Notes: generated from the sequence alone by a model not told the origin. A DNA stretch of 64,000 nucleotides from Candidatus Lokiarchaeum ossiferum (GCA_025839675.1 CP104013.1:3233121-3297120), one strand, 5' to 3'; counted from the first letter of the stretch, positions 1 through 64,000 are shown. Numbers and translations: made by a program.

Positions 1-1387
1 TTTTACACGTATAATAAGATAATCCTGGAACTTTGATACCATCTTGCTTACAGCAAGGGCAATTTAAGGTTTCAGGAGAAACATTATAAAAAACCATCAA
101 GCTAGGATACATTGACGTGAAATCGAGTTCAGCAACCCGATCAAACATCCCAACTTGAGGGTTTAAAATGTGTCCCCCTCGATCTGAAAGCAAAAGATTC
201 CATCCATTTCGGAAGATTTCTGCATTCTTTTTTTCCTCTGGAATTAAAATTCCTTGCTTAAAAGCGTGATAAAACTGAATTGACTGAAGAGCTCCCCCAA
301 TAGTTATACGTGTAAGTCTCTGGAGAGTGATATATGAAATACGCGCGATCTCAACGATTCCATTAATATTTCCATCATCGAAATGCAAAGATCCCATGAT
401 GCTAGAATTAATGTGAAGCCTTCCATTCAAATAGAACTGATTTTTGCTTCGATGGATGATTTGTCCGTAAGAAAAATAGCTATCAGCACCATTCATCCTG
501 AACCGGGTTGATTTTAAAGGAGTCGAATCCCGAGAAAGTGTGAATGAATTGATAAGATCCAAAAAAGAACAACGAGATAACAAGTAAGGAAAAATAGTTT
601 CATCACCCTTATGTGTAAAAATGACATCTGGATCGATACGCTTTATTGCAACTTGCAAGAATTCAAGAGTTTCATATTCTGAAGATTCTTGAATAATTAT
701 TTGTTGAGCACCATGTTCATCCTGGAAAATCATATCACGCGAAAATCTTAGAGAAAGATCGATAGGTGAACTATCGGGATCTAATGTTAATTTTATACTA
801 TGGAGAGAATCAGAAGTGCTAGTCACAAAATTATGTGATTTCGATTGAATTTCCATCCAAATAATTCGTAATGGAGGAAGATCATAGTCAATAGCTTCAT
901 TTGAATCAGCTAATTGTATAGAAGAAATAAACAATTGTGAGTTTTTTTTCTTGAAACCAACCCTGACTTTTCCAAATGGAAACAAATCTGTTGAATAAAA
1001 GAAGATCTGTACAAGAGGCAAATCTACATTGAACAGTTCAAAAATGTTCAACCTTCGAATCGTTTCTACTGTTTTTTTAAACTTAAAAGGAGATTGAACA
1101 ACTATTTTTAGACAAGGGGAGGGAATAATTGCTTCAGCTCTAATTCTGCGATCACATATATTAACTTCACAAATATCAGGATGTGATCTGATCTGAGCTA
1201 TTTTTTCTTGATATTTTTGTTCAGAAGATGGAGAAATACTAAAAGGAAAAGAAGCATAGAAAAAAGGATGAAAGGAACGAATTCCTGCAATTACATCACC
1301 TGAAGGAAGTTTAAGCCAAATCTTAATTCCTTCTTTGTGGATTTGGGCATCCAAAATCCATGCATCATATAATTTTGAAGATTTCAT
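1..1387 (-). CDS. polB: Family-B DNA polymerase, N-terminal about 460 aa. The gene runs off the window start; its C-terminus is outside.
   Basis: Hand translation of the minus strand from the ATG at 1387..1385 gives MKSSKLYDAWILD... and ends ...SDRGGHILNPQVGMFDRVAELDFTSMYPSLMVFYNVSPETLNC. This matches the archaeal/eukaryotic B-family motif A (DFxSLYPSII...NVSPDTL). An exonuclease-domain-like region lies upstream (DPDVIFTHKGDETIFPYL versus DPDIIVTYNGDSFDFPYL in Pfu-type enzymes). The ORF is absent from the supplied track because no stop falls inside the window. Confidence 0.7.
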   Translation of the reverse strand, partial: MKSSKLYDAWILDAQIHKEGIKIWLKLPSGDVIAGIRSFHPFFYASFPFSISPSSEQKYQEKIAQIRSHPDICEVNICDRRIRAEAIIPSPCLKIVVQSPFKFKKTVETIRRLNIFELFNVDLPLVQIFFYSTDLFPFGKVRVGFKKKNSQLFISSIQLADSNEAIDYDLPPLRIIWMEIQSKSHNFVTSTSDSLHSIKLTLDPDSSPIDLSLRFSRDMIFQDEHGAQQIIIQESSEYETLEFLQVAIKRIDPDVIFTHKGDETIFPYLLSRCSFLDLINSFTLSRDSTPLKSTRFRMNGADSYFSYGQIIHRSKNQFYLNGRLHINSSIMGSLHFDDGNINGIVEIARISYITLQRLTRITIGGALQSIQFYHAFKQGILIPEEKKNAEIFRNGWNLLLSDRGGHILNPQVGMFDRVAELDFTSMYPSLMVFYNVSPETLNCPCCKQDGIKVPGLSYYTCK

Positions 1388-1458
1388 AATGTCACTTCAT
1401 CTCAAATCATTTTACTTCTTCAAGTAAACAGTAACTTTCTAGTTTTGTTTTTCTTGCT

Positions 1459-2283
1459 TTATCGCATCAATTTTTTTGTAAAAAATGAATCCAAAGTAGT
1501 TGTTTGAGATTTAACACCACCCCGTGATGAATTTAACCTCCCCTTTTTTATTTCAGCAGGTTTCCAAGATCTTTGCACATTATATGAATAAAAAGGATGT
1601 TGATCTAAAGAATATTCAATAAAACGTGGAAATTCTCGAACTCCAATTATAATATTGCTGAAATGTGAAAGTAATTTTCCTCCAGCAGGCCGATAATTTG
1701 ACTTAGAATGACGAGGTCCTGTTAAAACGATGATTGGATTAGAATGCTGGGTAATACGTTTCAATCCCAAAAAAATCCGATTTAAATCGTTATATGTTTT
1801 GATATTCAACAAATTTATCTGTGAGGATGAAACATTTTGAGAGAGATTTTCTTCGAACATCGATGTTAATCCAGCAACTAAGATTAAATCAATCTTTTCG
1901 TCAGTCTGAAGTATCAACTTCTCCTCCATCAATTCAACCATTTGATTCCAAGTAAAAGCCCGAGCAACGAGGATTTGCTGGAGAACAAATTCAGGATTAA
2001 GACCATTTGATATGGCCATCTTTGAAATCCAATATGGATTGAAACGGTTTTCTCCATCAACATATAATACACGATTCGAAGCTAATCCACCATCAACAGA
2101 AGATTTGAATGAATTCACAGCCGTTTTCATCAATATTACAGAAAGGTGTTGTTTGGCCCCATGTAGAAAATGAACCAGCCCTGGAAGAAATCCTCCTCCT
2201 AACAGTTTATTCAAAAAAATATCACCGCTGGACAATGAATGTTGTTTATTAATTTGGCTTAAATATTCAGATGCAGAAATCAT
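1459..2283 (-). CDS. RecA/RadA-fold paralog (RadB/KaiC-like) with a degenerate Walker A
   Basis: LNKLLGGGFLPGLVHFLHG resembles the RadA/RadB LLGGG...G P-loop lead-in, but the GKT is replaced (HGAKQHLS). Size is 274 aa, adjacent to polB. Confidence 0.3.
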   Translation of the reverse strand: MISASEYLSQINKQHSLSSGDIFLNKLLGGGFLPGLVHFLHGAKQHLSVILMKTAVNSFKSSVDGGLASNRVLYVDGENRFNPYWISKMAISNGLNPEFVLQQILVARAFTWNQMVELMEEKLILQTDEKIDLILVAGLTSMFEENLSQNVSSSQINLLNIKTYNDLNRIFLGLKRITQHSNPIIVLTGPRHSKSNYRPAGGKLLSHFSNIIIGVREFPRFIEYSLDQHPFYSYNVQRSWKPAEIKKGRLNSSRGGVKSQTTTLDSFFTKKLMR

Positions 2284-2643
2284 ATTGAGGAAACACTATC
2301 CAACTATAATCTATGTTATATCATCAAGAAGGGTCTGTGAAATATTAAATATGGTGAGCCGACAGAATTTTTTATTTACTTAAAATCCGTCAATTTCTCC
2401 CCATCAATTTGAAATAGCCTAAAAAACAAATTATTTAGCTACAAACATTCATAGGGGTTCGTTAAATGCAAGAGAGAGATAACAATGGAAGTAGAAAAAA
2501 ATATATGCGATTTCAAAAGAATAAATGTCCGACAAAAAATAGACAAGCCATTTGAGAATTAAAAATTCAATATATTCCAAATAGATTAACAAAAAATTAT
2601 TGTCCATTTTTTTTTTTCCATCAAGTGTTCACAAATCTAAATT

Positions 2644-4116
2644 TTGAAATCCGAAAGTGCATTGTTCATTCATATGAAATCAAATTTTGCGTTTATTGGT
2701 TTTATGGGGACAGGAAAATCGACCGTAGCAAAATTATTCTCTCAACAATTTAACCTAAAATTTGTGGAAATTGATGCAGTGATTGAAAAAAAGGCAAAAA
2801 GAACAATTCCTGAAATTTTTCATGAAGGAGAAGAGATATTTCGGAAATATGAATCAGAAGTTATTATTGAAAGCACAAGTTTAAGCAATACTTGTATATC
2901 TTGCGGCGGTGGAGCCATATTAGATAAAATCAATAGAGAGTATTTATCAAAATCATCCATAATCATATTGTTAGAAGCGACACCCTCCACAATTTTTCAA
3001 CGAATAAAAGAAGAAGGGATTAAAAAGAGACCCCTTCTTAATAAAGAAGATCCGATTAAAGAAATTACAAATTTACTCATTTCACGACAAGAATTATATC
3101 ATGAAGTGGCAGATATAATAATTAGTACAGATGACAAGACTTTAGAACAAATTATCAATGAAATTGTCGAAAATCTTGAAAAAAATGATGATGAAAACTT
3201 GGTTGATGTGGATTTGGAAGTAGCATTTAATCAAATTAAAGAAGAAATCTCTCAAAAAAAAGAGACTAATAAAAAAACGATCAATTATTATTGCAAAATC
3301 TGTGGAAAAAAGCAGGAAATGAAGAAAACTAAATTTTGTAAGGTTTGCAAAATTCCTGTATGCAAAAAATGTCGGAATGGTCAATTTTGTATTAATTGTT
3401 GGGTAAATTTCAAAGAAGATCCTCGAAAAACAATCAAATTAACTCAAACTTTGGCATTATTTATTCCCTTTATTACTGTTTTTATTTTGTTAAGTGATGT
3501 AATTCGATATTTTATTACAAATATAGTAATTATTTCTATTTTACTCCTGATTTCCTTTGTTGCAAGGTTTCAGATAATTAAAAATCCAACAAAGTTCATT
3601 GAACTGAGCTGGTGGCAAAATACTCAAACTGAAAAATATCAAGAAATTTTGAATCCTTTGACACCTGAACGTTATATAAATAAAGAATTGATCCAAAATT
3701 ATCAAGATCAAAAACAAAAAAAAATCAAGAAACTAAAAAATTGGATTGAAATGGGTGATCAATTAGCAAATATTCCAATCCCAGCCCATTATGAAGATAA
3801 AAAACTGCATAAGGGAGATATTTCAGAATATTCAGAAGCTGAATTAGTTTCGACAATTGAAAATCTTGACAAAAATGCAGATAGAAAGAAATGGGAATAT
3901 TTGTTAATTGACAAACCTTGTCCAAAGTGCCAATCTATTATTAAATTTGCAGATTTTTGTATTGAGTGTAATGAGAGATATTGCCCTAAATGTGGAGAAA
4001 ATTCCGATTCGTATTCTTTGAAATGTATTTGTGGATATAATTTCGAACCACTCCCTAGCGAGTTCATGAAATGGACTAATACAAATGAAGTTTTATTCCA
4101 AAAAAAAAAAGATTGA
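2644..4116 (+). CDS. P-loop shikimate-kinase/NMP-kinase-like domain fused to multiple zinc ribbons and a two-helix membrane segment
   Basis: N-terminus FIGFMGTGKSTVAK...EIDAVIE...CGGGAIL is AroK-like. The middle has CKICGKK..CKVCKIPVCKKCRNGQFCINC. Hydrophobic helices follow (LALFIPFITVFILL..IVIISILLLISFVA). The C-terminus has CPKCQ..CIECNERYCPKCG. Confidence 0.45.
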   Translation: MKSESALFIHMKSNFAFIGFMGTGKSTVAKLFSQQFNLKFVEIDAVIEKKAKRTIPEIFHEGEEIFRKYESEVIIESTSLSNTCISCGGGAILDKINREYLSKSSIIILLEATPSTIFQRIKEEGIKKRPLLNKEDPIKEITNLLISRQELYHEVADIIISTDDKTLEQIINEIVENLEKNDDENLVDVDLEVAFNQIKEEISQKKETNKKTINYYCKICGKKQEMKKTKFCKVCKIPVCKKCRNGQFCINCWVNFKEDPRKTIKLTQTLALFIPFITVFILLSDVIRYFITNIVIISILLLISFVARFQIIKNPTKFIELSWWQNTQTEKYQEILNPLTPERYINKELIQNYQDQKQKKIKKLKNWIEMGDQLANIPIPAHYEDKKLHKGDISEYSEAELVSTIENLDKNADRKKWEYLLIDKPCPKCQSIIKFADFCIECNERYCPKCGENSDSYSLKCICGYNFEPLPSEFMKWTNTNEVLFQKKKD

Positions 4117-4214
4117 TATGATAATAATAAAAAATGGAATATTAGAGAATTTGAATTATAAAATTTCAGTTGAGGAAAAAATTAAAACCTCAAAAAAACC
4201 TATGTAATTAATGG

Positions 4215-4640
4215 GTGAAGAATTTGTCAGAAATACAACTTGATAAAGATTTGCAAATAGATTTACATCGAATGTTGGAGTTACTTGAAAGTTCGACGGA
4301 TTTAGAGGGAACGGCTTTAGTAACAAAAACAGGCCTTAGAATAGCGAGTTCTACTCACGCTTCTACAGATGTTGATCAACACAGTGCAAGTCCAGCAACT
4401 TTAGTCTCTTTGGCAAATAAAGTATCTCAAGGATTGGATTTTGGAAATTTAAAACAGTTAGTAGTAACGGGCGAAAATGGCTACACAATAATTACAACTA
4501 CTGAAGAAAGCAAATTTATGTTACTTTCCCATAGCAAACGCGCATCTACATTGGGATATTACTTTCATCGCTTGTCAAAAGCTTTTGGAAAATTAGTTGC
4601 CCTCTTGGTTGATATCCAAATCGGGGAAGCGACTTATTAA
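4215..4640 (+). CDS. Roadblock/LC7 (MglB-like) domain protein
   Basis: 141 aa. The GTALVTKTGLRIAS...GENGYTIITTTEESKFMLL pattern is typical of Roadblock/LC7 alpha-beta proteins. Confidence 0.4.
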   Translation: MKNLSEIQLDKDLQIDLHRMLELLESSTDLEGTALVTKTGLRIASSTHASTDVDQHSASPATLVSLANKVSQGLDFGNLKQLVVTGENGYTIITTTEESKFMLLSHSKRASTLGYYFHRLSKAFGKLVALLVDIQIGEATY

Positions 4641-4660
4641 AGATGCTCAAAAAACTCTTA

Positions 4661-6127
4661 TTATTGAGGAATTATTTTTTCGTAGGATTTTGAATAATCC
4701 AGTTTGATATCTTTAAATAATTGTAATTCTACTTCATTTTGACCGGATGAAAGCAAATTTAGTTGAGTTTTATTTACTCTAACTTCAACATTACCTTTTT
4801 GACCAAATGAAGAGACAATTTTATCATATGGAGGTTCAGCATTCAAATTGAGAATGCTTTGAGCACCTTTCAAAGATGCAGCTAATCCTTCAACGATTAC
4901 TGTATTTGGAGAGTAATTTAGTTTAGTTACAATTCCATGCTTCATTTTAATCTTATTCAATAGAGGGGGATTAAAATGCACTTTTTTGATTTTTGCTGAT
5001 CCCATAATTCTCAGAGCTTTAGGTGATAAATCTAATCTACTCAGAAGAAAAACATCAGAGTCTCGAATATATTCTTCAGTAGCCAACCATAAAATGGCAC
5101 GATACTTCTTTTTTGATCGCGGAGGGTGGAAAGCCACGGGATAGCGTTGTCCTGATTTTTGAAGTGTATAAAAAGGAAAAATTCGAGCATTCAATGCCAT
5201 CATGCCATGATTTACATTTATGGATTGACCAAATTTGCACCCCAATTGAAATAATGCTAATTCTTCAACTTGAATCTCAAAAATTTGAGCTTTCTTATAT
5301 TTATCACCTTCATTTGTAGCAAAACATCCTCGATATATTCGATTTGAATCAATTTGAGTAACAGCAATTCCACATCGATCTCCCGCAACAACAAATTGGG
5401 CATTTTCTTTCCATTTTTGAATGGATTTGATGCGTGTAGATATTTTTGGAGGTAAAATTAGTAATTCATCACCAATCTTAACTTGACCACTAATTGCAGT
5501 TCCAGTTAAAATGGTTCCGAATCCTTTTTTGTTAAAATGATGATCAAATAGAAAATGCAGAGGAGTTTCCGAAACACGCTTAATTTTCATGCTTTTAATT
5601 GTTGTTAATAAATAATCTTTAACTACACCAAATCCCCTATTTTGTTTGGCCGAAACATTAAATGTCTTATATTGTGTTTTATATCGAGTTGCTTGCATAA
5701 TTTGCTTCATTTGACCTTCCAAGATAGAAATCTGCTCAGGATTAACCATTTCAATTTTATTAAATAGAACGACAACTTCCTTAATTTCGAGAATATCCAA
5801 AATTAATAAATGTTCACCAGTTTGAACTTGAGGTCCTTGAACTGCATCCACGACAAGAATTGCAAGATCAATGATATTTGCACAACTAACTACACTACGA
5901 ATTAAATCTGCATGACCTGGAGCATCCACCAAAGTAATCATATACTCATCAAGAGGAAAAAAAGTGAAACCCAAATCAATGGTGATTCCGCGTTTTTTAG
6001 ATTGAGGATGTTTATCCAAACCCGCGGTTGAGACAACTTCACTTAAGCATCTGGCGATCGCAGTTTTTCCGGCATCTATATGTCCTAGAAGACCGATGTG
6101 TATAGGAGTGTACTCATTTCTTGTCAT
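4661..6127 (-). CDS. selB: Selenocysteine-specific translation elongation factor SelB-like GTPase
   Basis: HIGLLGHIDAGKTAIA (G1), STAGLDKHPQSKKRGITIDLGF, DAPGHADLIRSVVS (G3) and LFNKIEM (NKxD-like). The 488-aa size and the motif block right after G1 match archaeal SelB rather than EF1A or aIF2-gamma (no zinc ribbon). Confidence 0.55.
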   Translation of the reverse strand: MTRNEYTPIHIGLLGHIDAGKTAIARCLSEVVSTAGLDKHPQSKKRGITIDLGFTFFPLDEYMITLVDAPGHADLIRSVVSCANIIDLAILVVDAVQGPQVQTGEHLLILDILEIKEVVVLFNKIEMVNPEQISILEGQMKQIMQATRYKTQYKTFNVSAKQNRGFGVVKDYLLTTIKSMKIKRVSETPLHFLFDHHFNKKGFGTILTGTAISGQVKIGDELLILPPKISTRIKSIQKWKENAQFVVAGDRCGIAVTQIDSNRIYRGCFATNEGDKYKKAQIFEIQVEELALFQLGCKFGQSINVNHGMMALNARIFPFYTLQKSGQRYPVAFHPPRSKKKYRAILWLATEEYIRDSDVFLLSRLDLSPKALRIMGSAKIKKVHFNPPLLNKIKMKHGIVTKLNYSPNTVIVEGLAASLKGAQSILNLNAEPPYDKIVSSFGQKGNVEVRVNKTQLNLLSSGQNEVELQLFKDIKLDYSKSYEKIIPQ

Positions 6128-6235
6128 ACAAAAAACCCAAGTTTACTAATCATTGGCTCCTAAAAATATTTTAAATCAATTCCCCTAATTAAGCATATAG
6201 CAATTTAGTATCGAAAAAAAAAACAGTGAAATCTA

Positions 6236-7198
6236 ATGGCAAAATTTAAAGAAGTCCAATGTAACTTTTGTGGTCGAATGATAAGAGATTCGGACAAATT
6301 CTGCATTTTTTGTGGATCAAAAGTAGGTCAGACACCCCAAAAACCATCAATATCAAAAGAAGAGAGAGACGAAATTGATAAGGAGCTAGGAACTGGAATG
6401 ATCCAAGGATTGGACAAGAATGATGGAGACTCTAATCATGAAAATGCACCCTTCTTAGTTACTGAAGGTTCTCAAGATCAATTGGATGATAGAATTCTTT
6501 CAGCGGATGAAATTGATGAGAAAAAGAAGACAAAGAAAAAAGATAAGGAGGAAGTTAGTTCTACGGTTGATCTTCCTGAAGAAATTCGAGATCAGCTCAA
6601 AACAAAAATGAAACTTGCAATTGTCGAAAATAAGAAAAAATTGCTTAAGAAAAAGTTAAAAAATCTCACCGATGGATTGGATTCAGAGCGTTATGAATAT
6701 GATATCGAATATGCTCAAGGTATGAATGCAAAATTAAATGCATTTAAAAGTGTAAAAGAAGAGTTAAAACAAGAAGAAGATGATTTACGTGATGAATTAG
6801 GACCATCTGGCCAATTTAGAGTTGATGAATTGGATTCAGAGATGGATGTGTTAAGAGGACAATTGGTTGAGTTAAAAAGATCATTCAAACATCACAAAAT
6901 TAAACGTGATATTTATGAACAATTGAAAATGGAATATTCTACCGCCTTTAGAAAATATGAAGATGAAGTCCAAGGGTTGCGAGTTAATATTATTCGATGG
7001 CTCTCCCAAGAAAAAACAGAAAAAAACAAACTAGAAGGCCGTATCAGATTACTCCAGGCACGATTTAAAACCCATGAAATTGATCAGGACGATTTTGATT
7101 CACAAAAATCCGATTTATCCAAGGAAATTGAACAAATCACTCAGAAAATTAAGATTCTTGAACTTTATTCTAGACCCAAAAGATCAAAATGGTTTTAA
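6236..7198 (+). CDS. Zinc-ribbon plus coiled-coil protein
   Basis: N-terminal CNFCGRMIRDSDKFCIFCG, followed by a long charged heptad-like region. Confidence 0.4.
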   Translation: MAKFKEVQCNFCGRMIRDSDKFCIFCGSKVGQTPQKPSISKEERDEIDKELGTGMIQGLDKNDGDSNHENAPFLVTEGSQDQLDDRILSADEIDEKKKTKKKDKEEVSSTVDLPEEIRDQLKTKMKLAIVENKKKLLKKKLKNLTDGLDSERYEYDIEYAQGMNAKLNAFKSVKEELKQEEDDLRDELGPSGQFRVDELDSEMDVLRGQLVELKRSFKHHKIKRDIYEQLKMEYSTAFRKYEDEVQGLRVNIIRWLSQEKTEKNKLEGRIRLLQARFKTHEIDQDDFDSQKSDLSKEIEQITQKIKILELYSRPKRSKWF

Positions 7199-7447
7199 CA
7201 AAAAAATTGAAATCAAGGGATCGTCACGAAATTTTTTAAAATTTTTTTTGCTTATCAAACTTGTTATGCGCAAAGTAATGATCTCAATTATAGCTTTATT
7301 GGCAGTTTTGACCCTTGTTGCTGTAGGTTTAAATTTAAATCAACATGAATCGATCTCATCTTTCTTTTCACAAATGTCTTATTCATCATAATCGAACTAT
7401 TTGAGATTTAAGGATTTTTAAAAACTGTATAAAAAAAGATTTTTTAT

Positions 7448-7774
7448 TTATTCTAAGAAATTATGTGATTTTTCTCGTTTGGGTGCACTTTTATTTCCGA
7501 AATCTCGAAACTTCGTGTATTTTTCATCTTTATTTTTCAATTTCTTATATTCTTTATAATGTTTTTTACACAAAGCTGCACGTTTTGACTTTTTTTTATC
7601 AATGTCTAAGGTCCATTTTAGTTTTGTCATATAACCATCTAGATTAGATGCTGCTAAATGATGGGACCCTTCTAGTGAACATCCACTAACTGAACACGAA
7701 TCGTTAGTTTTTTTTATTCCCATGTCTCTCGATTGAGTAATTTTTTTTCGATGTTTAGGATTCGAACTTGGCAT
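7448..7774 (-). CDS. Small basic Cys/His-containing protein (putative zinc-binding)
   Basis: 108 aa, K/R-rich, with CSVSGC...H and CKKH motifs. Confidence 0.25.
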   Translation of the reverse strand: MPSSNPKHRKKITQSRDMGIKKTNDSCSVSGCSLEGSHHLAASNLDGYMTKLKWTLDIDKKKSKRAALCKKHYKEYKKLKNKDEKYTKFRDFGNKSAPKREKSHNFLE

Positions 7775-8541
7775 TTATAATCAATTACAATAAATCAAAT
7801 AAGGTAAAATATTTTTTGTTGCTATATATGAAAGAAAGAAAAAATGTTCTAAATAAAAAAGTAATTATTAAAAAAATAACTCAGAATTTGAAAATTGATC
7901 CCCCTGATGAATTTGAAAGTCCTTATCTTAAAAAATCCGCCATTCTAATTTTATTGGTTGAGAAAGATTCTCAGCTTAAGATAATCATGACTTCACGATC
8001 ATCCAAATTAAACAATCATACGGGTGAAATGAGTTTTCCAGGTGGAAAATTTGATGTTTATCTTGATTACGACTTGAAGCATACTGCAATACGTGAAACT
8101 GTCGAGGAAATTGGAATAGAAAAAAATAAAATTTCTATTTTGGGAAGGTTAAACGATCTACCTACAATAACAGGATATTTAATAAGACCCTTTATTGGAA
8201 TATTGGACTGGAATGATTCAGATAATTTCGCGATTAATCATCAAGAAGTGGCCCATTTGGTAGAAATTCCATTAAACTATCTGTTAAGAAAAAACTTATT
8301 CACTGAAACTCCAATGAAAATTTTTGAAGGGACAACAATTCCATTATTAAGCTTCGATTTTAAAGATCCTAATATTAACAAAATATTCCATATTTGGGGT
8401 GCTTCAGCTCACATACTTGCAGAATTCTTAAAAAAAATTTTTGAAATTGATAATATTAGCAATAAGTATAAACGCCCAAACATTTCTGAAATAAATGACT
8501 ATTTTAAAAAAAAATTAAAGGGTAAAAACTTGCCCCATTAA
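7768..8541 (+). CDS. Nudix hydrolase (CoA-pyrophosphatase-like Nudix box)
   Basis: FPGGKFDVYLDYDLKHTAIRETVEEIGI fits the Nudix box Gx5Ex7REuxEExGu in its NudL/CoAse-like variant. Confidence 0.5.
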   Translation: MAFIINYNKSNKVKYFLLLYMKERKNVLNKKVIIKKITQNLKIDPPDEFESPYLKKSAILILLVEKDSQLKIIMTSRSSKLNNHTGEMSFPGGKFDVYLDYDLKHTAIRETVEEIGIEKNKISILGRLNDLPTITGYLIRPFIGILDWNDSDNFAINHQEVAHLVEIPLNYLLRKNLFTETPMKIFEGTTIPLLSFDFKDPNINKIFHIWGASAHILAEFLKKIFEIDNISNKYKRPNISEINDYFKKKLKGKNLPH

Positions 8542-9807
8542 TGGAGTCTCAGTAGTGTAACCTAACTCTTGAATTTCTTTGGCAAAAGCCAATAGAACCT
8601 CGGATTCTCCATGAACACAAAATACTTTTTTCTCACCAGTAAATTTCAACTGATTTAAATAGGCTATCAAATCTGATTTTCCAGAATGAGAACTAAAATC
8701 AAAATGATTCACTTTGGCTTGCACATCTATTGCATCTTCGGGTGAATTTTTGATAAATTTACCATGATCTAATAGATATCTTCCAGGAGTATCTTCAGCT
8801 TGATATGATACAAGATTGAAAGAATTTTTTGGATCCTCGATAATATTTTCCGCATAATAACGGGCAGTTCCACCTTTTAACATTCCGGAAGGAGCTACAA
8901 TCACACCAGGAGAAGTTGCTGCTTTTTTCCTTTCAAAATCTCTTCTTCGTTGATTAATCATATGAGATGCTCGAATAGCTTGATCTAAAGCAGTTCCATC
9001 ACGGAACATTTTTTGATGACGCTGATAAATCGTGGCGATTTTTCTTGCCATTCCATCAACAGTGACATGGAATGAAGAAGAACCATCTCTATTTAACACC
9101 ATTAACATTTCTTGAGATCTAGATACCCCAAAAGCTGGAACAAGAGCAATACCTTTAATTTCCATCACCCGATGAATTTCTTCCATAAATTTATCTTCAA
9201 TTTCAGCTCTGGAAGAATGATCCGTAGTTCCATAAGTCGTTTCAGTAATAATTGCATCAAGAGGTGGAATTTCTTCGGGATTCGCTGGATTCAATAATTG
9301 AGTTTTTATTGTGTTAATATCTCCAGTATACAAGATTTTCTTTCCATCCATCTCTATCAAAATCAAAGCACTTCCAGGAATATGACCAGCATTAAAAAGA
9401 GTGATAAATGACTTCTTCCCAACTCGACGACGTTTTCCATAATCCAAATAATTTACATATTTGCGCATTTTATACAATTCATTTCTTCCGAAAGGAAGAT
9501 AATCTTGACTGATTTTAAACATATCTTGCAAGAGAATTTCCGATACTTGATAAGTTAGCTCGGTGCAAAATAGAGGAACTGAGCCAGAAATATAAAATAG
9601 TGGAATACCACCACAATGATCTATGTGAGAATGCGTTAATACAATTGCAGACAAATCTTTTCCACTTACATGTTCGGGGAAAAGTTGAGTATAATCAGTT
9701 TTGGTCCCATAATCACAGAGAATAGAATCGCCGGTTTCTTCAGATTCAATTAAGACACCACTCCGCCCGACTTCTTGACAAGCCCCTAAAAATCTTATTT
9801 TTACCAT
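8515..9807 (-). CDS. Beta-CASP metallo-beta-lactamase-fold ribonuclease (aCPSF2/RNase J-like)
   Basis: VLTHSHIDHCGG is the HxHxDH motif. The C-terminal beta-CASP-like region contains FSSHSG. Size is 430 aa. Confidence 0.65.
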   Translation of the reverse strand: MVKIRFLGACQEVGRSGVLIESEETGDSILCDYGTKTDYTQLFPEHVSGKDLSAIVLTHSHIDHCGGIPLFYISGSVPLFCTELTYQVSEILLQDMFKISQDYLPFGRNELYKMRKYVNYLDYGKRRRVGKKSFITLFNAGHIPGSALILIEMDGKKILYTGDINTIKTQLLNPANPEEIPPLDAIITETTYGTTDHSSRAEIEDKFMEEIHRVMEIKGIALVPAFGVSRSQEMLMVLNRDGSSSFHVTVDGMARKIATIYQRHQKMFRDGTALDQAIRASHMINQRRRDFERKKAATSPGVIVAPSGMLKGGTARYYAENIIEDPKNSFNLVSYQAEDTPGRYLLDHGKFIKNSPEDAIDVQAKVNHFDFSSHSGKSDLIAYLNQLKFTGEKKVFCVHGESEVLLAFAKEIQELGYTTETPLMGQVFTL

Positions 9808-9969
9808 TTATTGTTCGACCAGATTTATATATACAATAAATCAATCTCACAAAATTTAAGATTTTTTTGAATTATTGAAGTATACAAAATTTTTTTTGGG
9901 AACAAAAGTAAAAATAAAACGTTGTTGAAATAAATTCAAACATTTAGCTTTAGTGGGAAAGAATGAAAT

Positions 9970-10833
9970 ATGACATATGAGAAAAAAGATGTAGAAATTG
10001 GAATAATTGGAGGTACTGGCGCAGATATAGCCTTAGAAAATGTTGAATCATATAAAATATATACACCTTATGGAGCACCTTCAGATGAGGTAAAGATCGG
10101 AACATTTAATGGAAAAAAAGTGGCATTTTTAGAACGACATGGTCCAGGGCATTCACAGCCACCTCATGCATTAAACTATCGAGCAAATATATGGGCTATG
10201 AAAGAAATTGGAGTAAAAAGGATCTTTTCACCATGTGCTGTTGGCGGATTAACTCCTAAGACGGGTAAAGGAGTATTTGTAATTGTTGATCAATATATCG
10301 ACCGCACGAAGGGGCGAAAAGAAACATTTTATGATGGAGGGCAAGTGTGTCACTTGGCTCAAGCTGATCCTTTCTGCCCTGAAATGAATAAGGTCTTCTA
10401 TGAAACTGGAAAAGAATTAGGATTGAACATTATTAAAGGTGGAACTTATGTTTGTATCAATGGACCACGCTTTTCAACACGTGCTGAATCTCGTATGTAT
10501 GCAAATTGGGGGGGAGATGTGATAGGAATGACCGTTTATCCTGAAATTGTGCTTGCCGGTGAATTGAATATGTGCTATAGCTCTATTGCCACGGTCACGG
10601 ATCTGGACGCTTGGGCGTGTGAATGTAAGAAATGTGGAATCGTGATGTATGGAGAAAAATGCCCTTCTTGTGGAGGAAAAATTATACCTTTGTCAGTGTC
10701 TGTTGAAGAAATACTGGAAACTATGGCAAAAAATACTGATAACTTAAGAAAATTATTAGAAACCGCTATTCCTAAAATCCCATCTGATCAGGAATGTCCA
10801 TGCCCACACGCTCGTGATGGTGCAGTTATGTAA
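9970..10833 (+). CDS. mtnP: 5'-methylthioadenosine/purine nucleoside phosphorylase (PNP/MTAP family) with a C-terminal Cys-rich extension
   Basis: IGIIGGTG N-terminus, PNP-fold motifs (FSPCAVGGL, GMTVYPE). C-terminal CECKKCG...CPSCGG...CPCPH zinc-ribbon-like tail. Confidence 0.65.
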   Translation: MTYEKKDVEIGIIGGTGADIALENVESYKIYTPYGAPSDEVKIGTFNGKKVAFLERHGPGHSQPPHALNYRANIWAMKEIGVKRIFSPCAVGGLTPKTGKGVFVIVDQYIDRTKGRKETFYDGGQVCHLAQADPFCPEMNKVFYETGKELGLNIIKGGTYVCINGPRFSTRAESRMYANWGGDVIGMTVYPEIVLAGELNMCYSSIATVTDLDAWACECKKCGIVMYGEKCPSCGGKIIPLSVSVEEILETMAKNTDNLRKLLETAIPKIPSDQECPCPHARDGAVM

Positions 10834-11410
10834 AATGATCTTTTTTTTTATGAACTCAGAAGTGAAAAATAAAATGGTAGACCTATTAAAACTTATAAGA
10901 AATGTGCCAGATTTTCCAATCCCTGGAATACAATTTAAAGATATTACAACTTTAGTCCATGATAAAGAGGGTTTCAAAGAATCTTGTGATAAACTTGCAG
11001 AAATATATAAAAATCGGGGAATCACAAAAGTAGTTGGAATCGAAGCCCGAGGTTATATATTTGGATCCGTCGTGGCATACTTGATTGGAGCGGGATTTGT
11101 ATTAATTCGCAAACCGGGCAAATTACCAGCAGAGACGTATGAAATGGAATATTCTTTAGAATACGGCACGAATAAAATTGAAATTCATAAAGATTCTATA
11201 GCAAAAGGAGAAAAGGTACTCATCGTGGACGATCTTTTAGCTACAGGTGGAACTGCTATCGCTTCAGCACGCTTAATTGAAAAAGCAGGGGGGATTGTTG
11301 AAGAAATGGCCTTTGTTATTGAATTATCTGGATCTCTTAAAGGTCGAGAAGCGATTACTAAAGCAGGGTATAAATTCTCAAGTTTGCTTGAAATTCCTGT
11401 CGATGAATAA
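10814..11410 (+). CDS. apt: Adenine phosphoribosyltransferase
   Basis: VVGIEARGYIFG plus the PRPP-binding motif VLIVDDLLATGGT. Confidence 0.75.
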   Translation: MMVQLCKMIFFFMNSEVKNKMVDLLKLIRNVPDFPIPGIQFKDITTLVHDKEGFKESCDKLAEIYKNRGITKVVGIEARGYIFGSVVAYLIGAGFVLIRKPGKLPAETYEMEYSLEYGTNKIEIHKDSIAKGEKVLIVDDLLATGGTAIASARLIEKAGGIVEEMAFVIELSGSLKGREAITKAGYKFSSLLEIPVDE

Positions 11411-11450
11411 TTGTAATTATAAATTCTTAAAATGAATCGGAGAGAAAACA

Positions 11451-12032
11451 ATGAGCAAAGATGAAAAAAAACCATCAAGTATAAGTGATTCTGAAGAAAT
11501 TTTCTTAAGAAAATTAGCACGAAGGACAGTATTACGACGAACTGGTATTCAAATACATGGAACAGCATATGTTTTCGTCAATGTAATTCTACTGATAATA
11601 AATTATTTGACACCCCCAACATATTTATGGAGTTTATGGGCAATTGTAGGTTGGGGCGCAGGATTAGCATTTCACGGCTTTGCATATTTCAATCCTAAAG
11701 GTAGTGGAATGTCATGGCATGCATTTTCATTTGTAGTTGTTAATTGTTTGCTCTTTTTCATCTTCGTTTTCACTAAAGCTACGACTTACCCATGGTTTCT
11801 ATGGCCTTTCGGAGCATGGTCGGTTGGATTATTGAGTCACTTTATTGTATGGAAAGTACGAAAACCACGAGATGGAGAAGATCCTTCTAAATCTTGGATC
11901 GAACGGAAAATCGATAAAGAACTAAGAAAAGTATCACACACGGATGAAATTCATGGTCGAAAGTGTTCAAAATGTGGAACTGAAGATTTAGAAGGAGCGT
12001 CTTTTTGTGCTCGTTGCGGAAATCAACTTTAA
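11451..12032 (+). CDS. Polytopic membrane protein with a C-terminal zinc ribbon
   Basis: Four hydrophobic helices, then RKCSKCGTEDLEGASFCARCGNQL. Confidence 0.4.
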   Translation: MSKDEKKPSSISDSEEIFLRKLARRTVLRRTGIQIHGTAYVFVNVILLIINYLTPPTYLWSLWAIVGWGAGLAFHGFAYFNPKGSGMSWHAFSFVVVNCLLFFIFVFTKATTYPWFLWPFGAWSVGLLSHFIVWKVRKPRDGEDPSKSWIERKIDKELRKVSHTDEIHGRKCSKCGTEDLEGASFCARCGNQL

Positions 12033-12093
12033 GTTTCATATATCATCCTTTTTTTTGCTTAAATTTTAAAGATCTATCATATTTTATTAAAGT

Positions 12094-12675
12094 ATGTTTG
12101 AAAATATTGAGCATGTAGCAGATACGATTACTGAAAAAGAGCTTAAAAACCTTCTTCTACACAGAAATCGACAGTGGATATATAAAAAAGATGGATCTTC
12201 TTCGGTGAATGGTTCACTAAAAACTGTGGTACTCTCTTGTATAGATTCGCGAGTTCCAGTGGAAAAAATATTTCAGGCTAAGCCAGGAGAATTATTGGTT
12301 TTAAAAAATGCAGGAAATTTGATGACTGATGACATGTTTCGATCCGCCCTTGTTGCTTCGGTTGAATTAGGTGCAAAATTTTTCATTGTATTGGGCCATA
12401 CTCGATGTGGAATGGCCATTAAAAATAATCCTGCAAAAATCGATCACATAGCAACCAAAATAAGTCAAGAGTCGCTTAACAAACTCGCTTCGCGGTCAAA
12501 AAAGGATGTAATAGAGTGGTTTGGATTCTTCAACCAAAATGAATGGAATGAAAATGCAACAACTCAAGCCGAAAAACTTCAAAAGCTGCTAGACGAAACA
12601 GTTTCAAAAGATTTACAGCCCACAATTCTAAAAGCTATTTATGATTTGGACTCTGGAGAAGTAACTTTCATATAG
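12094..12675 (+). CDS. Beta-class carbonic anhydrase
   Basis: SCIDSRVP and HTRCGM zinc-ligand motifs. Confidence 0.6.
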   Translation: MFENIEHVADTITEKELKNLLLHRNRQWIYKKDGSSSVNGSLKTVVLSCIDSRVPVEKIFQAKPGELLVLKNAGNLMTDDMFRSALVASVELGAKFFIVLGHTRCGMAIKNNPAKIDHIATKISQESLNKLASRSKKDVIEWFGFFNQNEWNENATTQAEKLQKLLDETVSKDLQPTILKAIYDLDSGEVTFI

Positions 12676-12972
12676 AATTGAAACTTGTTTTGGTTTTTTT
12701 TTTCTAAATTTTAAAACTCTTTTGATAAGTATAACAGCTTTACCTTATGGCAGTACTTGTGACGATTAATCATGCAGATGGTTATATTGGATTTACTATA
12801 ATTGAATTGTTGTATTATTGTAAATTATTGAAGAAGTGAATGAAATGAATGAAAAAACCAGAAATAAAGTAATAATCACCACCATTTTTGTGTTGAGTTT
12901 TGCAGTTGGGTTGCTTTTTGCATTCGCTAACGGCCACATCCGATCAATAACTGGTTAAGGAAGTTTTAAGAA

Positions 12973-14151
12973 ATGACTCAAAAAAAAGGTTCTAAAAACT
13001 ATTTAAAACAAAAAATCAGTGCTACCATTTTTTTAGCATGGATTTTATTCGGATTTTTTAGTGGATCCGCTCTTGGATACTTAATATTTCAAAATTCTGA
13101 TGATGATGTAATAAAACTTTCAATGGTTTATTCCAGCGAAAAATCAACTTGGATTTCGGAAACTGCAATACTTTTTCAAGAATTTTGGGAAGAAAAACGC
13201 GTGCAGGACAGTTCTTTAAAGAAAATTTCTTTGGATTTTCAGCCATATGGCTCGGGTGATTCATTAATTGCTTTATTGAATGGAGAAACAAAACCCACGA
13301 TCTGGTCCCCTGCATCTAACATATGGGTTCCATTACTGAACACCAAATGGAGCCAATATACATTAACTGATGATTTAATAGTACCAAATTTCACCCGTTT
13401 AATATATTCTCCTGTTGTAATTGCGACATGGGAAGATTTTTATGCAGAGCATTCATTTAATGGCCTAAATGATTTACACGATTTGATTGTGGATAACCCC
13501 GGTCTTATAAACATGGCTCATACTGATCCTCGATCATCAAATAGTGGTTTTATGGCAACCACCATGATGGTTAGTAGCTTTTTAAATATGGATCCTGAGC
13601 TAATGTCTGTTAATAACTTAACTCAAGAACCTTTACAAACTTGGATGTCAGAATTAGAGAGCGCCGCCATTTTTTATGGAAAATCTACAGGATTTTTAGG
13701 GAAATATATGCGAGATCAAGGGCCTGAAGCTCTTCAGGTTGCAATTCTTTATGAAAATCTTGTTCAAGATTATGGTCAGGAAGCCGAAGAACGATATGGA
13801 CAAAAAATTGTAGCGGTTTATCCTGAAGAAGGGGCTTTATTTAGCGATCATCCTTTTTGCATTCTGAATGCTGAATGGGTCTCGGAAGATCAAAGAATGG
13901 TTGCAGAAGAATATCTAAAGTTCATTAGTCAAAAAGAAATAATCACGAAAGCAATTGCCACTGGATTTCGTCCAATTAACACTGAATTTTTGAATGATCC
14001 AATCGTTCAAGAAGTATATAGCCAGTCTTTTAATGCAAACCATGGGGTAACCGCAGATCCAAGTATTATTATTGAATTACAACCCCCTGCTGATGGAACC
14101 GTAATTGGAAGAATTCCAGATTTATGGCTTTTAACTCGGAATTCAGTGTGA
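12973..14151 (+). CDS. ABC importer substrate-binding protein (N-terminal membrane anchor)
   Basis: N-terminal hydrophobic helix, size typical of an SBP, position directly upstream of the permease and ATPases. Substrate unknown. Confidence 0.45.
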   Translation: MTQKKGSKNYLKQKISATIFLAWILFGFFSGSALGYLIFQNSDDDVIKLSMVYSSEKSTWISETAILFQEFWEEKRVQDSSLKKISLDFQPYGSGDSLIALLNGETKPTIWSPASNIWVPLLNTKWSQYTLTDDLIVPNFTRLIYSPVVIATWEDFYAEHSFNGLNDLHDLIVDNPGLINMAHTDPRSSNSGFMATTMMVSSFLNMDPELMSVNNLTQEPLQTWMSELESAAIFYGKSTGFLGKYMRDQGPEALQVAILYENLVQDYGQEAEERYGQKIVAVYPEEGALFSDHPFCILNAEWVSEDQRMVAEEYLKFISQKEIITKAIATGFRPINTEFLNDPIVQEVYSQSFNANHGVTADPSIIIELQPPADGTVIGRIPDLWLLTRNSV

Positions 14152-15830
14152 TTATTATGGGAGAAAGAGAAAAAATGGAGAAAATTTTAATTAAACCAGA
14201 AAAATCTAATTCCTTATTATTGAAAACAGAAACAGAACTTTCGAAAAAGAAGTATAAAATTTTGTTAGAAGTTCTGGTTATCGGCTTTTTTATGATGATC
14301 ATTGCGGCCCCCATCATCAATATCATCAGCAATGTCATTGATAATATTGGTGAGATTCGGATCCGTTTATTTACCGACGAGTTACTCGGAGATTCTCAAT
14401 GGCAAATGATGAAATCAGCACTATGGGAATCGTTTTCAATAGCTTTTATCGCAGTCGGAATTGATCTTATAATAGGTTTCCCCATAGCAGTAATATTAAC
14501 CAGAGGAGAATTCAAAGGGAAAAAAATAGTTGATTTTCTCGTCGATTTACCAATGGCGGTTCCGACCTCAGCTCTTGGATTCTCAGTGATGCTTTTTTGG
14601 ACTATTTTTAATATCTTACCCGGAAGGACCCTAATTATTTTTGTTCATGTTGCCTTTACATATCCCTATATTGTTCGTAATCTAAAAATTGCAATTGAAA
14701 AAGTAAATCCTCTATTAGAAAAGGCAGCCATGACATTATCGGCTTCAAAATTAACCGTGCTGCGTACAATTTCGTTTCCGCTCATTCGAGAAGGGCTTAT
14801 TGCTGGCTCGATTCTTGCATTTACCCGTTCTTTAGGTGAAACGGGAGCGACCATGATTTGTGCAGGATTAGTTGAAACAGCCCCTATTTTGGTGGTAGGA
14901 TTACGCAAGCAATTGCAATTACCAACGGCATCCTTTTTATCTTTAGTACTTATTATAATTTCGTTGAGTTTGCTCTTAATTGTGAAATTGATTGCTCGTC
15001 GAGATACCACTACCAGAAAATTCTGGCAAATTCATTTTGATTGGGAAAAATATCTTTCCAAACCGGTTTTTTCACGAGGGGTCAAAATATTAGCAGTTAT
15101 TCTCATGATCATATTTGTATTAGTCCCTTCCTTCTATATCGTGTCCCAAATCAATCTAGCTAAAGTTCACGAAGAGTTATTTGATGTAGATAATAAATGG
15201 GCCTATCTTTGGGAATCGGTGGTAAATTCATTTCAAGTTGGATTTATAGTCATTGCGATTGATGTAGTCTTTGCAATTGCTTTTGCTTTCATTTTAACGC
15301 GCGAAAAATGGGGAAAAGCGAATGAAATCCTTGATGCAATTTTAGATATTCCATTAACCATACCAAGTGCAGCCTTAGGATTTGCAGTATTTATGTTTTG
15401 GGGTCCCGCAGGTATTAATATCGCAGAACCGGGACTTGGAATGATAATCTTTACACATCTTACATTTACTTTCCCTTATGTTGTTCGACCAATTGCGGCT
15501 CAGATTAAAAATGTAGATGTAGGACACGAAGAAGCCAGTGCAACTCTTGGAGCGGCCCCTTTGACAACTTTTAGAAGAATAACATTTCCAGCCATTAAAA
15601 ATGGAGTTATTGCGGGTATGATTGCGGCCTTTACCCGTTCTCTTGGTGAAACAGGTGCCACCCTCATTGTAATGGGAGCTGATCGGACAGTACCGGTCTT
15701 GATTGTTGATTGGGTTGAAGAGAATGCGTTTATTTCAGCCGCTTTCGCAAGTGTATTGGTAATCATTATCAGTGCCTTCTTACTTGCTCTCGTTCGGATG
15801 TTCACTCCCACCATAAAACAACGATTATAA
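14124..15830 (+). CDS. ABC importer permease with fused duplicated transmembrane domains (FbpB/ThiP-type)
   Basis: Two EAA-loop copies (FTRSLGETGATMICAG and FTRSLGETGATLIVMG) and about 12 predicted helices. Confidence 0.65.
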   Translation: MAFNSEFSVIIMGEREKMEKILIKPEKSNSLLLKTETELSKKKYKILLEVLVIGFFMMIIAAPIINIISNVIDNIGEIRIRLFTDELLGDSQWQMMKSALWESFSIAFIAVGIDLIIGFPIAVILTRGEFKGKKIVDFLVDLPMAVPTSALGFSVMLFWTIFNILPGRTLIIFVHVAFTYPYIVRNLKIAIEKVNPLLEKAAMTLSASKLTVLRTISFPLIREGLIAGSILAFTRSLGETGATMICAGLVETAPILVVGLRKQLQLPTASFLSLVLIIISLSLLLIVKLIARRDTTTRKFWQIHFDWEKYLSKPVFSRGVKILAVILMIIFVLVPSFYIVSQINLAKVHEELFDVDNKWAYLWESVVNSFQVGFIVIAIDVVFAIAFAFILTREKWGKANEILDAILDIPLTIPSAALGFAVFMFWGPAGINIAEPGLGMIIFTHLTFTFPYVVRPIAAQIKNVDVGHEEASATLGAAPLTTFRRITFPAIKNGVIAGMIAAFTRSLGETGATLIVMGADRTVPVLIVDWVEENAFISAAFASVLVIIISAFLLALVRMFTPTIKQRL

Positions 15831-15851
15831 TTAAAATAAAAATGATATAAC

Positions 15852-16991
15852 ATGCCAGATATAGTATTAGAAAAAGTCAGAAAAACCTTTGATCACGGGA
15901 AAGTAGTAGCCGTATCGGATGTGGATTTAGTGATTCATGAAGGGGATTTTGTATTCTTATTGGGTCCTAGCGGTTGTGGTAAAACAACCTTACTCCGGAC
16001 GATATCAGGACTAATTCAACCTACCATTGGAAATGTCCTAATAGATGGACAAGATGTAACCTTAGCCCCTCCTCAAACGCGAGGAATTGCATTTGTTTTT
16101 CAAAATTTCAACATTTTCCCCATTTCAGTCTTTGATAATTGTACTTATGCTTTAAATGTTCAAGGTTTTTCTAGAGAGTATATTATTCAACAAGGAGAAA
16201 AAGCATTACGTGTAGTTGGTTTAGAAGAACGTGGTGATGAAATCCCCATTGGATGGGGAAATGGAGATTTACAAAGATTAGGCATTGCTCGGGCAATTTG
16301 TAGCGGCGCAAAAATTTTAATTATGGATGAGCCATTGGGATCGTTAGATCCCAAAATAGGGGCAGAATTTCGCTGGGAACTTCGAAATATTATTAAAGAT
16401 CAACACTTAACTGCGATTCAAGTTACACACAATCAAGAAGAAGCCATGGCTATAGGTGATAATATTATTATTATGCGTGATGGTAAACTATTACAACAGG
16501 ATACCCCCGAACGTCTGTATAAATTTCCATCATCGATCTTTGTTGGCAACTTTTTGGGTGGACTTAATATTTTGGAAGGATATGTATCCCATATAGAGGG
16601 GAATAACTACTCAGTGAAAGTTCGATTAGGGGGTCCAAAATACATAGTATTTTCAAAAAACACGCAATTTCGATTGGATGAAAATGTGGTAATAGCAAGC
16701 CGTCCTGAAGATATTTACCTTTTTTCAGAAGACTATGACTATAAGGCATCCCAAGCCAATTGGGAGGGTATTTTTCTGGCGGATGCTGTCATAATAGAAA
16801 AATACTTGACTGGAAAGGAACGCCGATTTATCGTAGAATTAGATAATAGCGACACTTTGGATGTTGCTAAACCAGAAGTATTCAAATATGATTTTGAAAT
16901 CGGTGATGAAGTTAAAGTTGGAATTTTTGGTGAAGATCTTCGTATTTTCAAGTATCCTAAAAATCTCCAAAAAGAAATGGATTTACAATAG
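15852..16991 (+). CDS. ABC transporter ATP-binding protein (PotA/MalK-like, with a TOBE-like C-terminal domain)
   Basis: Walker A GPSGCGKTT, signature-like region and Walker B ILIMDEP. Confidence 0.7.
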   Translation: MPDIVLEKVRKTFDHGKVVAVSDVDLVIHEGDFVFLLGPSGCGKTTLLRTISGLIQPTIGNVLIDGQDVTLAPPQTRGIAFVFQNFNIFPISVFDNCTYALNVQGFSREYIIQQGEKALRVVGLEERGDEIPIGWGNGDLQRLGIARAICSGAKILIMDEPLGSLDPKIGAEFRWELRNIIKDQHLTAIQVTHNQEEAMAIGDNIIIMRDGKLLQQDTPERLYKFPSSIFVGNFLGGLNILEGYVSHIEGNNYSVKVRLGGPKYIVFSKNTQFRLDENVVIASRPEDIYLFSEDYDYKASQANWEGIFLADAVIIEKYLTGKERRFIVELDNSDTLDVAKPEVFKYDFEIGDEVKVGIFGEDLRIFKYPKNLQKEMDLQ

Positions 16992-17006
16992 GCTGATGAG
17001 AAAATC

Positions 17007-18248
17007 ATGGTAAAAATACGACTCGAAAATTTAAATTTCAAGAAGGATGGTGTCCAGATCCTTTCTAATGTAAATCTTACAATTGAAGATAAAGAATATG
17101 CAATTTTAGTTGGTCCCACAGGCGCAGGAAAAACGAGTTTGATTGGGCTTATCAGTGGTCTTTATACTCCAACATCGGGAAAGATTTATTTTGATGAAAA
17201 AGATGTGACTAAATTACCATCGAGTGAACGTCATTGCGGAGTAATGTTTGAATCATACGCGTTATTTCCTCATCTTCATATTTTGGATAATGTGAGCTAT
17301 GCTCGCCATATGCACGAATCGAATCACCAAGAGACTTATTCAATTTCCCAGGCAGTGTTGAACTTGGTTAGGTTATCAGACCGCGATTTTGCTTTGCCGA
17401 AGGAATGTTCGGGAGGTATGCAACAGAGAGTGGCACTAGCTCGAGCTATAATGGCATTGGAAGAAGGAGGAGTACTCATTTTGGATGAACCCTTCAAAGC
17501 TTTGGACGCGGGACTTCGTCTAAACCTTCGAAGAGAAGTAAAATCTATTGCAAAAAGCACTCAACTCAATCTTACCACGATCCATGTCACCAACGACATG
17601 CAAGAAGCGATGTTAGCAGATAAAATTATAGTTCTTGATCACGGTAAGATTCGCCAAATTGGGGCTCCAATGGAAATTATGTATTCTCCCATTGACCTCT
17701 TCGTTACCAATTTCTTTAGCACGGAATTAAATCACTTCTCAGGTAAAATTATCCAGAAAGAACCTGTACTTGAAAAAGGTTTTAAAAATGTTTCTCTGGA
17801 GAAGATCATTATCCAATCCGAAGAGGGGTATTTTCTCTATGCTAAAACAGAAAAAAATTTCGAGGTGGGAGATGAAGTCACTTTTCTTATCCGATCTCAA
17901 TATTTCAAATCGCGCCATAAAAGGCGAGATGACAAAGCGAATAAAATTGTCGGTAAAGTCAAACGAGCCAAATTTATGGGTGCTTGGCTTCGATTGGAGA
18001 TCGAAGCAAAATTTAAATATGAAAATTTCCCAGAATATGAAAAATCTTCTTCCCAAGCAGTTGTTTCAGCCAAAATAAAACTTGAAGCACCCAAGAAATT
18101 GATCAAAGTTGAAGTACCCACAACTCGGGTCGCCATACATAATTTTAAGGTAAATGAAACAGTCACGATTTACTTCCCAAGCGAGTATGTGATAGTATTC
18201 CCCCGAATTGCTTCGACCATTCTTGACTCCACACTCCGAATAAATTAA
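17007..18248 (+). CDS. Second ABC transporter ATP-binding protein
   Basis: GPTGAGKTS Walker A, LSGGMQQR signature and LILDEP Walker B. Sits in tandem with the first ATPase. Confidence 0.7.
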   Translation: MVKIRLENLNFKKDGVQILSNVNLTIEDKEYAILVGPTGAGKTSLIGLISGLYTPTSGKIYFDEKDVTKLPSSERHCGVMFESYALFPHLHILDNVSYARHMHESNHQETYSISQAVLNLVRLSDRDFALPKECSGGMQQRVALARAIMALEEGGVLILDEPFKALDAGLRLNLRREVKSIAKSTQLNLTTIHVTNDMQEAMLADKIIVLDHGKIRQIGAPMEIMYSPIDLFVTNFFSTELNHFSGKIIQKEPVLEKGFKNVSLEKIIIQSEEGYFLYAKTEKNFEVGDEVTFLIRSQYFKSRHKRRDDKANKIVGKVKRAKFMGAWLRLEIEAKFKYENFPEYEKSSSQAVVSAKIKLEAPKKLIKVEVPTTRVAIHNFKVNETVTIYFPSEYVIVFPRIASTILDSTLRIN

Positions 18249-18361
18249 CCCAAGATGTCAACTTTTTTAAAATTTAATTATATTATAAAATAAACTACCA
18301 GGTGATATGAATTTCACTCAAAAATTTCCTACAAGACCGAAATAATGCAAATACTTTAGAA

Positions 18362-18991
18362 ATGGCTATTGCCCATATGCAAAAAACCCTTGAAACCGTG
18401 GTTGAATTTGAACGTGGATTTACCATTTATGTCGAAGAAAAAAACCCGACACTTGCCTTAGAGATTTTTCAACGAGTAGACCAATTAGAAAATGAAGCAG
18501 ACACTTTGCGTCGGGATATTTTAATGCATATTGCACAAAGTGAACTTTCTCCTCAAATGCGAGAGGATTTATCTCATTTAGTAAAACGTATTGATCGAAT
18601 TGCAAATACAACGGATGGAGCGGCACGAAGAATATCTGGAATAAATCATGAACACTTTGCAGCTCTTGGAGATAATATATTAGCTAAGATGGTTGAAATC
18701 ATCCGCTTATCGGTTGAAGCCACAAAAATTCTGTTCAATCTAATTAAGAAAATGGATGATATGTTGAATCGCGAAACCTTTCGTGTGTGCGAAAAAATTC
18801 AACACATCGAACATAAATGCGATCAGTTGCATTCCACTATCTATGAAATGTTAAATAAACTTGAACTCGCGCCATTCAATCACTTTGTAGCGATTCAAAT
18901 TTCCAATTTCGTCGATATGATCGAAACAATTTCCGACAAAGTAGAAGATGTCTCCGATTATATTGAAGTTTTAAAAACAGCTAAACGGTAA
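18362..18991 (+). CDS. DUF47/PhoU-like helical regulator
   Basis: About 205 aa, all-helical, with paired repeats typical of PhoU-like/DUF47 proteins. Adjacent to a transporter. Confidence 0.35.
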   Translation: MAIAHMQKTLETVVEFERGFTIYVEEKNPTLALEIFQRVDQLENEADTLRRDILMHIAQSELSPQMREDLSHLVKRIDRIANTTDGAARRISGINHEHFAALGDNILAKMVEIIRLSVEATKILFNLIKKMDDMLNRETFRVCEKIQHIEHKCDQLHSTIYEMLNKLELAPFNHFVAIQISNFVDMIETISDKVEDVSDYIEVLKTAKR

Positions 18992-19008
18992 CAAAGGTTA
19001 GTTCATCA

Positions 19009-19938
19009 ATGGTCAAGCGCAGCAACAAGATTTTTTCTTTTTTCCTTATATTCATTTTTGTTCTATCAACAACAGGTTTGGGTTATTATTACTTCATCTA
19101 TGAAGCGGAACCAAATACAATATCGAAGCCTAAGCAATATTTTGGATTGGGTGGATGGAGCTATGAGTTTGATGAAAATACGTCGCAAGAAATCATTAGT
19201 TCCTGCTTGGCGAAGAATTGGACATTTCTACTAATATCTATCAATACTCATGAATTAAACCAATCTCACTCCCAATATTCCTCGCAATCAGAAACTAAAG
19301 CGCTTGATCTTATTAAACAAGCTCATGAGGAAAATATTTCCATTCATATCATGACTTTAGAAGACCCGGTCTTTTGTGAACGCGCTTTTCATGATAATGC
19401 CCTTCAACGTATTAGTGAAATTTTGGCCTTCAACACAAAATATCCGCGCACGCCCTTTGATGGGATCCATCTTGATGTGGAACCCCATGGTCATCCAAAC
19501 TGGAATAGTACCGCGTCTTGGACTGAAAAAAATTTAATTTTTGAGCACTGGTTGGAATTACTTTCAAAAATTCGAGTTTTACTAGATGATTATAAAGCGG
19601 ATTATGAATGTGTGCCAGTATTGTCTGCTGCTGTCGCCTATTGGTACAATGAACGAACTATAAATAATTCCCTTGAACGAGGAGACCCCACAACATTGCA
19701 CTCTTACTTAGACGTTATTATCCCAATGGTCTACGGAGGAATTGGAAAGACTGCTGAAGATATTTATGCCAAGATTGAGGATGAACTTCCTTATTCACCC
19801 ATGGTCATTGGTATTGGGTATGAGGAATTTTCTTCGCACTCCGCTATGTTGGAGACCATTGCAGCATTTTCGTTGAAATGCGAAAATTCCACGAATTTTA
19901 TAGGAATTTCAATCTATCACGCATCTTTGATTGAATAG
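19009..19938 (+). CDS. Membrane-anchored hypothetical protein, possibly a TIM-barrel glycosidase-like fold
   Basis: N-terminal TM helix. GIHLDVEPHGHP-type acid motif. No secure family match by eye. Confidence 0.2.
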   Translation: MVKRSNKIFSFFLIFIFVLSTTGLGYYYFIYEAEPNTISKPKQYFGLGGWSYEFDENTSQEIISSCLAKNWTFLLISINTHELNQSHSQYSSQSETKALDLIKQAHEENISIHIMTLEDPVFCERAFHDNALQRISEILAFNTKYPRTPFDGIHLDVEPHGHPNWNSTASWTEKNLIFEHWLELLSKIRVLLDDYKADYECVPVLSAAVAYWYNERTINNSLERGDPTTLHSYLDVIIPMVYGGIGKTAEDIYAKIEDELPYSPMVIGIGYEEFSSHSAMLETIAAFSLKCENSTNFIGISIYHASLIE

Positions 19939-20043
19939 TCGTTAAAATGAAATTATCAGATGAAAATGCCTCCTTAATAGATTTAATTCCCTAAAACCGT
20001 CAATAAAACCATCTGTAAAATATGCAGTCAAAATAAATGAAAG

Positions 20044-20094
20044 AGACCATTTCCGACAAGGCTGAAGATGTCTCAGATAATGGTGAAGATTTTT
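20044..20094 (+). pseudogene. Decayed duplicate of the 3' end of the DUF47/PhoU-like gene
   Basis: The stretch atttccgacaaggctgaagatgtctcagataatggtgaag (20047..) matches atttccgacaaagtagaagatgtctccgattatattgaag (18937..). The fragment translates to TISDKAEDVSDNGEDF*, versus the intact gene's ETISDKVEDVSDYIEVL. Confidence 0.45.
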
Positions 20095-20202
20095 AAACTG
20101 CTATAAGGTAATAACAGAGAATAATAAGAATGCAACAAAAAACTGAATCTGATCTAGTGAATCCTTATTATCAAAGCTCATCTAATGTATTCATATTTTT
20201 CA

Positions 20203-23200
20203 TTATTTTTTTCCATTCAAAATTTTCCAGAGATTTTTATAATCTTCTCCTTTCATTTTACTTTTTTTCTTGGGATCTATCCACTTAGAAGATTCTAGAT
20301 CACTTAACCAATTTACTACCTCGTATGAATTAACATCATATATTTTTTTATTGCTCTTACAATATATTTTACCTATTCTATTTGCAATAGTTCGCGGTAC
20401 ATTATTAATTCTCATCAGTATTCCTTCGTCAGTATTCACACCATAGTATATCATTGCTGGTAAATTGCTAAGTTTTCTTTGCTCATCGATAGACATCAAC
20501 TGCCTATCTTTATCATTATAGGTTAACTTTTGAATTGAGGATAAACCCCAAGTTGATAAATTAATAATCTTACTATATATTACAGAAATACATTTTGTTA
20601 TTGAATTTATATCTATACCACTGAAATGTAAATTAGAAATCTCATCAATTTTTTTACCACCTACCCAATCATTTATTATACTTGCAATATATGAGCCTTG
20701 TCGAAACTCATCAGCTTTTATAGAGTTCAAATCTTGACTAATTTCAGGAATTTTATCAATCATTATACCAACCATATCTGCTAAAACTCCACTCTCACTT
20801 GAAAAAATATGACTACTTGTCCAGTCTATCTCCTTTAGGTTTTTATCTTTTACTGATTTTAATGTCTTCTTAATTGTTTCTGGACAAAAACCTGTTAAAT
20901 CCGATAATTTTGCTATTCCTTTGTTTTTATCTAATTTCATTACATATTTTTCAACTGCTTCTAATAATACTTCTTTTTTCTCTTCCTCAAGTTGTCTATA
21001 TCCATACGTAGAATTTAAAGTAATTTCAAGATTTGAAAGAAAATTGCTTAAAGAATCAGCTTGATTATACATATGGGAAATATATTGAGCAAATGTTGAC
21101 CATTCCGGAAGGTAAGTAAAATCTTGTAATTCTTTGTTTTCGCCTAAAGCAATGAATTCATTTACCATTTTTACCAAAATGGATATTATTGCTTTGATGG
21201 ATTCATGAATAAATTTTGATGCTTTAATTTTCTCCTTATCATTTGTTACTATTATACCGACTGTACCTATAATACTTTGATATATTCGACCAACTCTACC
21301 AGTTAAATTCATGAAATCTGACGCAGGCATTGTTTTATATGGGTAAGAATAAGATGCCATGATTATGGATGAAACAGGAAAATTTATTCCTGCTACTATT
21401 GTCGTGGTTGATATGAGTATACTCAAATCATTATTTTTCATTAACCATTCCATTAAATATCTTATTTCATCTGGAAGACCAGCATGATGAATCCCAATCC
21501 CTTTTTCAAGAAGTTTTATTAATGGAAATTTTTCACTTATCTCATCACTTATATAGTTCATTACAAGAGATGTGTTCGCGGAATTTTTTTTCTTTTTAGG
21601 TAAAACTTGATAAAGCTCTTCAGCAAGCTTCCATGTACTATCTTTAGTTTTTACCGTAATTATAATATTCTCATTGTTTTTCTTCTTCTCTATGACTTTC
21701 TGAGCGATATATGAACTCAAAATATATTTTGTATTTTTATATTTTGAAAAAGGGTATTTTGAATGAGTTTCTTCACTTAATTTTATTTTACTCTTTATTT
21801 TTATCTTTTTATCGCTAGTTATTTTTGGTTCAAAATAGCTACTTACATTACGTTTTGATCCTTCAATACTATATAAACCAATTATACTCTGATTTGGTTG
21901 CCAATCCATTTGAATTTTTATTGAACGAGGGTTTTGTGGATCAAGCCATTCGGCAATCTGATGATTATTTGGGATAAAAGGTGTTAGAAGTAGAAATCTA
22001 TTTTTTGGGCAATCCCTCATTATCACAGATAAGAGTAACTCCAAGTTCAGCCCCCTTGTTTCATCTCCAATATTATGAGCTTCATCGATAATAGTTAATA
22101 CAAGATTTCTCTGTAGATTTTTCTCAATATCCTGTCTTACCAACAAACTAAATTTTTCTGGGGTTGTCACTAAAATATCAAAGAAATTTCTTTGATTGAT
22201 TAAATTATCTTCAAAAGAATCAATTTCCAAAGCCCCACTCATCTTTTCAACCTTTATTGAGAGTGGTTCAATACTTAAATCTCGTCTTAAATCATTTGTT
22301 ACTTGATTAACGAGAGTTCTTGTAGGTACAATATATGCAATCCAGCCCTTTTCTTCCGCAAATTGATTTAAAGCTTGGAGAATTCTAAACTTCGCAATTA
22401 AAGTTTTTCCACTCGAAGTTGGCAGATTAACAACAATTGCTTTGCTAACTGGGTTTAATAGTCCTTGTTCTAATAATGCAATTCTCTGAGGATACATGAA
22501 TTCATAAATTGGTTTAGAGGATTCTGGATTTGTTAGGATATTCGCATATTTTGAAAAACGTGAATTAATTCTATTTGCTGTATACCAAATTGAATTGAAA
22601 ATCATTTTTTTATATGTTAAATGGATTAACCTTTGAAGATAATTAAGATCTTGAAGTTGTCCTTTTTCACTATGAATTAGAGAATTTTTTTTATGAAACT
22701 CTAGTGTTTCGATAATATTTGGAGGTTTACCATGTGTCAAATATAAGGAAATTAATTCCGTTGATTTAGCAAGATGATATAGTGATGCTAGCTCATGCGC
22801 AGATTGGAATTTTTGATTTTCTGGCTTGTTATCAAGATAATTTCTTTCAAACTCGTGTTGATTTTTTCTGAGTTCAACTATCATATCAATTGATTTGCTT
22901 AAATCTTCCCATGTGTTTTTTTTAATTAAATAAAAAAAAGAATGAAAAATAGTATAAAATAATTTTTTATCCCATTTCTCCTCTTCATCTAAGTTAAAAA
23001 TAATTTTTGATTCATTTTTTGTTAGGTATCTTTGAATATCTTCCCATTTTTCCCCTAAATATGCGTATGAGGCAAGTTTAATAATAAATTTAATCTTTCT
23101 TAATGGTTTTTCTGGTATTGGCAATGTTTCCATTAATTTAAATTGATCAAAACATAATTTGGAGAATTTCTCTTTTTCAACATTTCTCTCATCTTTAGTT

Positions 23201-23418
23201 TCAAAAGCAAAATTCCAATTTTCTATAATGGCAAATTCATTTATAAAGATTAAGTTCTCAATTGATTTCAATTCTGATATGGAAAGTTGTTTTTGTTCAT
23301 TAAAATTATTGTAAATTTGCTTTTCTTTAATTATCTGGAACATTTTTATTTCTTCAGACTCATTTTTCAAATTTAAAATTTTAAAATTTTCAGCTTCCAT
23401 CTGGATTTTCTCCATCAT
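20203..23418 (-). CDS. SF2 DExH helicase (Ski2/Hel308-like core), HamB-like candidate
   Basis: Motif I LPTSSGKTLIA, Ia IVPTRTLVNQ, II IIDEAHNIG (DEAH), V ISTTTIVAGINFP and VI NLTGRVGR. An N-terminal region of about 330 aa and a C-terminal region of about 330 aa lack recognisable helicase motifs. The start overlaps the upstream gene's stop by 29 nt. Confidence 0.6.
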   Translation of the reverse strand: MMEKIQMEAENFKILNLKNESEEIKMFQIIKEKQIYNNFNEQKQLSISELKSIENLIFINEFAIIENWNFAFETKDERNVEKEKFSKLCFDQFKLMETLPIPEKPLRKIKFIIKLASYAYLGEKWEDIQRYLTKNESKIIFNLDEEEKWDKKLFYTIFHSFFYLIKKNTWEDLSKSIDMIVELRKNQHEFERNYLDNKPENQKFQSAHELASLYHLAKSTELISLYLTHGKPPNIIETLEFHKKNSLIHSEKGQLQDLNYLQRLIHLTYKKMIFNSIWYTANRINSRFSKYANILTNPESSKPIYEFMYPQRIALLEQGLLNPVSKAIVVNLPTSSGKTLIAKFRILQALNQFAEEKGWIAYIVPTRTLVNQVTNDLRRDLSIEPLSIKVEKMSGALEIDSFEDNLINQRNFFDILVTTPEKFSLLVRQDIEKNLQRNLVLTIIDEAHNIGDETRGLNLELLLSVIMRDCPKNRFLLLTPFIPNNHQIAEWLDPQNPRSIKIQMDWQPNQSIIGLYSIEGSKRNVSSYFEPKITSDKKIKIKSKIKLSEETHSKYPFSKYKNTKYILSSYIAQKVIEKKKNNENIIITVKTKDSTWKLAEELYQVLPKKKKNSANTSLVMNYISDEISEKFPLIKLLEKGIGIHHAGLPDEIRYLMEWLMKNNDLSILISTTTIVAGINFPVSSIIMASYSYPYKTMPASDFMNLTGRVGRIYQSIIGTVGIIVTNDKEKIKASKFIHESIKAIISILVKMVNEFIALGENKELQDFTYLPEWSTFAQYISHMYNQADSLSNFLSNLEITLNSTYGYRQLEEEKKEVLLEAVEKYVMKLDKNKGIAKLSDLTGFCPETIKKTLKSVKDKNLKEIDWTSSHIFSSESGVLADMVGIMIDKIPEISQDLNSIKADEFRQGSYIASIINDWVGGKKIDEISNLHFSGIDINSITKCISVIYSKIINLSTWGLSSIQKLTYNDKDRQLMSIDEQRKLSNLPAMIYYGVNTDEGILMRINNVPRTIANRIGKIYCKSNKKIYDVNSYEVVNWLSDLESSKWIDPKKKSKMKGEDYKNLWKILNGKK

Positions 23419-24232
23419 CCATTATTATTTGTTCTAGGCTTTTAATACTAAAAGGCAAGTAACAACCAATTAATTCAAGAACCATTTTTTTTTTTATAAT
23501 GCTATTTAATTTTTTAAATCGTTTTTCCAAATCCATTTTATTTGGATTGACATCTCTTATTAAAATTCCGACTATTTTATATCCACATTTGTCTGTTTCT
23601 AAGAAATATTTTAAAGCTCGAAAATAATTTTTTTTTAACTCATTATTAATGTTCAAATTAGTTGTTTTTATCGCTATGGTTCTAATTAAGTTATTTACAA
23701 CTTCTTTTTCCTCTATCAAATCTGTAAGCTGACCTTCCAATCCAGATTTTCCATAAACTACATTAGGAGGATATTTATCTGAAGAAGATGTTTTAACTTC
23801 ACCAAATAGAAACATAATAGATGATTTACCATGATTATGAAAGCCTACAATATCTGCACCTTGAATATTTGCATTTATATTCCTTGCATCATCTATATTG
23901 TCATAATAGAACTTGGCATTTCTTTCCTCTTCTAAAAAGCATTTTGCCAATGTTTCACCAATTTTCCAGTCTTTAGGTTTAAGATTGCTTGTAAATATAT
24001 CGGAAAGATTATTAACAGAAAAACCTGTTGAATCTAGCCCAAATTCAATCCAATTTTCTTCATGATCTTGTATAATTTCATTAGTACTTTCCACCGAAAA
24101 ATATTTTTCTTTTACGGTTGTTTTAACATAATCTAAAATATCATTCTCTTCAAATTCTACTCCAAAATATAATGAATCATTATTCTTTTCTTGATATACA
24201 ATCTTATAATTATTTAATCCATTAGTTACCAT
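23390..24232 (-). CDS. HamA-like (DUF1837-type) protein with a PD-(D/E)xK-like nuclease motif
   Basis: GADIVGF followed 17 residues later by LFGEVKT, i.e. D...(E)xK spacing. 280 aa, translationally coupled to the downstream helicase. Confidence 0.4.
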   Translation of the reverse strand: MVTNGLNNYKIVYQEKNNDSLYFGVEFEENDILDYVKTTVKEKYFSVESTNEIIQDHEENWIEFGLDSTGFSVNNLSDIFTSNLKPKDWKIGETLAKCFLEEERNAKFYYDNIDDARNINANIQGADIVGFHNHGKSSIMFLFGEVKTSSSDKYPPNVVYGKSGLEGQLTDLIEEKEVVNNLIRTIAIKTTNLNINNELKKNYFRALKYFLETDKCGYKIVGILIRDVNPNKMDLEKRFKKLNSIIKKKMVLELIGCYLPFSIKSLEQIIMDDGENPDGS

Positions 24233-24583
24233 AATAATTCCACATTTTTCTGCCTTTTCTAATAAATAATCTTAGAGTTATCTTTAATTAAAAGAACTTT
24301 TTCGTTTTTAGTAAAAAGATATTTATCTAAACTTTGAGTCAATTTAATATATATTCATATCTTGATACTTATAAACATACATGTAAGTATGAGAATTCAA
24401 CTTTTTTCTTGAAATACTGTATAATCATTTTTTATTCGGATGATTATCGATTGATTTAAGGATTCTATCTTATGAATTGTAATTGATCTGAAATTCCTGT
24501 TTTATTTTTAAAATTTGATACTAACTTAATTTAAATTTTCTATAAGATGGTAAGGCTCAATTTTGGTTTATTTTAATAAATGA

Positions 24584-24790
24584 AAAAAAAATAAGATTTA
24601 TAGTTTCCTAAATGCTCAATTTAAGAGTTTTAGCGAAGAAAAAACCTATTTGGAACAATTTAAAAAAATATTAGCAATTTCAAATAAGATCTCTCAAACA
24701 CAAATAGCAGATATGATGAATATATCTGAAAAACAATTGTTGTCTCTGCTAATGAACTGGAGTGATACCATTTCGTTCAAAAGTAAGTGA
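24584..24790 (+). pseudogene. Start-less gene fragment encoding an HTH-like C-terminus
   Basis: An open frame with no initiator runs from the stop codon at 24581-24583 to the stop at 24788-24790. It reads ...EEKTYLEQFKKILAISNKISQTQIADMMNISEKQLLSLLMNWSD... and contains the 39-bp repeat. Confidence 0.3.
24635..24673. repeat. 39-bp perfect direct repeat, left copy (gaagaaaaaacctatttggaacaatttaaaaaaatatta)
   Basis: Identical to 29135..29173, exactly 4500 bp away. Confidence 0.9.
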
Positions 24791-24889
24791 AAGAAAATTT
24801 TTTCAATATATTTTGAAAGGAAGGATGGCAAGATGAATTTCAACTCTCACTTCGAAAATTATTTATAGGTATTCATTAGATACTCTCCC

Positions 24890-25759
24890 ATGAAACCCAT
24901 TAAAAAAATATGGGGAATTGCATTTCTCGTACTGGGGATTGCTTCTGGAATCCCATTGGGAGAGTGCGAGGTAACCGAAGTTCCTTTGATTGCTGACACA
25001 TTTATTTCCATATCTAGCTCCTCTGGAACGGATGTTATTGCCAACTATGGCCTTTCCGAATATTTATACATAGGAGATGGATTTAACGGAGTGAGTATCA
25101 CTGCCTTACGCTTTGGTTTTTCAGGCATTAGCACCCAAGATTTGAAGTTCTCTTTTTCTGCGAAGTGCACTGTTTATGGGGATCATACTCGGAAAGTGAA
25201 GGTGTTTCAAATCCAAGATGTGTCTTGGGATGAAATTAATGTTACAGGAATCGAGAACCCTTGGGATCTTGTGGATTTATGGACAGCTAATGAAACTCAA
25301 GCAAATTTGACCTCACTTGTGGTGGGGGGAAGTACGGATTCTTTAGAATTTAATTTCACCACTGCTTTTCGCGGGGAATTAACTTTGATCCTCTGCACAG
25401 ATCCATTAGATACGAGCTGGATCACATTGAATGCTAAGGAGAATGAATATTCTTGGATGTCCCCTGCAAGCATCACCTATGAAGCATCGGCATCTACATC
25501 AACAACTTCAAGTAGTTCCCCAAATGGTTCTTCAGATGATGATTTCTCCTGGAGTGTTTTATTAGTCCCTGCTGTGATTATAGGAGGGGTGGTTCTGATT
25601 GTAAAGCTAGGAAAGAAAAAAACTGTTTCTGCCCCGAAGGCGCGCAATTTTCCCTCAAGCCCAACAGCTGCAACCTATTCAAGTAAGACGTGTATCCATT
25701 GCGGGAAATTTCTCGAAGGGACCAGTAGATTTTGTAAATATTGCGGGAAAGAATCTTAA
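24890..25759 (+). CDS. Type-I membrane/secreted protein with a C-terminal cytoplasmic zinc ribbon
   Basis: Signal peptide, Ser/Thr-rich stalk, TM helix LLVPAVIIGGVVLIV, then CIHCGKF...FCKYCGK. Confidence 0.45.
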   Translation: MKPIKKIWGIAFLVLGIASGIPLGECEVTEVPLIADTFISISSSSGTDVIANYGLSEYLYIGDGFNGVSITALRFGFSGISTQDLKFSFSAKCTVYGDHTRKVKVFQIQDVSWDEINVTGIENPWDLVDLWTANETQANLTSLVVGGSTDSLEFNFTTAFRGELTLILCTDPLDTSWITLNAKENEYSWMSPASITYEASASTSTTSSSSPNGSSDDDFSWSVLLVPAVIIGGVVLIVKLGKKKTVSAPKARNFPSSPTAATYSSKTCIHCGKFLEGTSRFCKYCGKES

Positions 25760-25854
25760 ACCCCTTTTTTATCAAAAGAAAAACTTAATCAATTTGCCCA
25801 AAAATATCAAAACAAGTACTCAGATAAAAATGCAAATTTAGAGAGTGATAACCT

Positions 25855-26928
25855 ATGAACATCTTCGAACAATATATTCAGTTTTATACCATGCATCAAA
25901 CTTGTGAACCCTTGGGATTGAACATTTGTCGCCAGTTCAGTAAATTCAGACCAGAAACCATATATCCGTTTCTAGAAGACAGTATCAAATTGTTCATCCA
26001 AATGACTCGAGATTCTAAAGAAAATTTGGTCCGATTCCGCAAATTATACAACACGTTTACTAAAAAAAATAAAATTAATGATTTAATCTATAATAATGAC
26101 TTATTACGGGCGATCTCCGAAGACATCAAATATCACCACACTCAAGTGGGCAAGATTCTTAACGCAGATATTGATTTATCCAAAGAAATGAAATATGTCG
26201 GTGTTTCAGATGATGAAATATCGATCAAAGTTAAAAAAATGCAATCCTTAGTAGAAAAAACCATACAAATGGGGAAACAAGGAGATCAAATCCCTGCAGA
26301 ACAGAATAAAAAATTCAAGGAATTAGTTTTCGAGGCCCGAGAAGATCCCCTTCATATTGAGAGAGATGTGGATCAGGTTATGCAAGACATTAAGAATCGC
26401 TATGAAAGTTTTCGGTATATTATTGGTTTTTATTTGGCTGTGTTTGATACCATCGATTCCAAATTCAAAAAAAATATTAATAAATGCTATTTCAACCCCA
26501 AACTTTCGGGATTTAGTAATATGTATCGGTATCCTGATAAATACAAATATAGTAAGTATAATCCGAGACGTGAATTACCGTGTTTAAGAACATATTTAAG
26601 AAATCCGCATAATCCCTATCCAAATATTGAACAAATTTTCAATTGGGTGTATCACAAGCAAAAAGTCAAGATGTTTCGTTTAACTGAAGCCCATAATATG
26701 CGAGATGTCAAGCAAGATCGATTGGATGAAAAGTTGTATGCAATCTATACTGGAAAAACTTTCAAGTATATTCATTTTGAGGAGATCTATACCATTCAAA
26801 ATGATCTGAGCGTGCTTTCTCAACTCATAAATTGGAATATCTTGATGGTGGGGTTGAAAATGAATTTGAGAGCGTTACATAAAGCTATTTTTGGGGTTGA
26901 TGTTTTGAAGAAAGAAAAAAAGGACTAA
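25855..26928 (+). CDS. Hypothetical protein
   Basis: Complete 357-aa ORF with no recognisable motif. Confidence 0.35.
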   Translation: MNIFEQYIQFYTMHQTCEPLGLNICRQFSKFRPETIYPFLEDSIKLFIQMTRDSKENLVRFRKLYNTFTKKNKINDLIYNNDLLRAISEDIKYHHTQVGKILNADIDLSKEMKYVGVSDDEISIKVKKMQSLVEKTIQMGKQGDQIPAEQNKKFKELVFEAREDPLHIERDVDQVMQDIKNRYESFRYIIGFYLAVFDTIDSKFKKNINKCYFNPKLSGFSNMYRYPDKYKYSKYNPRRELPCLRTYLRNPHNPYPNIEQIFNWVYHKQKVKMFRLTEAHNMRDVKQDRLDEKLYAIYTGKTFKYIHFEEIYTIQNDLSVLSQLINWNILMVGLKMNLRALHKAIFGVDVLKKEKKD

Positions 26929-26968
26929 ATTCTCTTTGCTATAGTTCATCGGAACCACAATCAATAGT

Positions 26969-27844
26969 TTATTTGATATTCTTAATGAACGATGAAGAGA
27001 AGTCTAAGATTATTCCTATGAGTGCTCCGATAATAAAAACGATGACTTCCAACCAGATTTTCTCCCATAATGATCGTATTTTTCCTGAGGGATTCACCTT
27101 TCGATGAGGCGGGAATTGATCAAAAAAAGGATCTCGGGAATATTTTTTTGGTAAATCATAATCATGGAGAACTTGATTTCCGAGTGTTTTATCCATGTCA
27201 AAACTAAACACACGAGACCGTCTACGGATTCCATGGGCCCCAATATAGATATCCTTCCATTTATCATCTGGTTGCTTCTCTTCTTTACCCTCTGGTTCAA
27301 TTTGAACCTGAAGTAAATGCGCAGTTTTTGATATCAGGAACCCTATTTGCTTGAGGTAACCGGAGGGAATTTTAATATATGGCGCCCATTTACGATTATT
27401 AACATATGGATTTATATCAGCGGCATCGAATCGTGCTTGAATAGTTTTTGGGAGATAGTTGGCTATAAAGAGATCATGCCCAAATTTTTGCTTCAACCTC
27501 CACTCTTTCTTCTTTTTTCGTGGAAACTTTGAAACCATATTCCCTTTTACTTTGGTGCTATCAGCATTAGTGTCAATCAATAAAATACGTTTATCAGGCG
27601 AATCTGTTGGAAAAAGTGTTTGATCCGATTTGTCGTCCAATTTTATTTGGATATTTGATTTCATATCTTGAATTTCAAACTCAGAAAACGATTTAGATTC
27701 CTCTTCTGTAATTTGCAGTTTTGATGATTGGGGTATAGTAAATTTTAGTTGGTTATTTTTATCACAAATCTTTAAATCCCACTTTGAAAAATTGAAGATC
27801 CAAAAATGAGAGGCATTCGTTTTATTTTCGTTTTTTCTTAACAT
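26969..27844 (-). CDS. Hypothetical protein with a C-terminal TM helix
   Basis: 291-aa ORF with a C-terminal hydrophobic segment IWLEVIVFIIGALIGIIL. Confidence 0.35.
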   Translation of the reverse strand: MLRKNENKTNASHFWIFNFSKWDLKICDKNNQLKFTIPQSSKLQITEEESKSFSEFEIQDMKSNIQIKLDDKSDQTLFPTDSPDKRILLIDTNADSTKVKGNMVSKFPRKKKKEWRLKQKFGHDLFIANYLPKTIQARFDAADINPYVNNRKWAPYIKIPSGYLKQIGFLISKTAHLLQVQIEPEGKEEKQPDDKWKDIYIGAHGIRRRSRVFSFDMDKTLGNQVLHDYDLPKKYSRDPFFDQFPPHRKVNPSGKIRSLWEKIWLEVIVFIIGALIGIILDFSSSFIKNIK

Positions 27845-28149
27845 CAGAAAGTCTCCTTGCAGTATAAATTTGGATATTTAGTTATTTTTGAGATATAGTA
27901 TTTAAACTTTTATTATTAGGGAGATAAGAAAAGAACTCGGGAGAGGGACCAATATCATTTCTGGCTATAATTTAATAGACAAGACACAATGCAAAATGAA
28001 ATCATGATAGGTTTTAAGGGGTATTACCCCCGTAACATCTGTATTTGCCCTTCATGAGGGCAAACCATATAGACATAAACTTTAACCAGCGATATGAGTA
28101 AATTTATCATTATACTAAAATTAACATGAGAATTATTCCTATATCTTCA

Positions 28150-28407
28150 TACTCTCTCTAATAATATTTTATCAAAAACTCCGAATTTTTTACTGCTGAA
28201 TATATCCAATATCATTTTCATTAATTTCTTTATTATACTTGTATTTGGAGTGAACATACCATGATAGTCCCGTTTGAGCGAGATCCCAAAAAAAAATCTC
28301 GCATTAGGCGATACTAAGGCCCAGTATCCCTCATCTGGCCAATTGGCATATATTTTAGCTTCAGTATCAGCATCATTTTTTTTTCCAAATATTCATTATT
28401 CACCTAG
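28150..28407 (-). CDS. Possible unannotated small ORF (GTG start?) or gene fragment
   Basis: Minus-strand frame open for about 85 codons (VNNEYLEKKNDADTEAKIYANWPDEGYWALVSPNARFFFGISLKRDYHGMFTPNTSIIKK...ILLERV*). No ATG at the 5' end, and the composition is non-random. Confidence 0.2.
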
Positions 28408-28506
28408 AAGAATAGGGCTGTTTACACTTTAAAACGGGAAAGGCTAAAATTTTTTATGGGAAGTAGAAGATAACTTCAAAAGGAGTTAACCGAGCAAATA
28501 GGAAAA

Positions 28507-29127
28507 ATGACAATGGAAAAAAAATTCGGAGAAGTATTCGGGAAATATAGAATTACAGACAAAGAATTTTGGTTTAAAACCAATGAGAAGGAATATCGAT
28601 TTCCCGTAAAGGATGTGAGGATTGAAATTCAAAGACCCAAATATTCAGGACCCTTCTATTTTGTTCAATATAACGACAAATCCATTGATTTGGAGGATCT
28701 GAGGACTTATTGCTCAGAAATAAACAAAAGTCTTTTGAAATATCATGTATTCATGAAAAAAAAGAAGTATATCCGGATCATCAAAGAATTAGTCTCTGAA
28801 TTAAAAGAAGGGGATGAAGTAAAACTCGAGGAAGCCCTTAGTGTGGTTAAGGAAGAATATAAAATTTTACATGCAAAGGAGATTCGGGGAGTGTCCAAAA
28901 AAGTTTGGTCTAAACATCCTCAACGAACAATCTTAATTCCCGATTCCTTTCTTGAAAATTTCTTTCGTTTAATAGGGGAACATATTTCAGGGTTTGAATT
29001 CGTGAGGTTGAAAAAAACTATTCGCATGAAGTCTGATATCTCCACTTCCCTCGATCAGATCGATGTGTTATTTGCAGACTGGGATTCGAATCCCCAAAAA
29101 TATAAAAAAAGAACACTGGTTGATTGA
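28507..29127 (+). CDS. Hypothetical protein, paralog of the C-terminal half of 32104..32856
   Basis: GFEFVRLKKTIRMKSDISTSLDQIDVLFADWD aligns with GFQYIRLKESIRYSKEILPLSANLAQLDNLFIEWD. Confidence 0.4.
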   Translation: MTMEKKFGEVFGKYRITDKEFWFKTNEKEYRFPVKDVRIEIQRPKYSGPFYFVQYNDKSIDLEDLRTYCSEINKSLLKYHVFMKKKKYIRIIKELVSELKEGDEVKLEEALSVVKEEYKILHAKEIRGVSKKVWSKHPQRTILIPDSFLENFFRLIGEHISGFEFVRLKKTIRMKSDISTSLDQIDVLFADWDSNPQKYKKRTLVD

Positions 29128-29134
29128 AACGGAA

Positions 29135-29173
29135 GAAGAAAAAACCTATTTGGAACAATTTAAAAAAATATTA
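29135..29173. repeat. 39-bp perfect direct repeat, right copy
   Basis: Identical to 24635..24673. Confidence 0.9.
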
Positions 29174-31322
29174 ATCTCTTTCTGTTTTTCCCACAATCTC
29201 TCTTCTAATTCTTCATATATATCTTTACTCAGTTTTAAGTTCAACTTCTCCGACACATTCTTGTTGTGCCGAAGGGTTTAAAAAAAATAAGTAAGTCCCA
29301 TTATTTATTTTTGATGTAAATAGAAAAGTTCAATATCTAAAGATTAAAGTGAAATTAAGTGAATTAACTTAGCTGAAAAGTAAACATTAAAATAGGGAGG
29401 TTTCCTTATTATTGTTTCGGGTAATTTTAGCATAGTTTTAAATAGGCGTCGTGTTTTTAGTAACTTGTAAAAATGATTTCTATAGATTATGTCCAAATCA
29501 CGTAAATTCTGGAAGAGATGTGCCTCATGGGTGAAGGAGAACATCTTTGATTTGATATTTTTATCTCTTGTAATCTACGAACTCTTCATTAAGTAGGTTT
29601 TCTAAGAGATTAGTCACCCACCATTTTTTTTCTCTTTAGACTAATTTATTGGTCCACCAACATCATTGCTTTTAAATAATTATTCTCTCTGGAAGTGTAC
29701 GATGACTCCTAAAAGAGTGAAAGCTGGTGCTGGTCCTTTTTCCTTTGAATGGGAAAATTGGATGAAAGATGATAATGCAGATATCAAACGAATTAAAAGA
29801 ATCGTTGATTCGTGGATTATCGCAATTGATATGGGTGGAGCAAGTATAACTGATGCAGAAATGACAAGTTTTTTTAAAATAATGCGTAGTTATGGACATC
29901 TTGTGAAATTGAAGGATGATAAGGATTACTTAGAAAAATACAAAAAACTAAATGATTACTATAAAGAAAATTTCGAGTTCGGTGCGATTACCGTACGTAG
30001 AAGGCGGTAGTTATTTAAGATATTGTTTGTTTCGCCTTCCAGCAATTACTATACCATTTTTACAGTAATTACAAATACACTGCTTATGGTATTCATGTCC
30101 CACTGTAGTATAACATCCACAGGCATCACATATTACAGGGTCATCATAGTGTTTTTCTTCAATCATATTTCCATAGGCAAAGGGGAAAACATATGCAAGG
30201 AAATGACAGCGTTTACAGAGGCGTTCAAAATAAATGGAGATTTCATTGTTGTATCAGATATTGAAGAATTTACAAAAAATTTAGACTCGATTGAGGAAAT
30301 TGTTCGATTGGTTTCGAATTGATTCTAAAAGTACTAAAAAAGAAAATGAACATCCAAATGTTGCCAAGATCTTTCAAACTCCTTCAATCGATCTAAATGT
30401 AATTCTTTTCAAGTGGTTCTATTACATGACTCAACATGATTGGAAAAATGTGATTAAATTTTGTAGAAATTTGACATACAAAAATATTATTCTAAATTTC
30501 TTTGAGGGAAATTCACACAATCCAGGGATTGCTACTGGTGCTGATAGAGTTCGGTTTTATTCTGGAACTTTCAATTTTATTTGTAACATGAAAAATTCCA
30601 CAACTTTGCTACCAAATTCTATGGGGAGAGAGATTGACGAGGTGAGAGATATCAAAAGCTTCAATATTGTACTACAAGAAAAATTAAGTTAATTTAAGGA
30701 AATTTATTCTCCTTTGCATCTTGTCGATCTAATTAAAGAAATTGAAGAATTTCGGGACAATTTGATTCTAAATAACTATCACTATGCTTTTATACCCGAA
30801 AATCGTTCTAAATTAGAAACAATTTGCAAATTAATCGATTTTACATGCGTAATAAAAAAAAATAGAATAAATATTGATCAAGGAAGAAGTCATATACATA
30901 TCTCTAGAAATGAATTGAATGAATTTGATCTTCATTTAATTTTCTTTTCAAGAGAAATAAACGTTGTATGTGTGAGAAAATTAAATTTAGACACTGGAAA
31001 CTATTTGATCATAATGCAGCTTCTGCTCCTTCTCAAAAAATAATCGCTTCCTTTTGTAATTTGATGATAAATAAAATCAAGGAACTTTTTTTTTCTGATT
31101 AAGGAAATACAAAATAATAAAGAGCAAAATTATTAATTTAAAATGTCTGTAGATAAAAAACGTGATAATTTATGAACATCTTTGAACAATAAATTCAGTT
31201 CTATACTATATTTAACTATGATCATAAGTCTGAATTCATAAACTAGGACATTTTTGGGAGAATTACAAAAAAATTAGCTGAAATAATCTAAACAAGACAG
31301 AACAAGATGAAAAAAGAATTTT

Positions 31323-31541
31323 TTAAAAAGTATTATTATTGACTATCATAAAAAAAATGAAAATGACAATTATTATCACACAAATGCTAGTGTATGTCGA
31401 CTTAATTCCAGGCGAGGATGAATCGTCACTATCTTCATCTGGGCCATGTTCCCAAAAATCAAAAAGATCACCGTCATCATGATCAACGTCATTATCAAAA
31501 CTATCTGGGATACCATCCCCATCTCTGTCCCAACTTGTCAT
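31323..31541 (-). CDS. Small acidic Ca-binding-motif protein with a C-terminal TM anchor, possibly a remnant of a surface-protein gene
   Basis: DRDGDGIPDSFDNDVDHDDGD (DxDxDG-type) followed by ICVIIIVIFIFFMIV. Confidence 0.25.
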   Translation of the reverse strand: MTSWDRDGDGIPDSFDNDVDHDDGDLFDFWEHGPDEDSDDSSSPGIKSTYTSICVIIIVIFIFFMIVNNNTF

Positions 31542-31693
31542 TACTTCTTTCCCTTGTGGTATTTTGATTTAATTAAAATATAAATTAGTATTACATTTCA
31601 GTATATACTAGGTGGACTAAATGGCCATCGATCAAATCGCTTATTGTGATTTAGATACTTAATATTCCAATTCCTTTTTTTTAGTCATTATGT

Positions 31694-31792
31694 TTATTCC
31701 AAGGAAAAGACCAATGTGGTAGGATGATGAGCCAAAGGTTCCAGTATGGAACAATGCTCAAGGTAGAAGGGGAAATAGGAGGGATTGGGCAT
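31694..31792 (-). pseudogene. 5' stub of the PIN-like cassette gene (MPNPSYFPFYLEHCSILEPLAHHPTT...*)
   Basis: The first 25 residues align with MPPFAEFPFCLENCHVLEPLPHHPKV of 36374..37102. The frame stops after 32 codons. Confidence 0.4.
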
Positions 31793-31870
31793 GAATCACC
31801 ACTTTATTTTAAAGGATTATAAAAAGATCACCATTGTGACAGTTATTCTTCCATTTTGAGATCCTTAAAT
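31787..31870. promoter_or_regulatory. Conserved divergent promoter/leader module, copy A (partial)
   Basis: gggcatgaatca...attataaaaagatcaccattgtgacag, the same block as at 37098, 41036 and 45001. Confidence 0.5.
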
Positions 31871-32103
31871 GAGCAACAGTTATTCTTCCATTTTGAGCAT
31901 CATTATATTGAGAGTCAGTTGACTCGTACCATCCCACCTTCGGCTATTTTATCGATCACTTCGCAAGGGATTGAGTTTTTGCAAATTCATGAAATTAATT
32001 TTGATCGAATTAGGGACTTTTTTATCCTAATTGATAAAGAAAAATCTGACTGTCGATTATTAATTCACAACTTTTATTTTCTTCTTCAACAGAGTTAATT
32101 TTC

Positions 32104-32856
32104 ATGGGAAAAAATGCACTCTTTGATGCTCTTCACACCTACTGGAAAACAGAAAGTAAAAAATATAACGGAAATGTACAAAGTAGGCAAAGTTTTGAAG
32201 ATTATCAAAAAGAAACTTTTTCTCGAATTTTAGGAGTTAACATGTTGCAAGAAAACATTTTTACGTCCGATGGAGTAAATCTTGCATGGGAAAAACGGAG
32301 TTCTAAAGAGTTGATGGAATATCAGTATCGATATCAGCCCATCCAAATTAAGAAAGGGCCAAATGTTAAAATATGGCAAGACCAACTGACTTTTTCTGGA
32401 GAAAGAGGAACTCATACCCATCCTTTACTGGGTTTAAATAAAATCCCCGAGATAATTCAGAATGGTGCATTTGATCGTATTCCAGATCATTATATGAAGA
32501 AAATTCAAAACTTTCTAACACCCAAATTATTAGCTGCTGAAAAACAAAAACTAATCAAGTTAATAAGTGAATTATTTGGAGAACTCATGCCGGGCGATGA
32601 AATTCCGCTCGTTCAAGCTGAAAAAATCATAAGACAAGAATTTTCATTCAATACTCTGACATCCAAGGATATTCTTGGATTTTTAAAAGAAATCGGAACA
32701 AAACTCAATGGATTTCAGTATATACGATTGAAAGAATCTATTCGGTATAGCAAAGAAATCCTTCCATTATCAGCCAATCTTGCTCAATTGGATAATTTGT
32801 TCATTGAATGGGATCAAGCAATACAAACTAACAATCACAATAAGAAGAAGAAATAG
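32104..32856 (+). CDS. Hypothetical protein (paralog family with 28507..29127)
   Basis: See the paralog alignment above. Sits directly upstream of the stand-alone peptidase-domain gene. Confidence 0.4.
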   Translation: MGKNALFDALHTYWKTESKKYNGNVQSRQSFEDYQKETFSRILGVNMLQENIFTSDGVNLAWEKRSSKELMEYQYRYQPIQIKKGPNVKIWQDQLTFSGERGTHTHPLLGLNKIPEIIQNGAFDRIPDHYMKKIQNFLTPKLLAAEKQKLIKLISELFGELMPGDEIPLVQAEKIIRQEFSFNTLTSKDILGFLKEIGTKLNGFQYIRLKESIRYSKEILPLSANLAQLDNLFIEWDQAIQTNNHNKKKK

Positions 32857-32861
32857 TTGAA

Positions 32862-33530
32862 TTGGAAACATTCACCCCAAGTTGGGAAAATTATTACTAT
32901 CGATTTTTCGATGGCTTAGGATATGATGTTGTTCATGTATATACAGGATATACTCGAAATCAGTTTTATAATGAACTTTATCAATGGACACCTCTCATTC
33001 AATGGGATGATGAATTGTTTATTATGATCCAAGGGCACGGGCTTGTGATGGATGATGAAGAAGAGACACCTTTACCGTATTTTACTCTCTATGATGGAGA
33101 TACTTTATATAATGGAGATAATGGTGAAATTTCAGGACAAGACTTCATAAATCGATTGATGTTATTTAGTGCTTTGAGGAAATGTGTATTTTTTGATACT
33201 TGCTATGCTGGAAAAGTGTTAGAAAGTTTTAATTCCGAAATTACCAAAGTTTTTCAAACTACTGATGCTACTCATGCAGCTGTGATGACATGCACTTATT
33301 ATGATGAAGCAATCGAAAATGCAAAATGGGAGAAAAGAAATACTCGGTTGGCAATTTTTTTTTTCCAAACTTTGAGTGCAACAACTTTAAGTGAGGATGG
33401 AATCTTCAATTATTTTCAGTTAGAACTAGCTTTAGAATCGTTATTACCATGGAATGATTTTTGTTACCAAGGAGGCACAATTCTGAATCCAGGTTGGAAT
33501 TTTTTGACTAAATATGGAATGTTATCATAA
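32862..33530 (+). CDS. Stand-alone caspase-like (clan CD-type His/Cys dyad) peptidase-domain protein
   Basis: A hydrophobic strand plus QGHG (LFIMIQGHG), then about 57 aa later a hydrophobic strand plus DxCxAG (KCVFFDTCYAG). About 80% identical to the C-terminal 220 aa of 41250..44498. Confidence 0.5.
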   Translation: METFTPSWENYYYRFFDGLGYDVVHVYTGYTRNQFYNELYQWTPLIQWDDELFIMIQGHGLVMDDEEETPLPYFTLYDGDTLYNGDNGEISGQDFINRLMLFSALRKCVFFDTCYAGKVLESFNSEITKVFQTTDATHAAVMTCTYYDEAIENAKWEKRNTRLAIFFFQTLSATTLSEDGIFNYFQLELALESLLPWNDFCYQGGTILNPGWNFLTKYGMLS

Positions 33531-33558
33531 TATTTGGGATATTAAACAATATTTCCCT

Positions 33559-33891
33559 CTATTTTTTTTTTTTAATAGCATTTTTTAATTCCCCAAAGGA
33601 GGTTTCTTTTCGCTTGTTATCATACCAACGTAAACTCCCAGTAAATCTTGACCCATGGTACCAAGTATCTAATAACTTTTTTCCTCCCAGTAAGTGGTCC
33701 CATGATTTTAGTATTTTTAATTCTTTTACGGTTCTTTTAGCAATGCATGAGTTACAGAAATAGATAGGAAGCGAAAAATAAGGGGTGTTTTCCGATGTTT
33801 GTTCGTTTACCGTGATAAATGGGTCCATATCAGTATACCATCTATGGCAAAAGTAGCATAGATTTTTGGAAGGTTCCTCATTTTTGACCAT
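33559..33891 (-). CDS. Small CxxC...CxxC zinc-binding protein. The start is probably the internal Met (MVKNEEPSKN), not the track's 33984.
   Basis: Aligns with paralog 44526..44864 from MMAKNKVPSKNLCYICQQW. The track's N-terminal 31 aa overlap the decayed PIN-like stub. Confidence 0.4.
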   Translation of the reverse strand: MVKNEEPSKNLCYFCHRWYTDMDPFITVNEQTSENTPYFSLPIYFCNSCIAKRTVKELKILKSWDHLLGGKKLLDTWYHGSRFTGSLRWYDNKRKETSFGELKNAIKKKK

Positions 33892-33959
33892 CAATACTAA
33901 TAAGATGGGTTGACAATTGAATTTTTTGGAGAATTTAGGATGCTCAAATAGGCATGAAC

Positions 33960-34187
33960 CTAAAAGATGTTGTTCATGAAACACCCGTAGTGTTGTTCAT
34001 CGAGAGCAAACTTCGCCGACGGGACCGAAAGGGTAAAAAGTTCCTGGAATGTGGATGGGAGGACATTCAATCCATGAAGAAAATCCACGGTGGTCGGATG
34101 GTGATCTAAGGATTCCAGCATGTGACAATTCTCGCTGTCCGTTAAATGTTCTGTGGGGCAGGAGCCACCGTGATCTACCTGTGGCAA
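33960..34187 (-). pseudogene. Decayed N-terminal fragment of the PIN-like cassette gene
   Basis: DSENCHMLESLDHHPTTVDFLHGLNVLPSTFQELFTLSVPSAKFALDEQHYG aligns with LENCHVLEPLPHHPKVVDFLRGLNVPPRILPDLYTLSVPAAKLALYEQHYG. The stretch is GC-rich like the intact gene and is truncated at 75 aa. Confidence 0.45.
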
Positions 34188-34563
34188 GCCGATTTCTTCA
34201 TGTAGTGGTATCCGACGATGCCGATCTTGATCGAAAGAAATCGTTTCCCTATCATCGCATCAAGAGTCCTTCTTCTCTTCAAGCGAGAAATACTATGAAA
34301 GCGGTTTCATTACCCCGATCGACCCTTATTGGTTTTTTTGAATCCGTCCACAATCGATCAATCAAACTTCCGTTTCCCTTATCGGTAAGCTATCTTCCGT
34401 GATTGCAATAATGCCATCATGGGAGCAGTTTTTTTTATTTTATAATTCAATGTATTTTTTATACAGAAAATTCTGGTTAATTGTATTTTTGATTCAGTTA
34501 ATTTAAATATTTAGTGTATAATATAGTCATAAGAAAGGGGTTGAAGGGAATCTCCCCCTTTTT

Positions 34564-35442
34564 TTGAAGGTATACAAAATGAACGAAAACCGATTGAAAA
34601 CTAAAAATACAATAACGCCTTTGCTAGGCTTTGTATTTTTATTTCTCCTGCTTGCAGGACAATTTTCCGAAGGAAATGCCGCCTATCAACCTCCGGTGGA
34701 ACCTCCTGAAGTAAATTTGAATGCGCCGTCTACCGTCATCGCGGGAACCTCCTTTACTGCCTCTATCTATATCCAAAATTATCCCGGAAGCAGTTATGGG
34801 TATGTTCAATGTTATGAAAATGGTGTATGGCAAAATGTCAAACGAGTTACGATCTCCTCGTCCCATGTGAGTGTGAGTCTTCCGACGAGCCCATACTATG
34901 AAAGATCAGTTTTATATCGCGTAAGGTATCGGGCTCCTTCTCGTTGGATTTACAGTAATACGGATAGCGTCAAAATTAATTTTGGTAGAACAATGTATCT
35001 TGAAGGACGAACTTGGGAAAAACAAATTCGTGATCAAAGCGGATTAAATGATTATTATGCGAGTGAATCCCATCACTACACTTGGGCTGCAAATACCAAT
35101 GAAATTTCGGTGAGTACTACTGGGATAAATTATAACAGGTTTATTGGAATGTCCACAACTTTTGTCGCTCAAAGCACGAGTATTCGAATTGACTTCGATT
35201 CCAAAGAATCGACGAACAAATATAGCGGAGTAGGCCAATATTCAATTATTTATGATCTCGATTGGGAAGTTGTTGGTTGGCTCTACTTTAGCGATTCCAC
35301 TTCCTATACTCATCACACTCACTTGTTTACAGAATTAGATGTAGGACAATCCTACTACTATTTTCATGCAAGTCGCGATAATTCCGTTTATCAAGGGTTC
35401 ACAATTACTTCCAAGAATTTTGTGTTGGATTTAACCCCTTAA
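34564..35442 (+). CDS. Secreted beta-rich protein, tandem paralog 1
   Basis: Signal peptide. AAYQPPVEPPEVNLNA...IQNYPGSSYG...RWIYSNTDSV...FVAQSTSI is shared with the next gene. Confidence 0.45.
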   Translation: MKVYKMNENRLKTKNTITPLLGFVFLFLLLAGQFSEGNAAYQPPVEPPEVNLNAPSTVIAGTSFTASIYIQNYPGSSYGYVQCYENGVWQNVKRVTISSSHVSVSLPTSPYYERSVLYRVRYRAPSRWIYSNTDSVKINFGRTMYLEGRTWEKQIRDQSGLNDYYASESHHYTWAANTNEISVSTTGINYNRFIGMSTTFVAQSTSIRIDFDSKESTNKYSGVGQYSIIYDLDWEVVGWLYFSDSTSYTHHTHLFTELDVGQSYYYFHASRDNSVYQGFTITSKNFVLDLTP

Positions 35443-35446
35443 ATAA

Positions 35447-36349
35447 TTGGAGGAACAAACAATGACAAAAACAAATTTAAGCAAATCAAAAACGATGATT
35501 CGTGTCCTAGGAACTTTAGTGGTGTTCATGACTCTATTTGGGGAAATGTCGGGGGTTTTAGCTGCCTACCAACCTCCCGAAGAACCTCCGGAAGTGAATT
35601 TTAATGCTGCATCCTCCGTCGAAGCGGGAAAGACTTTTTCCGCAACCGTAGCAATTCAGAATTATCCTGGAAGTAGTTATGGAAATGTTCAACGATATGA
35701 GAGTGGGACCTGGCGAAATGTAAAAAGTGTGAGTTTTTCATCCTCCTACATGACTATCAGTGGAATCCCAAGTCATACTTTTCAAGGATCCGCTTCCTAT
35801 CGATTAAAATATCGTCATAATGGACGATGGATTTATAGTAATTCTGACAGTGTGAATGCCTATTTCGGAAGAATTATGTATGTGGATGGAATTGCTTGGA
35901 CCAAAGAAGTACGGGATCTTTGGGGTTGTTTTGATTATTATGCGACTGATGCTTCCAAGGTAGATTGGACCGTGTCGGGGAATGAAATACGAGTCGAACA
36001 AGTCTCCTATTCTGGTAGAACTTTTGGAATGTCCACGAATTTTGTTGCCCAAAGTACAAGTGTCAAAATCAGCGTTGATGAGCGAAGTACCTGCTATCCA
36101 GGGTATGCATTGACCCCGGCGGTTCGTGTATATAAATCAAATTGGGGCTATCCCATCGTTAACAATGAACATCCTATTATCGATAAAGAATATTTCACCC
36201 AGTCAAGTAATTACGTCTACTCAGAAAAAATCCTTTCAGGTTTAACAGTAGGTGAAACATACAATATCTATCTTTGTTATCAAGATACTCATGGGTACGT
36301 GGATTTTACCATGTATTTCAAGAACATAGTGATTGACACTACGCCCTAA
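35447..36349 (+). CDS. Secreted beta-rich protein, tandem paralog 2
   Basis: AAYQPPEEPPEVNFNA...IQNYPGSSYG...RWIYSNSDSV...FVAQSTSV. Confidence 0.45.
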   Translation: MEEQTMTKTNLSKSKTMIRVLGTLVVFMTLFGEMSGVLAAYQPPEEPPEVNFNAASSVEAGKTFSATVAIQNYPGSSYGNVQRYESGTWRNVKSVSFSSSYMTISGIPSHTFQGSASYRLKYRHNGRWIYSNSDSVNAYFGRIMYVDGIAWTKEVRDLWGCFDYYATDASKVDWTVSGNEIRVEQVSYSGRTFGMSTNFVAQSTSVKISVDERSTCYPGYALTPAVRVYKSNWGYPIVNNEHPIIDKEYFTQSSNYVYSEKILSGLTVGETYNIYLCYQDTHGYVDFTMYFKNIVIDTTP

Positions 36350-36373
36350 GAGAAATTCTTACTTTCCCTTTTT

Positions 36374-37102
36374 TTAATAATTTTCGACCATGCGTTCCCA
36401 CTTCGTTTTCCTAGGATATTTGGATTGTATTAGAGTCTTTTGGCGCGCTTTTCGTTTCCGACGTGCCTTTCCACTTTCAAAACGACCAAAATCTTCCACA
36501 AACACGGCGATGTCCGTTTCCTTTACCTGATAGGAAGGAGTTTTAAGCGAGGACGGAAGAGCCGATCGATCAAATTTCCGATGATAGACCCGCCCCATCT
36601 CCTCTAAAATATTCGCTGAGAGAATGAAGGTCACACTCGGATTGGATGTAAACATCTGTCGAATCCGCTCCCGTTGTGATCGCTGGTGATCACAAAAATG
36701 CAGCAGGATATTGGAATCGATCAAAACCATTGCATCCGCGGGTAAGTTGGCAATGTCTTCGGGCCAATAGGCTTCATAGTCCAAAAATTCCCGGAGGTTG
36801 ATCAACAGATGATGATCCAAAGACGCCACCCCCCATTGGTTTTCGGCGGCCAGATAGGCCACGATCCAATCATCCACCCCAAAGGCCAAGGGACGATAAG
36901 GATGTTGTTCTTGAATAACCCCGTAATGTTGCTCATAGAGGGCTAACTTTGCGGCAGGCACCGAGAGCGTATAGAGGTCAGGAAGAATTCGTGGAGGTAC
37001 ATTTAAACCTCGGAGAAAATCTACAACCTTCGGATGATGGGGGAGAGGCTCCAACACATGACAATTTTCGAGACAGAAGGGAAACTCGGCAAAGGGGGGC
37101 AT
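36374..37102 (-). CDS. PIN-like nuclease-domain protein with an unknown N-terminal domain and a basic tail. This is the intact copy of the cassette gene.
   Basis: The C-terminal half has the PIN-like acidic quartet: VLIDSNILL (D), ILEEMG (E), ETDIAVF (D), VEDFGRF (D). The tail is RRKRKARQK. The gene looks markedly GC-richer by eye than its surroundings. Confidence 0.35.
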   Translation of the reverse strand: MPPFAEFPFCLENCHVLEPLPHHPKVVDFLRGLNVPPRILPDLYTLSVPAAKLALYEQHYGVIQEQHPYRPLAFGVDDWIVAYLAAENQWGVASLDHHLLINLREFLDYEAYWPEDIANLPADAMVLIDSNILLHFCDHQRSQRERIRQMFTSNPSVTFILSANILEEMGRVYHRKFDRSALPSSLKTPSYQVKETDIAVFVEDFGRFESGKARRKRKARQKTLIQSKYPRKTKWERMVENY

Positions 37103-37270
37103 GAATCATCTTTTGGTTTCTAAGAAACTATAAAAAGATCACGATTGTGACAGAATTGAGATTTGCGAGTGGTTTTTATAGATCAAAAGCAGTAGTATGG
37201 ATGTAACCATTTGAATACAAAAGGATGAAATGACAAAAGTGGCATTCAAACTTTAGTCCACATCTCTTTA
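37098..37270. promoter_or_regulatory. Conserved divergent promoter/leader module, copy B
   Basis: A TATA-like ctataaaaag (37128) abuts the dyad tcacgattgtga. An oppositely oriented ggtttttatag (37171) follows. The conserved leader ends about 85 bp before the ATG at 37356. Confidence 0.5.
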
Positions 37271-37355
37271 AGACCTAAGGATAATTTTCAGAAAATGTAT
37301 TCGAAACTGGAAACATGAAATTACTAATAACGCAAAACCAAAAAGTGAAAAAAAT

Positions 37356-40300
37356 ATGAAACCAAAAAAATTAATCTTCATCTTTTTTGTAGGAATCCTC
37401 ATGGTCCCCATCTTCCCCCAAGCGCAACTTTCCTTCGCAAGTGCAACGGTGGGTCAAAGTAATGGAGTCTGGGAAATAACCTATAATACTGATGATAGTG
37501 CAAATGTTGGTCCACTCTATGATGCCAACGGATATACTGCAATTTCCGAGTTAGATCCTGCAAGTTCAACCAATACATGGTACGATTATTCCCCATTAGA
37601 AGCAGGACATCAAGAATTAGACTTTGAATGCAATATCAAATTTGAAAATGGAGGTCGGAAACACATTTATCTGTATTTGGATAACGATCCCTCCCAATAT
37701 TTCCTACTGCAATATGAAAATGGGGATGTGTTTTCATACACTACAGATAATTGGGTAAAACAAAGCCAAAATATGGATTATAGTTATAATACTTGGCTGT
37801 CGTTTCAGTTAGAACTGATTCAAACCAGCTCCACCACAAAATTATTAACCGTAACTTTAGGAACCGATTCTTTTTCGATCGAACTGGATAGTGACAGTAC
37901 TGTTGACGCACTCAAAATGCGCACAATGACGGCCGGAAGTTCCGTCTTCTTTTCTGACGTCGAAGTGTCTTATTTGGAGGAATCCTGGCAAAGAATTTAT
38001 CCTGCGGAAAGCTCTGCATCTGCAATACCCCTTAATGATGAAACGGACGATGGACAGCTGTATTCAGATATTTATGAATTGGAGATGGACGTGGGACTGA
38101 ATACGTGGTATGAATATACCAAATCGGGAATTGAATACAATTTCTTGCATTTTGATTGCAATTTGAAATTTCTGGATGGAGGAGCTAGAAAATGGTATTT
38201 TTATTTTGATGATGGGGCTTATTTCATTATCAACTTCGAAAATCAATGGATCAGATCATATGTTTCGAATGCTGACGTGCCAAACTGGGTTTCTCAGAGG
38301 TCTTACGGCTATGGGGATTGGAATCATATCGAATTTGATATCGTTCAAAAGAATTCTGTAACGAAAGAATTAAAAATGAGCATAAATGGGCTCCCATTTA
38401 CTTATCCTGTCCTTATGTCTAGTGGATTCAATGTGAAAATTGAATACTTAAGAGTGCGTCTTCAAACTAGCGGAAGTCTTTTGATTTCCGATATGGCAGT
38501 CGATAATGATCAGGATGGATTGGATGAGGTTGAGGAAGCTATGCTAGGGTCTGATCCTCTCCTTAAAGATACTGATGGCGATTTTGCTTATGATGGGGAA
38601 GAAGCCTCTATCTATGGAACGGATCCAACGGTTCCCGATGAGGCAAATGGTTTTACACTGATCTATCCAGAAGGTGGTCCAGGCAGAGTTGATATTTCCA
38701 CAGATTCATCTACCGGTTCAAAGATATATCAGCTAAATTCGGAAGGTTCATCTAATACTTGGTTTCAACATCGATTGAATGGCCTAAGAGCTCAATCTGT
38801 CGGATTTCATTGTAAAATAAAAGTGCATGATTCTCAAGAAAAATACTTGTACTTCTATTTTGACGATGGTGATTATTTCATAGTTCGATTTATTAATCTA
38901 CATCTCTATACCACCTATATTCATAATGGGGTTGGCAACGGGTGGAGGGATCAGTATATTTATTATGGGGACCAGGATTGGTTGGATTTATCAATCACTA
39001 TTACTGGAGGACCCAATATCAAAACATTAGATGGATCTTTAGATGGAAATCCCTTTGATGATTCCGAATTCATGTATTCGAAAGGTGTTTTTGACAAGCT
39101 TAAAACCCGCCAAACTGGAACGGATAATTTGTGGAGTTTCACGGAGTTTATGATTGATTCGGATTTGGATGAGTTATCTGATGTAGAGGAACTTGATTTA
39201 GGCACCGACCCGACGGATGCGGATTCGGATGGGGATGGGTTAACCGATGGAGAAGAAGTCAATAATCATGGCACTAACCCTCTAGTGGCGGATTCGGATG
39301 GTGATAAATTTTCTGATCTCCTCGAAATTCGTGGGAAATTAAATCCTATGGATCCCAGCGATGTATTTACAGATGAATGCACCCTTGGAGGTTATGTTCC
39401 AAGCGAATGGGTGATTCCAAGCTCAGATGTGGGCATCCAAGCAATACCAAATGATTGGGATGATACTAGTTATTTAAGCGACAATTTTATGCTCTCTATC
39501 AGTCCCACATATCGGCACGATTCTCGCAGTATAGAAATTCCATTACAACAACTAGATGTCATGGAAAATTTTGCATTTTCATGTTATGTTGGGCAAAATT
39601 GGTTAGGAGGTGAAGAATCATGGCAAATTTATATTAAAGATACTTCAGGAAAAGGTTTTGCTTTGAACTATAAAGGTGATCAATTCTACATTAGTGATAC
39701 TACACTTCTTTCTTTCAGCTCGGATATTATTCAAGTACCTAATCCAAATAAAATTATGCATGAAATGAGGATAACCTTAAAATTTGTTGGCGATCATACC
39801 GATATTTTCCTATATTTTGCAGATACTTCAATGGGTAACTACTCCATCGAGATGGGAAAAATGTTATCCAAAATCATTGTTACTCGAACAACGACTTTTA
39901 ATACTCCTGAGATACCCTCCTTTGGATTTGATAATTTTAAAATAATCCAATGGAAATGGCCTTATTATAAATTGATGGAAACTTATCCTTCTAATGAAGG
40001 GAGAGATGGGCATTTAACCATTAATAACGTCCAAAAAGGCGTTGGTAAAGGACCTGGGTTCTATGAAATAATGTCCTCTGTCGATTTTGATCGGAATTGG
40101 AATGATGATGGTTTGGAAGGGATGCACTTGGATGGTTCTTTTTGTGATACAGGTTCCTTCAATTTTGTTTCTCATGCAAAATTATTTGATATATTCGGGA
40201 CTGGAATTACCCAACCTCAATCAAGTATAACTAAAATGGAACTTGATTTAAAGATCAATGGTCCTGATGGTCCTATCGATTTATCTACAGCAAATGGAAT

Positions 40301-40841
40301 CAGTAATCTAATAGATCCATACTTAATTAACATGATTGAAAATTTGGACACTATTACAGATTTAAATGAGGTTACTGAAATTCTTGAAGGAGTTGGGACA
40401 CTCTACCAAGTAACAGAACAATTATTAGATATGTATGATACCGTACCTGAATCACTTCAAGATGTTTTGGGACCAATTTCCCTGGTTATGGATCTTGTGG
40501 GTTTTTATTCTGAGGAAAATACACCACATCCCGAGTGGACTTGTGATACATTAGATAATGATCCTTATACCTATCAAGTCAAATATGACTTTGATTTCGT
40601 ATCTGGAGTTTCTTGGGGTAGTACAAATTTTGCTATGGGATTTAATTTAAATTTTTACGAAGTAATTGAACATCTTGAAGAAACAATGGATATTGGTGAC
40701 AGATACACTTTTACGATAACTCAAAGAACATTCTTGACTGGGATTTCCTATAATTGGATCTTTGGAAGATGGGAAGAATCCACAGAAATTATGGTTGAAG
40801 ATACTTTTAAATTTGAACTCACATCCACCGATTCTTTTTAG
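37356..40841 (+). CDS. Giant secreted protein with three roughly 190-aa jelly-roll/LamG-like repeats separated by Ca-binding DxDxDG (TSP3-like) linkers
   Basis: Signal peptide MKPKKLIFIFFVGILMVPIF. Internal repeats carry NTWY.Y...FDCNLKF..GG.K.Y.YFDDG.YF. DTDGDF, DSDGDGLTDGEE and DSDGDKFSD motifs. Confidence 0.55.
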   Translation: MKPKKLIFIFFVGILMVPIFPQAQLSFASATVGQSNGVWEITYNTDDSANVGPLYDANGYTAISELDPASSTNTWYDYSPLEAGHQELDFECNIKFENGGRKHIYLYLDNDPSQYFLLQYENGDVFSYTTDNWVKQSQNMDYSYNTWLSFQLELIQTSSTTKLLTVTLGTDSFSIELDSDSTVDALKMRTMTAGSSVFFSDVEVSYLEESWQRIYPAESSASAIPLNDETDDGQLYSDIYELEMDVGLNTWYEYTKSGIEYNFLHFDCNLKFLDGGARKWYFYFDDGAYFIINFENQWIRSYVSNADVPNWVSQRSYGYGDWNHIEFDIVQKNSVTKELKMSINGLPFTYPVLMSSGFNVKIEYLRVRLQTSGSLLISDMAVDNDQDGLDEVEEAMLGSDPLLKDTDGDFAYDGEEASIYGTDPTVPDEANGFTLIYPEGGPGRVDISTDSSTGSKIYQLNSEGSSNTWFQHRLNGLRAQSVGFHCKIKVHDSQEKYLYFYFDDGDYFIVRFINLHLYTTYIHNGVGNGWRDQYIYYGDQDWLDLSITITGGPNIKTLDGSLDGNPFDDSEFMYSKGVFDKLKTRQTGTDNLWSFTEFMIDSDLDELSDVEELDLGTDPTDADSDGDGLTDGEEVNNHGTNPLVADSDGDKFSDLLEIRGKLNPMDPSDVFTDECTLGGYVPSEWVIPSSDVGIQAIPNDWDDTSYLSDNFMLSISPTYRHDSRSIEIPLQQLDVMENFAFSCYVGQNWLGGEESWQIYIKDTSGKGFALNYKGDQFYISDTTLLSFSSDIIQVPNPNKIMHEMRITLKFVGDHTDIFLYFADTSMGNYSIEMGKMLSKIIVTRTTTFNTPEIPSFGFDNFKIIQWKWPYYKLMETYPSNEGRDGHLTINNVQKGVGKGPGFYEIMSSVDFDRNWNDDGLEGMHLDGSFCDTGSFNFVSHAKLFDIFGTGITQPQSSITKMELDLKINGPDGPIDLSTANGISNLIDPYLINMIENLDTITDLNEVTEILEGVGTLYQVTEQLLDMYDTVPESLQDVLGPISLVMDLVGFYSEENTPHPEWTCDTLDNDPYTYQVKYDFDFVSGVSWGSTNFAMGFNLNFYEVIEHLEETMDIGDRYTFTITQRTFLTGISYNWIFGRWEESTEIMVEDTFKFELTSTDSF

Positions 40842-41035
40842 ATTTTTATTGCTTTTTTTTTCTCAGGCTATAAGTATATTTTTTTTCTCATTTTTGATAA
40901 TATTTTCTTGATTTAAACGGAGAAAATATGAGTTATGAAATTTTGATGAAAATCAAGAAATTCTTTTCATTATGAAAACCCGAAAAATAAGAAGAAAAAC
41001 ATCTTTCCGAAACATCCATTGATATCTCATCAAGC

Positions 41036-41190
41036 ACCTATAAAAAGATCACGATTGTGATAGTTGTGCAAATTGCGAGTGGTTTTTATAGATCAAAAGC
41101 AGTATTATGGATGTAACCATTTGAATACAAAAGGATAAATGGACAAAAGTGAGAAACCGATTTTTGTTCCACATCTCCTTAATAGTAATT
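41036..41190. promoter_or_regulatory. Conserved promoter/leader module, copy C (lacks the minus-gene stub)
   Basis: cctataaaaagatcacgattgtgatag...ggtttttatagatcaaaagcagtattatggatgtaaccatttgaatacaaaaggat. Confidence 0.5.
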
Positions 41191-41249
41191 TTTCAATATC
41201 CTTTTTGTATTCTACTTGAACAATATTTAAAAGAAAAAAGGTAAACATA

Positions 41250-44200
41250 ATGAATCAAAAAAAAAGACTGCTATCGTTATATGCGTTGCTTCTTTTGACC
41301 TGTTCCGCCTTAATATATACTAATATGGGAACTGGGGTCGCAGAAATCAATATTTCAGAATGGACAAATGTGCCAAATTATGGTCCTTCGGAATTATCCA
41401 ATTTCATGGATGAAGATCGAGGGGAGGTAATGAAAATATATGATGCCGGATGGGGATTAGTCCAAAAGGATATAATTCCGCAATATATTGCAGGAAACAA
41501 AATTTGGTATTCCTATTGCGTGAAAGTAACTGGTGGGGAATCGAATGATTATGGGGGGGTGAATTTAAGCCCATCTACCATCAACACTGGGGCCGTAGGA
41601 ATGCGAATTCATGCGGGAACGAGTTTAAAATATTGGCTTGGAGATGGACAAGAGCATGATACATTCATTGACGTAGAAACAGATCAATGGTACCACATAG
41701 GATGTTCATATGAGTCTGATGGTCAATTCGAAGCATATTTGGATGGGGAGATGATCCTTTCAGAACAAGCCAAGCCTATCAGCAATTTAAATTATGTTTA
41801 TGCTGCAACATGCTCCCAATCAACTTTTCTGGATGATATCTATGTTGGAGTTTCTAAGGATGAAGCATTTAATAGTTTCCAAGATGAAGTAACTACCATA
41901 CTAATTGATGATTTTTCGGAAGATTCGATTGGGTTTTTACCCTTAGATTGGGAACTAACTGCAGGCGGATATTCATCTTTTAGAACTGTAGAACTAGCCG
42001 AATCTCCATATGATCAGGTTTTAAGAATCTATGATTATGGACAAATTCCCACCGTATACTCAAAAGTGGAAAAAAAAATTCCCGCTGGTTTTGGATCTAT
42101 TGAATGGGATTTAAAAACAGATTCACCAGGAAATAATAATGGTTATTTCGGATTGATGGAAGGGGATAATTGGTTGATATCGATTGGGATAATAAATAAT
42201 CAATTCAGAGTTTATTACCACAATGATCATGCTTCGTATAGTGTCTACGACACAAACGTTGTTGCTTCAAATCAATGGACCCACCTTAAAATGGAGTATG
42301 ATGGCGAGCAAGATGATTGTCGAATATTTGTTAATGGGGTTGAGGTAAGAAGTACACCATTCAATACAAAATATGCCTCTTTTGTTGATGGTCTATATTT
42401 ACACTCAGGAGAAACTGGATCTGGAAAAAGTTATTATGACAACATTCAAGTGAACTGGGTAAAACAGCGTGTGGATTCTTTTATGGAATATGCTGGCATT
42501 ATCAATTTTGATGATAGTTACAATCAAGATCCTCTAGCAAGCTGTCAAGAATGGTCTTCCGATGTTAATTCGGGCTATCAAATCCTAGATGCAGTGACCA
42601 CACACTCAAGTGTATTGGCAATAACCGATTTAGTTTCTTCTTCGAGCTGCTTTACAAAACTAAACATTAATACTCCTTTAGGGGTTGGAGGCTGTGTAGA
42701 AGGATGGATATCTGGATCGAGTATCATAAATAATGCGTATATGGGCATTAATTTTGGGGATAATTACTGGTTATTGTCCGTGGGGATCAATAATGGTCAT
42801 TTTAAAGTTTATCATCGAACGAGCTATTCAACATATAGTACCGCTGTTTCTACCATAGAAGCAAATCCAAATCAATGGTATTTTGTTTGTTTATATTATG
42901 ATGGTATGTCTGATATTTGTACTGTATCGATAAATGGTGTTACTATTGGACAATATAGTCTTTATGACGTTGCTGGAATTACATCAATATATCTCCATTC
43001 GGGAGAAAATGGGGGGGGTACAAGTTACTATGACTCAATTTCGTATGATTGGGCAAATGAATATGATGCAGGAGATGCAAGAATAATAGACTTCGATAGG
43101 GACCATTTAAGCCACAAGTATGAAGAGACCCATATTTATGAATCTGGATTAAAAACTTCTCCTTGGAAATGTGATTCTGATAATGATAGGGTAAATGATT
43201 GGGATGAAATCTGTGGTATCTACGGATATATTACTGATCCAACTCGGATTGACTCTGAACCGATTGGATCTGAAGATGGGCTGAATGATTATTTAGAATT
43301 ATTTAGATATCATACCGATCCAACTCACTATGATTCTGACCGTGATGGGCTGACTGATGGAGATGAAGTCAACTTATATGGCACCGACCCGACCACGGCG
43401 GATTCGGATGGGGATGGGTTGACCGATGGGGAAGAAATAAATGGGTATGATATGATGTATCTAGACGAGCTTTATCATGAACATAAATATGCAACATATT
43501 ATACAAATCCGCTTCTTGTTGATTCAGATAATGATAATTGGAGTGATAAGCAAGAACTTGATTTGATACAAGCTGATTTAGATCAAATTCATGAACCTAA
43601 TCCTGCGGTAGATAACTATCGGTATTTAGATCCAATGTGCCGAGATAGTGATTTAGATTTTCTTCCCGATGGATGGGAAGAATATTATGGACTCGATCCT
43701 TGTGAATATAATTCAGAGCTGGAATTAATCGAAAACAATGTTCCTGATATATATTATTTCTTTGCGCCAATTCAAGAACCAGATCAAGAACGGGTCTCGG
43801 GATTGCGAATTGCCTTGATATTCATTAATCCAGACATAGTTTCGCCAAGTTGGGCAAATTATTACTCTCGAGTCTTCGATAAGCTAAATTATGATGTAGT
43901 GCATGTTTATACAGGTTACACCCGAAATCAGTTTTATAATGAATTGTATCAGTGGACACCCCTTATTCAAGCGGATGATGAATTATTTATAATGATCCAA
44001 GGACATGGGCTGGTGGAGGACAATGAAGAAGAAACTCCGTTGGCGTATTTCACTCTTTATGATGACGATGAGGTGTTTGACCAGGATGTTGGTGAAATTT
44101 CGGGACAAGAGTTTTTAAATCGATTGAAGTTATTTAGTGCCTACAGGAAATGTGTGTTTTTTGATACCTGTTTCGCTGGAAAAGTGCTTGAAAATTTCGA

Positions 44201-44498
44201 TTCGGAAATAACTAAAGTCTTTCAAACTACTGATGCCACCCACGCACAGTATAGAACAGTCAGCAAATTTGATAAGATTATGCAGAATGCTAAGTGGGAG
44301 AAAAGAAATACTTATGTTGCATCATTTTTCTGGGATACTTTAGGTGCAACCACTCTAAGTGAAGATCCAATTTTCAAATATATTCAGGCGGATTTGGCAT
44401 TTGGTTCTCTTTTACCGTGGAGTCGAACGGGTTATCAAGGAGGAACTATTTTGAATCCGGGCTGGAATTATTTGGAACGTTATAATATATTTGTCTAA
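41250..44498 (+). CDS. Giant secreted LamG/jelly-roll protein with TSP3-like Ca-binding repeats and a C-terminal caspase-like peptidase domain
   Basis: Signal peptide. WYHIGCSYESDG.FEAYLDGEMI is LamG_3-like. DSDGDGLTDGEE is present. The C-terminus has LFIMIQGHG ... KCVFFDTCFAG. Confidence 0.55.
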   Translation: MNQKKRLLSLYALLLLTCSALIYTNMGTGVAEINISEWTNVPNYGPSELSNFMDEDRGEVMKIYDAGWGLVQKDIIPQYIAGNKIWYSYCVKVTGGESNDYGGVNLSPSTINTGAVGMRIHAGTSLKYWLGDGQEHDTFIDVETDQWYHIGCSYESDGQFEAYLDGEMILSEQAKPISNLNYVYAATCSQSTFLDDIYVGVSKDEAFNSFQDEVTTILIDDFSEDSIGFLPLDWELTAGGYSSFRTVELAESPYDQVLRIYDYGQIPTVYSKVEKKIPAGFGSIEWDLKTDSPGNNNGYFGLMEGDNWLISIGIINNQFRVYYHNDHASYSVYDTNVVASNQWTHLKMEYDGEQDDCRIFVNGVEVRSTPFNTKYASFVDGLYLHSGETGSGKSYYDNIQVNWVKQRVDSFMEYAGIINFDDSYNQDPLASCQEWSSDVNSGYQILDAVTTHSSVLAITDLVSSSSCFTKLNINTPLGVGGCVEGWISGSSIINNAYMGINFGDNYWLLSVGINNGHFKVYHRTSYSTYSTAVSTIEANPNQWYFVCLYYDGMSDICTVSINGVTIGQYSLYDVAGITSIYLHSGENGGGTSYYDSISYDWANEYDAGDARIIDFDRDHLSHKYEETHIYESGLKTSPWKCDSDNDRVNDWDEICGIYGYITDPTRIDSEPIGSEDGLNDYLELFRYHTDPTHYDSDRDGLTDGDEVNLYGTDPTTADSDGDGLTDGEEINGYDMMYLDELYHEHKYATYYTNPLLVDSDNDNWSDKQELDLIQADLDQIHEPNPAVDNYRYLDPMCRDSDLDFLPDGWEEYYGLDPCEYNSELELIENNVPDIYYFFAPIQEPDQERVSGLRIALIFINPDIVSPSWANYYSRVFDKLNYDVVHVYTGYTRNQFYNELYQWTPLIQADDELFIMIQGHGLVEDNEEETPLAYFTLYDDDEVFDQDVGEISGQEFLNRLKLFSAYRKCVFFDTCFAGKVLENFDSEITKVFQTTDATHAQYRTVSKFDKIMQNAKWEKRNTYVASFFWDTLGATTLSEDPIFKYIQADLAFGSLLPWSRTGYQGGTILNPGWNYLERYNIFV

Positions 44499-44525
44499 AT
44501 TTCGGGATAGTGAGTAGTTTTGCTC

Positions 44526-44864
44526 TCACTTTTTTTTTATTTCTTCTGCATTTAATGAATCCCCAAAAATGATTTCCTTACGCTTTCTATCAACCAACCG
44601 CAAATTTCCCGTAAATAAGGGCATATGAAGCCACGTATTTAATAATTTTTCCCCTCCCAGTACATGATCCCATGATTTTAATATTGTTCTTTCGTTTTTC
44701 GATATTTTCGCAAGGCACGAGCTACAAAAAAAAATAGGTAATGGATATGGAATGGAATTATTGGGTCTTTTTTCGGTTACCGTAATAAATGGGGACATAT
44801 CAGCACGCCACTGTTGACATATGTAACATAAGTTTTTGGAAGGTACTTTGTTTTTGGCCATCAA
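44526..44864 (-). CDS. Small CxxC...CxxC zinc-binding protein (cassette partner)
   Basis: LCYICQQW...FFCSSCLAK. Paralog of 33559..33891. Confidence 0.45.
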   Translation of the reverse strand: MMAKNKVPSKNLCYICQQWRADMSPFITVTEKRPNNSIPYPLPIFFCSSCLAKISKNERTILKSWDHVLGGEKLLNTWLHMPLFTGNLRLVDRKRKEIIFGDSLNAEEIKKK

Positions 44865-44934
44865 TGTTAGCTATGAAGGGCAGACTATTGAAATTTTTGG
44901 CGAACTTCTACTCCTTGGTCTTTCTGAAATTCAC

Positions 44935-45006
44935 TTAGTTTATATTGATGATGAGCCGTAAATTCCAATTCTCGAGATCGAAGGGGACCTCGGAGGGGAG
45001 GGGCAT
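44935..45006 (-). pseudogene. 23-codon stub of the PIN-like cassette gene (MPLPSEVPFDLENWNLRLIININ*)
   Basis: Starts at the conserved gggcatgaatc position of module D. Aligns with MPPFAEFPFCLENCH. Confidence 0.35.
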
Positions 45007-45165
45007 GAATCGCCCTATGTTTTTGGGATGCTATAAAAAAAACTCGCTTGTGACAGAAGTGTAAATTTCGTGTGGTTTTTATAGATCAAAGTCAATATTA
45101 AGCATGTAGCCATTTGAATGCAAAAGGATGAAATGACAAAACTGGAATTCAAGCTATCGTCTTTG
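45001..45165. promoter_or_regulatory. Conserved divergent promoter/leader module, copy D (more diverged)
   Basis: gggcatgaatcgcc...gctataaaaaaaactcgcttgtgacag...gtggtttttatagatcaaag...catttgaatgcaaaaggatgaaatgacaaaa. Confidence 0.45.
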
Positions 45166-45230
45166 CCTCTTCCATTCCTCACCTTGATTTTCTGCCAAAA
45201 GTTCTTCAATGGGATACAGTGTGATAAAAA

Positions 45231-48029
45231 ATGTTGGATAAAAATAAAAAAGGCAAGAAGAAATTGTCCTTGGGATCTAAAATCGGAATGTGCCTCTTCA
45301 TTGTTGCGATGATCTCTACCAATAGCCCAAATCTGATAAAAAGCGCTTCAGCAATTTCCGTGAATGATTGGGAATTAAATCCTGAATGGGAAGGGTGGGA
45401 AGAGGATTCTACTCTTGGAAATCAATATACACGCGTCGCTGAATATTCAGATTTAGGCTCACGAGATCCGGTGTTGGGACTCCGCGATGGTTCCTATTAT
45501 GGAGAAGCGAAAATAAAGAATGAATTTCCCAACCAACCTGCGGGGGCTTTTTCCACCGAATTGAAAATCGTTGAAACCTCTTATGGAAATGAGGATTGTT
45601 CTTTTATTCGATTTTATTCAGGAACAACAATTGCTGCTGCTTTAATTATTGATAATAATTTTAGATATGCTCCTGACCAAGGAGTATCCGATGCCCCTAT
45701 AAGATCGATCAATGTGGAATTGGAGACGTGGTACCACTTTGCTGCTGAATGGAATAGTCAAGCAACTGGAACTAATGAGTGGACATTTTACATTAACGGT
45801 CAAATTATTGCTCAGTTCGATTCGACCAATCCGTTTTCAGGAATTAATAATATCACAATTAGTACATATCTTGGCGATATAACTCATAATCTGACCTTAC
45901 ATAACCTACGACATATGGATGATTCTTCCACAATTAACCAAATTTGGGAAGAAGATAAATTTTTTGAATGGACTAGCGGTGGGACGAATCAATGGTGTCA
46001 TATTTCGACTAACATTTTTGAAGATCGAAACGTGTTAAAACTAAACGATGGTTCATGGGTCGGGGAAGCAATCGCAACAGCGAACTTTGATTTATCCGAA
46101 AAGGGATCGTTTTCTACAAATATTCGAATTGTTGATTCTGGTTATGGAGAAACAGATTGTTTCCTAATTAGATTTCTCTCAGGATCGACTGTGAGCAGCT
46201 ATATGACCATGTGGGAAGATCAAGGTGTAAATACGATCAGATTTTGTGGATCTGACGGCAATTCTTACCCCACAGGATCAACATACTCTACTAATGTGTG
46301 GAATGATGATTTCAAAGCCGAATGGGATTGCTCAGGAAGTGGTAAAGACCAATGGGTTTTTTCTCTGGGAGGCACAGTAATAAAGACATTTGAATCTGAA
46401 AAATACACTTCAGGAATTAATCAAATTTCGATTCGCTCTTTATATAGCAAACCAACCAATTATGTCTATTTTAATGATATTCAAATCGATTCGGATGATG
46501 ATGGTCTATCACGTAAAGAAGAATTGCTCTTTGGCACCGACCCGACCACGGCGGATTCGGATGGGGATGGGCGCGAGGACGGGGTGGAGATTAGATATAT
46601 GACAAATCCTATAATAAATGAAGTCTTTTGGGAAGATTTTGAAGAAATTTCTTTACCAAGTGGATATATTGATAATGGAGATACTATCGGAGAGTGGCAA
46701 GTGGCTAAAGATAATGATGATTTTTGTGATCTATATGTCGATCAGAGTCCAAGCTATTGGGGAGAATCTTCTCAAGTTTTATGGCTTCATACTACTGATG
46801 AAAGTCTCATTGATATTTATAAAAATGATATCGCTTCATCTGGAGATAATTTGGTTTATTTTCGCTCCTCTATTAGTATAGGACAGCTTCAGTATCAACA
46901 GTTTTATGTTGATTTTACCTATGGAACTTCTTCACGCTTGCATTTTCTGTTTTCTAGTGGAGAATTATTTTTCTGGGATTCCTATTATATATATGGGAAA
47001 CACCTTACTGCTTATAAACCTGTATATGATGCAGCGAGCAATGTTGTTGTTTATAGTGAAGATCAAAAAATTGATTTCGAAGTATTCATTGATAAGGACC
47101 AATCCACTTGGACTCTGAAATGGAATGGACAAGCAATAATGAAGCAATATGATCTTGATTTTGGTAATACTTTTAATCGAGTGATTTTAGGCACACCATC
47201 AACATCTTCTGGACGAGTTTTTCTTGATGATCTCGTTTTTGAACATGGGAAAATCACTAAAGATGATTCGAAGACCTTATACAATAAAATAGTTCCGAAT
47301 ATAGTCGCCTGTTTACCTGGGTTCAATGAGGAATTCTCTGAAGATTCTATTGGCGATACTAGCCTTGTAGGATTAGAAATATCATCAATCGTTTCTCGAG
47401 ATACTGAGTATTCCTTCAATTTTCCTTTTGTTTCAGTTAGTTATGATGATGAAATTGAAACGGGTCCACATCATGATGAGGTTCGAACAATTGGTCAAGA
47501 ACATTGGTATTGGTACTATAAAATTTATGGAGATATTGAATTTTACTCAATCGACTTAACAGAGTATTCATATTCTGCTTCCTTTTTGGCATTTTATTCA
47601 TTTGACCCATATTCAACTCAAAACACCGTACTTACCAATCATCCCTATTCAGATCTCCGCGATGATTGCTCGTATTTAAATCAGGAAACATTTGATTATT
47701 GGGTCCAGCCATCATATACTTCTGAATACTCTTGTCCTCAACAATACACGGATTCTGGGAGTCAAACTCAAAAAGGATGGGATTACACCATTAGTAAACA
47801 AACCACATTAGGATTGAATTTTGAGTTATCCTTTGCCACACCAGTCCAATCAATTTCTCTTCCCCTTGGCATATCTTTTGCATTCAATGTTGAACGAGAT
47901 TTAGATTTCTGGTACTATCTGATATTGAAAGATACCCATACTTCTACTAAATCAGTAACTTATAATATGAATGCCAATGTAGCTAAAGGTTTTTATACTT
48001 TTTTTATTAGTGATTTTAAGATTCACTAA
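45231..48029 (+). CDS. Giant secreted LamG/jelly-roll surface protein with one TSP3-like Ca-binding motif
   Basis: Signal/anchor region (KIGMCLFIVAMISTNSP). Repeated ETDCFLIRF..G motifs. DSDDDG...DSDGDGREDG. Confidence 0.55.
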   Translation: MLDKNKKGKKKLSLGSKIGMCLFIVAMISTNSPNLIKSASAISVNDWELNPEWEGWEEDSTLGNQYTRVAEYSDLGSRDPVLGLRDGSYYGEAKIKNEFPNQPAGAFSTELKIVETSYGNEDCSFIRFYSGTTIAAALIIDNNFRYAPDQGVSDAPIRSINVELETWYHFAAEWNSQATGTNEWTFYINGQIIAQFDSTNPFSGINNITISTYLGDITHNLTLHNLRHMDDSSTINQIWEEDKFFEWTSGGTNQWCHISTNIFEDRNVLKLNDGSWVGEAIATANFDLSEKGSFSTNIRIVDSGYGETDCFLIRFLSGSTVSSYMTMWEDQGVNTIRFCGSDGNSYPTGSTYSTNVWNDDFKAEWDCSGSGKDQWVFSLGGTVIKTFESEKYTSGINQISIRSLYSKPTNYVYFNDIQIDSDDDGLSRKEELLFGTDPTTADSDGDGREDGVEIRYMTNPIINEVFWEDFEEISLPSGYIDNGDTIGEWQVAKDNDDFCDLYVDQSPSYWGESSQVLWLHTTDESLIDIYKNDIASSGDNLVYFRSSISIGQLQYQQFYVDFTYGTSSRLHFLFSSGELFFWDSYYIYGKHLTAYKPVYDAASNVVVYSEDQKIDFEVFIDKDQSTWTLKWNGQAIMKQYDLDFGNTFNRVILGTPSTSSGRVFLDDLVFEHGKITKDDSKTLYNKIVPNIVACLPGFNEEFSEDSIGDTSLVGLEISSIVSRDTEYSFNFPFVSVSYDDEIETGPHHDEVRTIGQEHWYWYYKIYGDIEFYSIDLTEYSYSASFLAFYSFDPYSTQNTVLTNHPYSDLRDDCSYLNQETFDYWVQPSYTSEYSCPQQYTDSGSQTQKGWDYTISKQTTLGLNFELSFATPVQSISLPLGISFAFNVERDLDFWYYLILKDTHTSTKSVTYNMNANVAKGFYTFFISDFKIH

Positions 48030-48593
48030 TATTTTTTTTTAACCTAGCCAAATTTTTAGTATATTTTGAAGCCCTAGAGAAAAAGAATAGTCCTGAATTT
48101 CTTAACTCGAAAAAAAACTTTATAGGAAAAACTTGCCAAAGGGGTTAAAAAAAGATTTTGATCCCAAAGGGGAAGAAAACTGACAGGTGTGGAATTGGAA
48201 GCGATTTTGTGACTGTTTCATCGGTTTTGATCAAATGATAAAAGATCAGTTATTAGGAAGGGATGAATGACTATCTGAAAAATCACTTTTGGGACTGAAT
48301 TAAGCGGAGTATTAGATAATATAGAAAGTGTATAGAGGTTGAAAAAGATTCGAGGAAGCATAGCGAACCAACAGGATTTGCAAAAGAAAGGACCGCCAAC
48401 ATGAGAAATCAAGGTTATGAGACTACCACCATCCAAAATGACTACATGAAATTCATATCGCGTCTATAATTGAAGATATTTTTTGGTGTGAATCTTTATC
48501 CTAAGAAAAGTCAAACCTAGCAAAATAAAGCGGTTTTTTTTAATACTTCTACTTTACATTTCAATCCGATAGGAAAAGTAGTGGATGGATGCT

Positions 48594-48752
48594 TTACTCG
48601 TTCTCTGGTATTAAAGCAGCCTTCAATTTCCGAACCGCTTCCTTGATCACTTCTGCCCGTGAACTATACCCAAATTTGGGATTCTCGAGGATTTTATCAA
48701 TATATTCTTCCACAAAAGGTTCAGGCAACGAAATCGAAGCAAATTTTCCCAT
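48594..48752 (-). CDS. CopG/Arc/MetJ-type ribbon-helix-helix protein (52 aa). Missed by the ORF track because it is under 60 aa.
   Basis: Hand translation gives MGKFASISLPEPFVEEYIDKILENPKFGYSSRAEVIKEAVRKLKAALIPENE*. The strand SISLP...Y, the FGYSSRAEVIREA helix and its length are the classic RHH signature. Confidence 0.55.
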   Translation of the reverse strand: MGKFASISLPEPFVEEYIDKILENPKFGYSSRAEVIKEAVRKLKAALIPENE

Positions 48753-49435
48753 ATTTGCTCTAGAGATGCCCTACTATTTATGTTTGTTGCTTGGTTTAAG
48801 TTCAATTATGTATCCATGATATATAAGTGAAGTATGATAGATCGATAAATTATATTTATAAGGATGCGTTTCATACAATTATGTATCAAACACAGATCAA
48901 GCACGAGTAATGCTGATTCTTTTTGAACATGTCTTCCGAGTTTATAAGTTTCAAAAAGTAATTACAGTATCATAAATCTGGAAAAACAGATCTGTTTGGT
49001 AACCTATAGATTAGCGACAAACGTCCCAAGAGGTCTCATTATGTCTCAAAAACCTAGAATATCAATAACAACAGGGCAAAGGTCAACATCCTGTGTCAAT
49101 CCTACCAAGTCTCCGTCAGAACCGCACGGATCTCCCATATCTGCCATCAATCCATTGGCAGATCAATCGCTTTCTCCTTCTGGATCTAAATTTTATTATC
49201 AGTATTTTAACGATCAAAATCATATTGAATGTTTTTGAACGTGAGCGATTATTATGGGAAAGCACTCATGAGGAACTCAGCTACTTACTTTTACATGTAT
49301 CCAATAAAAATGACCTTATATCATCTCTATCAACAAAAAAGAGCTTCAAAATTAAAGGATCAGATAATCTTACCTTATGCTAGATTTCAATAAAAAATCA
49401 TGATCAGATTTAATTTTGGAATATTAGAAAAAGAT

Positions 49436-49541
49436 TGGTGGGAAAGGTGGGCTTCGGACCCACGACCTCTGCCTTATCAGGGCAGCGCTCGATTGCCTTC
49501 ATATGAAGAGATACATACAATCCAGGCTAAGCTACTCTCCC
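49436..49541 (-). tRNA. tRNA-Ile(GAU) candidate with a roughly 28-nt non-canonical (D-loop) intron and a genomically encoded 3' CCA
   Basis: Minus strand: GGGAGAG-TA-GCTT-AGCCTGGAtt[GTATGTATCTCTTCATATGAAGGCAA]TC-GAGC-G-CTGCC-CTGATAA-GGCAG-AGGTC-GTGGG-TCCGAAG-CCCAC-CTTTCCC-A-CCA. The acceptor stem is 7 bp with one G-U. The anticodon loop CUGAUAA gives GAU. The T-loop reads TCCGAAG, which is atypical (no U55). About 30 extra nt lie between the D-loop and the D-stem 3' strand, flanked by GATTG/CAATC pairing. Confidence 0.55.
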
Positions 49542-50124
49542 GTTTCTGTTTTTACAAAACTGTCTGATATTTAACAATTTTATAATAGTCGGGATAAACA
49601 GACTATAATTGTCACTCATGATGGAACAATTAAAAAATTTCCGATTTTCATTCCATAAAAAGTTCTCTGTTTCAATCCGAACAGTGGTTTGACAGTTTTA
49701 GGGGATTCAATTTACATGGGTGGCATTTGCTTCGTGGGGGGGAATTGTCGAAAGTATATAAGAATCTAGGATCTAAAAAAAAAGTCGAGTTGTGCGAAAA
49801 AAACCAAGAAATCGCAATGTGAGAAGGACAATTTTTTACAACAACTGAGCAAAGAAAAACCATAGAATACTAGGAATTATAAAATGGATTTCAGAGATTT
49901 GAGTGAAGAAGGGGTAAAGTTTTAAAAAAAATTGAAAGAAATAGTTTTTTGAAAGAAAGTGGGAAGATTCCACATAATTCTTCAAGTAATTTATTATTTA
50001 CAAGCGTCTCAAGTTCTACATCGGTGGAGGATTTTAAAATCAAAGAGATTTTTTCATTTGTCATGGATCTTTTTTGATCGAATCTTTTTTAATTATTTAT
50101 GACTAAATATAAATTAAGATAAAA

Positions 50125-50589
50125 ATGAAAGACAAACAAAATGTAGGAAATTCTGGAGAATATTATATTGCAGCTTTCCTTTCTGCACGAAATTTTATAG
50201 TAACCATCACCCTAGGAAGAGCTATTGGCTATGATTTATTAGCGGTCAATCCAAGCGGAAAGTTAATCAAAATATCTGTAAAAACTCGCGATTCAAACTC
50301 AACTCATAGATTTGTGTTATCAGAAAAATCTGAGTCATTAAAATCCGAGGATCTGTTCTATGCATTTGTTAGAACGAATAAATTTGAATCTCTACCCGAT
50401 TTTTGGATGATTCCATCAAAAATTGTTGCTGAGCAAACATATAATAGCCATAAGAAATGGCTTCAAGAAGATAGCAATCACAAGGATAATACAATGCGAA
50501 CATTTTGGGTGAAAAATCATGATCTTTTCCCAAAGAATTGGGGAGAAACAATGGAGCAATATCATAATAGTTATTCTAGTTTGCTATAG
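50125..50589 (+). CDS. PD-(D/E)xK restriction-endonuclease-fold protein, Hjc-like
   Basis: GEYYIAAFLSARNFIV...GYDLLAVNPSGKLIKISVKTRD follows the Hjc pattern E...(P)DLIA...K.IEVKS, with S in place of the second acid. Confidence 0.35.
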   Translation: MKDKQNVGNSGEYYIAAFLSARNFIVTITLGRAIGYDLLAVNPSGKLIKISVKTRDSNSTHRFVLSEKSESLKSEDLFYAFVRTNKFESLPDFWMIPSKIVAEQTYNSHKKWLQEDSNHKDNTMRTFWVKNHDLFPKNWGETMEQYHNSYSSLL

Positions 50590-50840
50590 TTTTTTTTTAA
50601 GAATATTATCTCAGATAATGTTTTTTCATATTGATCATTCATAGAATGCAAGAAGAAATTGGATTTTTCCAAAGATAAAGAGGTCTGGAAAAAAAGTTGG
50701 ACTTCTTTTTTAGAATTTTTTCTCATTTTGAGGAAAAATTTCTTTCAGGGAAAATCTCAGTTCATCCTTTTGCATTCAATATTTGAACACTATTCATAGG
50801 GTGATATTTCTATTTAAACACCGTGGTAATAGCAAAATAA

Positions 50841-51107
50841 TCACTCATGTGATCTTTTTATATTTATCCATTGTTTCAAATCGAGCATATCTTCCTCGTA
50901 TTTTTCAACGAGAGTCCGATATTTCTTTTGATAGATGCGTTCGGGAAGCAAGCCAACACTCCGGAACAACAACATCATATTCAAAAATTCCAGTTTCATT
51001 TCAAACGGCCAACTATCGATGGGGTCATCCTTATAAACGGAGACTCGAGAGATCCCCGCCGATCCCAAGTTGATTTCAAAATGGCACTTTTTATGCGGTT
51101 TGTTCAC
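50841..51107 (-). CDS. Hypothetical protein. One of three mutually overlapping ORFs; the minus-strand one looks most protein-like.
   Basis: Balanced composition (MNKPHKKCHFEINLGSAG...KYRTLVEKYEEDMLDLKQW). The two overlapping plus-strand frames are low-complexity. Confidence 0.2.
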   Translation of the reverse strand: MNKPHKKCHFEINLGSAGISRVSVYKDDPIDSWPFEMKLEFLNMMLLFRSVGLLPERIYQKKYRTLVEKYEEDMLDLKQWINIKRSHE

Positions 51108-51489
51108 TTTTTTCCCTCTTGCCCATCCAAAATGTTCTTATAGTATTTATTAGATCCCCACCTTTTAAAATAGATTTTGAAAAGAAAATAAGGAAAAAAA
51201 AATCCAGCAAAAAGATAGAAAGATATAAATAAATTATCGGTAACTTGCTACGGTAGTATAAACATAGTGAAATGTTGCCCCAGCATTGATACATTTGGGG
51301 TAGATTTCTTTAGGAATTGTATTAATCGAAGATATTATTTCCGTTAACGCTAAAACGAAACTTTTATACCGTCAAACTCCCGTATGAGAGTAAAAGTGCA
51401 GCCAAACCAGATAGGAATAAAATGGAGTTGAATGATGTAATAAAAAAAAATTTGTAATAAAAGGGGTTTTGGGAAATTGAAAGGGAGTT

Positions 51490-51762
51490 TTATTTCTTCA
51501 TTTTATTCCCAGAGGGTTTGTTGTTCTTTAAACGACGATTCTCAATAGAATTTGCTTGAGCTCGAGTTTTTGTAGTCTTCACAGATACTTTTGAAAAGTG
51601 TTTACTTGGATCCTGATGATGTTCTTTGATCCTTCTGTTAAGATTATTCGTCATCCCAGTATAAGCGGTTTTTCCTGATTTAGACTTTAAATTATATACA
51701 CCAGGGGATTTTGGAATTTTAGAACGACTTTTTTTTGTGTTAGAATATGTTTTCGATGTCAT
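51490..51762 (-). CDS. Small stand-alone GIY-YIG nuclease-domain protein (YhbQ/UPF0213-like)
   Basis: GVYNLKSKSGKTAYTGMTNNLNRRIKEH matches GIY-x10-YIG...N...R...H. 90 aa. Confidence 0.6.
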   Translation of the reverse strand: MTSKTYSNTKKSRSKIPKSPGVYNLKSKSGKTAYTGMTNNLNRRIKEHHQDPSKHFSKVSVKTTKTRAQANSIENRRLKNNKPSGNKMKK

Positions 51763-51876
51763 ATTAATTATTTCCTATTTTTTTTTACATTTATTGTGAG
51801 TGTCAAGGGGCATTAGCCGATTCCTCGCCTCAAATAAAGATTCAATTTAAATTTCTGCGAGATAAGGAATGTCAAA

Positions 51877-52014
51877 TCACTTGTATTCATAAGATTTTTT
51901 TGCATCCTTTCTCTTCTTACGCCATGAACCATCTTTGTTTCGGGTTCGGGGTTCCATTCCACCTTTTGAAGGTACATGAGGTCCAGAACGTTTTCCAGCG
52001 CGTCTATCTACCAA
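51877..52014 (-). CDS. Possible 45-aa highly basic protein with a TTG start
   Basis: aggtga lies 7 nt upstream of the TTG. The frame reads VDRRAGKRSGPHVPSKGGMEPRTRNKDGSWRKKRKDAKKSYEYK*. Confidence 0.2.
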   Translation of the reverse strand: MVDRRAGKRSGPHVPSKGGMEPRTRNKDGSWRKKRKDAKKSYEYK

Positions 52015-52384
52015 ATTTTAATTCACCTGAAAGTTGTGGTAACAATAAGTTGATGTATTGAAAGCTTTTCGCTGTAATCAATCTCAAACATTATTGATGT
52101 TATTTTGTGAATATTATACTTCACCAGAGATCTAGGGGAGATGTTCCAAGTAATTTCGGTGAGGTTTCAATGTAACCGAAGTCCGAACTTCCTTGAATTG
52201 AGTTTTCCTTCCAATCTCTAAATATATTATAACGTACCTCTTTTTAAAACTAAGTAAGATTTTGTCAAATATTTTTGTCAGTTATTGTCGATTTTGAATT
52301 TAATTAAGTTCTTTCATTGTGTTCAATAGAAAAATCATAATTTATATATACATATAAAAACAATAAACACGCTAGAGTGTTTAT

Positions 52385-53179
52385 ATGAATAATATAATTC
52401 CTCAAGAACGAAATATTTTAATTGTACCAATTGGATTAGAAATAGACCGCGTAATTGCAGGATGCAAACTATATCCAATTAATGTTATATATCTCTTACA
52501 TAATCCGCTTGTGGATTCAACCAAATTTGCAGTAGAACGATATTCAAGTTATTTTGCAAAAGAAGTTAAGAATAGGATAGGGAGTTCTTTCAATAAAATA
52601 GAAGAAGAAATTACAAATTTAGGTTCTTTTCATGATTCATTAACATGTTTGAACAGAATAATGAAATTGGAAGAAAAAATAGAAAGATTGGGACATATCT
52701 ACATAAATATATCGACAGCATCAAAAACCTTCGCAATGGCAGCTTATTTATTTGCAAGTAGAAAACCAGAACTTTTCACCTTATTCTATTTACAATCAAA
52801 CAAATACATCCTACTAGAGCATTTTAATAAAGAAAATTCTTCTTTGGATAAACTGGAAGAAGAATTTAGAAAATCTGGTTTAACTCAAGGCGATTTTGAA
52901 GTAGAAGAAATTCCAATTTTGAAAACAGAATGGTTCAATAAAGAGGAAGCAGAAATTTTACGTATTTTCGATGGAAATAGATCTTTTGATTCATTATTGG
53001 AGTTGATAGCTAATCTGAAACAGGAAAATAATCCAAAAAACAGAATGAAGATCAGAAGAATACTTAACAAATTTGAAGATCTTGGAATCATTCAGATGAA
53101 AAAACGTGGAAAAAATTTAATTATAACTCCTACAAAAAAACACAGCAGTATTTCAAATATGACTGGAGTTTTTTACTAA
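52385..53179 (+). CDS. Putative regulator with an N-terminal Rossmann-like (CARF/Csa3-like or DUF6293-like) domain and a C-terminal winged helix
   Basis: ILIVPIGLEIDRVIAG...INISTASKTFAMAAYLFA is the Rossmann-like core. The C-terminal EAEILRIFDGNRSFDSLLELIANL...LNKFEDLGIIQMKKRGKNLIITPT is wHTH-like. Confidence 0.3.
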   Translation: MNNIIPQERNILIVPIGLEIDRVIAGCKLYPINVIYLLHNPLVDSTKFAVERYSSYFAKEVKNRIGSSFNKIEEEITNLGSFHDSLTCLNRIMKLEEKIERLGHIYINISTASKTFAMAAYLFASRKPELFTLFYLQSNKYILLEHFNKENSSLDKLEEEFRKSGLTQGDFEVEEIPILKTEWFNKEEAEILRIFDGNRSFDSLLELIANLKQENNPKNRMKIRRILNKFEDLGIIQMKKRGKNLIITPTKKHSSISNMTGVFY

Positions 53180-53464
53180 TCCTCACATTTTTAGATAGAA
53201 AAAAACCCCCCTTGATGTTATTTGTGCTGATGCAGTCTCAACAGCATAAGGTTTCAAAAGGTGTGCATTAGCTAGTATTAGATTTTTAATGCATTACACT
53301 CAATGAATTAGCCCATTAATCGAATCTCAAATTTCATAATTATTTTGGAGTAAAAATGCAATATCACGAGCTCGAGTAGAGATTGAGTAAAATAAATTGC
53401 CTTCCAACTGAAAATATAAAAGAATAAATTTCAAATTAAATATGTCCATTTTTTGATTGATCGT

Positions 53465-53572
53465 ATATTGAATGCCTACTCATAAAAAATAAAACCATAA
53501 ATACTTCCTCAGCGAAGTAATCACATACTTTTTTGATGGAATAGATACTTAAGTATGACCCCATGGACCAAT
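53465..53572. repeat. Direct repeat of about 108 bp, copy 1, at the 3' flank of the giant minus-strand gene
   Basis: atattgaatgcctactcataaaaaataaaaccataaatacttcct...gtaatcacatac...ttgatggaa...tacttaagtatgac is about 93% identical to 57597..57712. Confidence 0.85.
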
Positions 53573-53668
53573 TTTCTCTCATTTCAAATTTCGAATTAGG
53601 ATCTTTGCTCCTTTAAATATTTTTCATAGATACTGGAAAGAAAGAAAAAAGAAAAGAAAAAAGAATAA

Positions 53669-56600
53669 TTAGCCTCGTATTGTTGAAATAGTCATGAAAT
53701 TTGAAGTAAATCTTCCATCTAATGGTTGGTTCGTACCATCAATGCTCATATAGAAACCTGTAGTTATTTCGAAATTAACAATATAGGAAATTGCACTAGA
53801 TTCAGAAACTAGATCAGTAAAGAAATGCTTCATTGTTATTTCTCCATTAAAATATTTCGCTGGATTCATTGTCAAATATCGTGAACCTAAATCAAAATCC
53901 CAAGAAAAATAGTTCCCTTGAATTGATTTTGTTAGAAAATTTGGTTGAAAAGCAGAAACCATCCCACCTCCAACATTTAATGCGCCAACTAACTCGTCTA
54001 ATGGCCCTAAGGGACCATCTGCTATATTACTACCGAATAGTAATAATAATTCAAAAATTGCATAGGCCTCTGTTCCGACGCTTGCATCATATTCATCACC
54101 AAGATTGATACCATCGGTCTCATAATTGATTTCAGCATCCCCTGAACTGGTCCTGGACACATCAAGGTCCAATGGATGTACTGGAACACCATCAATAAGA
54201 ATTCCCATTGATATGGTTAATCCTTGAAGATATGCCCACACATCGAAACCATTATAGTCTGGATGATTGATCTTCGTAGATTCAACACCAGTTTGGAACC
54301 TTAAATCAACTTCTCCATTTGTAGCACTAAAATCATGAAAACCTCCATCTTCTTCAAGCAAACCCCAATCATATTGGAGACCAAAATGACCTCCCAAATA
54401 TCCAGAGCGAGGATCTGAACTGGAAAATTCGTGTTTGGGTCCAGCCGTCATATCATCATGTAAATTATAATAATTATTATCAAGAAATTGATAGGTTGTT
54501 GGATTAGAATAGCAATTTTCATAATAATTAGAGATTTTTCCAAATTTGATGTTATCTACAAGAATATCTTGGGTTCCTTTAAAATAGAAACTTAAATAAC
54601 TATACGAACTATCAGGAAGAACAGCTATCATAGGATAAGACACACGGCTTACCCCATCAATTCGAAAATCATAAGTATTGGTGTATCCATTCATTTCGAC
54701 TTGAATGTTGTATAATGAATTCGGAGACAACTCTATTTGCTGAATTTTCTCACCTGTAGGAGTGAAAAAACCGATACTGTATCCATAAAACTTTATAAAT
54801 AGATTATAGTTCGTCTGAGGAATCATATTTGACCAGCCTAATTGTAACCACATTTCATCTATTCGAGTGCTTGTAAATAAATCAAAGCTAATTACATTAT
54901 TCTCAAAATTCTTTGAAGGATACACTTTTTTATTGAATCCCATAAATCCTTCAGACACATGGACCTTTAAGGCTTTTGAAGATTCTGTACCAAAGCCAAC
55001 AGAATCTGCAACTACTTCAGTATATTGGTTTGAATTTTCTGAGAAACTAATTTCCCATCCATCTGGATTTGATCCGATGCTATCATATTCAAAATGTCCA
55101 ATATTCCAGCTTAAATCACCTCTGTCGTACCCATTTTTAGGATCTGTTTTAAAAATTTTCACTTCTAATCCATCATTGAACCCATCCTCATCCGAATCAG
55201 CATCCATCGGGTCGGTACCCAAGGCAATTTCTTCCCCATCTAAAAGTCCGTCATCATCCGAATCAGAATCTAAAGGATCCAATCTATTTGATGAAATAAT
55301 CACATTATCTAGGTAAGTACTATATCCAGAATAACTGTTATAAGTTTCAAAAACAACACGTGAAATATAGGAAGCAGGTGAATAAAAAGCAAGATTTGAA
55401 CCTATAGAGGAGGAACCTAGGAAAACCGAAAATGTATCCGTTGCAGTATCCCAACTGATTTTGAGATCTTTTTTCCATTCATTACTCGCAATATTTTCCA
55501 ACAAATGCCAAGAAGATCCGTCGTGATACTGCAGCCCATTATGGCCTCCATAACTTACAATTGCCATTAGAATTGCATTTGAACTACCTTGCCGTAAGAG
55601 TATATAAGTTATTTTCGCAGTATCAGTGGACATAATATCAAAAATCATTGATCCTTTTGTAGTATATTCAAAATTTTCATAAATACCTGCAGAACCTGTT
55701 CCATGATCATACAATATAGCAGTATCATCATTCGGCCATGCTCCTGATCCAACGATGCATCCAGACCCTTGAATTTTCGTCCATCCTCCAAAAGGATTTT
55801 CATTCGCAGGGAATTCCCAAGAATTTAACTCGCGATTTCCATTTATATATGAAAATTCCACACAATCGCTTAATCCATCGTTGTCAGAATCAGAATTTGT
55901 TGGATCAGTATGTTCTCTAATTATAACATCGTCCACGTAGGCAGAATAACCGGTTTGGCTACTATAGGTTTGGAACTGCATTCGAGAAATGGAGCTGACA
56001 GGATTATAGAAATCAAGGTTTTCAAATTTTTCTCCCGAATCTGGAAAATATATATTACAGGTGTCTGATAAGGTGTTCCATGATATCTTGATAGATAACC
56101 AATCAGTATAGCTACATTCTTTCAACAAATTCCATTGGGTACCATCATGATATTGTATGCCATCTCCTTCTGCTGTACGATAATTTGCCATTAATATCGC
56201 ATTTGTGCTTCCTTGCTTCAAGAGAATATAGGTTAATTTAAAATTCGCATCAGTCCTGAATTCGAACTCCGCTGAACCAGAAATTAAGGAAGAATCAAAA
56301 TTAGCATAAATTCCAGCGGTTCCCGTGCCATAATCATAAAGGCGAACGGCATTTGGATACGGCGTATTAACGCTATCTACCACTGCACAACCGGATCCTG
56401 TAACGATGTTCCAATCCATCCCTAAGTCATCATCTACGCCATTATCTGTAAAATCCCAATCATAGAGTAAATTACTTCCTCCGATTCCACACATCTCATC
56501 AAAATCGGTCAATCCATCCCCGTCAGTATCGAAATCCTGTTCATAAAGAATTTCCATTTCCTCTTCAGAGAATGCTCTATTAAACAAACCAATTTCATCA

Positions 56601-57295
56601 ATTTTTCCATCAAACCATCGATTATCAGCTGATCGATAGGTTCCGATATTCATGCTAGTAATCGGTTCTAAAGATCCACCTGTGGAGACTTGTCCTTCCA
56701 ATTGACCGTTTAAATATAATTTAAATCCATTGGTAGTATCTTTCTGATAAGTTGCCGCTAATTGATACCACTGGTTTGGAACAATTATTGTGGTTCCTGA
56801 AGCGACTCGCGTACTTGAATCTCTAAGATATCCTTTTGCAATGGGTGTTGGACCTTTTTCGATGCATATCGAAATGGACCACAATGGGGTTGTTTCTAAT
56901 ATAAAGCGCCTACCTTCTAATCCCCCTCCTCCTCCATCCCATTTAAACCATGCGGAGATTGTATATTCTGTAGAACCATCGGGAAGAGTCTTATGTGGCA
57001 CCGAAACATAATCATTGGAACCATCAAAATTATAACAAGAACTTGATCTTCCCAACCGATCGGTGGCAGGGGTTGCACCATGAAAAACACCATTAAAATC
57101 GTTTACAGGCTCATTAGCATTTCCATCCAAATCCCACCGCGCATATAGATCATCAGCATAAGATAGAAGAGCGGAACTTGGTTGTAGAAATTGTTGAATA
57201 GTTAAGGGTAAGCACAAACATATCAACAAAGTGGCAGTAATTTTTGTTTTATATTTCATTTTTCTCATTTTTGAGTTGTTTTCTATTCTTATCAA
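53669..57295 (-). CDS. Giant secreted LamG-domain surface protein with duplicated internal modules and a TSP3-like Ca-binding motif
   Basis: Signal peptide. Textbook LamG_3-like region (ATDRLGRSSSCYNFDGSNDYVSVPH...NQWYQLAATY...LYLNG). Internal repeats (ILL(K/R)QGSTNAILMA). DADSDEDGFNDG. Confidence 0.55.
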   Translation of the reverse strand: MIRIENNSKMRKMKYKTKITATLLICLCLPLTIQQFLQPSSALLSYADDLYARWDLDGNANEPVNDFNGVFHGATPATDRLGRSSSCYNFDGSNDYVSVPHKTLPDGSTEYTISAWFKWDGGGGGLEGRRFILETTPLWSISICIEKGPTPIAKGYLRDSSTRVASGTTIIVPNQWYQLAATYQKDTTNGFKLYLNGQLEGQVSTGGSLEPITSMNIGTYRSADNRWFDGKIDEIGLFNRAFSEEEMEILYEQDFDTDGDGLTDFDEMCGIGGSNLLYDWDFTDNGVDDDLGMDWNIVTGSGCAVVDSVNTPYPNAVRLYDYGTGTAGIYANFDSSLISGSAEFEFRTDANFKLTYILLKQGSTNAILMANYRTAEGDGIQYHDGTQWNLLKECSYTDWLSIKISWNTLSDTCNIYFPDSGEKFENLDFYNPVSSISRMQFQTYSSQTGYSAYVDDVIIREHTDPTNSDSDNDGLSDCVEFSYINGNRELNSWEFPANENPFGGWTKIQGSGCIVGSGAWPNDDTAILYDHGTGSAGIYENFEYTTKGSMIFDIMSTDTAKITYILLRQGSSNAILMAIVSYGGHNGLQYHDGSSWHLLENIASNEWKKDLKISWDTATDTFSVFLGSSSIGSNLAFYSPASYISRVVFETYNSYSGYSTYLDNVIISSNRLDPLDSDSDDDGLLDGEEIALGTDPMDADSDEDGFNDGLEVKIFKTDPKNGYDRGDLSWNIGHFEYDSIGSNPDGWEISFSENSNQYTEVVADSVGFGTESSKALKVHVSEGFMGFNKKVYPSKNFENNVISFDLFTSTRIDEMWLQLGWSNMIPQTNYNLFIKFYGYSIGFFTPTGEKIQQIELSPNSLYNIQVEMNGYTNTYDFRIDGVSRVSYPMIAVLPDSSYSYLSFYFKGTQDILVDNIKFGKISNYYENCYSNPTTYQFLDNNYYNLHDDMTAGPKHEFSSSDPRSGYLGGHFGLQYDWGLLEEDGGFHDFSATNGEVDLRFQTGVESTKINHPDYNGFDVWAYLQGLTISMGILIDGVPVHPLDLDVSRTSSGDAEINYETDGINLGDEYDASVGTEAYAIFELLLLFGSNIADGPLGPLDELVGALNVGGGMVSAFQPNFLTKSIQGNYFSWDFDLGSRYLTMNPAKYFNGEITMKHFFTDLVSESSAISYIVNFEITTGFYMSIDGTNQPLDGRFTSNFMTISTIRG

Positions 57296-57455
57296 AATGT
57301 AGTCAACATATTTTTCTAAGATTCTTGCAAATTTTGAGAAAAAATATACTTCTTTTAATCATGTAGGCTTCAAAAATTAGTGACTACTTTGCATTTTGGT
57401 TTTGAACATATATATTATAGAAAAAAATCTATTTAAACTCGGTGGTGTTAGCAAA

Positions 57456-57488
57456 ACTGACACAATCATGATCTTTTTATAGATTCCT
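57456..57488 (-). promoter_or_regulatory. Cassette promoter motif on the minus strand (ggaatctataaaaagatcatgattgtgtcag)
   Basis: Reverse complement of the TATA-plus-dyad motif seen upstream of the plus-strand giant genes. Lies about 160 bp upstream of the ATG at 57295. Confidence 0.5.
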
Positions 57489-57596
57489 AGAACACAAAAT
57501 ACGCAAGAAGTTATATTACAAGATGAAAAAAATAGAAAATTTCATAGATATAATGGATGGAGAATGGAAAAATCGGTTTTAACGATTTTTTTTGAA

Positions 57597-57712
57597 ATAT
57601 TGAATGCCTACTCATAAAAAATAAAACCATAAATACTTCCTTATCGAAGTAATCACATACATTTTTGATGGAAAAGTTACTTAAGTATGACACCGTATGG
57701 TGGGTTGACCAA
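57597..57712. repeat. Direct repeat of about 116 bp, copy 2, beyond the promoter of the giant minus-strand gene
   Basis: See copy 1. It ends at the ATG of 57712..58035. Confidence 0.85.
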
Positions 57713-58035
57713 TGAAAATAAATCGATTCATAGATAGAAACGTTTCACGCATTAGCATCTTTGAAGAAATGGTGCGAAACATCAGTAAAGAGACAAATCT
57801 AAGCCGGGATTCTATCAGTTCGGTGGGAGAGGAGGCTTTAAGATCATGGGAAGAAGCGACAAATCGAGATCCTCAACGATTATTTTTTCAAAGCAAAGAA
57901 GTAATTTTGGTAGAGATTGATAAGATGATTCAGGAATTTAGAGAGAAAATTACTCCGATGATAGATTCTGATGTTTCTATCAAAAAAAGTGTAGATCTTT
58001 TCCAAGATTCGTTGGGTAAAATGTTTGAAATCTAA
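57712..58035 (+). CDS. Hypothetical small helical protein
   Basis: 107-aa charged ORF. Confidence 0.3.
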   Translation: MKINRFIDRNVSRISIFEEMVRNISKETNLSRDSISSVGEEALRSWEEATNRDPQRLFFQSKEVILVEIDKMIQEFREKITPMIDSDVSIKKSVDLFQDSLGKMFEI

Positions 58036-58048
58036 TTTTTTAATTTCT

Positions 58049-58786
58049 TCAATTAATTTTACCCTTAGTATCTTTATCGTTTGAATAAAACGCTGGTATA
58101 ATAAAACCCAATCCAATTATGATAAGAGTTCCGAATTCTATAAGTTCTCCAATCCATGTAAGACCCCATACTCCAGATCCAAGGTCTTGCCAAAAATTGC
58201 GAAGAAACTGTGAAACAGCAAATAAAAACCACCCAATCGACAGAAGGAGTGAATTAATCTGCGGAAATCGCTTATTATAATTTATTATTGCGAAAGATAT
58301 GATTGAAAGAATAATCACAGGAAACGCAACAATTTGATTTATCAGAAGCATATGTGCATAAGTTTTTGCAACCATTACTGATGTGATACTCACAATGAAC
58401 CAAAGAGAACTCAAAATTACCCTGAGCCTAGGTTTTTCATTTAACCAAATAATTGTCATTAGTATAAGATAAGGAAGAACAACTAAAATTGGGCTAACGA
58501 TGAACCGAATCCTAAAAAGTATCTCAATATAAATATCTTGAGTATAAATTTCATTAAGATTACTTACATTTTGGTACTTAACATAAACATACATGTCAAT
58601 CCCTTTTCCGATTGCGTAAATAATAAATGTAATTGCATTGAGGAAAGGAAAGTCTGAATAATAACGTTTTTCTTGGTGCAACCAGTTAAAAAATAAATAT
58701 CCAGAGATACAAAGAAGGGTTATTATTTTTAACCCGGTACAAAATAATAAAATGAAGAGATTAGATTCCATATAATATTTCACCAA
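58049..58786 (-). CDS. Polytopic membrane protein (about 7 helices)
   Basis: Repeated hydrophobic stretches throughout. Confidence 0.4.
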   Translation of the reverse strand: MVKYYMESNLFILLFCTGLKIITLLCISGYLFFNWLHQEKRYYSDFPFLNAITFIIYAIGKGIDMYVYVKYQNVSNLNEIYTQDIYIEILFRIRFIVSPILVVLPYLILMTIIWLNEKPRLRVILSSLWFIVSITSVMVAKTYAHMLLINQIVAFPVIILSIISFAIINYNKRFPQINSLLLSIGWFLFAVSQFLRNFWQDLGSGVWGLTWIGELIEFGTLIIIGLGFIIPAFYSNDKDTKGKIN

Positions 58787-58919
58787 TCACTTTCTCTACC
58801 AGAATATATAATCTTCTTGGATCTTGCTTTTTTCTAGACAGAAAATATTAAACATAAAATGAATTAAGATAAATATATTAAAAGCGCTTGATTCAAAAGC
58901 AAAAAAATGAGGGAAAACT

Positions 58920-59543
58920 ATGGCAATACTAGGCTTAATGGGAGCAATGAACGTAGGAAAAACCGCCGTCTTGAAAATGTTTGTCGATTATGTGGAAAAA
59001 AATAAAATTGGCAAAATAAAGGGTGGAATGGATTGTCAAATTGAGAAACAAGATTTTAAAGGAGAATCTGAGATTGAAGTTGATGGTGATGATGGATATT
59101 CTAAAACGATAACCCCTAATAAAGTCGTATTTACCGAAAATAAATCGGGAGCATCTCATACTTTGTTCGCACCAGGTGGTGACCGGGATCGAGCAGTCAT
59201 TCGAATGGGAATTATTACAATTTCGCGAATAGCACGCCAAATTGTGGGATTATTTGCCTTAGATCAGCCATTAAAAGAGCAATTTAAGTTATATGATTTA
59301 ATCCGTTATATGCCCAAAACAATCTATGTGTGTTTAAATAAATATGATTTGTTAGAAGGATCTGAAGATGACAAAGTGAAAAAAGTGGAAAGTATTAAAT
59401 CAGAAATTGAAGCTTATTTCAAGAAACGAAGAATCACTGTCAAAGGCTTTTTCCAAACCTGTGCTATTGATAAACCCGATTTTATCGATTATAATGATAA
59501 TACTGCCCGAATGATTTTAGATTTAGCTCTAGGTCGAATTTAA
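58920..59543 (+). CDS. Small P-loop GTPase (Ras/Arf-like superfamily)
   Basis: GAMNVGKTAVL is the P-loop. CLNKYDL is the NKxD motif. About 200 aa. Confidence 0.45.
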   Translation: MAILGLMGAMNVGKTAVLKMFVDYVEKNKIGKIKGGMDCQIEKQDFKGESEIEVDGDDGYSKTITPNKVVFTENKSGASHTLFAPGGDRDRAVIRMGIITISRIARQIVGLFALDQPLKEQFKLYDLIRYMPKTIYVCLNKYDLLEGSEDDKVKKVESIKSEIEAYFKKRRITVKGFFQTCAIDKPDFIDYNDNTARMILDLALGRI

Positions 59544-59602
59544 TTTTTTCATTCTTTATTGTTTTTTTCAAATTACCTATTAATGATTCTGGTTGAAATC
59601 CA

Positions 59603-60355
59603 ATGTCAGAAGAGATATCTCCACGTATAAATGAATTAAATAGTCTAAATGAGCAATTTTTCTTCTTAGGAACAATGCACATCGCTCAATCCAGTTCTGA
59701 AGCAGTCCAAAAAACCATTGAAGAATTGGATCTTGATTGTGTAATGATTGAACTAGATCAAATGCGATACCAAAGCCTAATCGATGCATCTCAAAATGTA
59801 GAAAGCAATCCTTCTATATTAGAAGGAAAAAACATTTCAGATTCGAACAATTCTCATAAAAAAAAGGATTTTATGGAAAGTCTAAAAGAAATTCAAGAAA
59901 GTATTGGTAAGTTACTTGGAATTACACCGGGAATAGAAATGATCTCAGCGATTGAGACAGTGAAAAAACTTCAAATTCCCCTCCGTTTTATTGATCGCCC
60001 AATTCTAGATACTTTTCAAAGGATGCAAGATATTCACGAGGATGTGCAAAAGGAACAAGAAGATTTGCTTGAAAGTTTAGAAGAAAATTCAATTGATTCT
60101 AATTCATCTGAAATACAAGACTTGATGGAAGAAATGCAAAAACCAGGATTTTTGGCCGAACTGATCGAAGATTTTAAGAAAAATTATCCCAATATTGCAA
60201 CTGTCTTATTGACCGAGCGAAATGAATATATGGTGGATCAAATAATGGAATATTATCAAAACCACCCAAATCATCGCATTTTAATTGTGACAGGAGCAGG
60301 ACACACCCAAGAAATGTTTTTGATGGTTCAAAAAAATCTTCCTGTCAAACCTTGA
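59603..60355 (+). CDS. TraB/GumN-family-like protein
   Basis: FFLGTMHIAQSS...LDCVMIELDQMRY at the N-terminus and ILIVTGAGHTQEM at the C-terminus. Confidence 0.4.
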   Translation: MSEEISPRINELNSLNEQFFFLGTMHIAQSSSEAVQKTIEELDLDCVMIELDQMRYQSLIDASQNVESNPSILEGKNISDSNNSHKKKDFMESLKEIQESIGKLLGITPGIEMISAIETVKKLQIPLRFIDRPILDTFQRMQDIHEDVQKEQEDLLESLEENSIDSNSSEIQDLMEEMQKPGFLAELIEDFKKNYPNIATVLLTERNEYMVDQIMEYYQNHPNHRILIVTGAGHTQEMFLMVQKNLPVKP

Positions 60356-60413
60356 TAAACACGTAAAATTTTATTTCCTATCCCATCACATTAAATTAAT
60401 TAAGTGACGAAAA

Positions 60414-60839
60414 ATGGGAAAATTAAGTTTTAATATTGTAGGGTTACAAGAATTTATCATTTCTTTTGAAGATTATTGTGTGACTTGTGAATATCAAGCA
60501 AAATGCAAGTATGGAAAAGCAGCCCCCTTTCAAGTAAGTATCGATTGTAAAGAAATAACAACTGCTTTAGATTTCAAGAAAGCGGAAGCGATGGAAAAGC
60601 TGGGGAAAAAGCATCCAGAATGGGATTGGGATAAACGCGAACAAAAAGCAAAAGTATCTAAAGCGCAAATCTTCTCGAAATTGTGGAACGATAAAGTAAA
60701 AAATTTAAAAGACGATATTTTATGCATGGATAGCCGAAAATTGGATAGTATGCTTACAAGTCAAAGGGGAGAAGAATGGTGGAGTGACTTTCGAGAAGTT
60801 ATGACAGAAATCGATCAAGAATGTTCTAAAATCTGTTAG
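60414..60839 (+). CDS. Hypothetical Cys-containing protein
   Basis: 141-aa ORF with CVTCEYQAKCKYG. Confidence 0.3.
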   Translation: MGKLSFNIVGLQEFIISFEDYCVTCEYQAKCKYGKAAPFQVSIDCKEITTALDFKKAEAMEKLGKKHPEWDWDKREQKAKVSKAQIFSKLWNDKVKNLKDDILCMDSRKLDSMLTSQRGEEWWSDFREVMTEIDQECSKIC

Positions 60840-60856
60840 GAGAAAGAGAATCTATC

Positions 60857-62164
60857 ATGTGTGATACAATCGTAGCAACTCCAAAAGCCACAAAAGAAGG
60901 TGTAATGTTATTCGGAAAGAATTCTGATAGAGAAGCCGATGAAGCACAGAATATAGATATACGGGAACGTCAGAAATATGAATTAAATTCAACAGTAAAA
61001 TGCACTTACATTGAGATCCCACAAGTAAAGGAAACTAATCGCATCTTATTATCTAAACCATACTGGATGTTTGGTGCAGAAATTGGCATGAATGAACATG
61101 GCGTCACTATTGGAAATGAAGCGTTAATGACTCGAGTGAAGCCCGCCAAAACAGGATTAACTGGAATGGATCTACTGCGATTAGCATTGGAACGGAGCAG
61201 TAACGCGATTGAAGCTCGAGATGTAATAATAAATTTATTGGAAACTTATGGTCAAGGAGGCAATTGTGGATATCGGGATAAACTCTATTATATGAACGGA
61301 TTTATTATCGCCGATTATCAACAAGCAATTGTTTTAGAAACCGTTGAAAAAAATTGGGCTTGGAAAGAAATTAAAGGAGTGTGGAGCATTTCCAATAAAA
61401 TCTCTTTGGAACATGATTATGACGCCAGATCTGAAGGATTAATTACGCACGCCATTAATAACGGATGGTGTAAATCAGAGGATGACTTTAACTTTACAAA
61501 AAACTATTCCAACAAACTCATAACTTGGGGAGCTGCGGGAAAAAAGCGAGAACAGACAAATCGGTGTCATTTACAAGAAAAGAAGGGCCGTCTAACAATT
61601 CAGGATTTGATGCAAATGTTACGTTTCCATACCAATGACTCTAATTGGAGACCTTATCAAGGATTGCGTATGACCGTCTGTGCTCATGCAGCGAATAATC
61701 TTACCAAACACACTCAAACAACAAATAGTTTGGTTTCACAGATGAGCAGTACAAATTTCAGCGGTTTCACCACAGGATCTGCAAATCCTTGCATGAGTCC
61801 ATTCTTTCCCATTTTTGCACCAGGTACAACACTTCCTTCGGGATACAAACCAAGTGGAGAATTTTATAATCAAGAACATTTCTGGTGGTTTGCTGAAAAA
61901 ATTCATCGACAAGTAGTCCTTAATTATCTCCCAATGATGAATCTTTTATACAACCCGATGGCAAAATATGAAAGGGAAATGATTTCTGAGATCGAATCTG
62001 AGAATTTTATTTTAGATCAAAAGGAAATTAATAACTATTTTGAAAAAGCAAGAATATTAATTAAGAACTGGGGGGAAAACATCCCCACTAACCCTGTATT
62101 GAAAACTCCTATATTATTTCGTAGATTTTGGAGAAAATATAATAAATTAAATAAAATAGATTAA
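60857..62164 (+). CDS. Secernin/peptidase C69-family Ntn-hydrolase
   Basis: MCDTIVATPKATKEGVMLFGKNSDREADEAQ. Cys2 is the nucleophile, and the FGKNSDR..DE.Q block matches the C69/secernin family. Confidence 0.6.
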   Translation: MCDTIVATPKATKEGVMLFGKNSDREADEAQNIDIRERQKYELNSTVKCTYIEIPQVKETNRILLSKPYWMFGAEIGMNEHGVTIGNEALMTRVKPAKTGLTGMDLLRLALERSSNAIEARDVIINLLETYGQGGNCGYRDKLYYMNGFIIADYQQAIVLETVEKNWAWKEIKGVWSISNKISLEHDYDARSEGLITHAINNGWCKSEDDFNFTKNYSNKLITWGAAGKKREQTNRCHLQEKKGRLTIQDLMQMLRFHTNDSNWRPYQGLRMTVCAHAANNLTKHTQTTNSLVSQMSSTNFSGFTTGSANPCMSPFFPIFAPGTTLPSGYKPSGEFYNQEHFWWFAEKIHRQVVLNYLPMMNLLYNPMAKYEREMISEIESENFILDQKEINNYFEKARILIKNWGENIPTNPVLKTPILFRRFWRKYNKLNKID

Positions 62165-62234
62165 TTTTTTTACAGTGTAATGGACTTTGAATGTGAAAGT
62201 TCAGAAAAAGATAAAAAATAACACGAAAAACATC

Positions 62235-63581
62235 CTATTCATTCATTTTTTCCAAAGCTTTATTCCGTTCTTTTGAGAAACTTCGGATTTTGCCTTTATC
62301 TTCCGCGATTTCAGCCAATTCGACACTTCTATCGTATAATTTATAAGCTTCTTCATAATTTTTGGCTTTATAAAGTTCATCCCCTTCAGCATTAATATTT
62401 TTTGCAAGATTGAGACAGGCTTTATGGTATTCTGCTGTGAAATTTTTAATTTTTCCAGCATTTCCAGAACGGGTGACGATATTGACAGATCTCTTGTATT
62501 TATCCATAGCTTTTTCAAATTCTTTGGCTTTCATAAATTGGTCTCCAAGTTTATTTTCTTCTACGGCATATTTTTCAAGGCATTTCTCGTATTCCTTTTG
62601 GAAATTTTTAATCAGTCCTTTATTTTTTGATTCTTTTGCCACTTCCACGCTATTCTCATAAATTTTCGCAGCTTCTTCATAATTTTTGGCTTTATAAAGT
62701 TCATCCCCTTTATCATTTATCATCTGAGCAAATTTTTCAAACGCTTTATTCATTTCTTTAGTATAATTATCAATTAACTTTTGATTCCCCGCTTCGGTGG
62801 CAATATTGACACTTTGAGCGTATAATTCGGAAGCTTTCATATACTCTTTTTCCTTCATCAATTTATCACCCAATGCGTTAATTTCCTCGGCGTGTTCCGT
62901 GAAAGCTTTTGAAAGCTCCTTTTTAAAAGATTTCTTCTTCTTTTCATTATCCGATTTTTCAATTAACCGGACTGCTTCAGAATAAAGCTGAATAGCATCC
63001 TCGAAATTTTTCTCCTTATAGAGGGCATCCCCTTTATCGTTGACCTCTTGAGCCCATCGTTCATAAACCGTCATTTGATCATGAACCATAGATTTATTCA
63101 TTTTTTCATCCACTTCGGGAGTAACGATTGATAATACATTTCGATAAATTTTGTTTGCCTCTTCCCAATTATGATTTTTCACATGATCTTCGGCTGTTTC
63201 TTGGACCTGTTTAGCAAAAGCTACTTTTGATTTATTTAACTCTTTTAAAAACTCTTTTCCACGCTTTTTGATCCATTTATCACCCGCTTTTTGCAGAAAA
63301 TCATAAGCATGCTGATATTTGGCGATGGCTTCTTCATAAAGCTTTTGTTTATACAAATCATCGGCTTCATTATTCAAGATTTCACTTTGTTTTCCCACTG
63401 CAGCATCTAATTCTTCTTGATATTTACTGGCTTTCTTTTCTTCCCCTGCCATTTGCATGAGTTTGACTGATTCAACATATAATTTTATTGCTTCAGTATA
63501 TTGCTTGTTTTTATAGAATTTATCGCCTTGCTTATTGACAGCTTTTGCTTCTTTAATCATTTCATTTCCCATTGTTCTCAC
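62235..63581 (-). CDS. TPR-like helical-repeat protein
   Basis: Units of about 40 aa repeated many times (G(D/E).(L/F)YK.KNYEEA(I/A)KLY..SV). Confidence 0.5.
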   Translation of the reverse strand: MRTMGNEMIKEAKAVNKQGDKFYKNKQYTEAIKLYVESVKLMQMAGEEKKASKYQEELDAAVGKQSEILNNEADDLYKQKLYEEAIAKYQHAYDFLQKAGDKWIKKRGKEFLKELNKSKVAFAKQVQETAEDHVKNHNWEEANKIYRNVLSIVTPEVDEKMNKSMVHDQMTVYERWAQEVNDKGDALYKEKNFEDAIQLYSEAVRLIEKSDNEKKKKSFKKELSKAFTEHAEEINALGDKLMKEKEYMKASELYAQSVNIATEAGNQKLIDNYTKEMNKAFEKFAQMINDKGDELYKAKNYEEAAKIYENSVEVAKESKNKGLIKNFQKEYEKCLEKYAVEENKLGDQFMKAKEFEKAMDKYKRSVNIVTRSGNAGKIKNFTAEYHKACLNLAKNINAEGDELYKAKNYEEAYKLYDRSVELAEIAEDKGKIRSFSKERNKALEKMNE

Positions 63582-64000
63582 CTATTTTATTCTTGTTACT
63601 TGTTAAACGTATGAATTTTTATTTTTTCCCTTTACTAAAAATTTTTGAAACTGGGGAATATATTAATATTAAATCATGGAACAAAATTCGAATACTCAAC
63701 CAGATGGAACAAATGAAGATTACACAACAACAGATCCTCAAAAAGAAGAAAAAAAAAAAATTAAGAAATCCTACGTTGAAAGAGCTCTTTATAATTTTGT
63801 AGAAAATCAATTACTGGGGGGGTATAAAGTCTTATCAACCAAAAAATATCTCCCTTATTTCATTTATGTTATTGCATTAACTTGTTCTTCAATTGGTTTT
63901 GTAGTTTTAGAATTTTTTAAAGTTCCAATACCAACCGAAATTTTACAATTATTGCTTATTTTGGGACTTTTTAGCGGACTATCCCTTATTTTAGGCGGGA

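Follow-up and report, generated by a model that had tools for sequence, protein, structure and literature searches.

A giant gene on the minus strand of Candidatus Lokiarchaeum ossiferum (strain B35), which resembles genes for surface proteins, lies with its promoter between two direct repeats of about 100 nt. This locus raises the question of what the repeats are, and whether they act as boundaries at which whole gene cassettes are inserted or lost. It was analysed within a window, i.e. the whole stretch of 64,000 nucleotides under study (GCA_025839675.1 CP104013.1:3233121-3297120), and all positions are counted from its first letter. A preliminary description of the locus had proposed that the repeats delimit a cassette of promoter and giant gene, and that insertion or loss of such cassettes by homologous recombination could vary the number of surface proteins. 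The features discussed below are listed in Table 1.

Table 1. Positions of the features at and around the repeat locus in the 64-kb window
Feature	Position	Strand	Description
Variable island	19962..57596		bounded by the conserved 309-aa gene and by the p107 leader
tRNA-Ile(GAU)	49438..49541	-	29-nt intron in the D-loop; Rfam tRNA 23.6 bits, E=0.022
Orphan promoter module	50809..50862	-	copy of the giant-gene module with no gene behind it
Copy A upstream extension	53390..53464	+	native p107-leader upstream DNA
Copy A	53465..53572	+	p107 leader (-115..-1), truncated and decaying
Giant-gene 3' flank	53573..53668	-	T-rich tracts directly after the stop codon; left cargo end
Giant gene	53669..57268	-	1199 aa from ATG 57268; Laminin_G_3 and bacterial TSP3 repeats
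Promoter-like module	57428..57499	-	common to giant genes; TATA-like box and near-palindrome
Copy B	57597..57711	+	working p107 leader; SD-like GGTGGG at 57699-57704
p107 (NEF87_002788)	57712..58035	+	107-aa conserved hypothetical gene

The repeat pair

Copies A and B align over 98 nt without a gap (53465-53562 and 57597-57694) and are 94% identical. If a gap of 8 nt is allowed, the homology extends to a shared ACCAAT (53567-53572 and 57706-57711), which in copy B is immediately 5' of the ATG at 57712 that opens the 107-aa ORF. Therefore, the repeat limits first described, 53465-53572 and 57597-57712, are correct, and the identity of about 93% given with them applies to the ungapped 98 nt but not beyond, where the 8-nt gap occurs. 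A 40-nt core of the repeat was found exactly twice in the window when up to three mismatches were allowed, and in none of 100 dinucleotide shuffles.

The differences between the copies are one-sided. The initial 45 nt are identical, and all six mismatches fall in the other 53 nt (P about 0.025), with copy-B-specific bases at 57642 (T), 57644 (T), 57661 (A), 57674 (A), 57677 (T), and 57692 (A). When the repeat pair of a sister lineage, L014, is added, 10 of 11 mismatches lie to the right of the identical stretch (P about 0.012). This pattern could equally reflect a crossover or att-like core, gene conversion, or a function of the left half that was retained in copy A.

Neither a significant RNA structure nor coding potential was found in the repeat. 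A structured cis-regulatory RNA or a small RNA gene was rejected, since the repeat has no Rfam match at gathering score and folds no better than its shuffles on the two strands (z -0.87 and -0.98); a small ACTTC/GAAGT hairpin is broken in the relatives L016 and L021, as judged by eye. Inspection by eye also led to rejection of a coding repeat on either strand: on the minus strand the six substitutions alter five residues of the ORFs at 53436-53582 and 57511-57693, and on the plus strand the mini-ORFs are not kept in the related strain B36 or in L014.

The repeat is the leader of p107

The repeat is the conserved upstream leader (-115..-1) of p107, and this leader is present in two copies in B35. 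The same approximately 100 nt are found 5' of the p107 orthologues in B36 (contig L017), L014, and the more distant relatives L016 and L021. The gene opens a conserved right flank of p107, a membrane protein, a small GTPase, and TraB; p107 itself has no relative in Pfam, PADLOC, or the PDB, and a profile search of metagenomes with it returned nothing.

The copies differ in their state of preservation. B-type and single copies show 3-4 differences in 98 nt across lineages with coding DNA about 84% identical; copy B of B35, too, departs from the B36 and L014 leaders at just 3-4 of 98 positions. Two RNA-seq contigs (L004 and L005) show that copy B is transcribed from at least 57612. The A copies of B35 and L014, on the other hand, are 5-9 of 98 nt away from all other copies and 9 nt away from each other. 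Since each diverges from every copy, the other A copy included, the A copies decay independently. The A copy of B35 is the most diverged of all (6-9 differences from every other copy), and has no SD-like GGTGGG and no ATG because of the 8-nt deletion and a base change in the start codon. Therefore, the 94% identity between copies A and B is explained by the strong conservation of the leader among lineages, and indicates neither a recent duplication nor the terminus of a mobile element.

The flanks of the two copies are informative as well. The upstream extension of copy A is homologous by alignment to the leader region -211..-116 in B36 and L014, and includes a TATA-like TTAAATAT at 53436-53443, where a TATA box, together with a transcription start site (TSS), may tentatively be assigned. 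The left flank of copy B is unrelated cargo. Therefore, the cargo interrupts what was one native upstream region. Copy B is the functioning leader, and copy A is a pseudo-copy behind native upstream DNA.

The bracketed gene and its promoter

The ORF of the giant gene spans 53669-57295 when read from a TTG, and the NCBI annotation gives a LamG domain-containing protein of 1196 aa. Its N-terminus is signal-peptide-like. No full-length homologue of the 1199-aa protein was found among 5.8 billion protein clusters, and its 3' flank has no homologue in other loci. The gene is absent from B36, in which the repeat is a single copy; the cargo between the repeats is strain-specific. The promoter-like module, with the consensus CTATAAAAAGATCA(C/T)GATTGTG...(G)GTTT(TT/AA)ATAGAT, is also present 5' of the giant genes at 32104, 37356, 41250, and 45231. 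The orphan copy of this module is probably the relic of a lost giant gene.

As first described, the repeats thus delimit a discrete unit of a minus-strand giant gene with its own promoter module, and strains and species do differ greatly in the giant genes that they have at this locus. The three plus-strand giant genes of the window, however, are not bracketed, so that the repeats do not mark cassette boundaries in general. Nor does loss through repeats appear to be general, since the orphan module points to another loss route. In L014, moreover, a duplication of the same leader brackets a non-surface protein.

A variable island and its right border

The repeat locus is the right border of an approximately 38-kb island of defence and surface-protein genes. 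Relatives lack this island or have a different one: between the PhoU/309-aa gene and p107, B35 has about 38 kb, B36 4.6 kb, L014 about 8.3 kb, and the distant relatives L016 and L021 about 1.1 kb and 0.6 kb, respectively. The island of B35 includes a PDC-M23A/B defence candidate, several giant LamG/TSP3 genes, the bracketed giant gene, and genes for PD-(D/E)XK, GIY-YIG, and CARF proteins, as well as a tRNA element. The tRNA-Ile(gat) is called by ARAGORN once its intron is removed; it sits inside a conserved element of about 320 nt (49417-49743), and is found by synteny directly upstream of p107 in the more distant relatives. Overall, the flanking genes are the same and the content is different in related genomes, and surface (LamG/TSP3) and defence (PDC-M23A/B, CARF) cargo is found together with a tRNA-Ile at the site, as in flexible genomic islands.

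B35 and B36, the genomes of which have an ANI of 97.2% (bioRxiv 10.64898/2026.02.13.705702), are 99.0% identical from 57595 rightwards, whereas the left-hand genes are just 86.7% identical. The mismatch density falls from 4.2% (57607-58380) to 0.53% beyond, and this marks a recombination tract that ends inside the gene after p107. An exact-protein look-up for the left limit of the diverged block found no B36 contig with the 193-aa Pro_CA gene. The left block, to which copy A belongs, is just 70-87% identical to B36, as compared to 96-99% for the block with copy B.

In L014, the same leader was duplicated independently of B35. The L014 duplication is 269 nt long, covers -211..+58, and has 90% identity. 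Its repeats bracket a 1107-aa protein with no signal peptide or Pfam domain, to the left of which lies a 648-aa paralogue (47% identity). In effect, L014 has two diverged alleles of the neighbouring gene, and each is accompanied by a leader copy. The L014 copies differ from one another by 20% at -207..-157, by 4.5% in the core, and by 14% in the coding part; such a profile, with ends more diverged than the core, is explained by the stacking of two diverged haplotypes and is not predicted by duplication in situ. Orthology between the cargoes of B35 and L014 was rejected, as the 1107-aa proteins of L014 and B36 are unrelated to the LamG gene. The limits of the duplications also differ, being -115..-1 in B35 and -211..+58 in L014. 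Both independent A copies end no more than 60 nt from the start of p107 (-1 and +58; n=2), which would be a coincidence under random illegitimate joining.

Contigs that mimic an empty site

Loss or gain of the unit as a whole should leave an allele with one repeat copy between the same two flanks, and no clean case of this was found. B36 has a single-repeat locus, the left flank and neighbouring gene of which differ from those of B35. Two Logan contigs, L002 and L003 (SRR32148623 and SRR32148621), do read from the left flank through a single B-type copy into p107, with flanks 100% identical. However, the contigs of those runs start 19-36 nt upstream of start codons and stop at operon ends, and public B35 transcriptomes exist; therefore the runs are RNA-seq. 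Logan contigs are de Bruijn assemblies with k=31, and copies A and B share a stretch of 45 nt. Every 31-mer of L002 and L003 is also present in the filled genome, so that tip-clipping of the graph can create the join. As RNA-seq assemblies with a k smaller than the shared stretch, L002 and L003 carry no information on an empty site.

The other contigs behave accordingly. The k=31 arithmetic accounts exactly for where L001, L006, and L007 break, and the DNA assemblies, from three samples, are interrupted at the repeat just as a filled allele would require. From the transcript-shaped contig ends, the relation of k to the shared stretch, and the fitting break points, an empty-site allele based on L002 and L003 was rejected. 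RNA-seq k-mer assemblies can thus yield 'empty-site' contigs that mimic excision products. The proposed gain and loss of the unit by homologous recombination is thus supported as far as a strain-specific unit is concerned, and its loss through the repeats is a possibility, for which these two contigs count neither way.

Searches for a mobile or dispersed element

If the repeats belonged to a widespread intergenic element, they would have no bearing on a unit boundary. GTDB genomes gave 0 matches to 20-mers of the repeat, JGI metagenomes gave 0 matches to a degenerate 37-nt pattern of it, and viral contigs gave 0 matches to either; within these collections the repeat is not a dispersed element, and it belongs as a leader to one gene and occurs once each in B36, L016, and L021. 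A Pfam scan of the cargo and of the island ORFs (at least 150 aa, and a few smaller) revealed no integrase, recombinase, or transposase, and the cargo ends (53573 and 57596) lack terminal inverted repeats. A transposon or IS with target-site duplication was rejected, as there is neither a transposase nor inverted repeats, and the duplication is about 100 nt instead of 2-15 bp. An integron gene cassette with attC was rejected from the weak fold z-scores, the two copies in the window, and the failure to find an integrase. An integrative element with att sites is improbable, as no integrase was found among the scanned ORFs and the boundaries differ in B35 and L014. The locus is ordinary genomic-island biology and not a new mobile element.

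Proposed origin of the repeat pair

One possible scheme, to which we assign a probability of about one half, suggests that recombination, homologous at one end and illegitimate at the other, stacked two alternative versions of the island border, the repeat being the duplicated p107 leader. Two haplotypes of the border would have been joined in tandem, which would have duplicated the leader. The homologous end may have been in p107 and the DNA downstream of it, and the illegitimate end at the p107 start codon. The process would be homology-facilitated illegitimate recombination, or its equivalent by a single crossover that inserts a leader-carrying fragment, and it would have set the strain-specific LamG/TSP3 giant gene with its regulon-type promoter between the copies. 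We infer the mechanism and its direction from the end-products. A donor haplotype, with the 1199-aa gene beside p107 and no copy A, was not seen in the genomes compared.

The leader may instead have been duplicated in situ when the cargo was inserted, for example by template switching in replication or by fill-in of a long staggered break, after which copy A decayed. The greater divergence of copy A and its missing SD-like motif and ATG agree with this, as does a repeat that may extend from the TSS to the start codon. The divergence of the copies (6% plus an indel), however, exceeds the B35/B36 mean of 2.8%, yet B36 has no duplication; the blocks of copies A and B differ widely in identity to B36, and the L014 copies are 14-20% diverged at their ends as opposed to 4.5% in the core. 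A duplication in situ is therefore doubtful. It is unlikely, too, that the locus is an ongoing on/off switch, with frequent pop-out in the B35 culture, mixed filled and empty alleles, and presence/absence variation. The 45 nt of perfect identity within the 98-nt alignment could plausibly serve homologous recombination as a substrate, the single-copy structure is that of L002 and L003, and the breaks of L004 and L005 at the repeat would be expected from A-type k-mers in those samples; the runs, however, are RNA-seq, the filled genome holds all the 31-mers of L002 and L003, and the DNA assemblies of the three samples fit the filled allele. A present-day pop-out deletion through the 45-nt identical stretch is possible but unproven.

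Site-specific or Campbell-type integration, in which a circular cassette with an attP-like leader enters the leader as attB and leaves attL and attR with precise excision, would explain direct repeats around a discrete strain-specific unit, the identical 45 nt followed by diverged sequence, the tRNA gene in the island, the second duplication in L014, and the structure of L002 and L003, which is exactly that of an excision product. Nevertheless, it is quite improbable, considering that the cargo is one gene with a promoter, that neither it nor the Pfam-scanned island ORFs include an integrase or recombinase, that viral contigs gave no matches, that the repeat does not overlap the tRNA, that its limits vary between lineages, that the L014 copies are 14-20% diverged at their ends, and that the two contigs are uninformative. 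In the most speculative reading, which we consider a long shot, the p107 leader, particularly its invariant left half of 34-45 nt, is a docking site at which a trans-acting recombinase captures and precisely releases single large genes. If true, an Asgard archaeon would possess a platform for gene capture that resembles integrons or att sites, and this would explain the two duplications, the ends of the A copies near the start codon, the 45-nt identity, and the contigs that resemble an empty site.

Significance

One border of a hypervariable surface and defence island is defined here to the base in a rare cultivated Asgard archaeon. If the stacking of border haplotypes is correct, the island grows by the addition of alternative alleles in tandem, and not by means of a recognisable mobile element. 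L. ossiferum lacks an S-layer and has only unordered surface densities (bioRxiv 10.64898/2026.02.13.705702), so the strain-specific giant LamG/TSP3 proteins are candidates for interactions with other cells or with viruses.

Comparison with known systems

The B35 locus shares properties with known systems. Flexible islands of marine bacteria and archaea occupy fixed hotspots, often by tRNA genes, hold surface and defence genes, and are additive or of the replacement type. Similarly, the B35 locus is fixed between conserved flanks (PhoU and the 309-aa gene to one side, p107 and the GTPase to the other) in five related genomes with wholly different content, encodes giant surface proteins and defence candidates (PDC-M23, CARF), has a tRNA-Ile in or beside the island, and shows raised flank divergence near the island that decays with distance. 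Unlike in those islands, the leader of a border gene has been partially duplicated twice independently, alleles stand in tandem, and there is no integrase. The repeats also resemble attL/attR or integron attC sites (VCRs) in that direct repeats of about 100 nt, with an identical core stretch, flank a single-gene unit. They differ in having no integrase, in being the leader of a specific gene, in their two copies and lack of a significant hairpin (z about -0.9), and in boundaries that are not kept between the B35 and L014 events.

Homology-facilitated illegitimate recombination, known from natural transformation in Acinetobacter and Streptococcus, combines a one-sided homology anchor with an illegitimate join. 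The structure and the divergence pattern of the present locus would fit its product, in which foreign DNA has one homologous and one non-homologous join, the anchor is partly duplicated, and the limits vary by event; in Lokiarchaeum the process itself is putative. Direct-repeat pop-out deletion is a tool of archaeal genetics and also occurs when genes are lost naturally, and likewise the B35 repeat could delete exactly the 4132-bp unit and leave a B-type copy. The repeat provides a simple PCR or long-read assay for the loss of such giant genes in culture.

The repeat as the leader of p107

The direct repeats of the preliminary description were borne out at its coordinates. In an ungapped alignment, the left copy A (53465-53562) and the right copy B (57597-57694) are 94% identical over 98 nt; all six mismatches lie within the right-hand 53 nt, and the left-hand 45 nt are identical. 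With one 8-nt gap the homology extends as far as ACCAAT; in copy B the next base is the G of the p107 ATG. The gene p107 (NEF87_002788, ORF 57712-58035, 107 aa) belongs to Ca. Lokiarchaeum ossiferum, and the window comes from strain B35. A search of the window with a 40-nt core, tolerating up to three mismatches, gives exactly two sites, and 100 shuffles gave no match.

About 100 nt of the repeat are found 5' of the p107 orthologue in every relative retrieved: strain B36 (CP163304, locus L017), L014 (a contig of a related species, ~84% nucleotide identity), and the more distant MAG contigs L016 and L021. Since it precedes these orthologues and is single-copy in B36, L016, and L021, the repeat appears to be the leader of p107 (its promoter, its 5'-UTR, or both) rather than a dispersed element. 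Copy B carries a Shine-Dalgarno-like GGTGGG 8-13 nt 5' of the ATG; in copy A both the motif and the ATG are gone. The 75 nt that adjoin copy A on its left (53390-53464) have their homologue at -211 to -116 relative to the p107 ATG in B36 and L014, whereas the DNA left of copy B is unrelated. Because the left flank of copy A is native leader DNA and that of copy B is not, the native upstream region is now split, with its distal part and copy A on the left, the giant gene in between, and copy B with p107 on the right.

B-type or single leader copies show only three to four differences in 98 nt between lineages with ~84% identical coding DNA. The leader at 57597-57694 and its counterparts in L014 and B36 are 96-97% conserved, compared with ~84% for the adjoining coding DNA; it shows neither a significant RNA fold nor a conserved small ORF. 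Differences between duplicate copies shun the left 45 nt of the leader (one of 11). Transcripts of p107 reach at least 100 nt upstream, whereas likely transcription start sites lie 19-36 nt upstream of several other start codons, as read from the ends of RNA-seq-derived contigs (L018-L020, L024, L025; SRR3214862x) against window positions 58892, 9934-9940, and ~24259.

The giant gene and its promoter module

The two copies enclose a minus-strand ORF that starts from an ATG at 57268 and encodes 1199 aa; its product has a signal-like N-terminus as well as Laminin_G_3 and TSP3 repeats. It is annotated as a LamG domain-containing protein in Ca. Lokiarchaeum ossiferum, and among 5.8 billion clusters it has no full-length homologue, with matches to domains only. 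A 50-70-nt module, CTATAAAAAGATCAC-GATTGTGAC ... GGTTTTTATAGAT, lies 5' of this gene and, in gene orientation, 5' of the plus-strand genes at 32104, 37356, 41250, and 45231. It contains a TATA-like box and the near-palindrome GATCACGATTGTGAC. The cassette promoter proposed earlier is therefore real, with the same module at four further genes and in one orphan copy, and it looks like a regulon signal; the common module suggests that the giant surface-protein genes answer to one regulator. The orphan was probably left behind when a giant gene was deleted, and therefore giant genes would be lost also by routes without the repeat.

Three collinear direct repeats (81%, 83%, and 71% identity) connect 32877-33453 with 43845-44421. 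The giant gene at 41250-44498 has a C-terminal part similar to a 222-aa ORF (32862-33530), which may represent either a fragmentary gene or a domain that is shared.

Features of the variable interval in B35
Feature	Position	Strand	Remarks
Shared upstream module	31818-31844, 37111-37153, 41038-41072, ~45060-45110, 57428-57499		ahead of five genes
Orphan promoter module, sixth copy	50809-50862	-	no gene downstream; retains part of conserved leader TTGAATGCAAAAGGATGAA
PDC-M23B/A candidate defence pair	20203-24232	-	PADLOC, near end-to-end, 1167 + 234 bits
tRNA-Ile(GAU), 29-nt D-loop intron	49438-49541	-	within conserved ~320-nt element 49417-49743
Small PD-(D/E)XK gene	50125-50589		near CARF gene
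Small GIY-YIG gene	51490-51762		near CARF gene
CARF-family protein, 264 aa	52385-53179	+	PADLOC CARF3, Pfam HFX_2341_N; directly left of copy A

The island border

The gene order is conserved: ABC transporter, PhoU-like gene, (309-aa gene), variable interval, p107, membrane protein, small GTPase, and TraB. The interval measures ~38 kb in B35, 4.6 kb in B36, ~8.3 kb in L014, 1.1 kb in L016, and 0.6 kb in L021. In B35 it holds the PDC-M23A/B pair (a 280-aa partner and a 1071-aa DEAD-box helicase that also matches Hachiman HamB), together with the CARF, PD-(D/E)XK, and GIY-YIG genes and the giant LamG/TSP3 genes. The tRNA-Ile(GAU) is below the Rfam gathering threshold (23.6 bits), and ARAGORN overlooks the intact gene and recognises it after intron removal. 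Its element is 92% identical to those of B36 and L014; in L016 and L021 it is inverted, with the tRNA directly 5' of p107.

B35 and B36 are 99.0% identical rightwards of 57595, and the left-hand genes just 86.7%. Since genome-wide ANI is 97.2% (bioRxiv 10.64898/2026.02.13.705702), the diverged block reaches beyond the island. The 86.7% block covers the ABC-transporter, PhoU, and 309-aa genes (15884-19961 against L017 1-4078). Mismatch density is 4.2% over 57607-58380 and 0.53% farther right, a drop that marks a recombination tract ending within the gene after p107.

Origin of the duplication

Overall, the repeat appears to be a gene leader duplicated at the border of an island rather than the end of a mobile element (probability about 0.85). 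Taken earlier for a cassette boundary, the repeats do delimit a strain-specific giant gene and its promoter, but they are not a general boundary.

Independently, the leader is also doubled in L014 (5327-5595 and 9790-10058; 269 nt, 90% identity). This duplication spans -211 to +58, limits unlike those of B35, and brackets a 1107-aa protein without signal peptide or Pfam domain, which is 70% identical to the B36 gene adjoining p107; a 648-aa paralogue (47% identity) flanks the first copy on its left. The A copies of B35 and L014 are not orthologous, because they are more unlike each other (nine differences in 98 nt) than either is unlike its own B copy. At L014 5541-5660, the distal leader copy still has the ATG of p107, from which an ORF of ~37 codons opens that fuses the p107 N-terminus to unrelated sequence; the next 140 nt match nothing anywhere.

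Copying of the leader in situ is unlikely. The L014 copies differ by 20% at -207 to -157, 4.5% in the core, and 14% in 58 coding nt, as would be expected from joining already-diverged haplotypes and not from in-place copying, and copy A lies in an 87% block while copy B lies in a 96-99% block. Att-type integration at the leader might be read from the 45-nt identical stretch, with all mismatches to its right (P about 0.025), but no integrase was found in Pfam scans of the cargo and island ORFs, no matches were found in viral contigs, the cargo is a single gene, and the limits differ between B35 and L014; it is thus very improbable.

The repeats could mediate loss of the giant-gene unit, as had been proposed, and ongoing pop-out deletion would account for the Logan contigs L002 (SRR32148623) and L003 (SRR32148621), which run from the left flank through one B-type copy into p107 with 100% identical flanks and look like an empty site. 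As evidence they were rejected. SRR32148620-23 are taken as RNA-seq assemblies, because contig ends track operon limits and public B35 transcriptomes exist (SRX27494461-66; pairing putative): contigs begin 19-28 nt 5' of the GTPase ATG and stop 26 nt past the TraB stop, and a 14.3-kb contig, by arithmetic, begins 30 nt ahead of an operon start and ends 27 nt upstream of a convergent one. The exact stretch common to both copies (45 nt) exceeds the k=31 of the assembly graph, so every 31-mer of L002 and L003 is also in the filled genome, and the join can arise when short transcript tips are clipped. DNA contigs obey k=31 exactly (L006 ends at 53494, L007 is 53480-57626, 4147 nt, and L001 starts at 57612). 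Among related genomes, B36 is without the 4.1-kb unit and has one leader copy, but its left flank and neighbouring gene differ from those of B35. Such ongoing deletion is quite unlikely.

The simplest account, to which we would give even odds, is that two alternative alleles of the island border were stacked. A fragment carrying the neighbour gene, leader, and p107 would have recombined homologously within p107 or to its right, its other end would have joined illegitimately at the p107 start (-1 in B35, +58 in L014), and copy A would have decayed afterwards. The locus is a new example of already-known genome dynamics, and its interest comes mainly from the organism. Stacking of this kind would be the product expected from homology-facilitated illegitimate recombination or, alternatively, from single-crossover insertion of a leader-bearing fragment.
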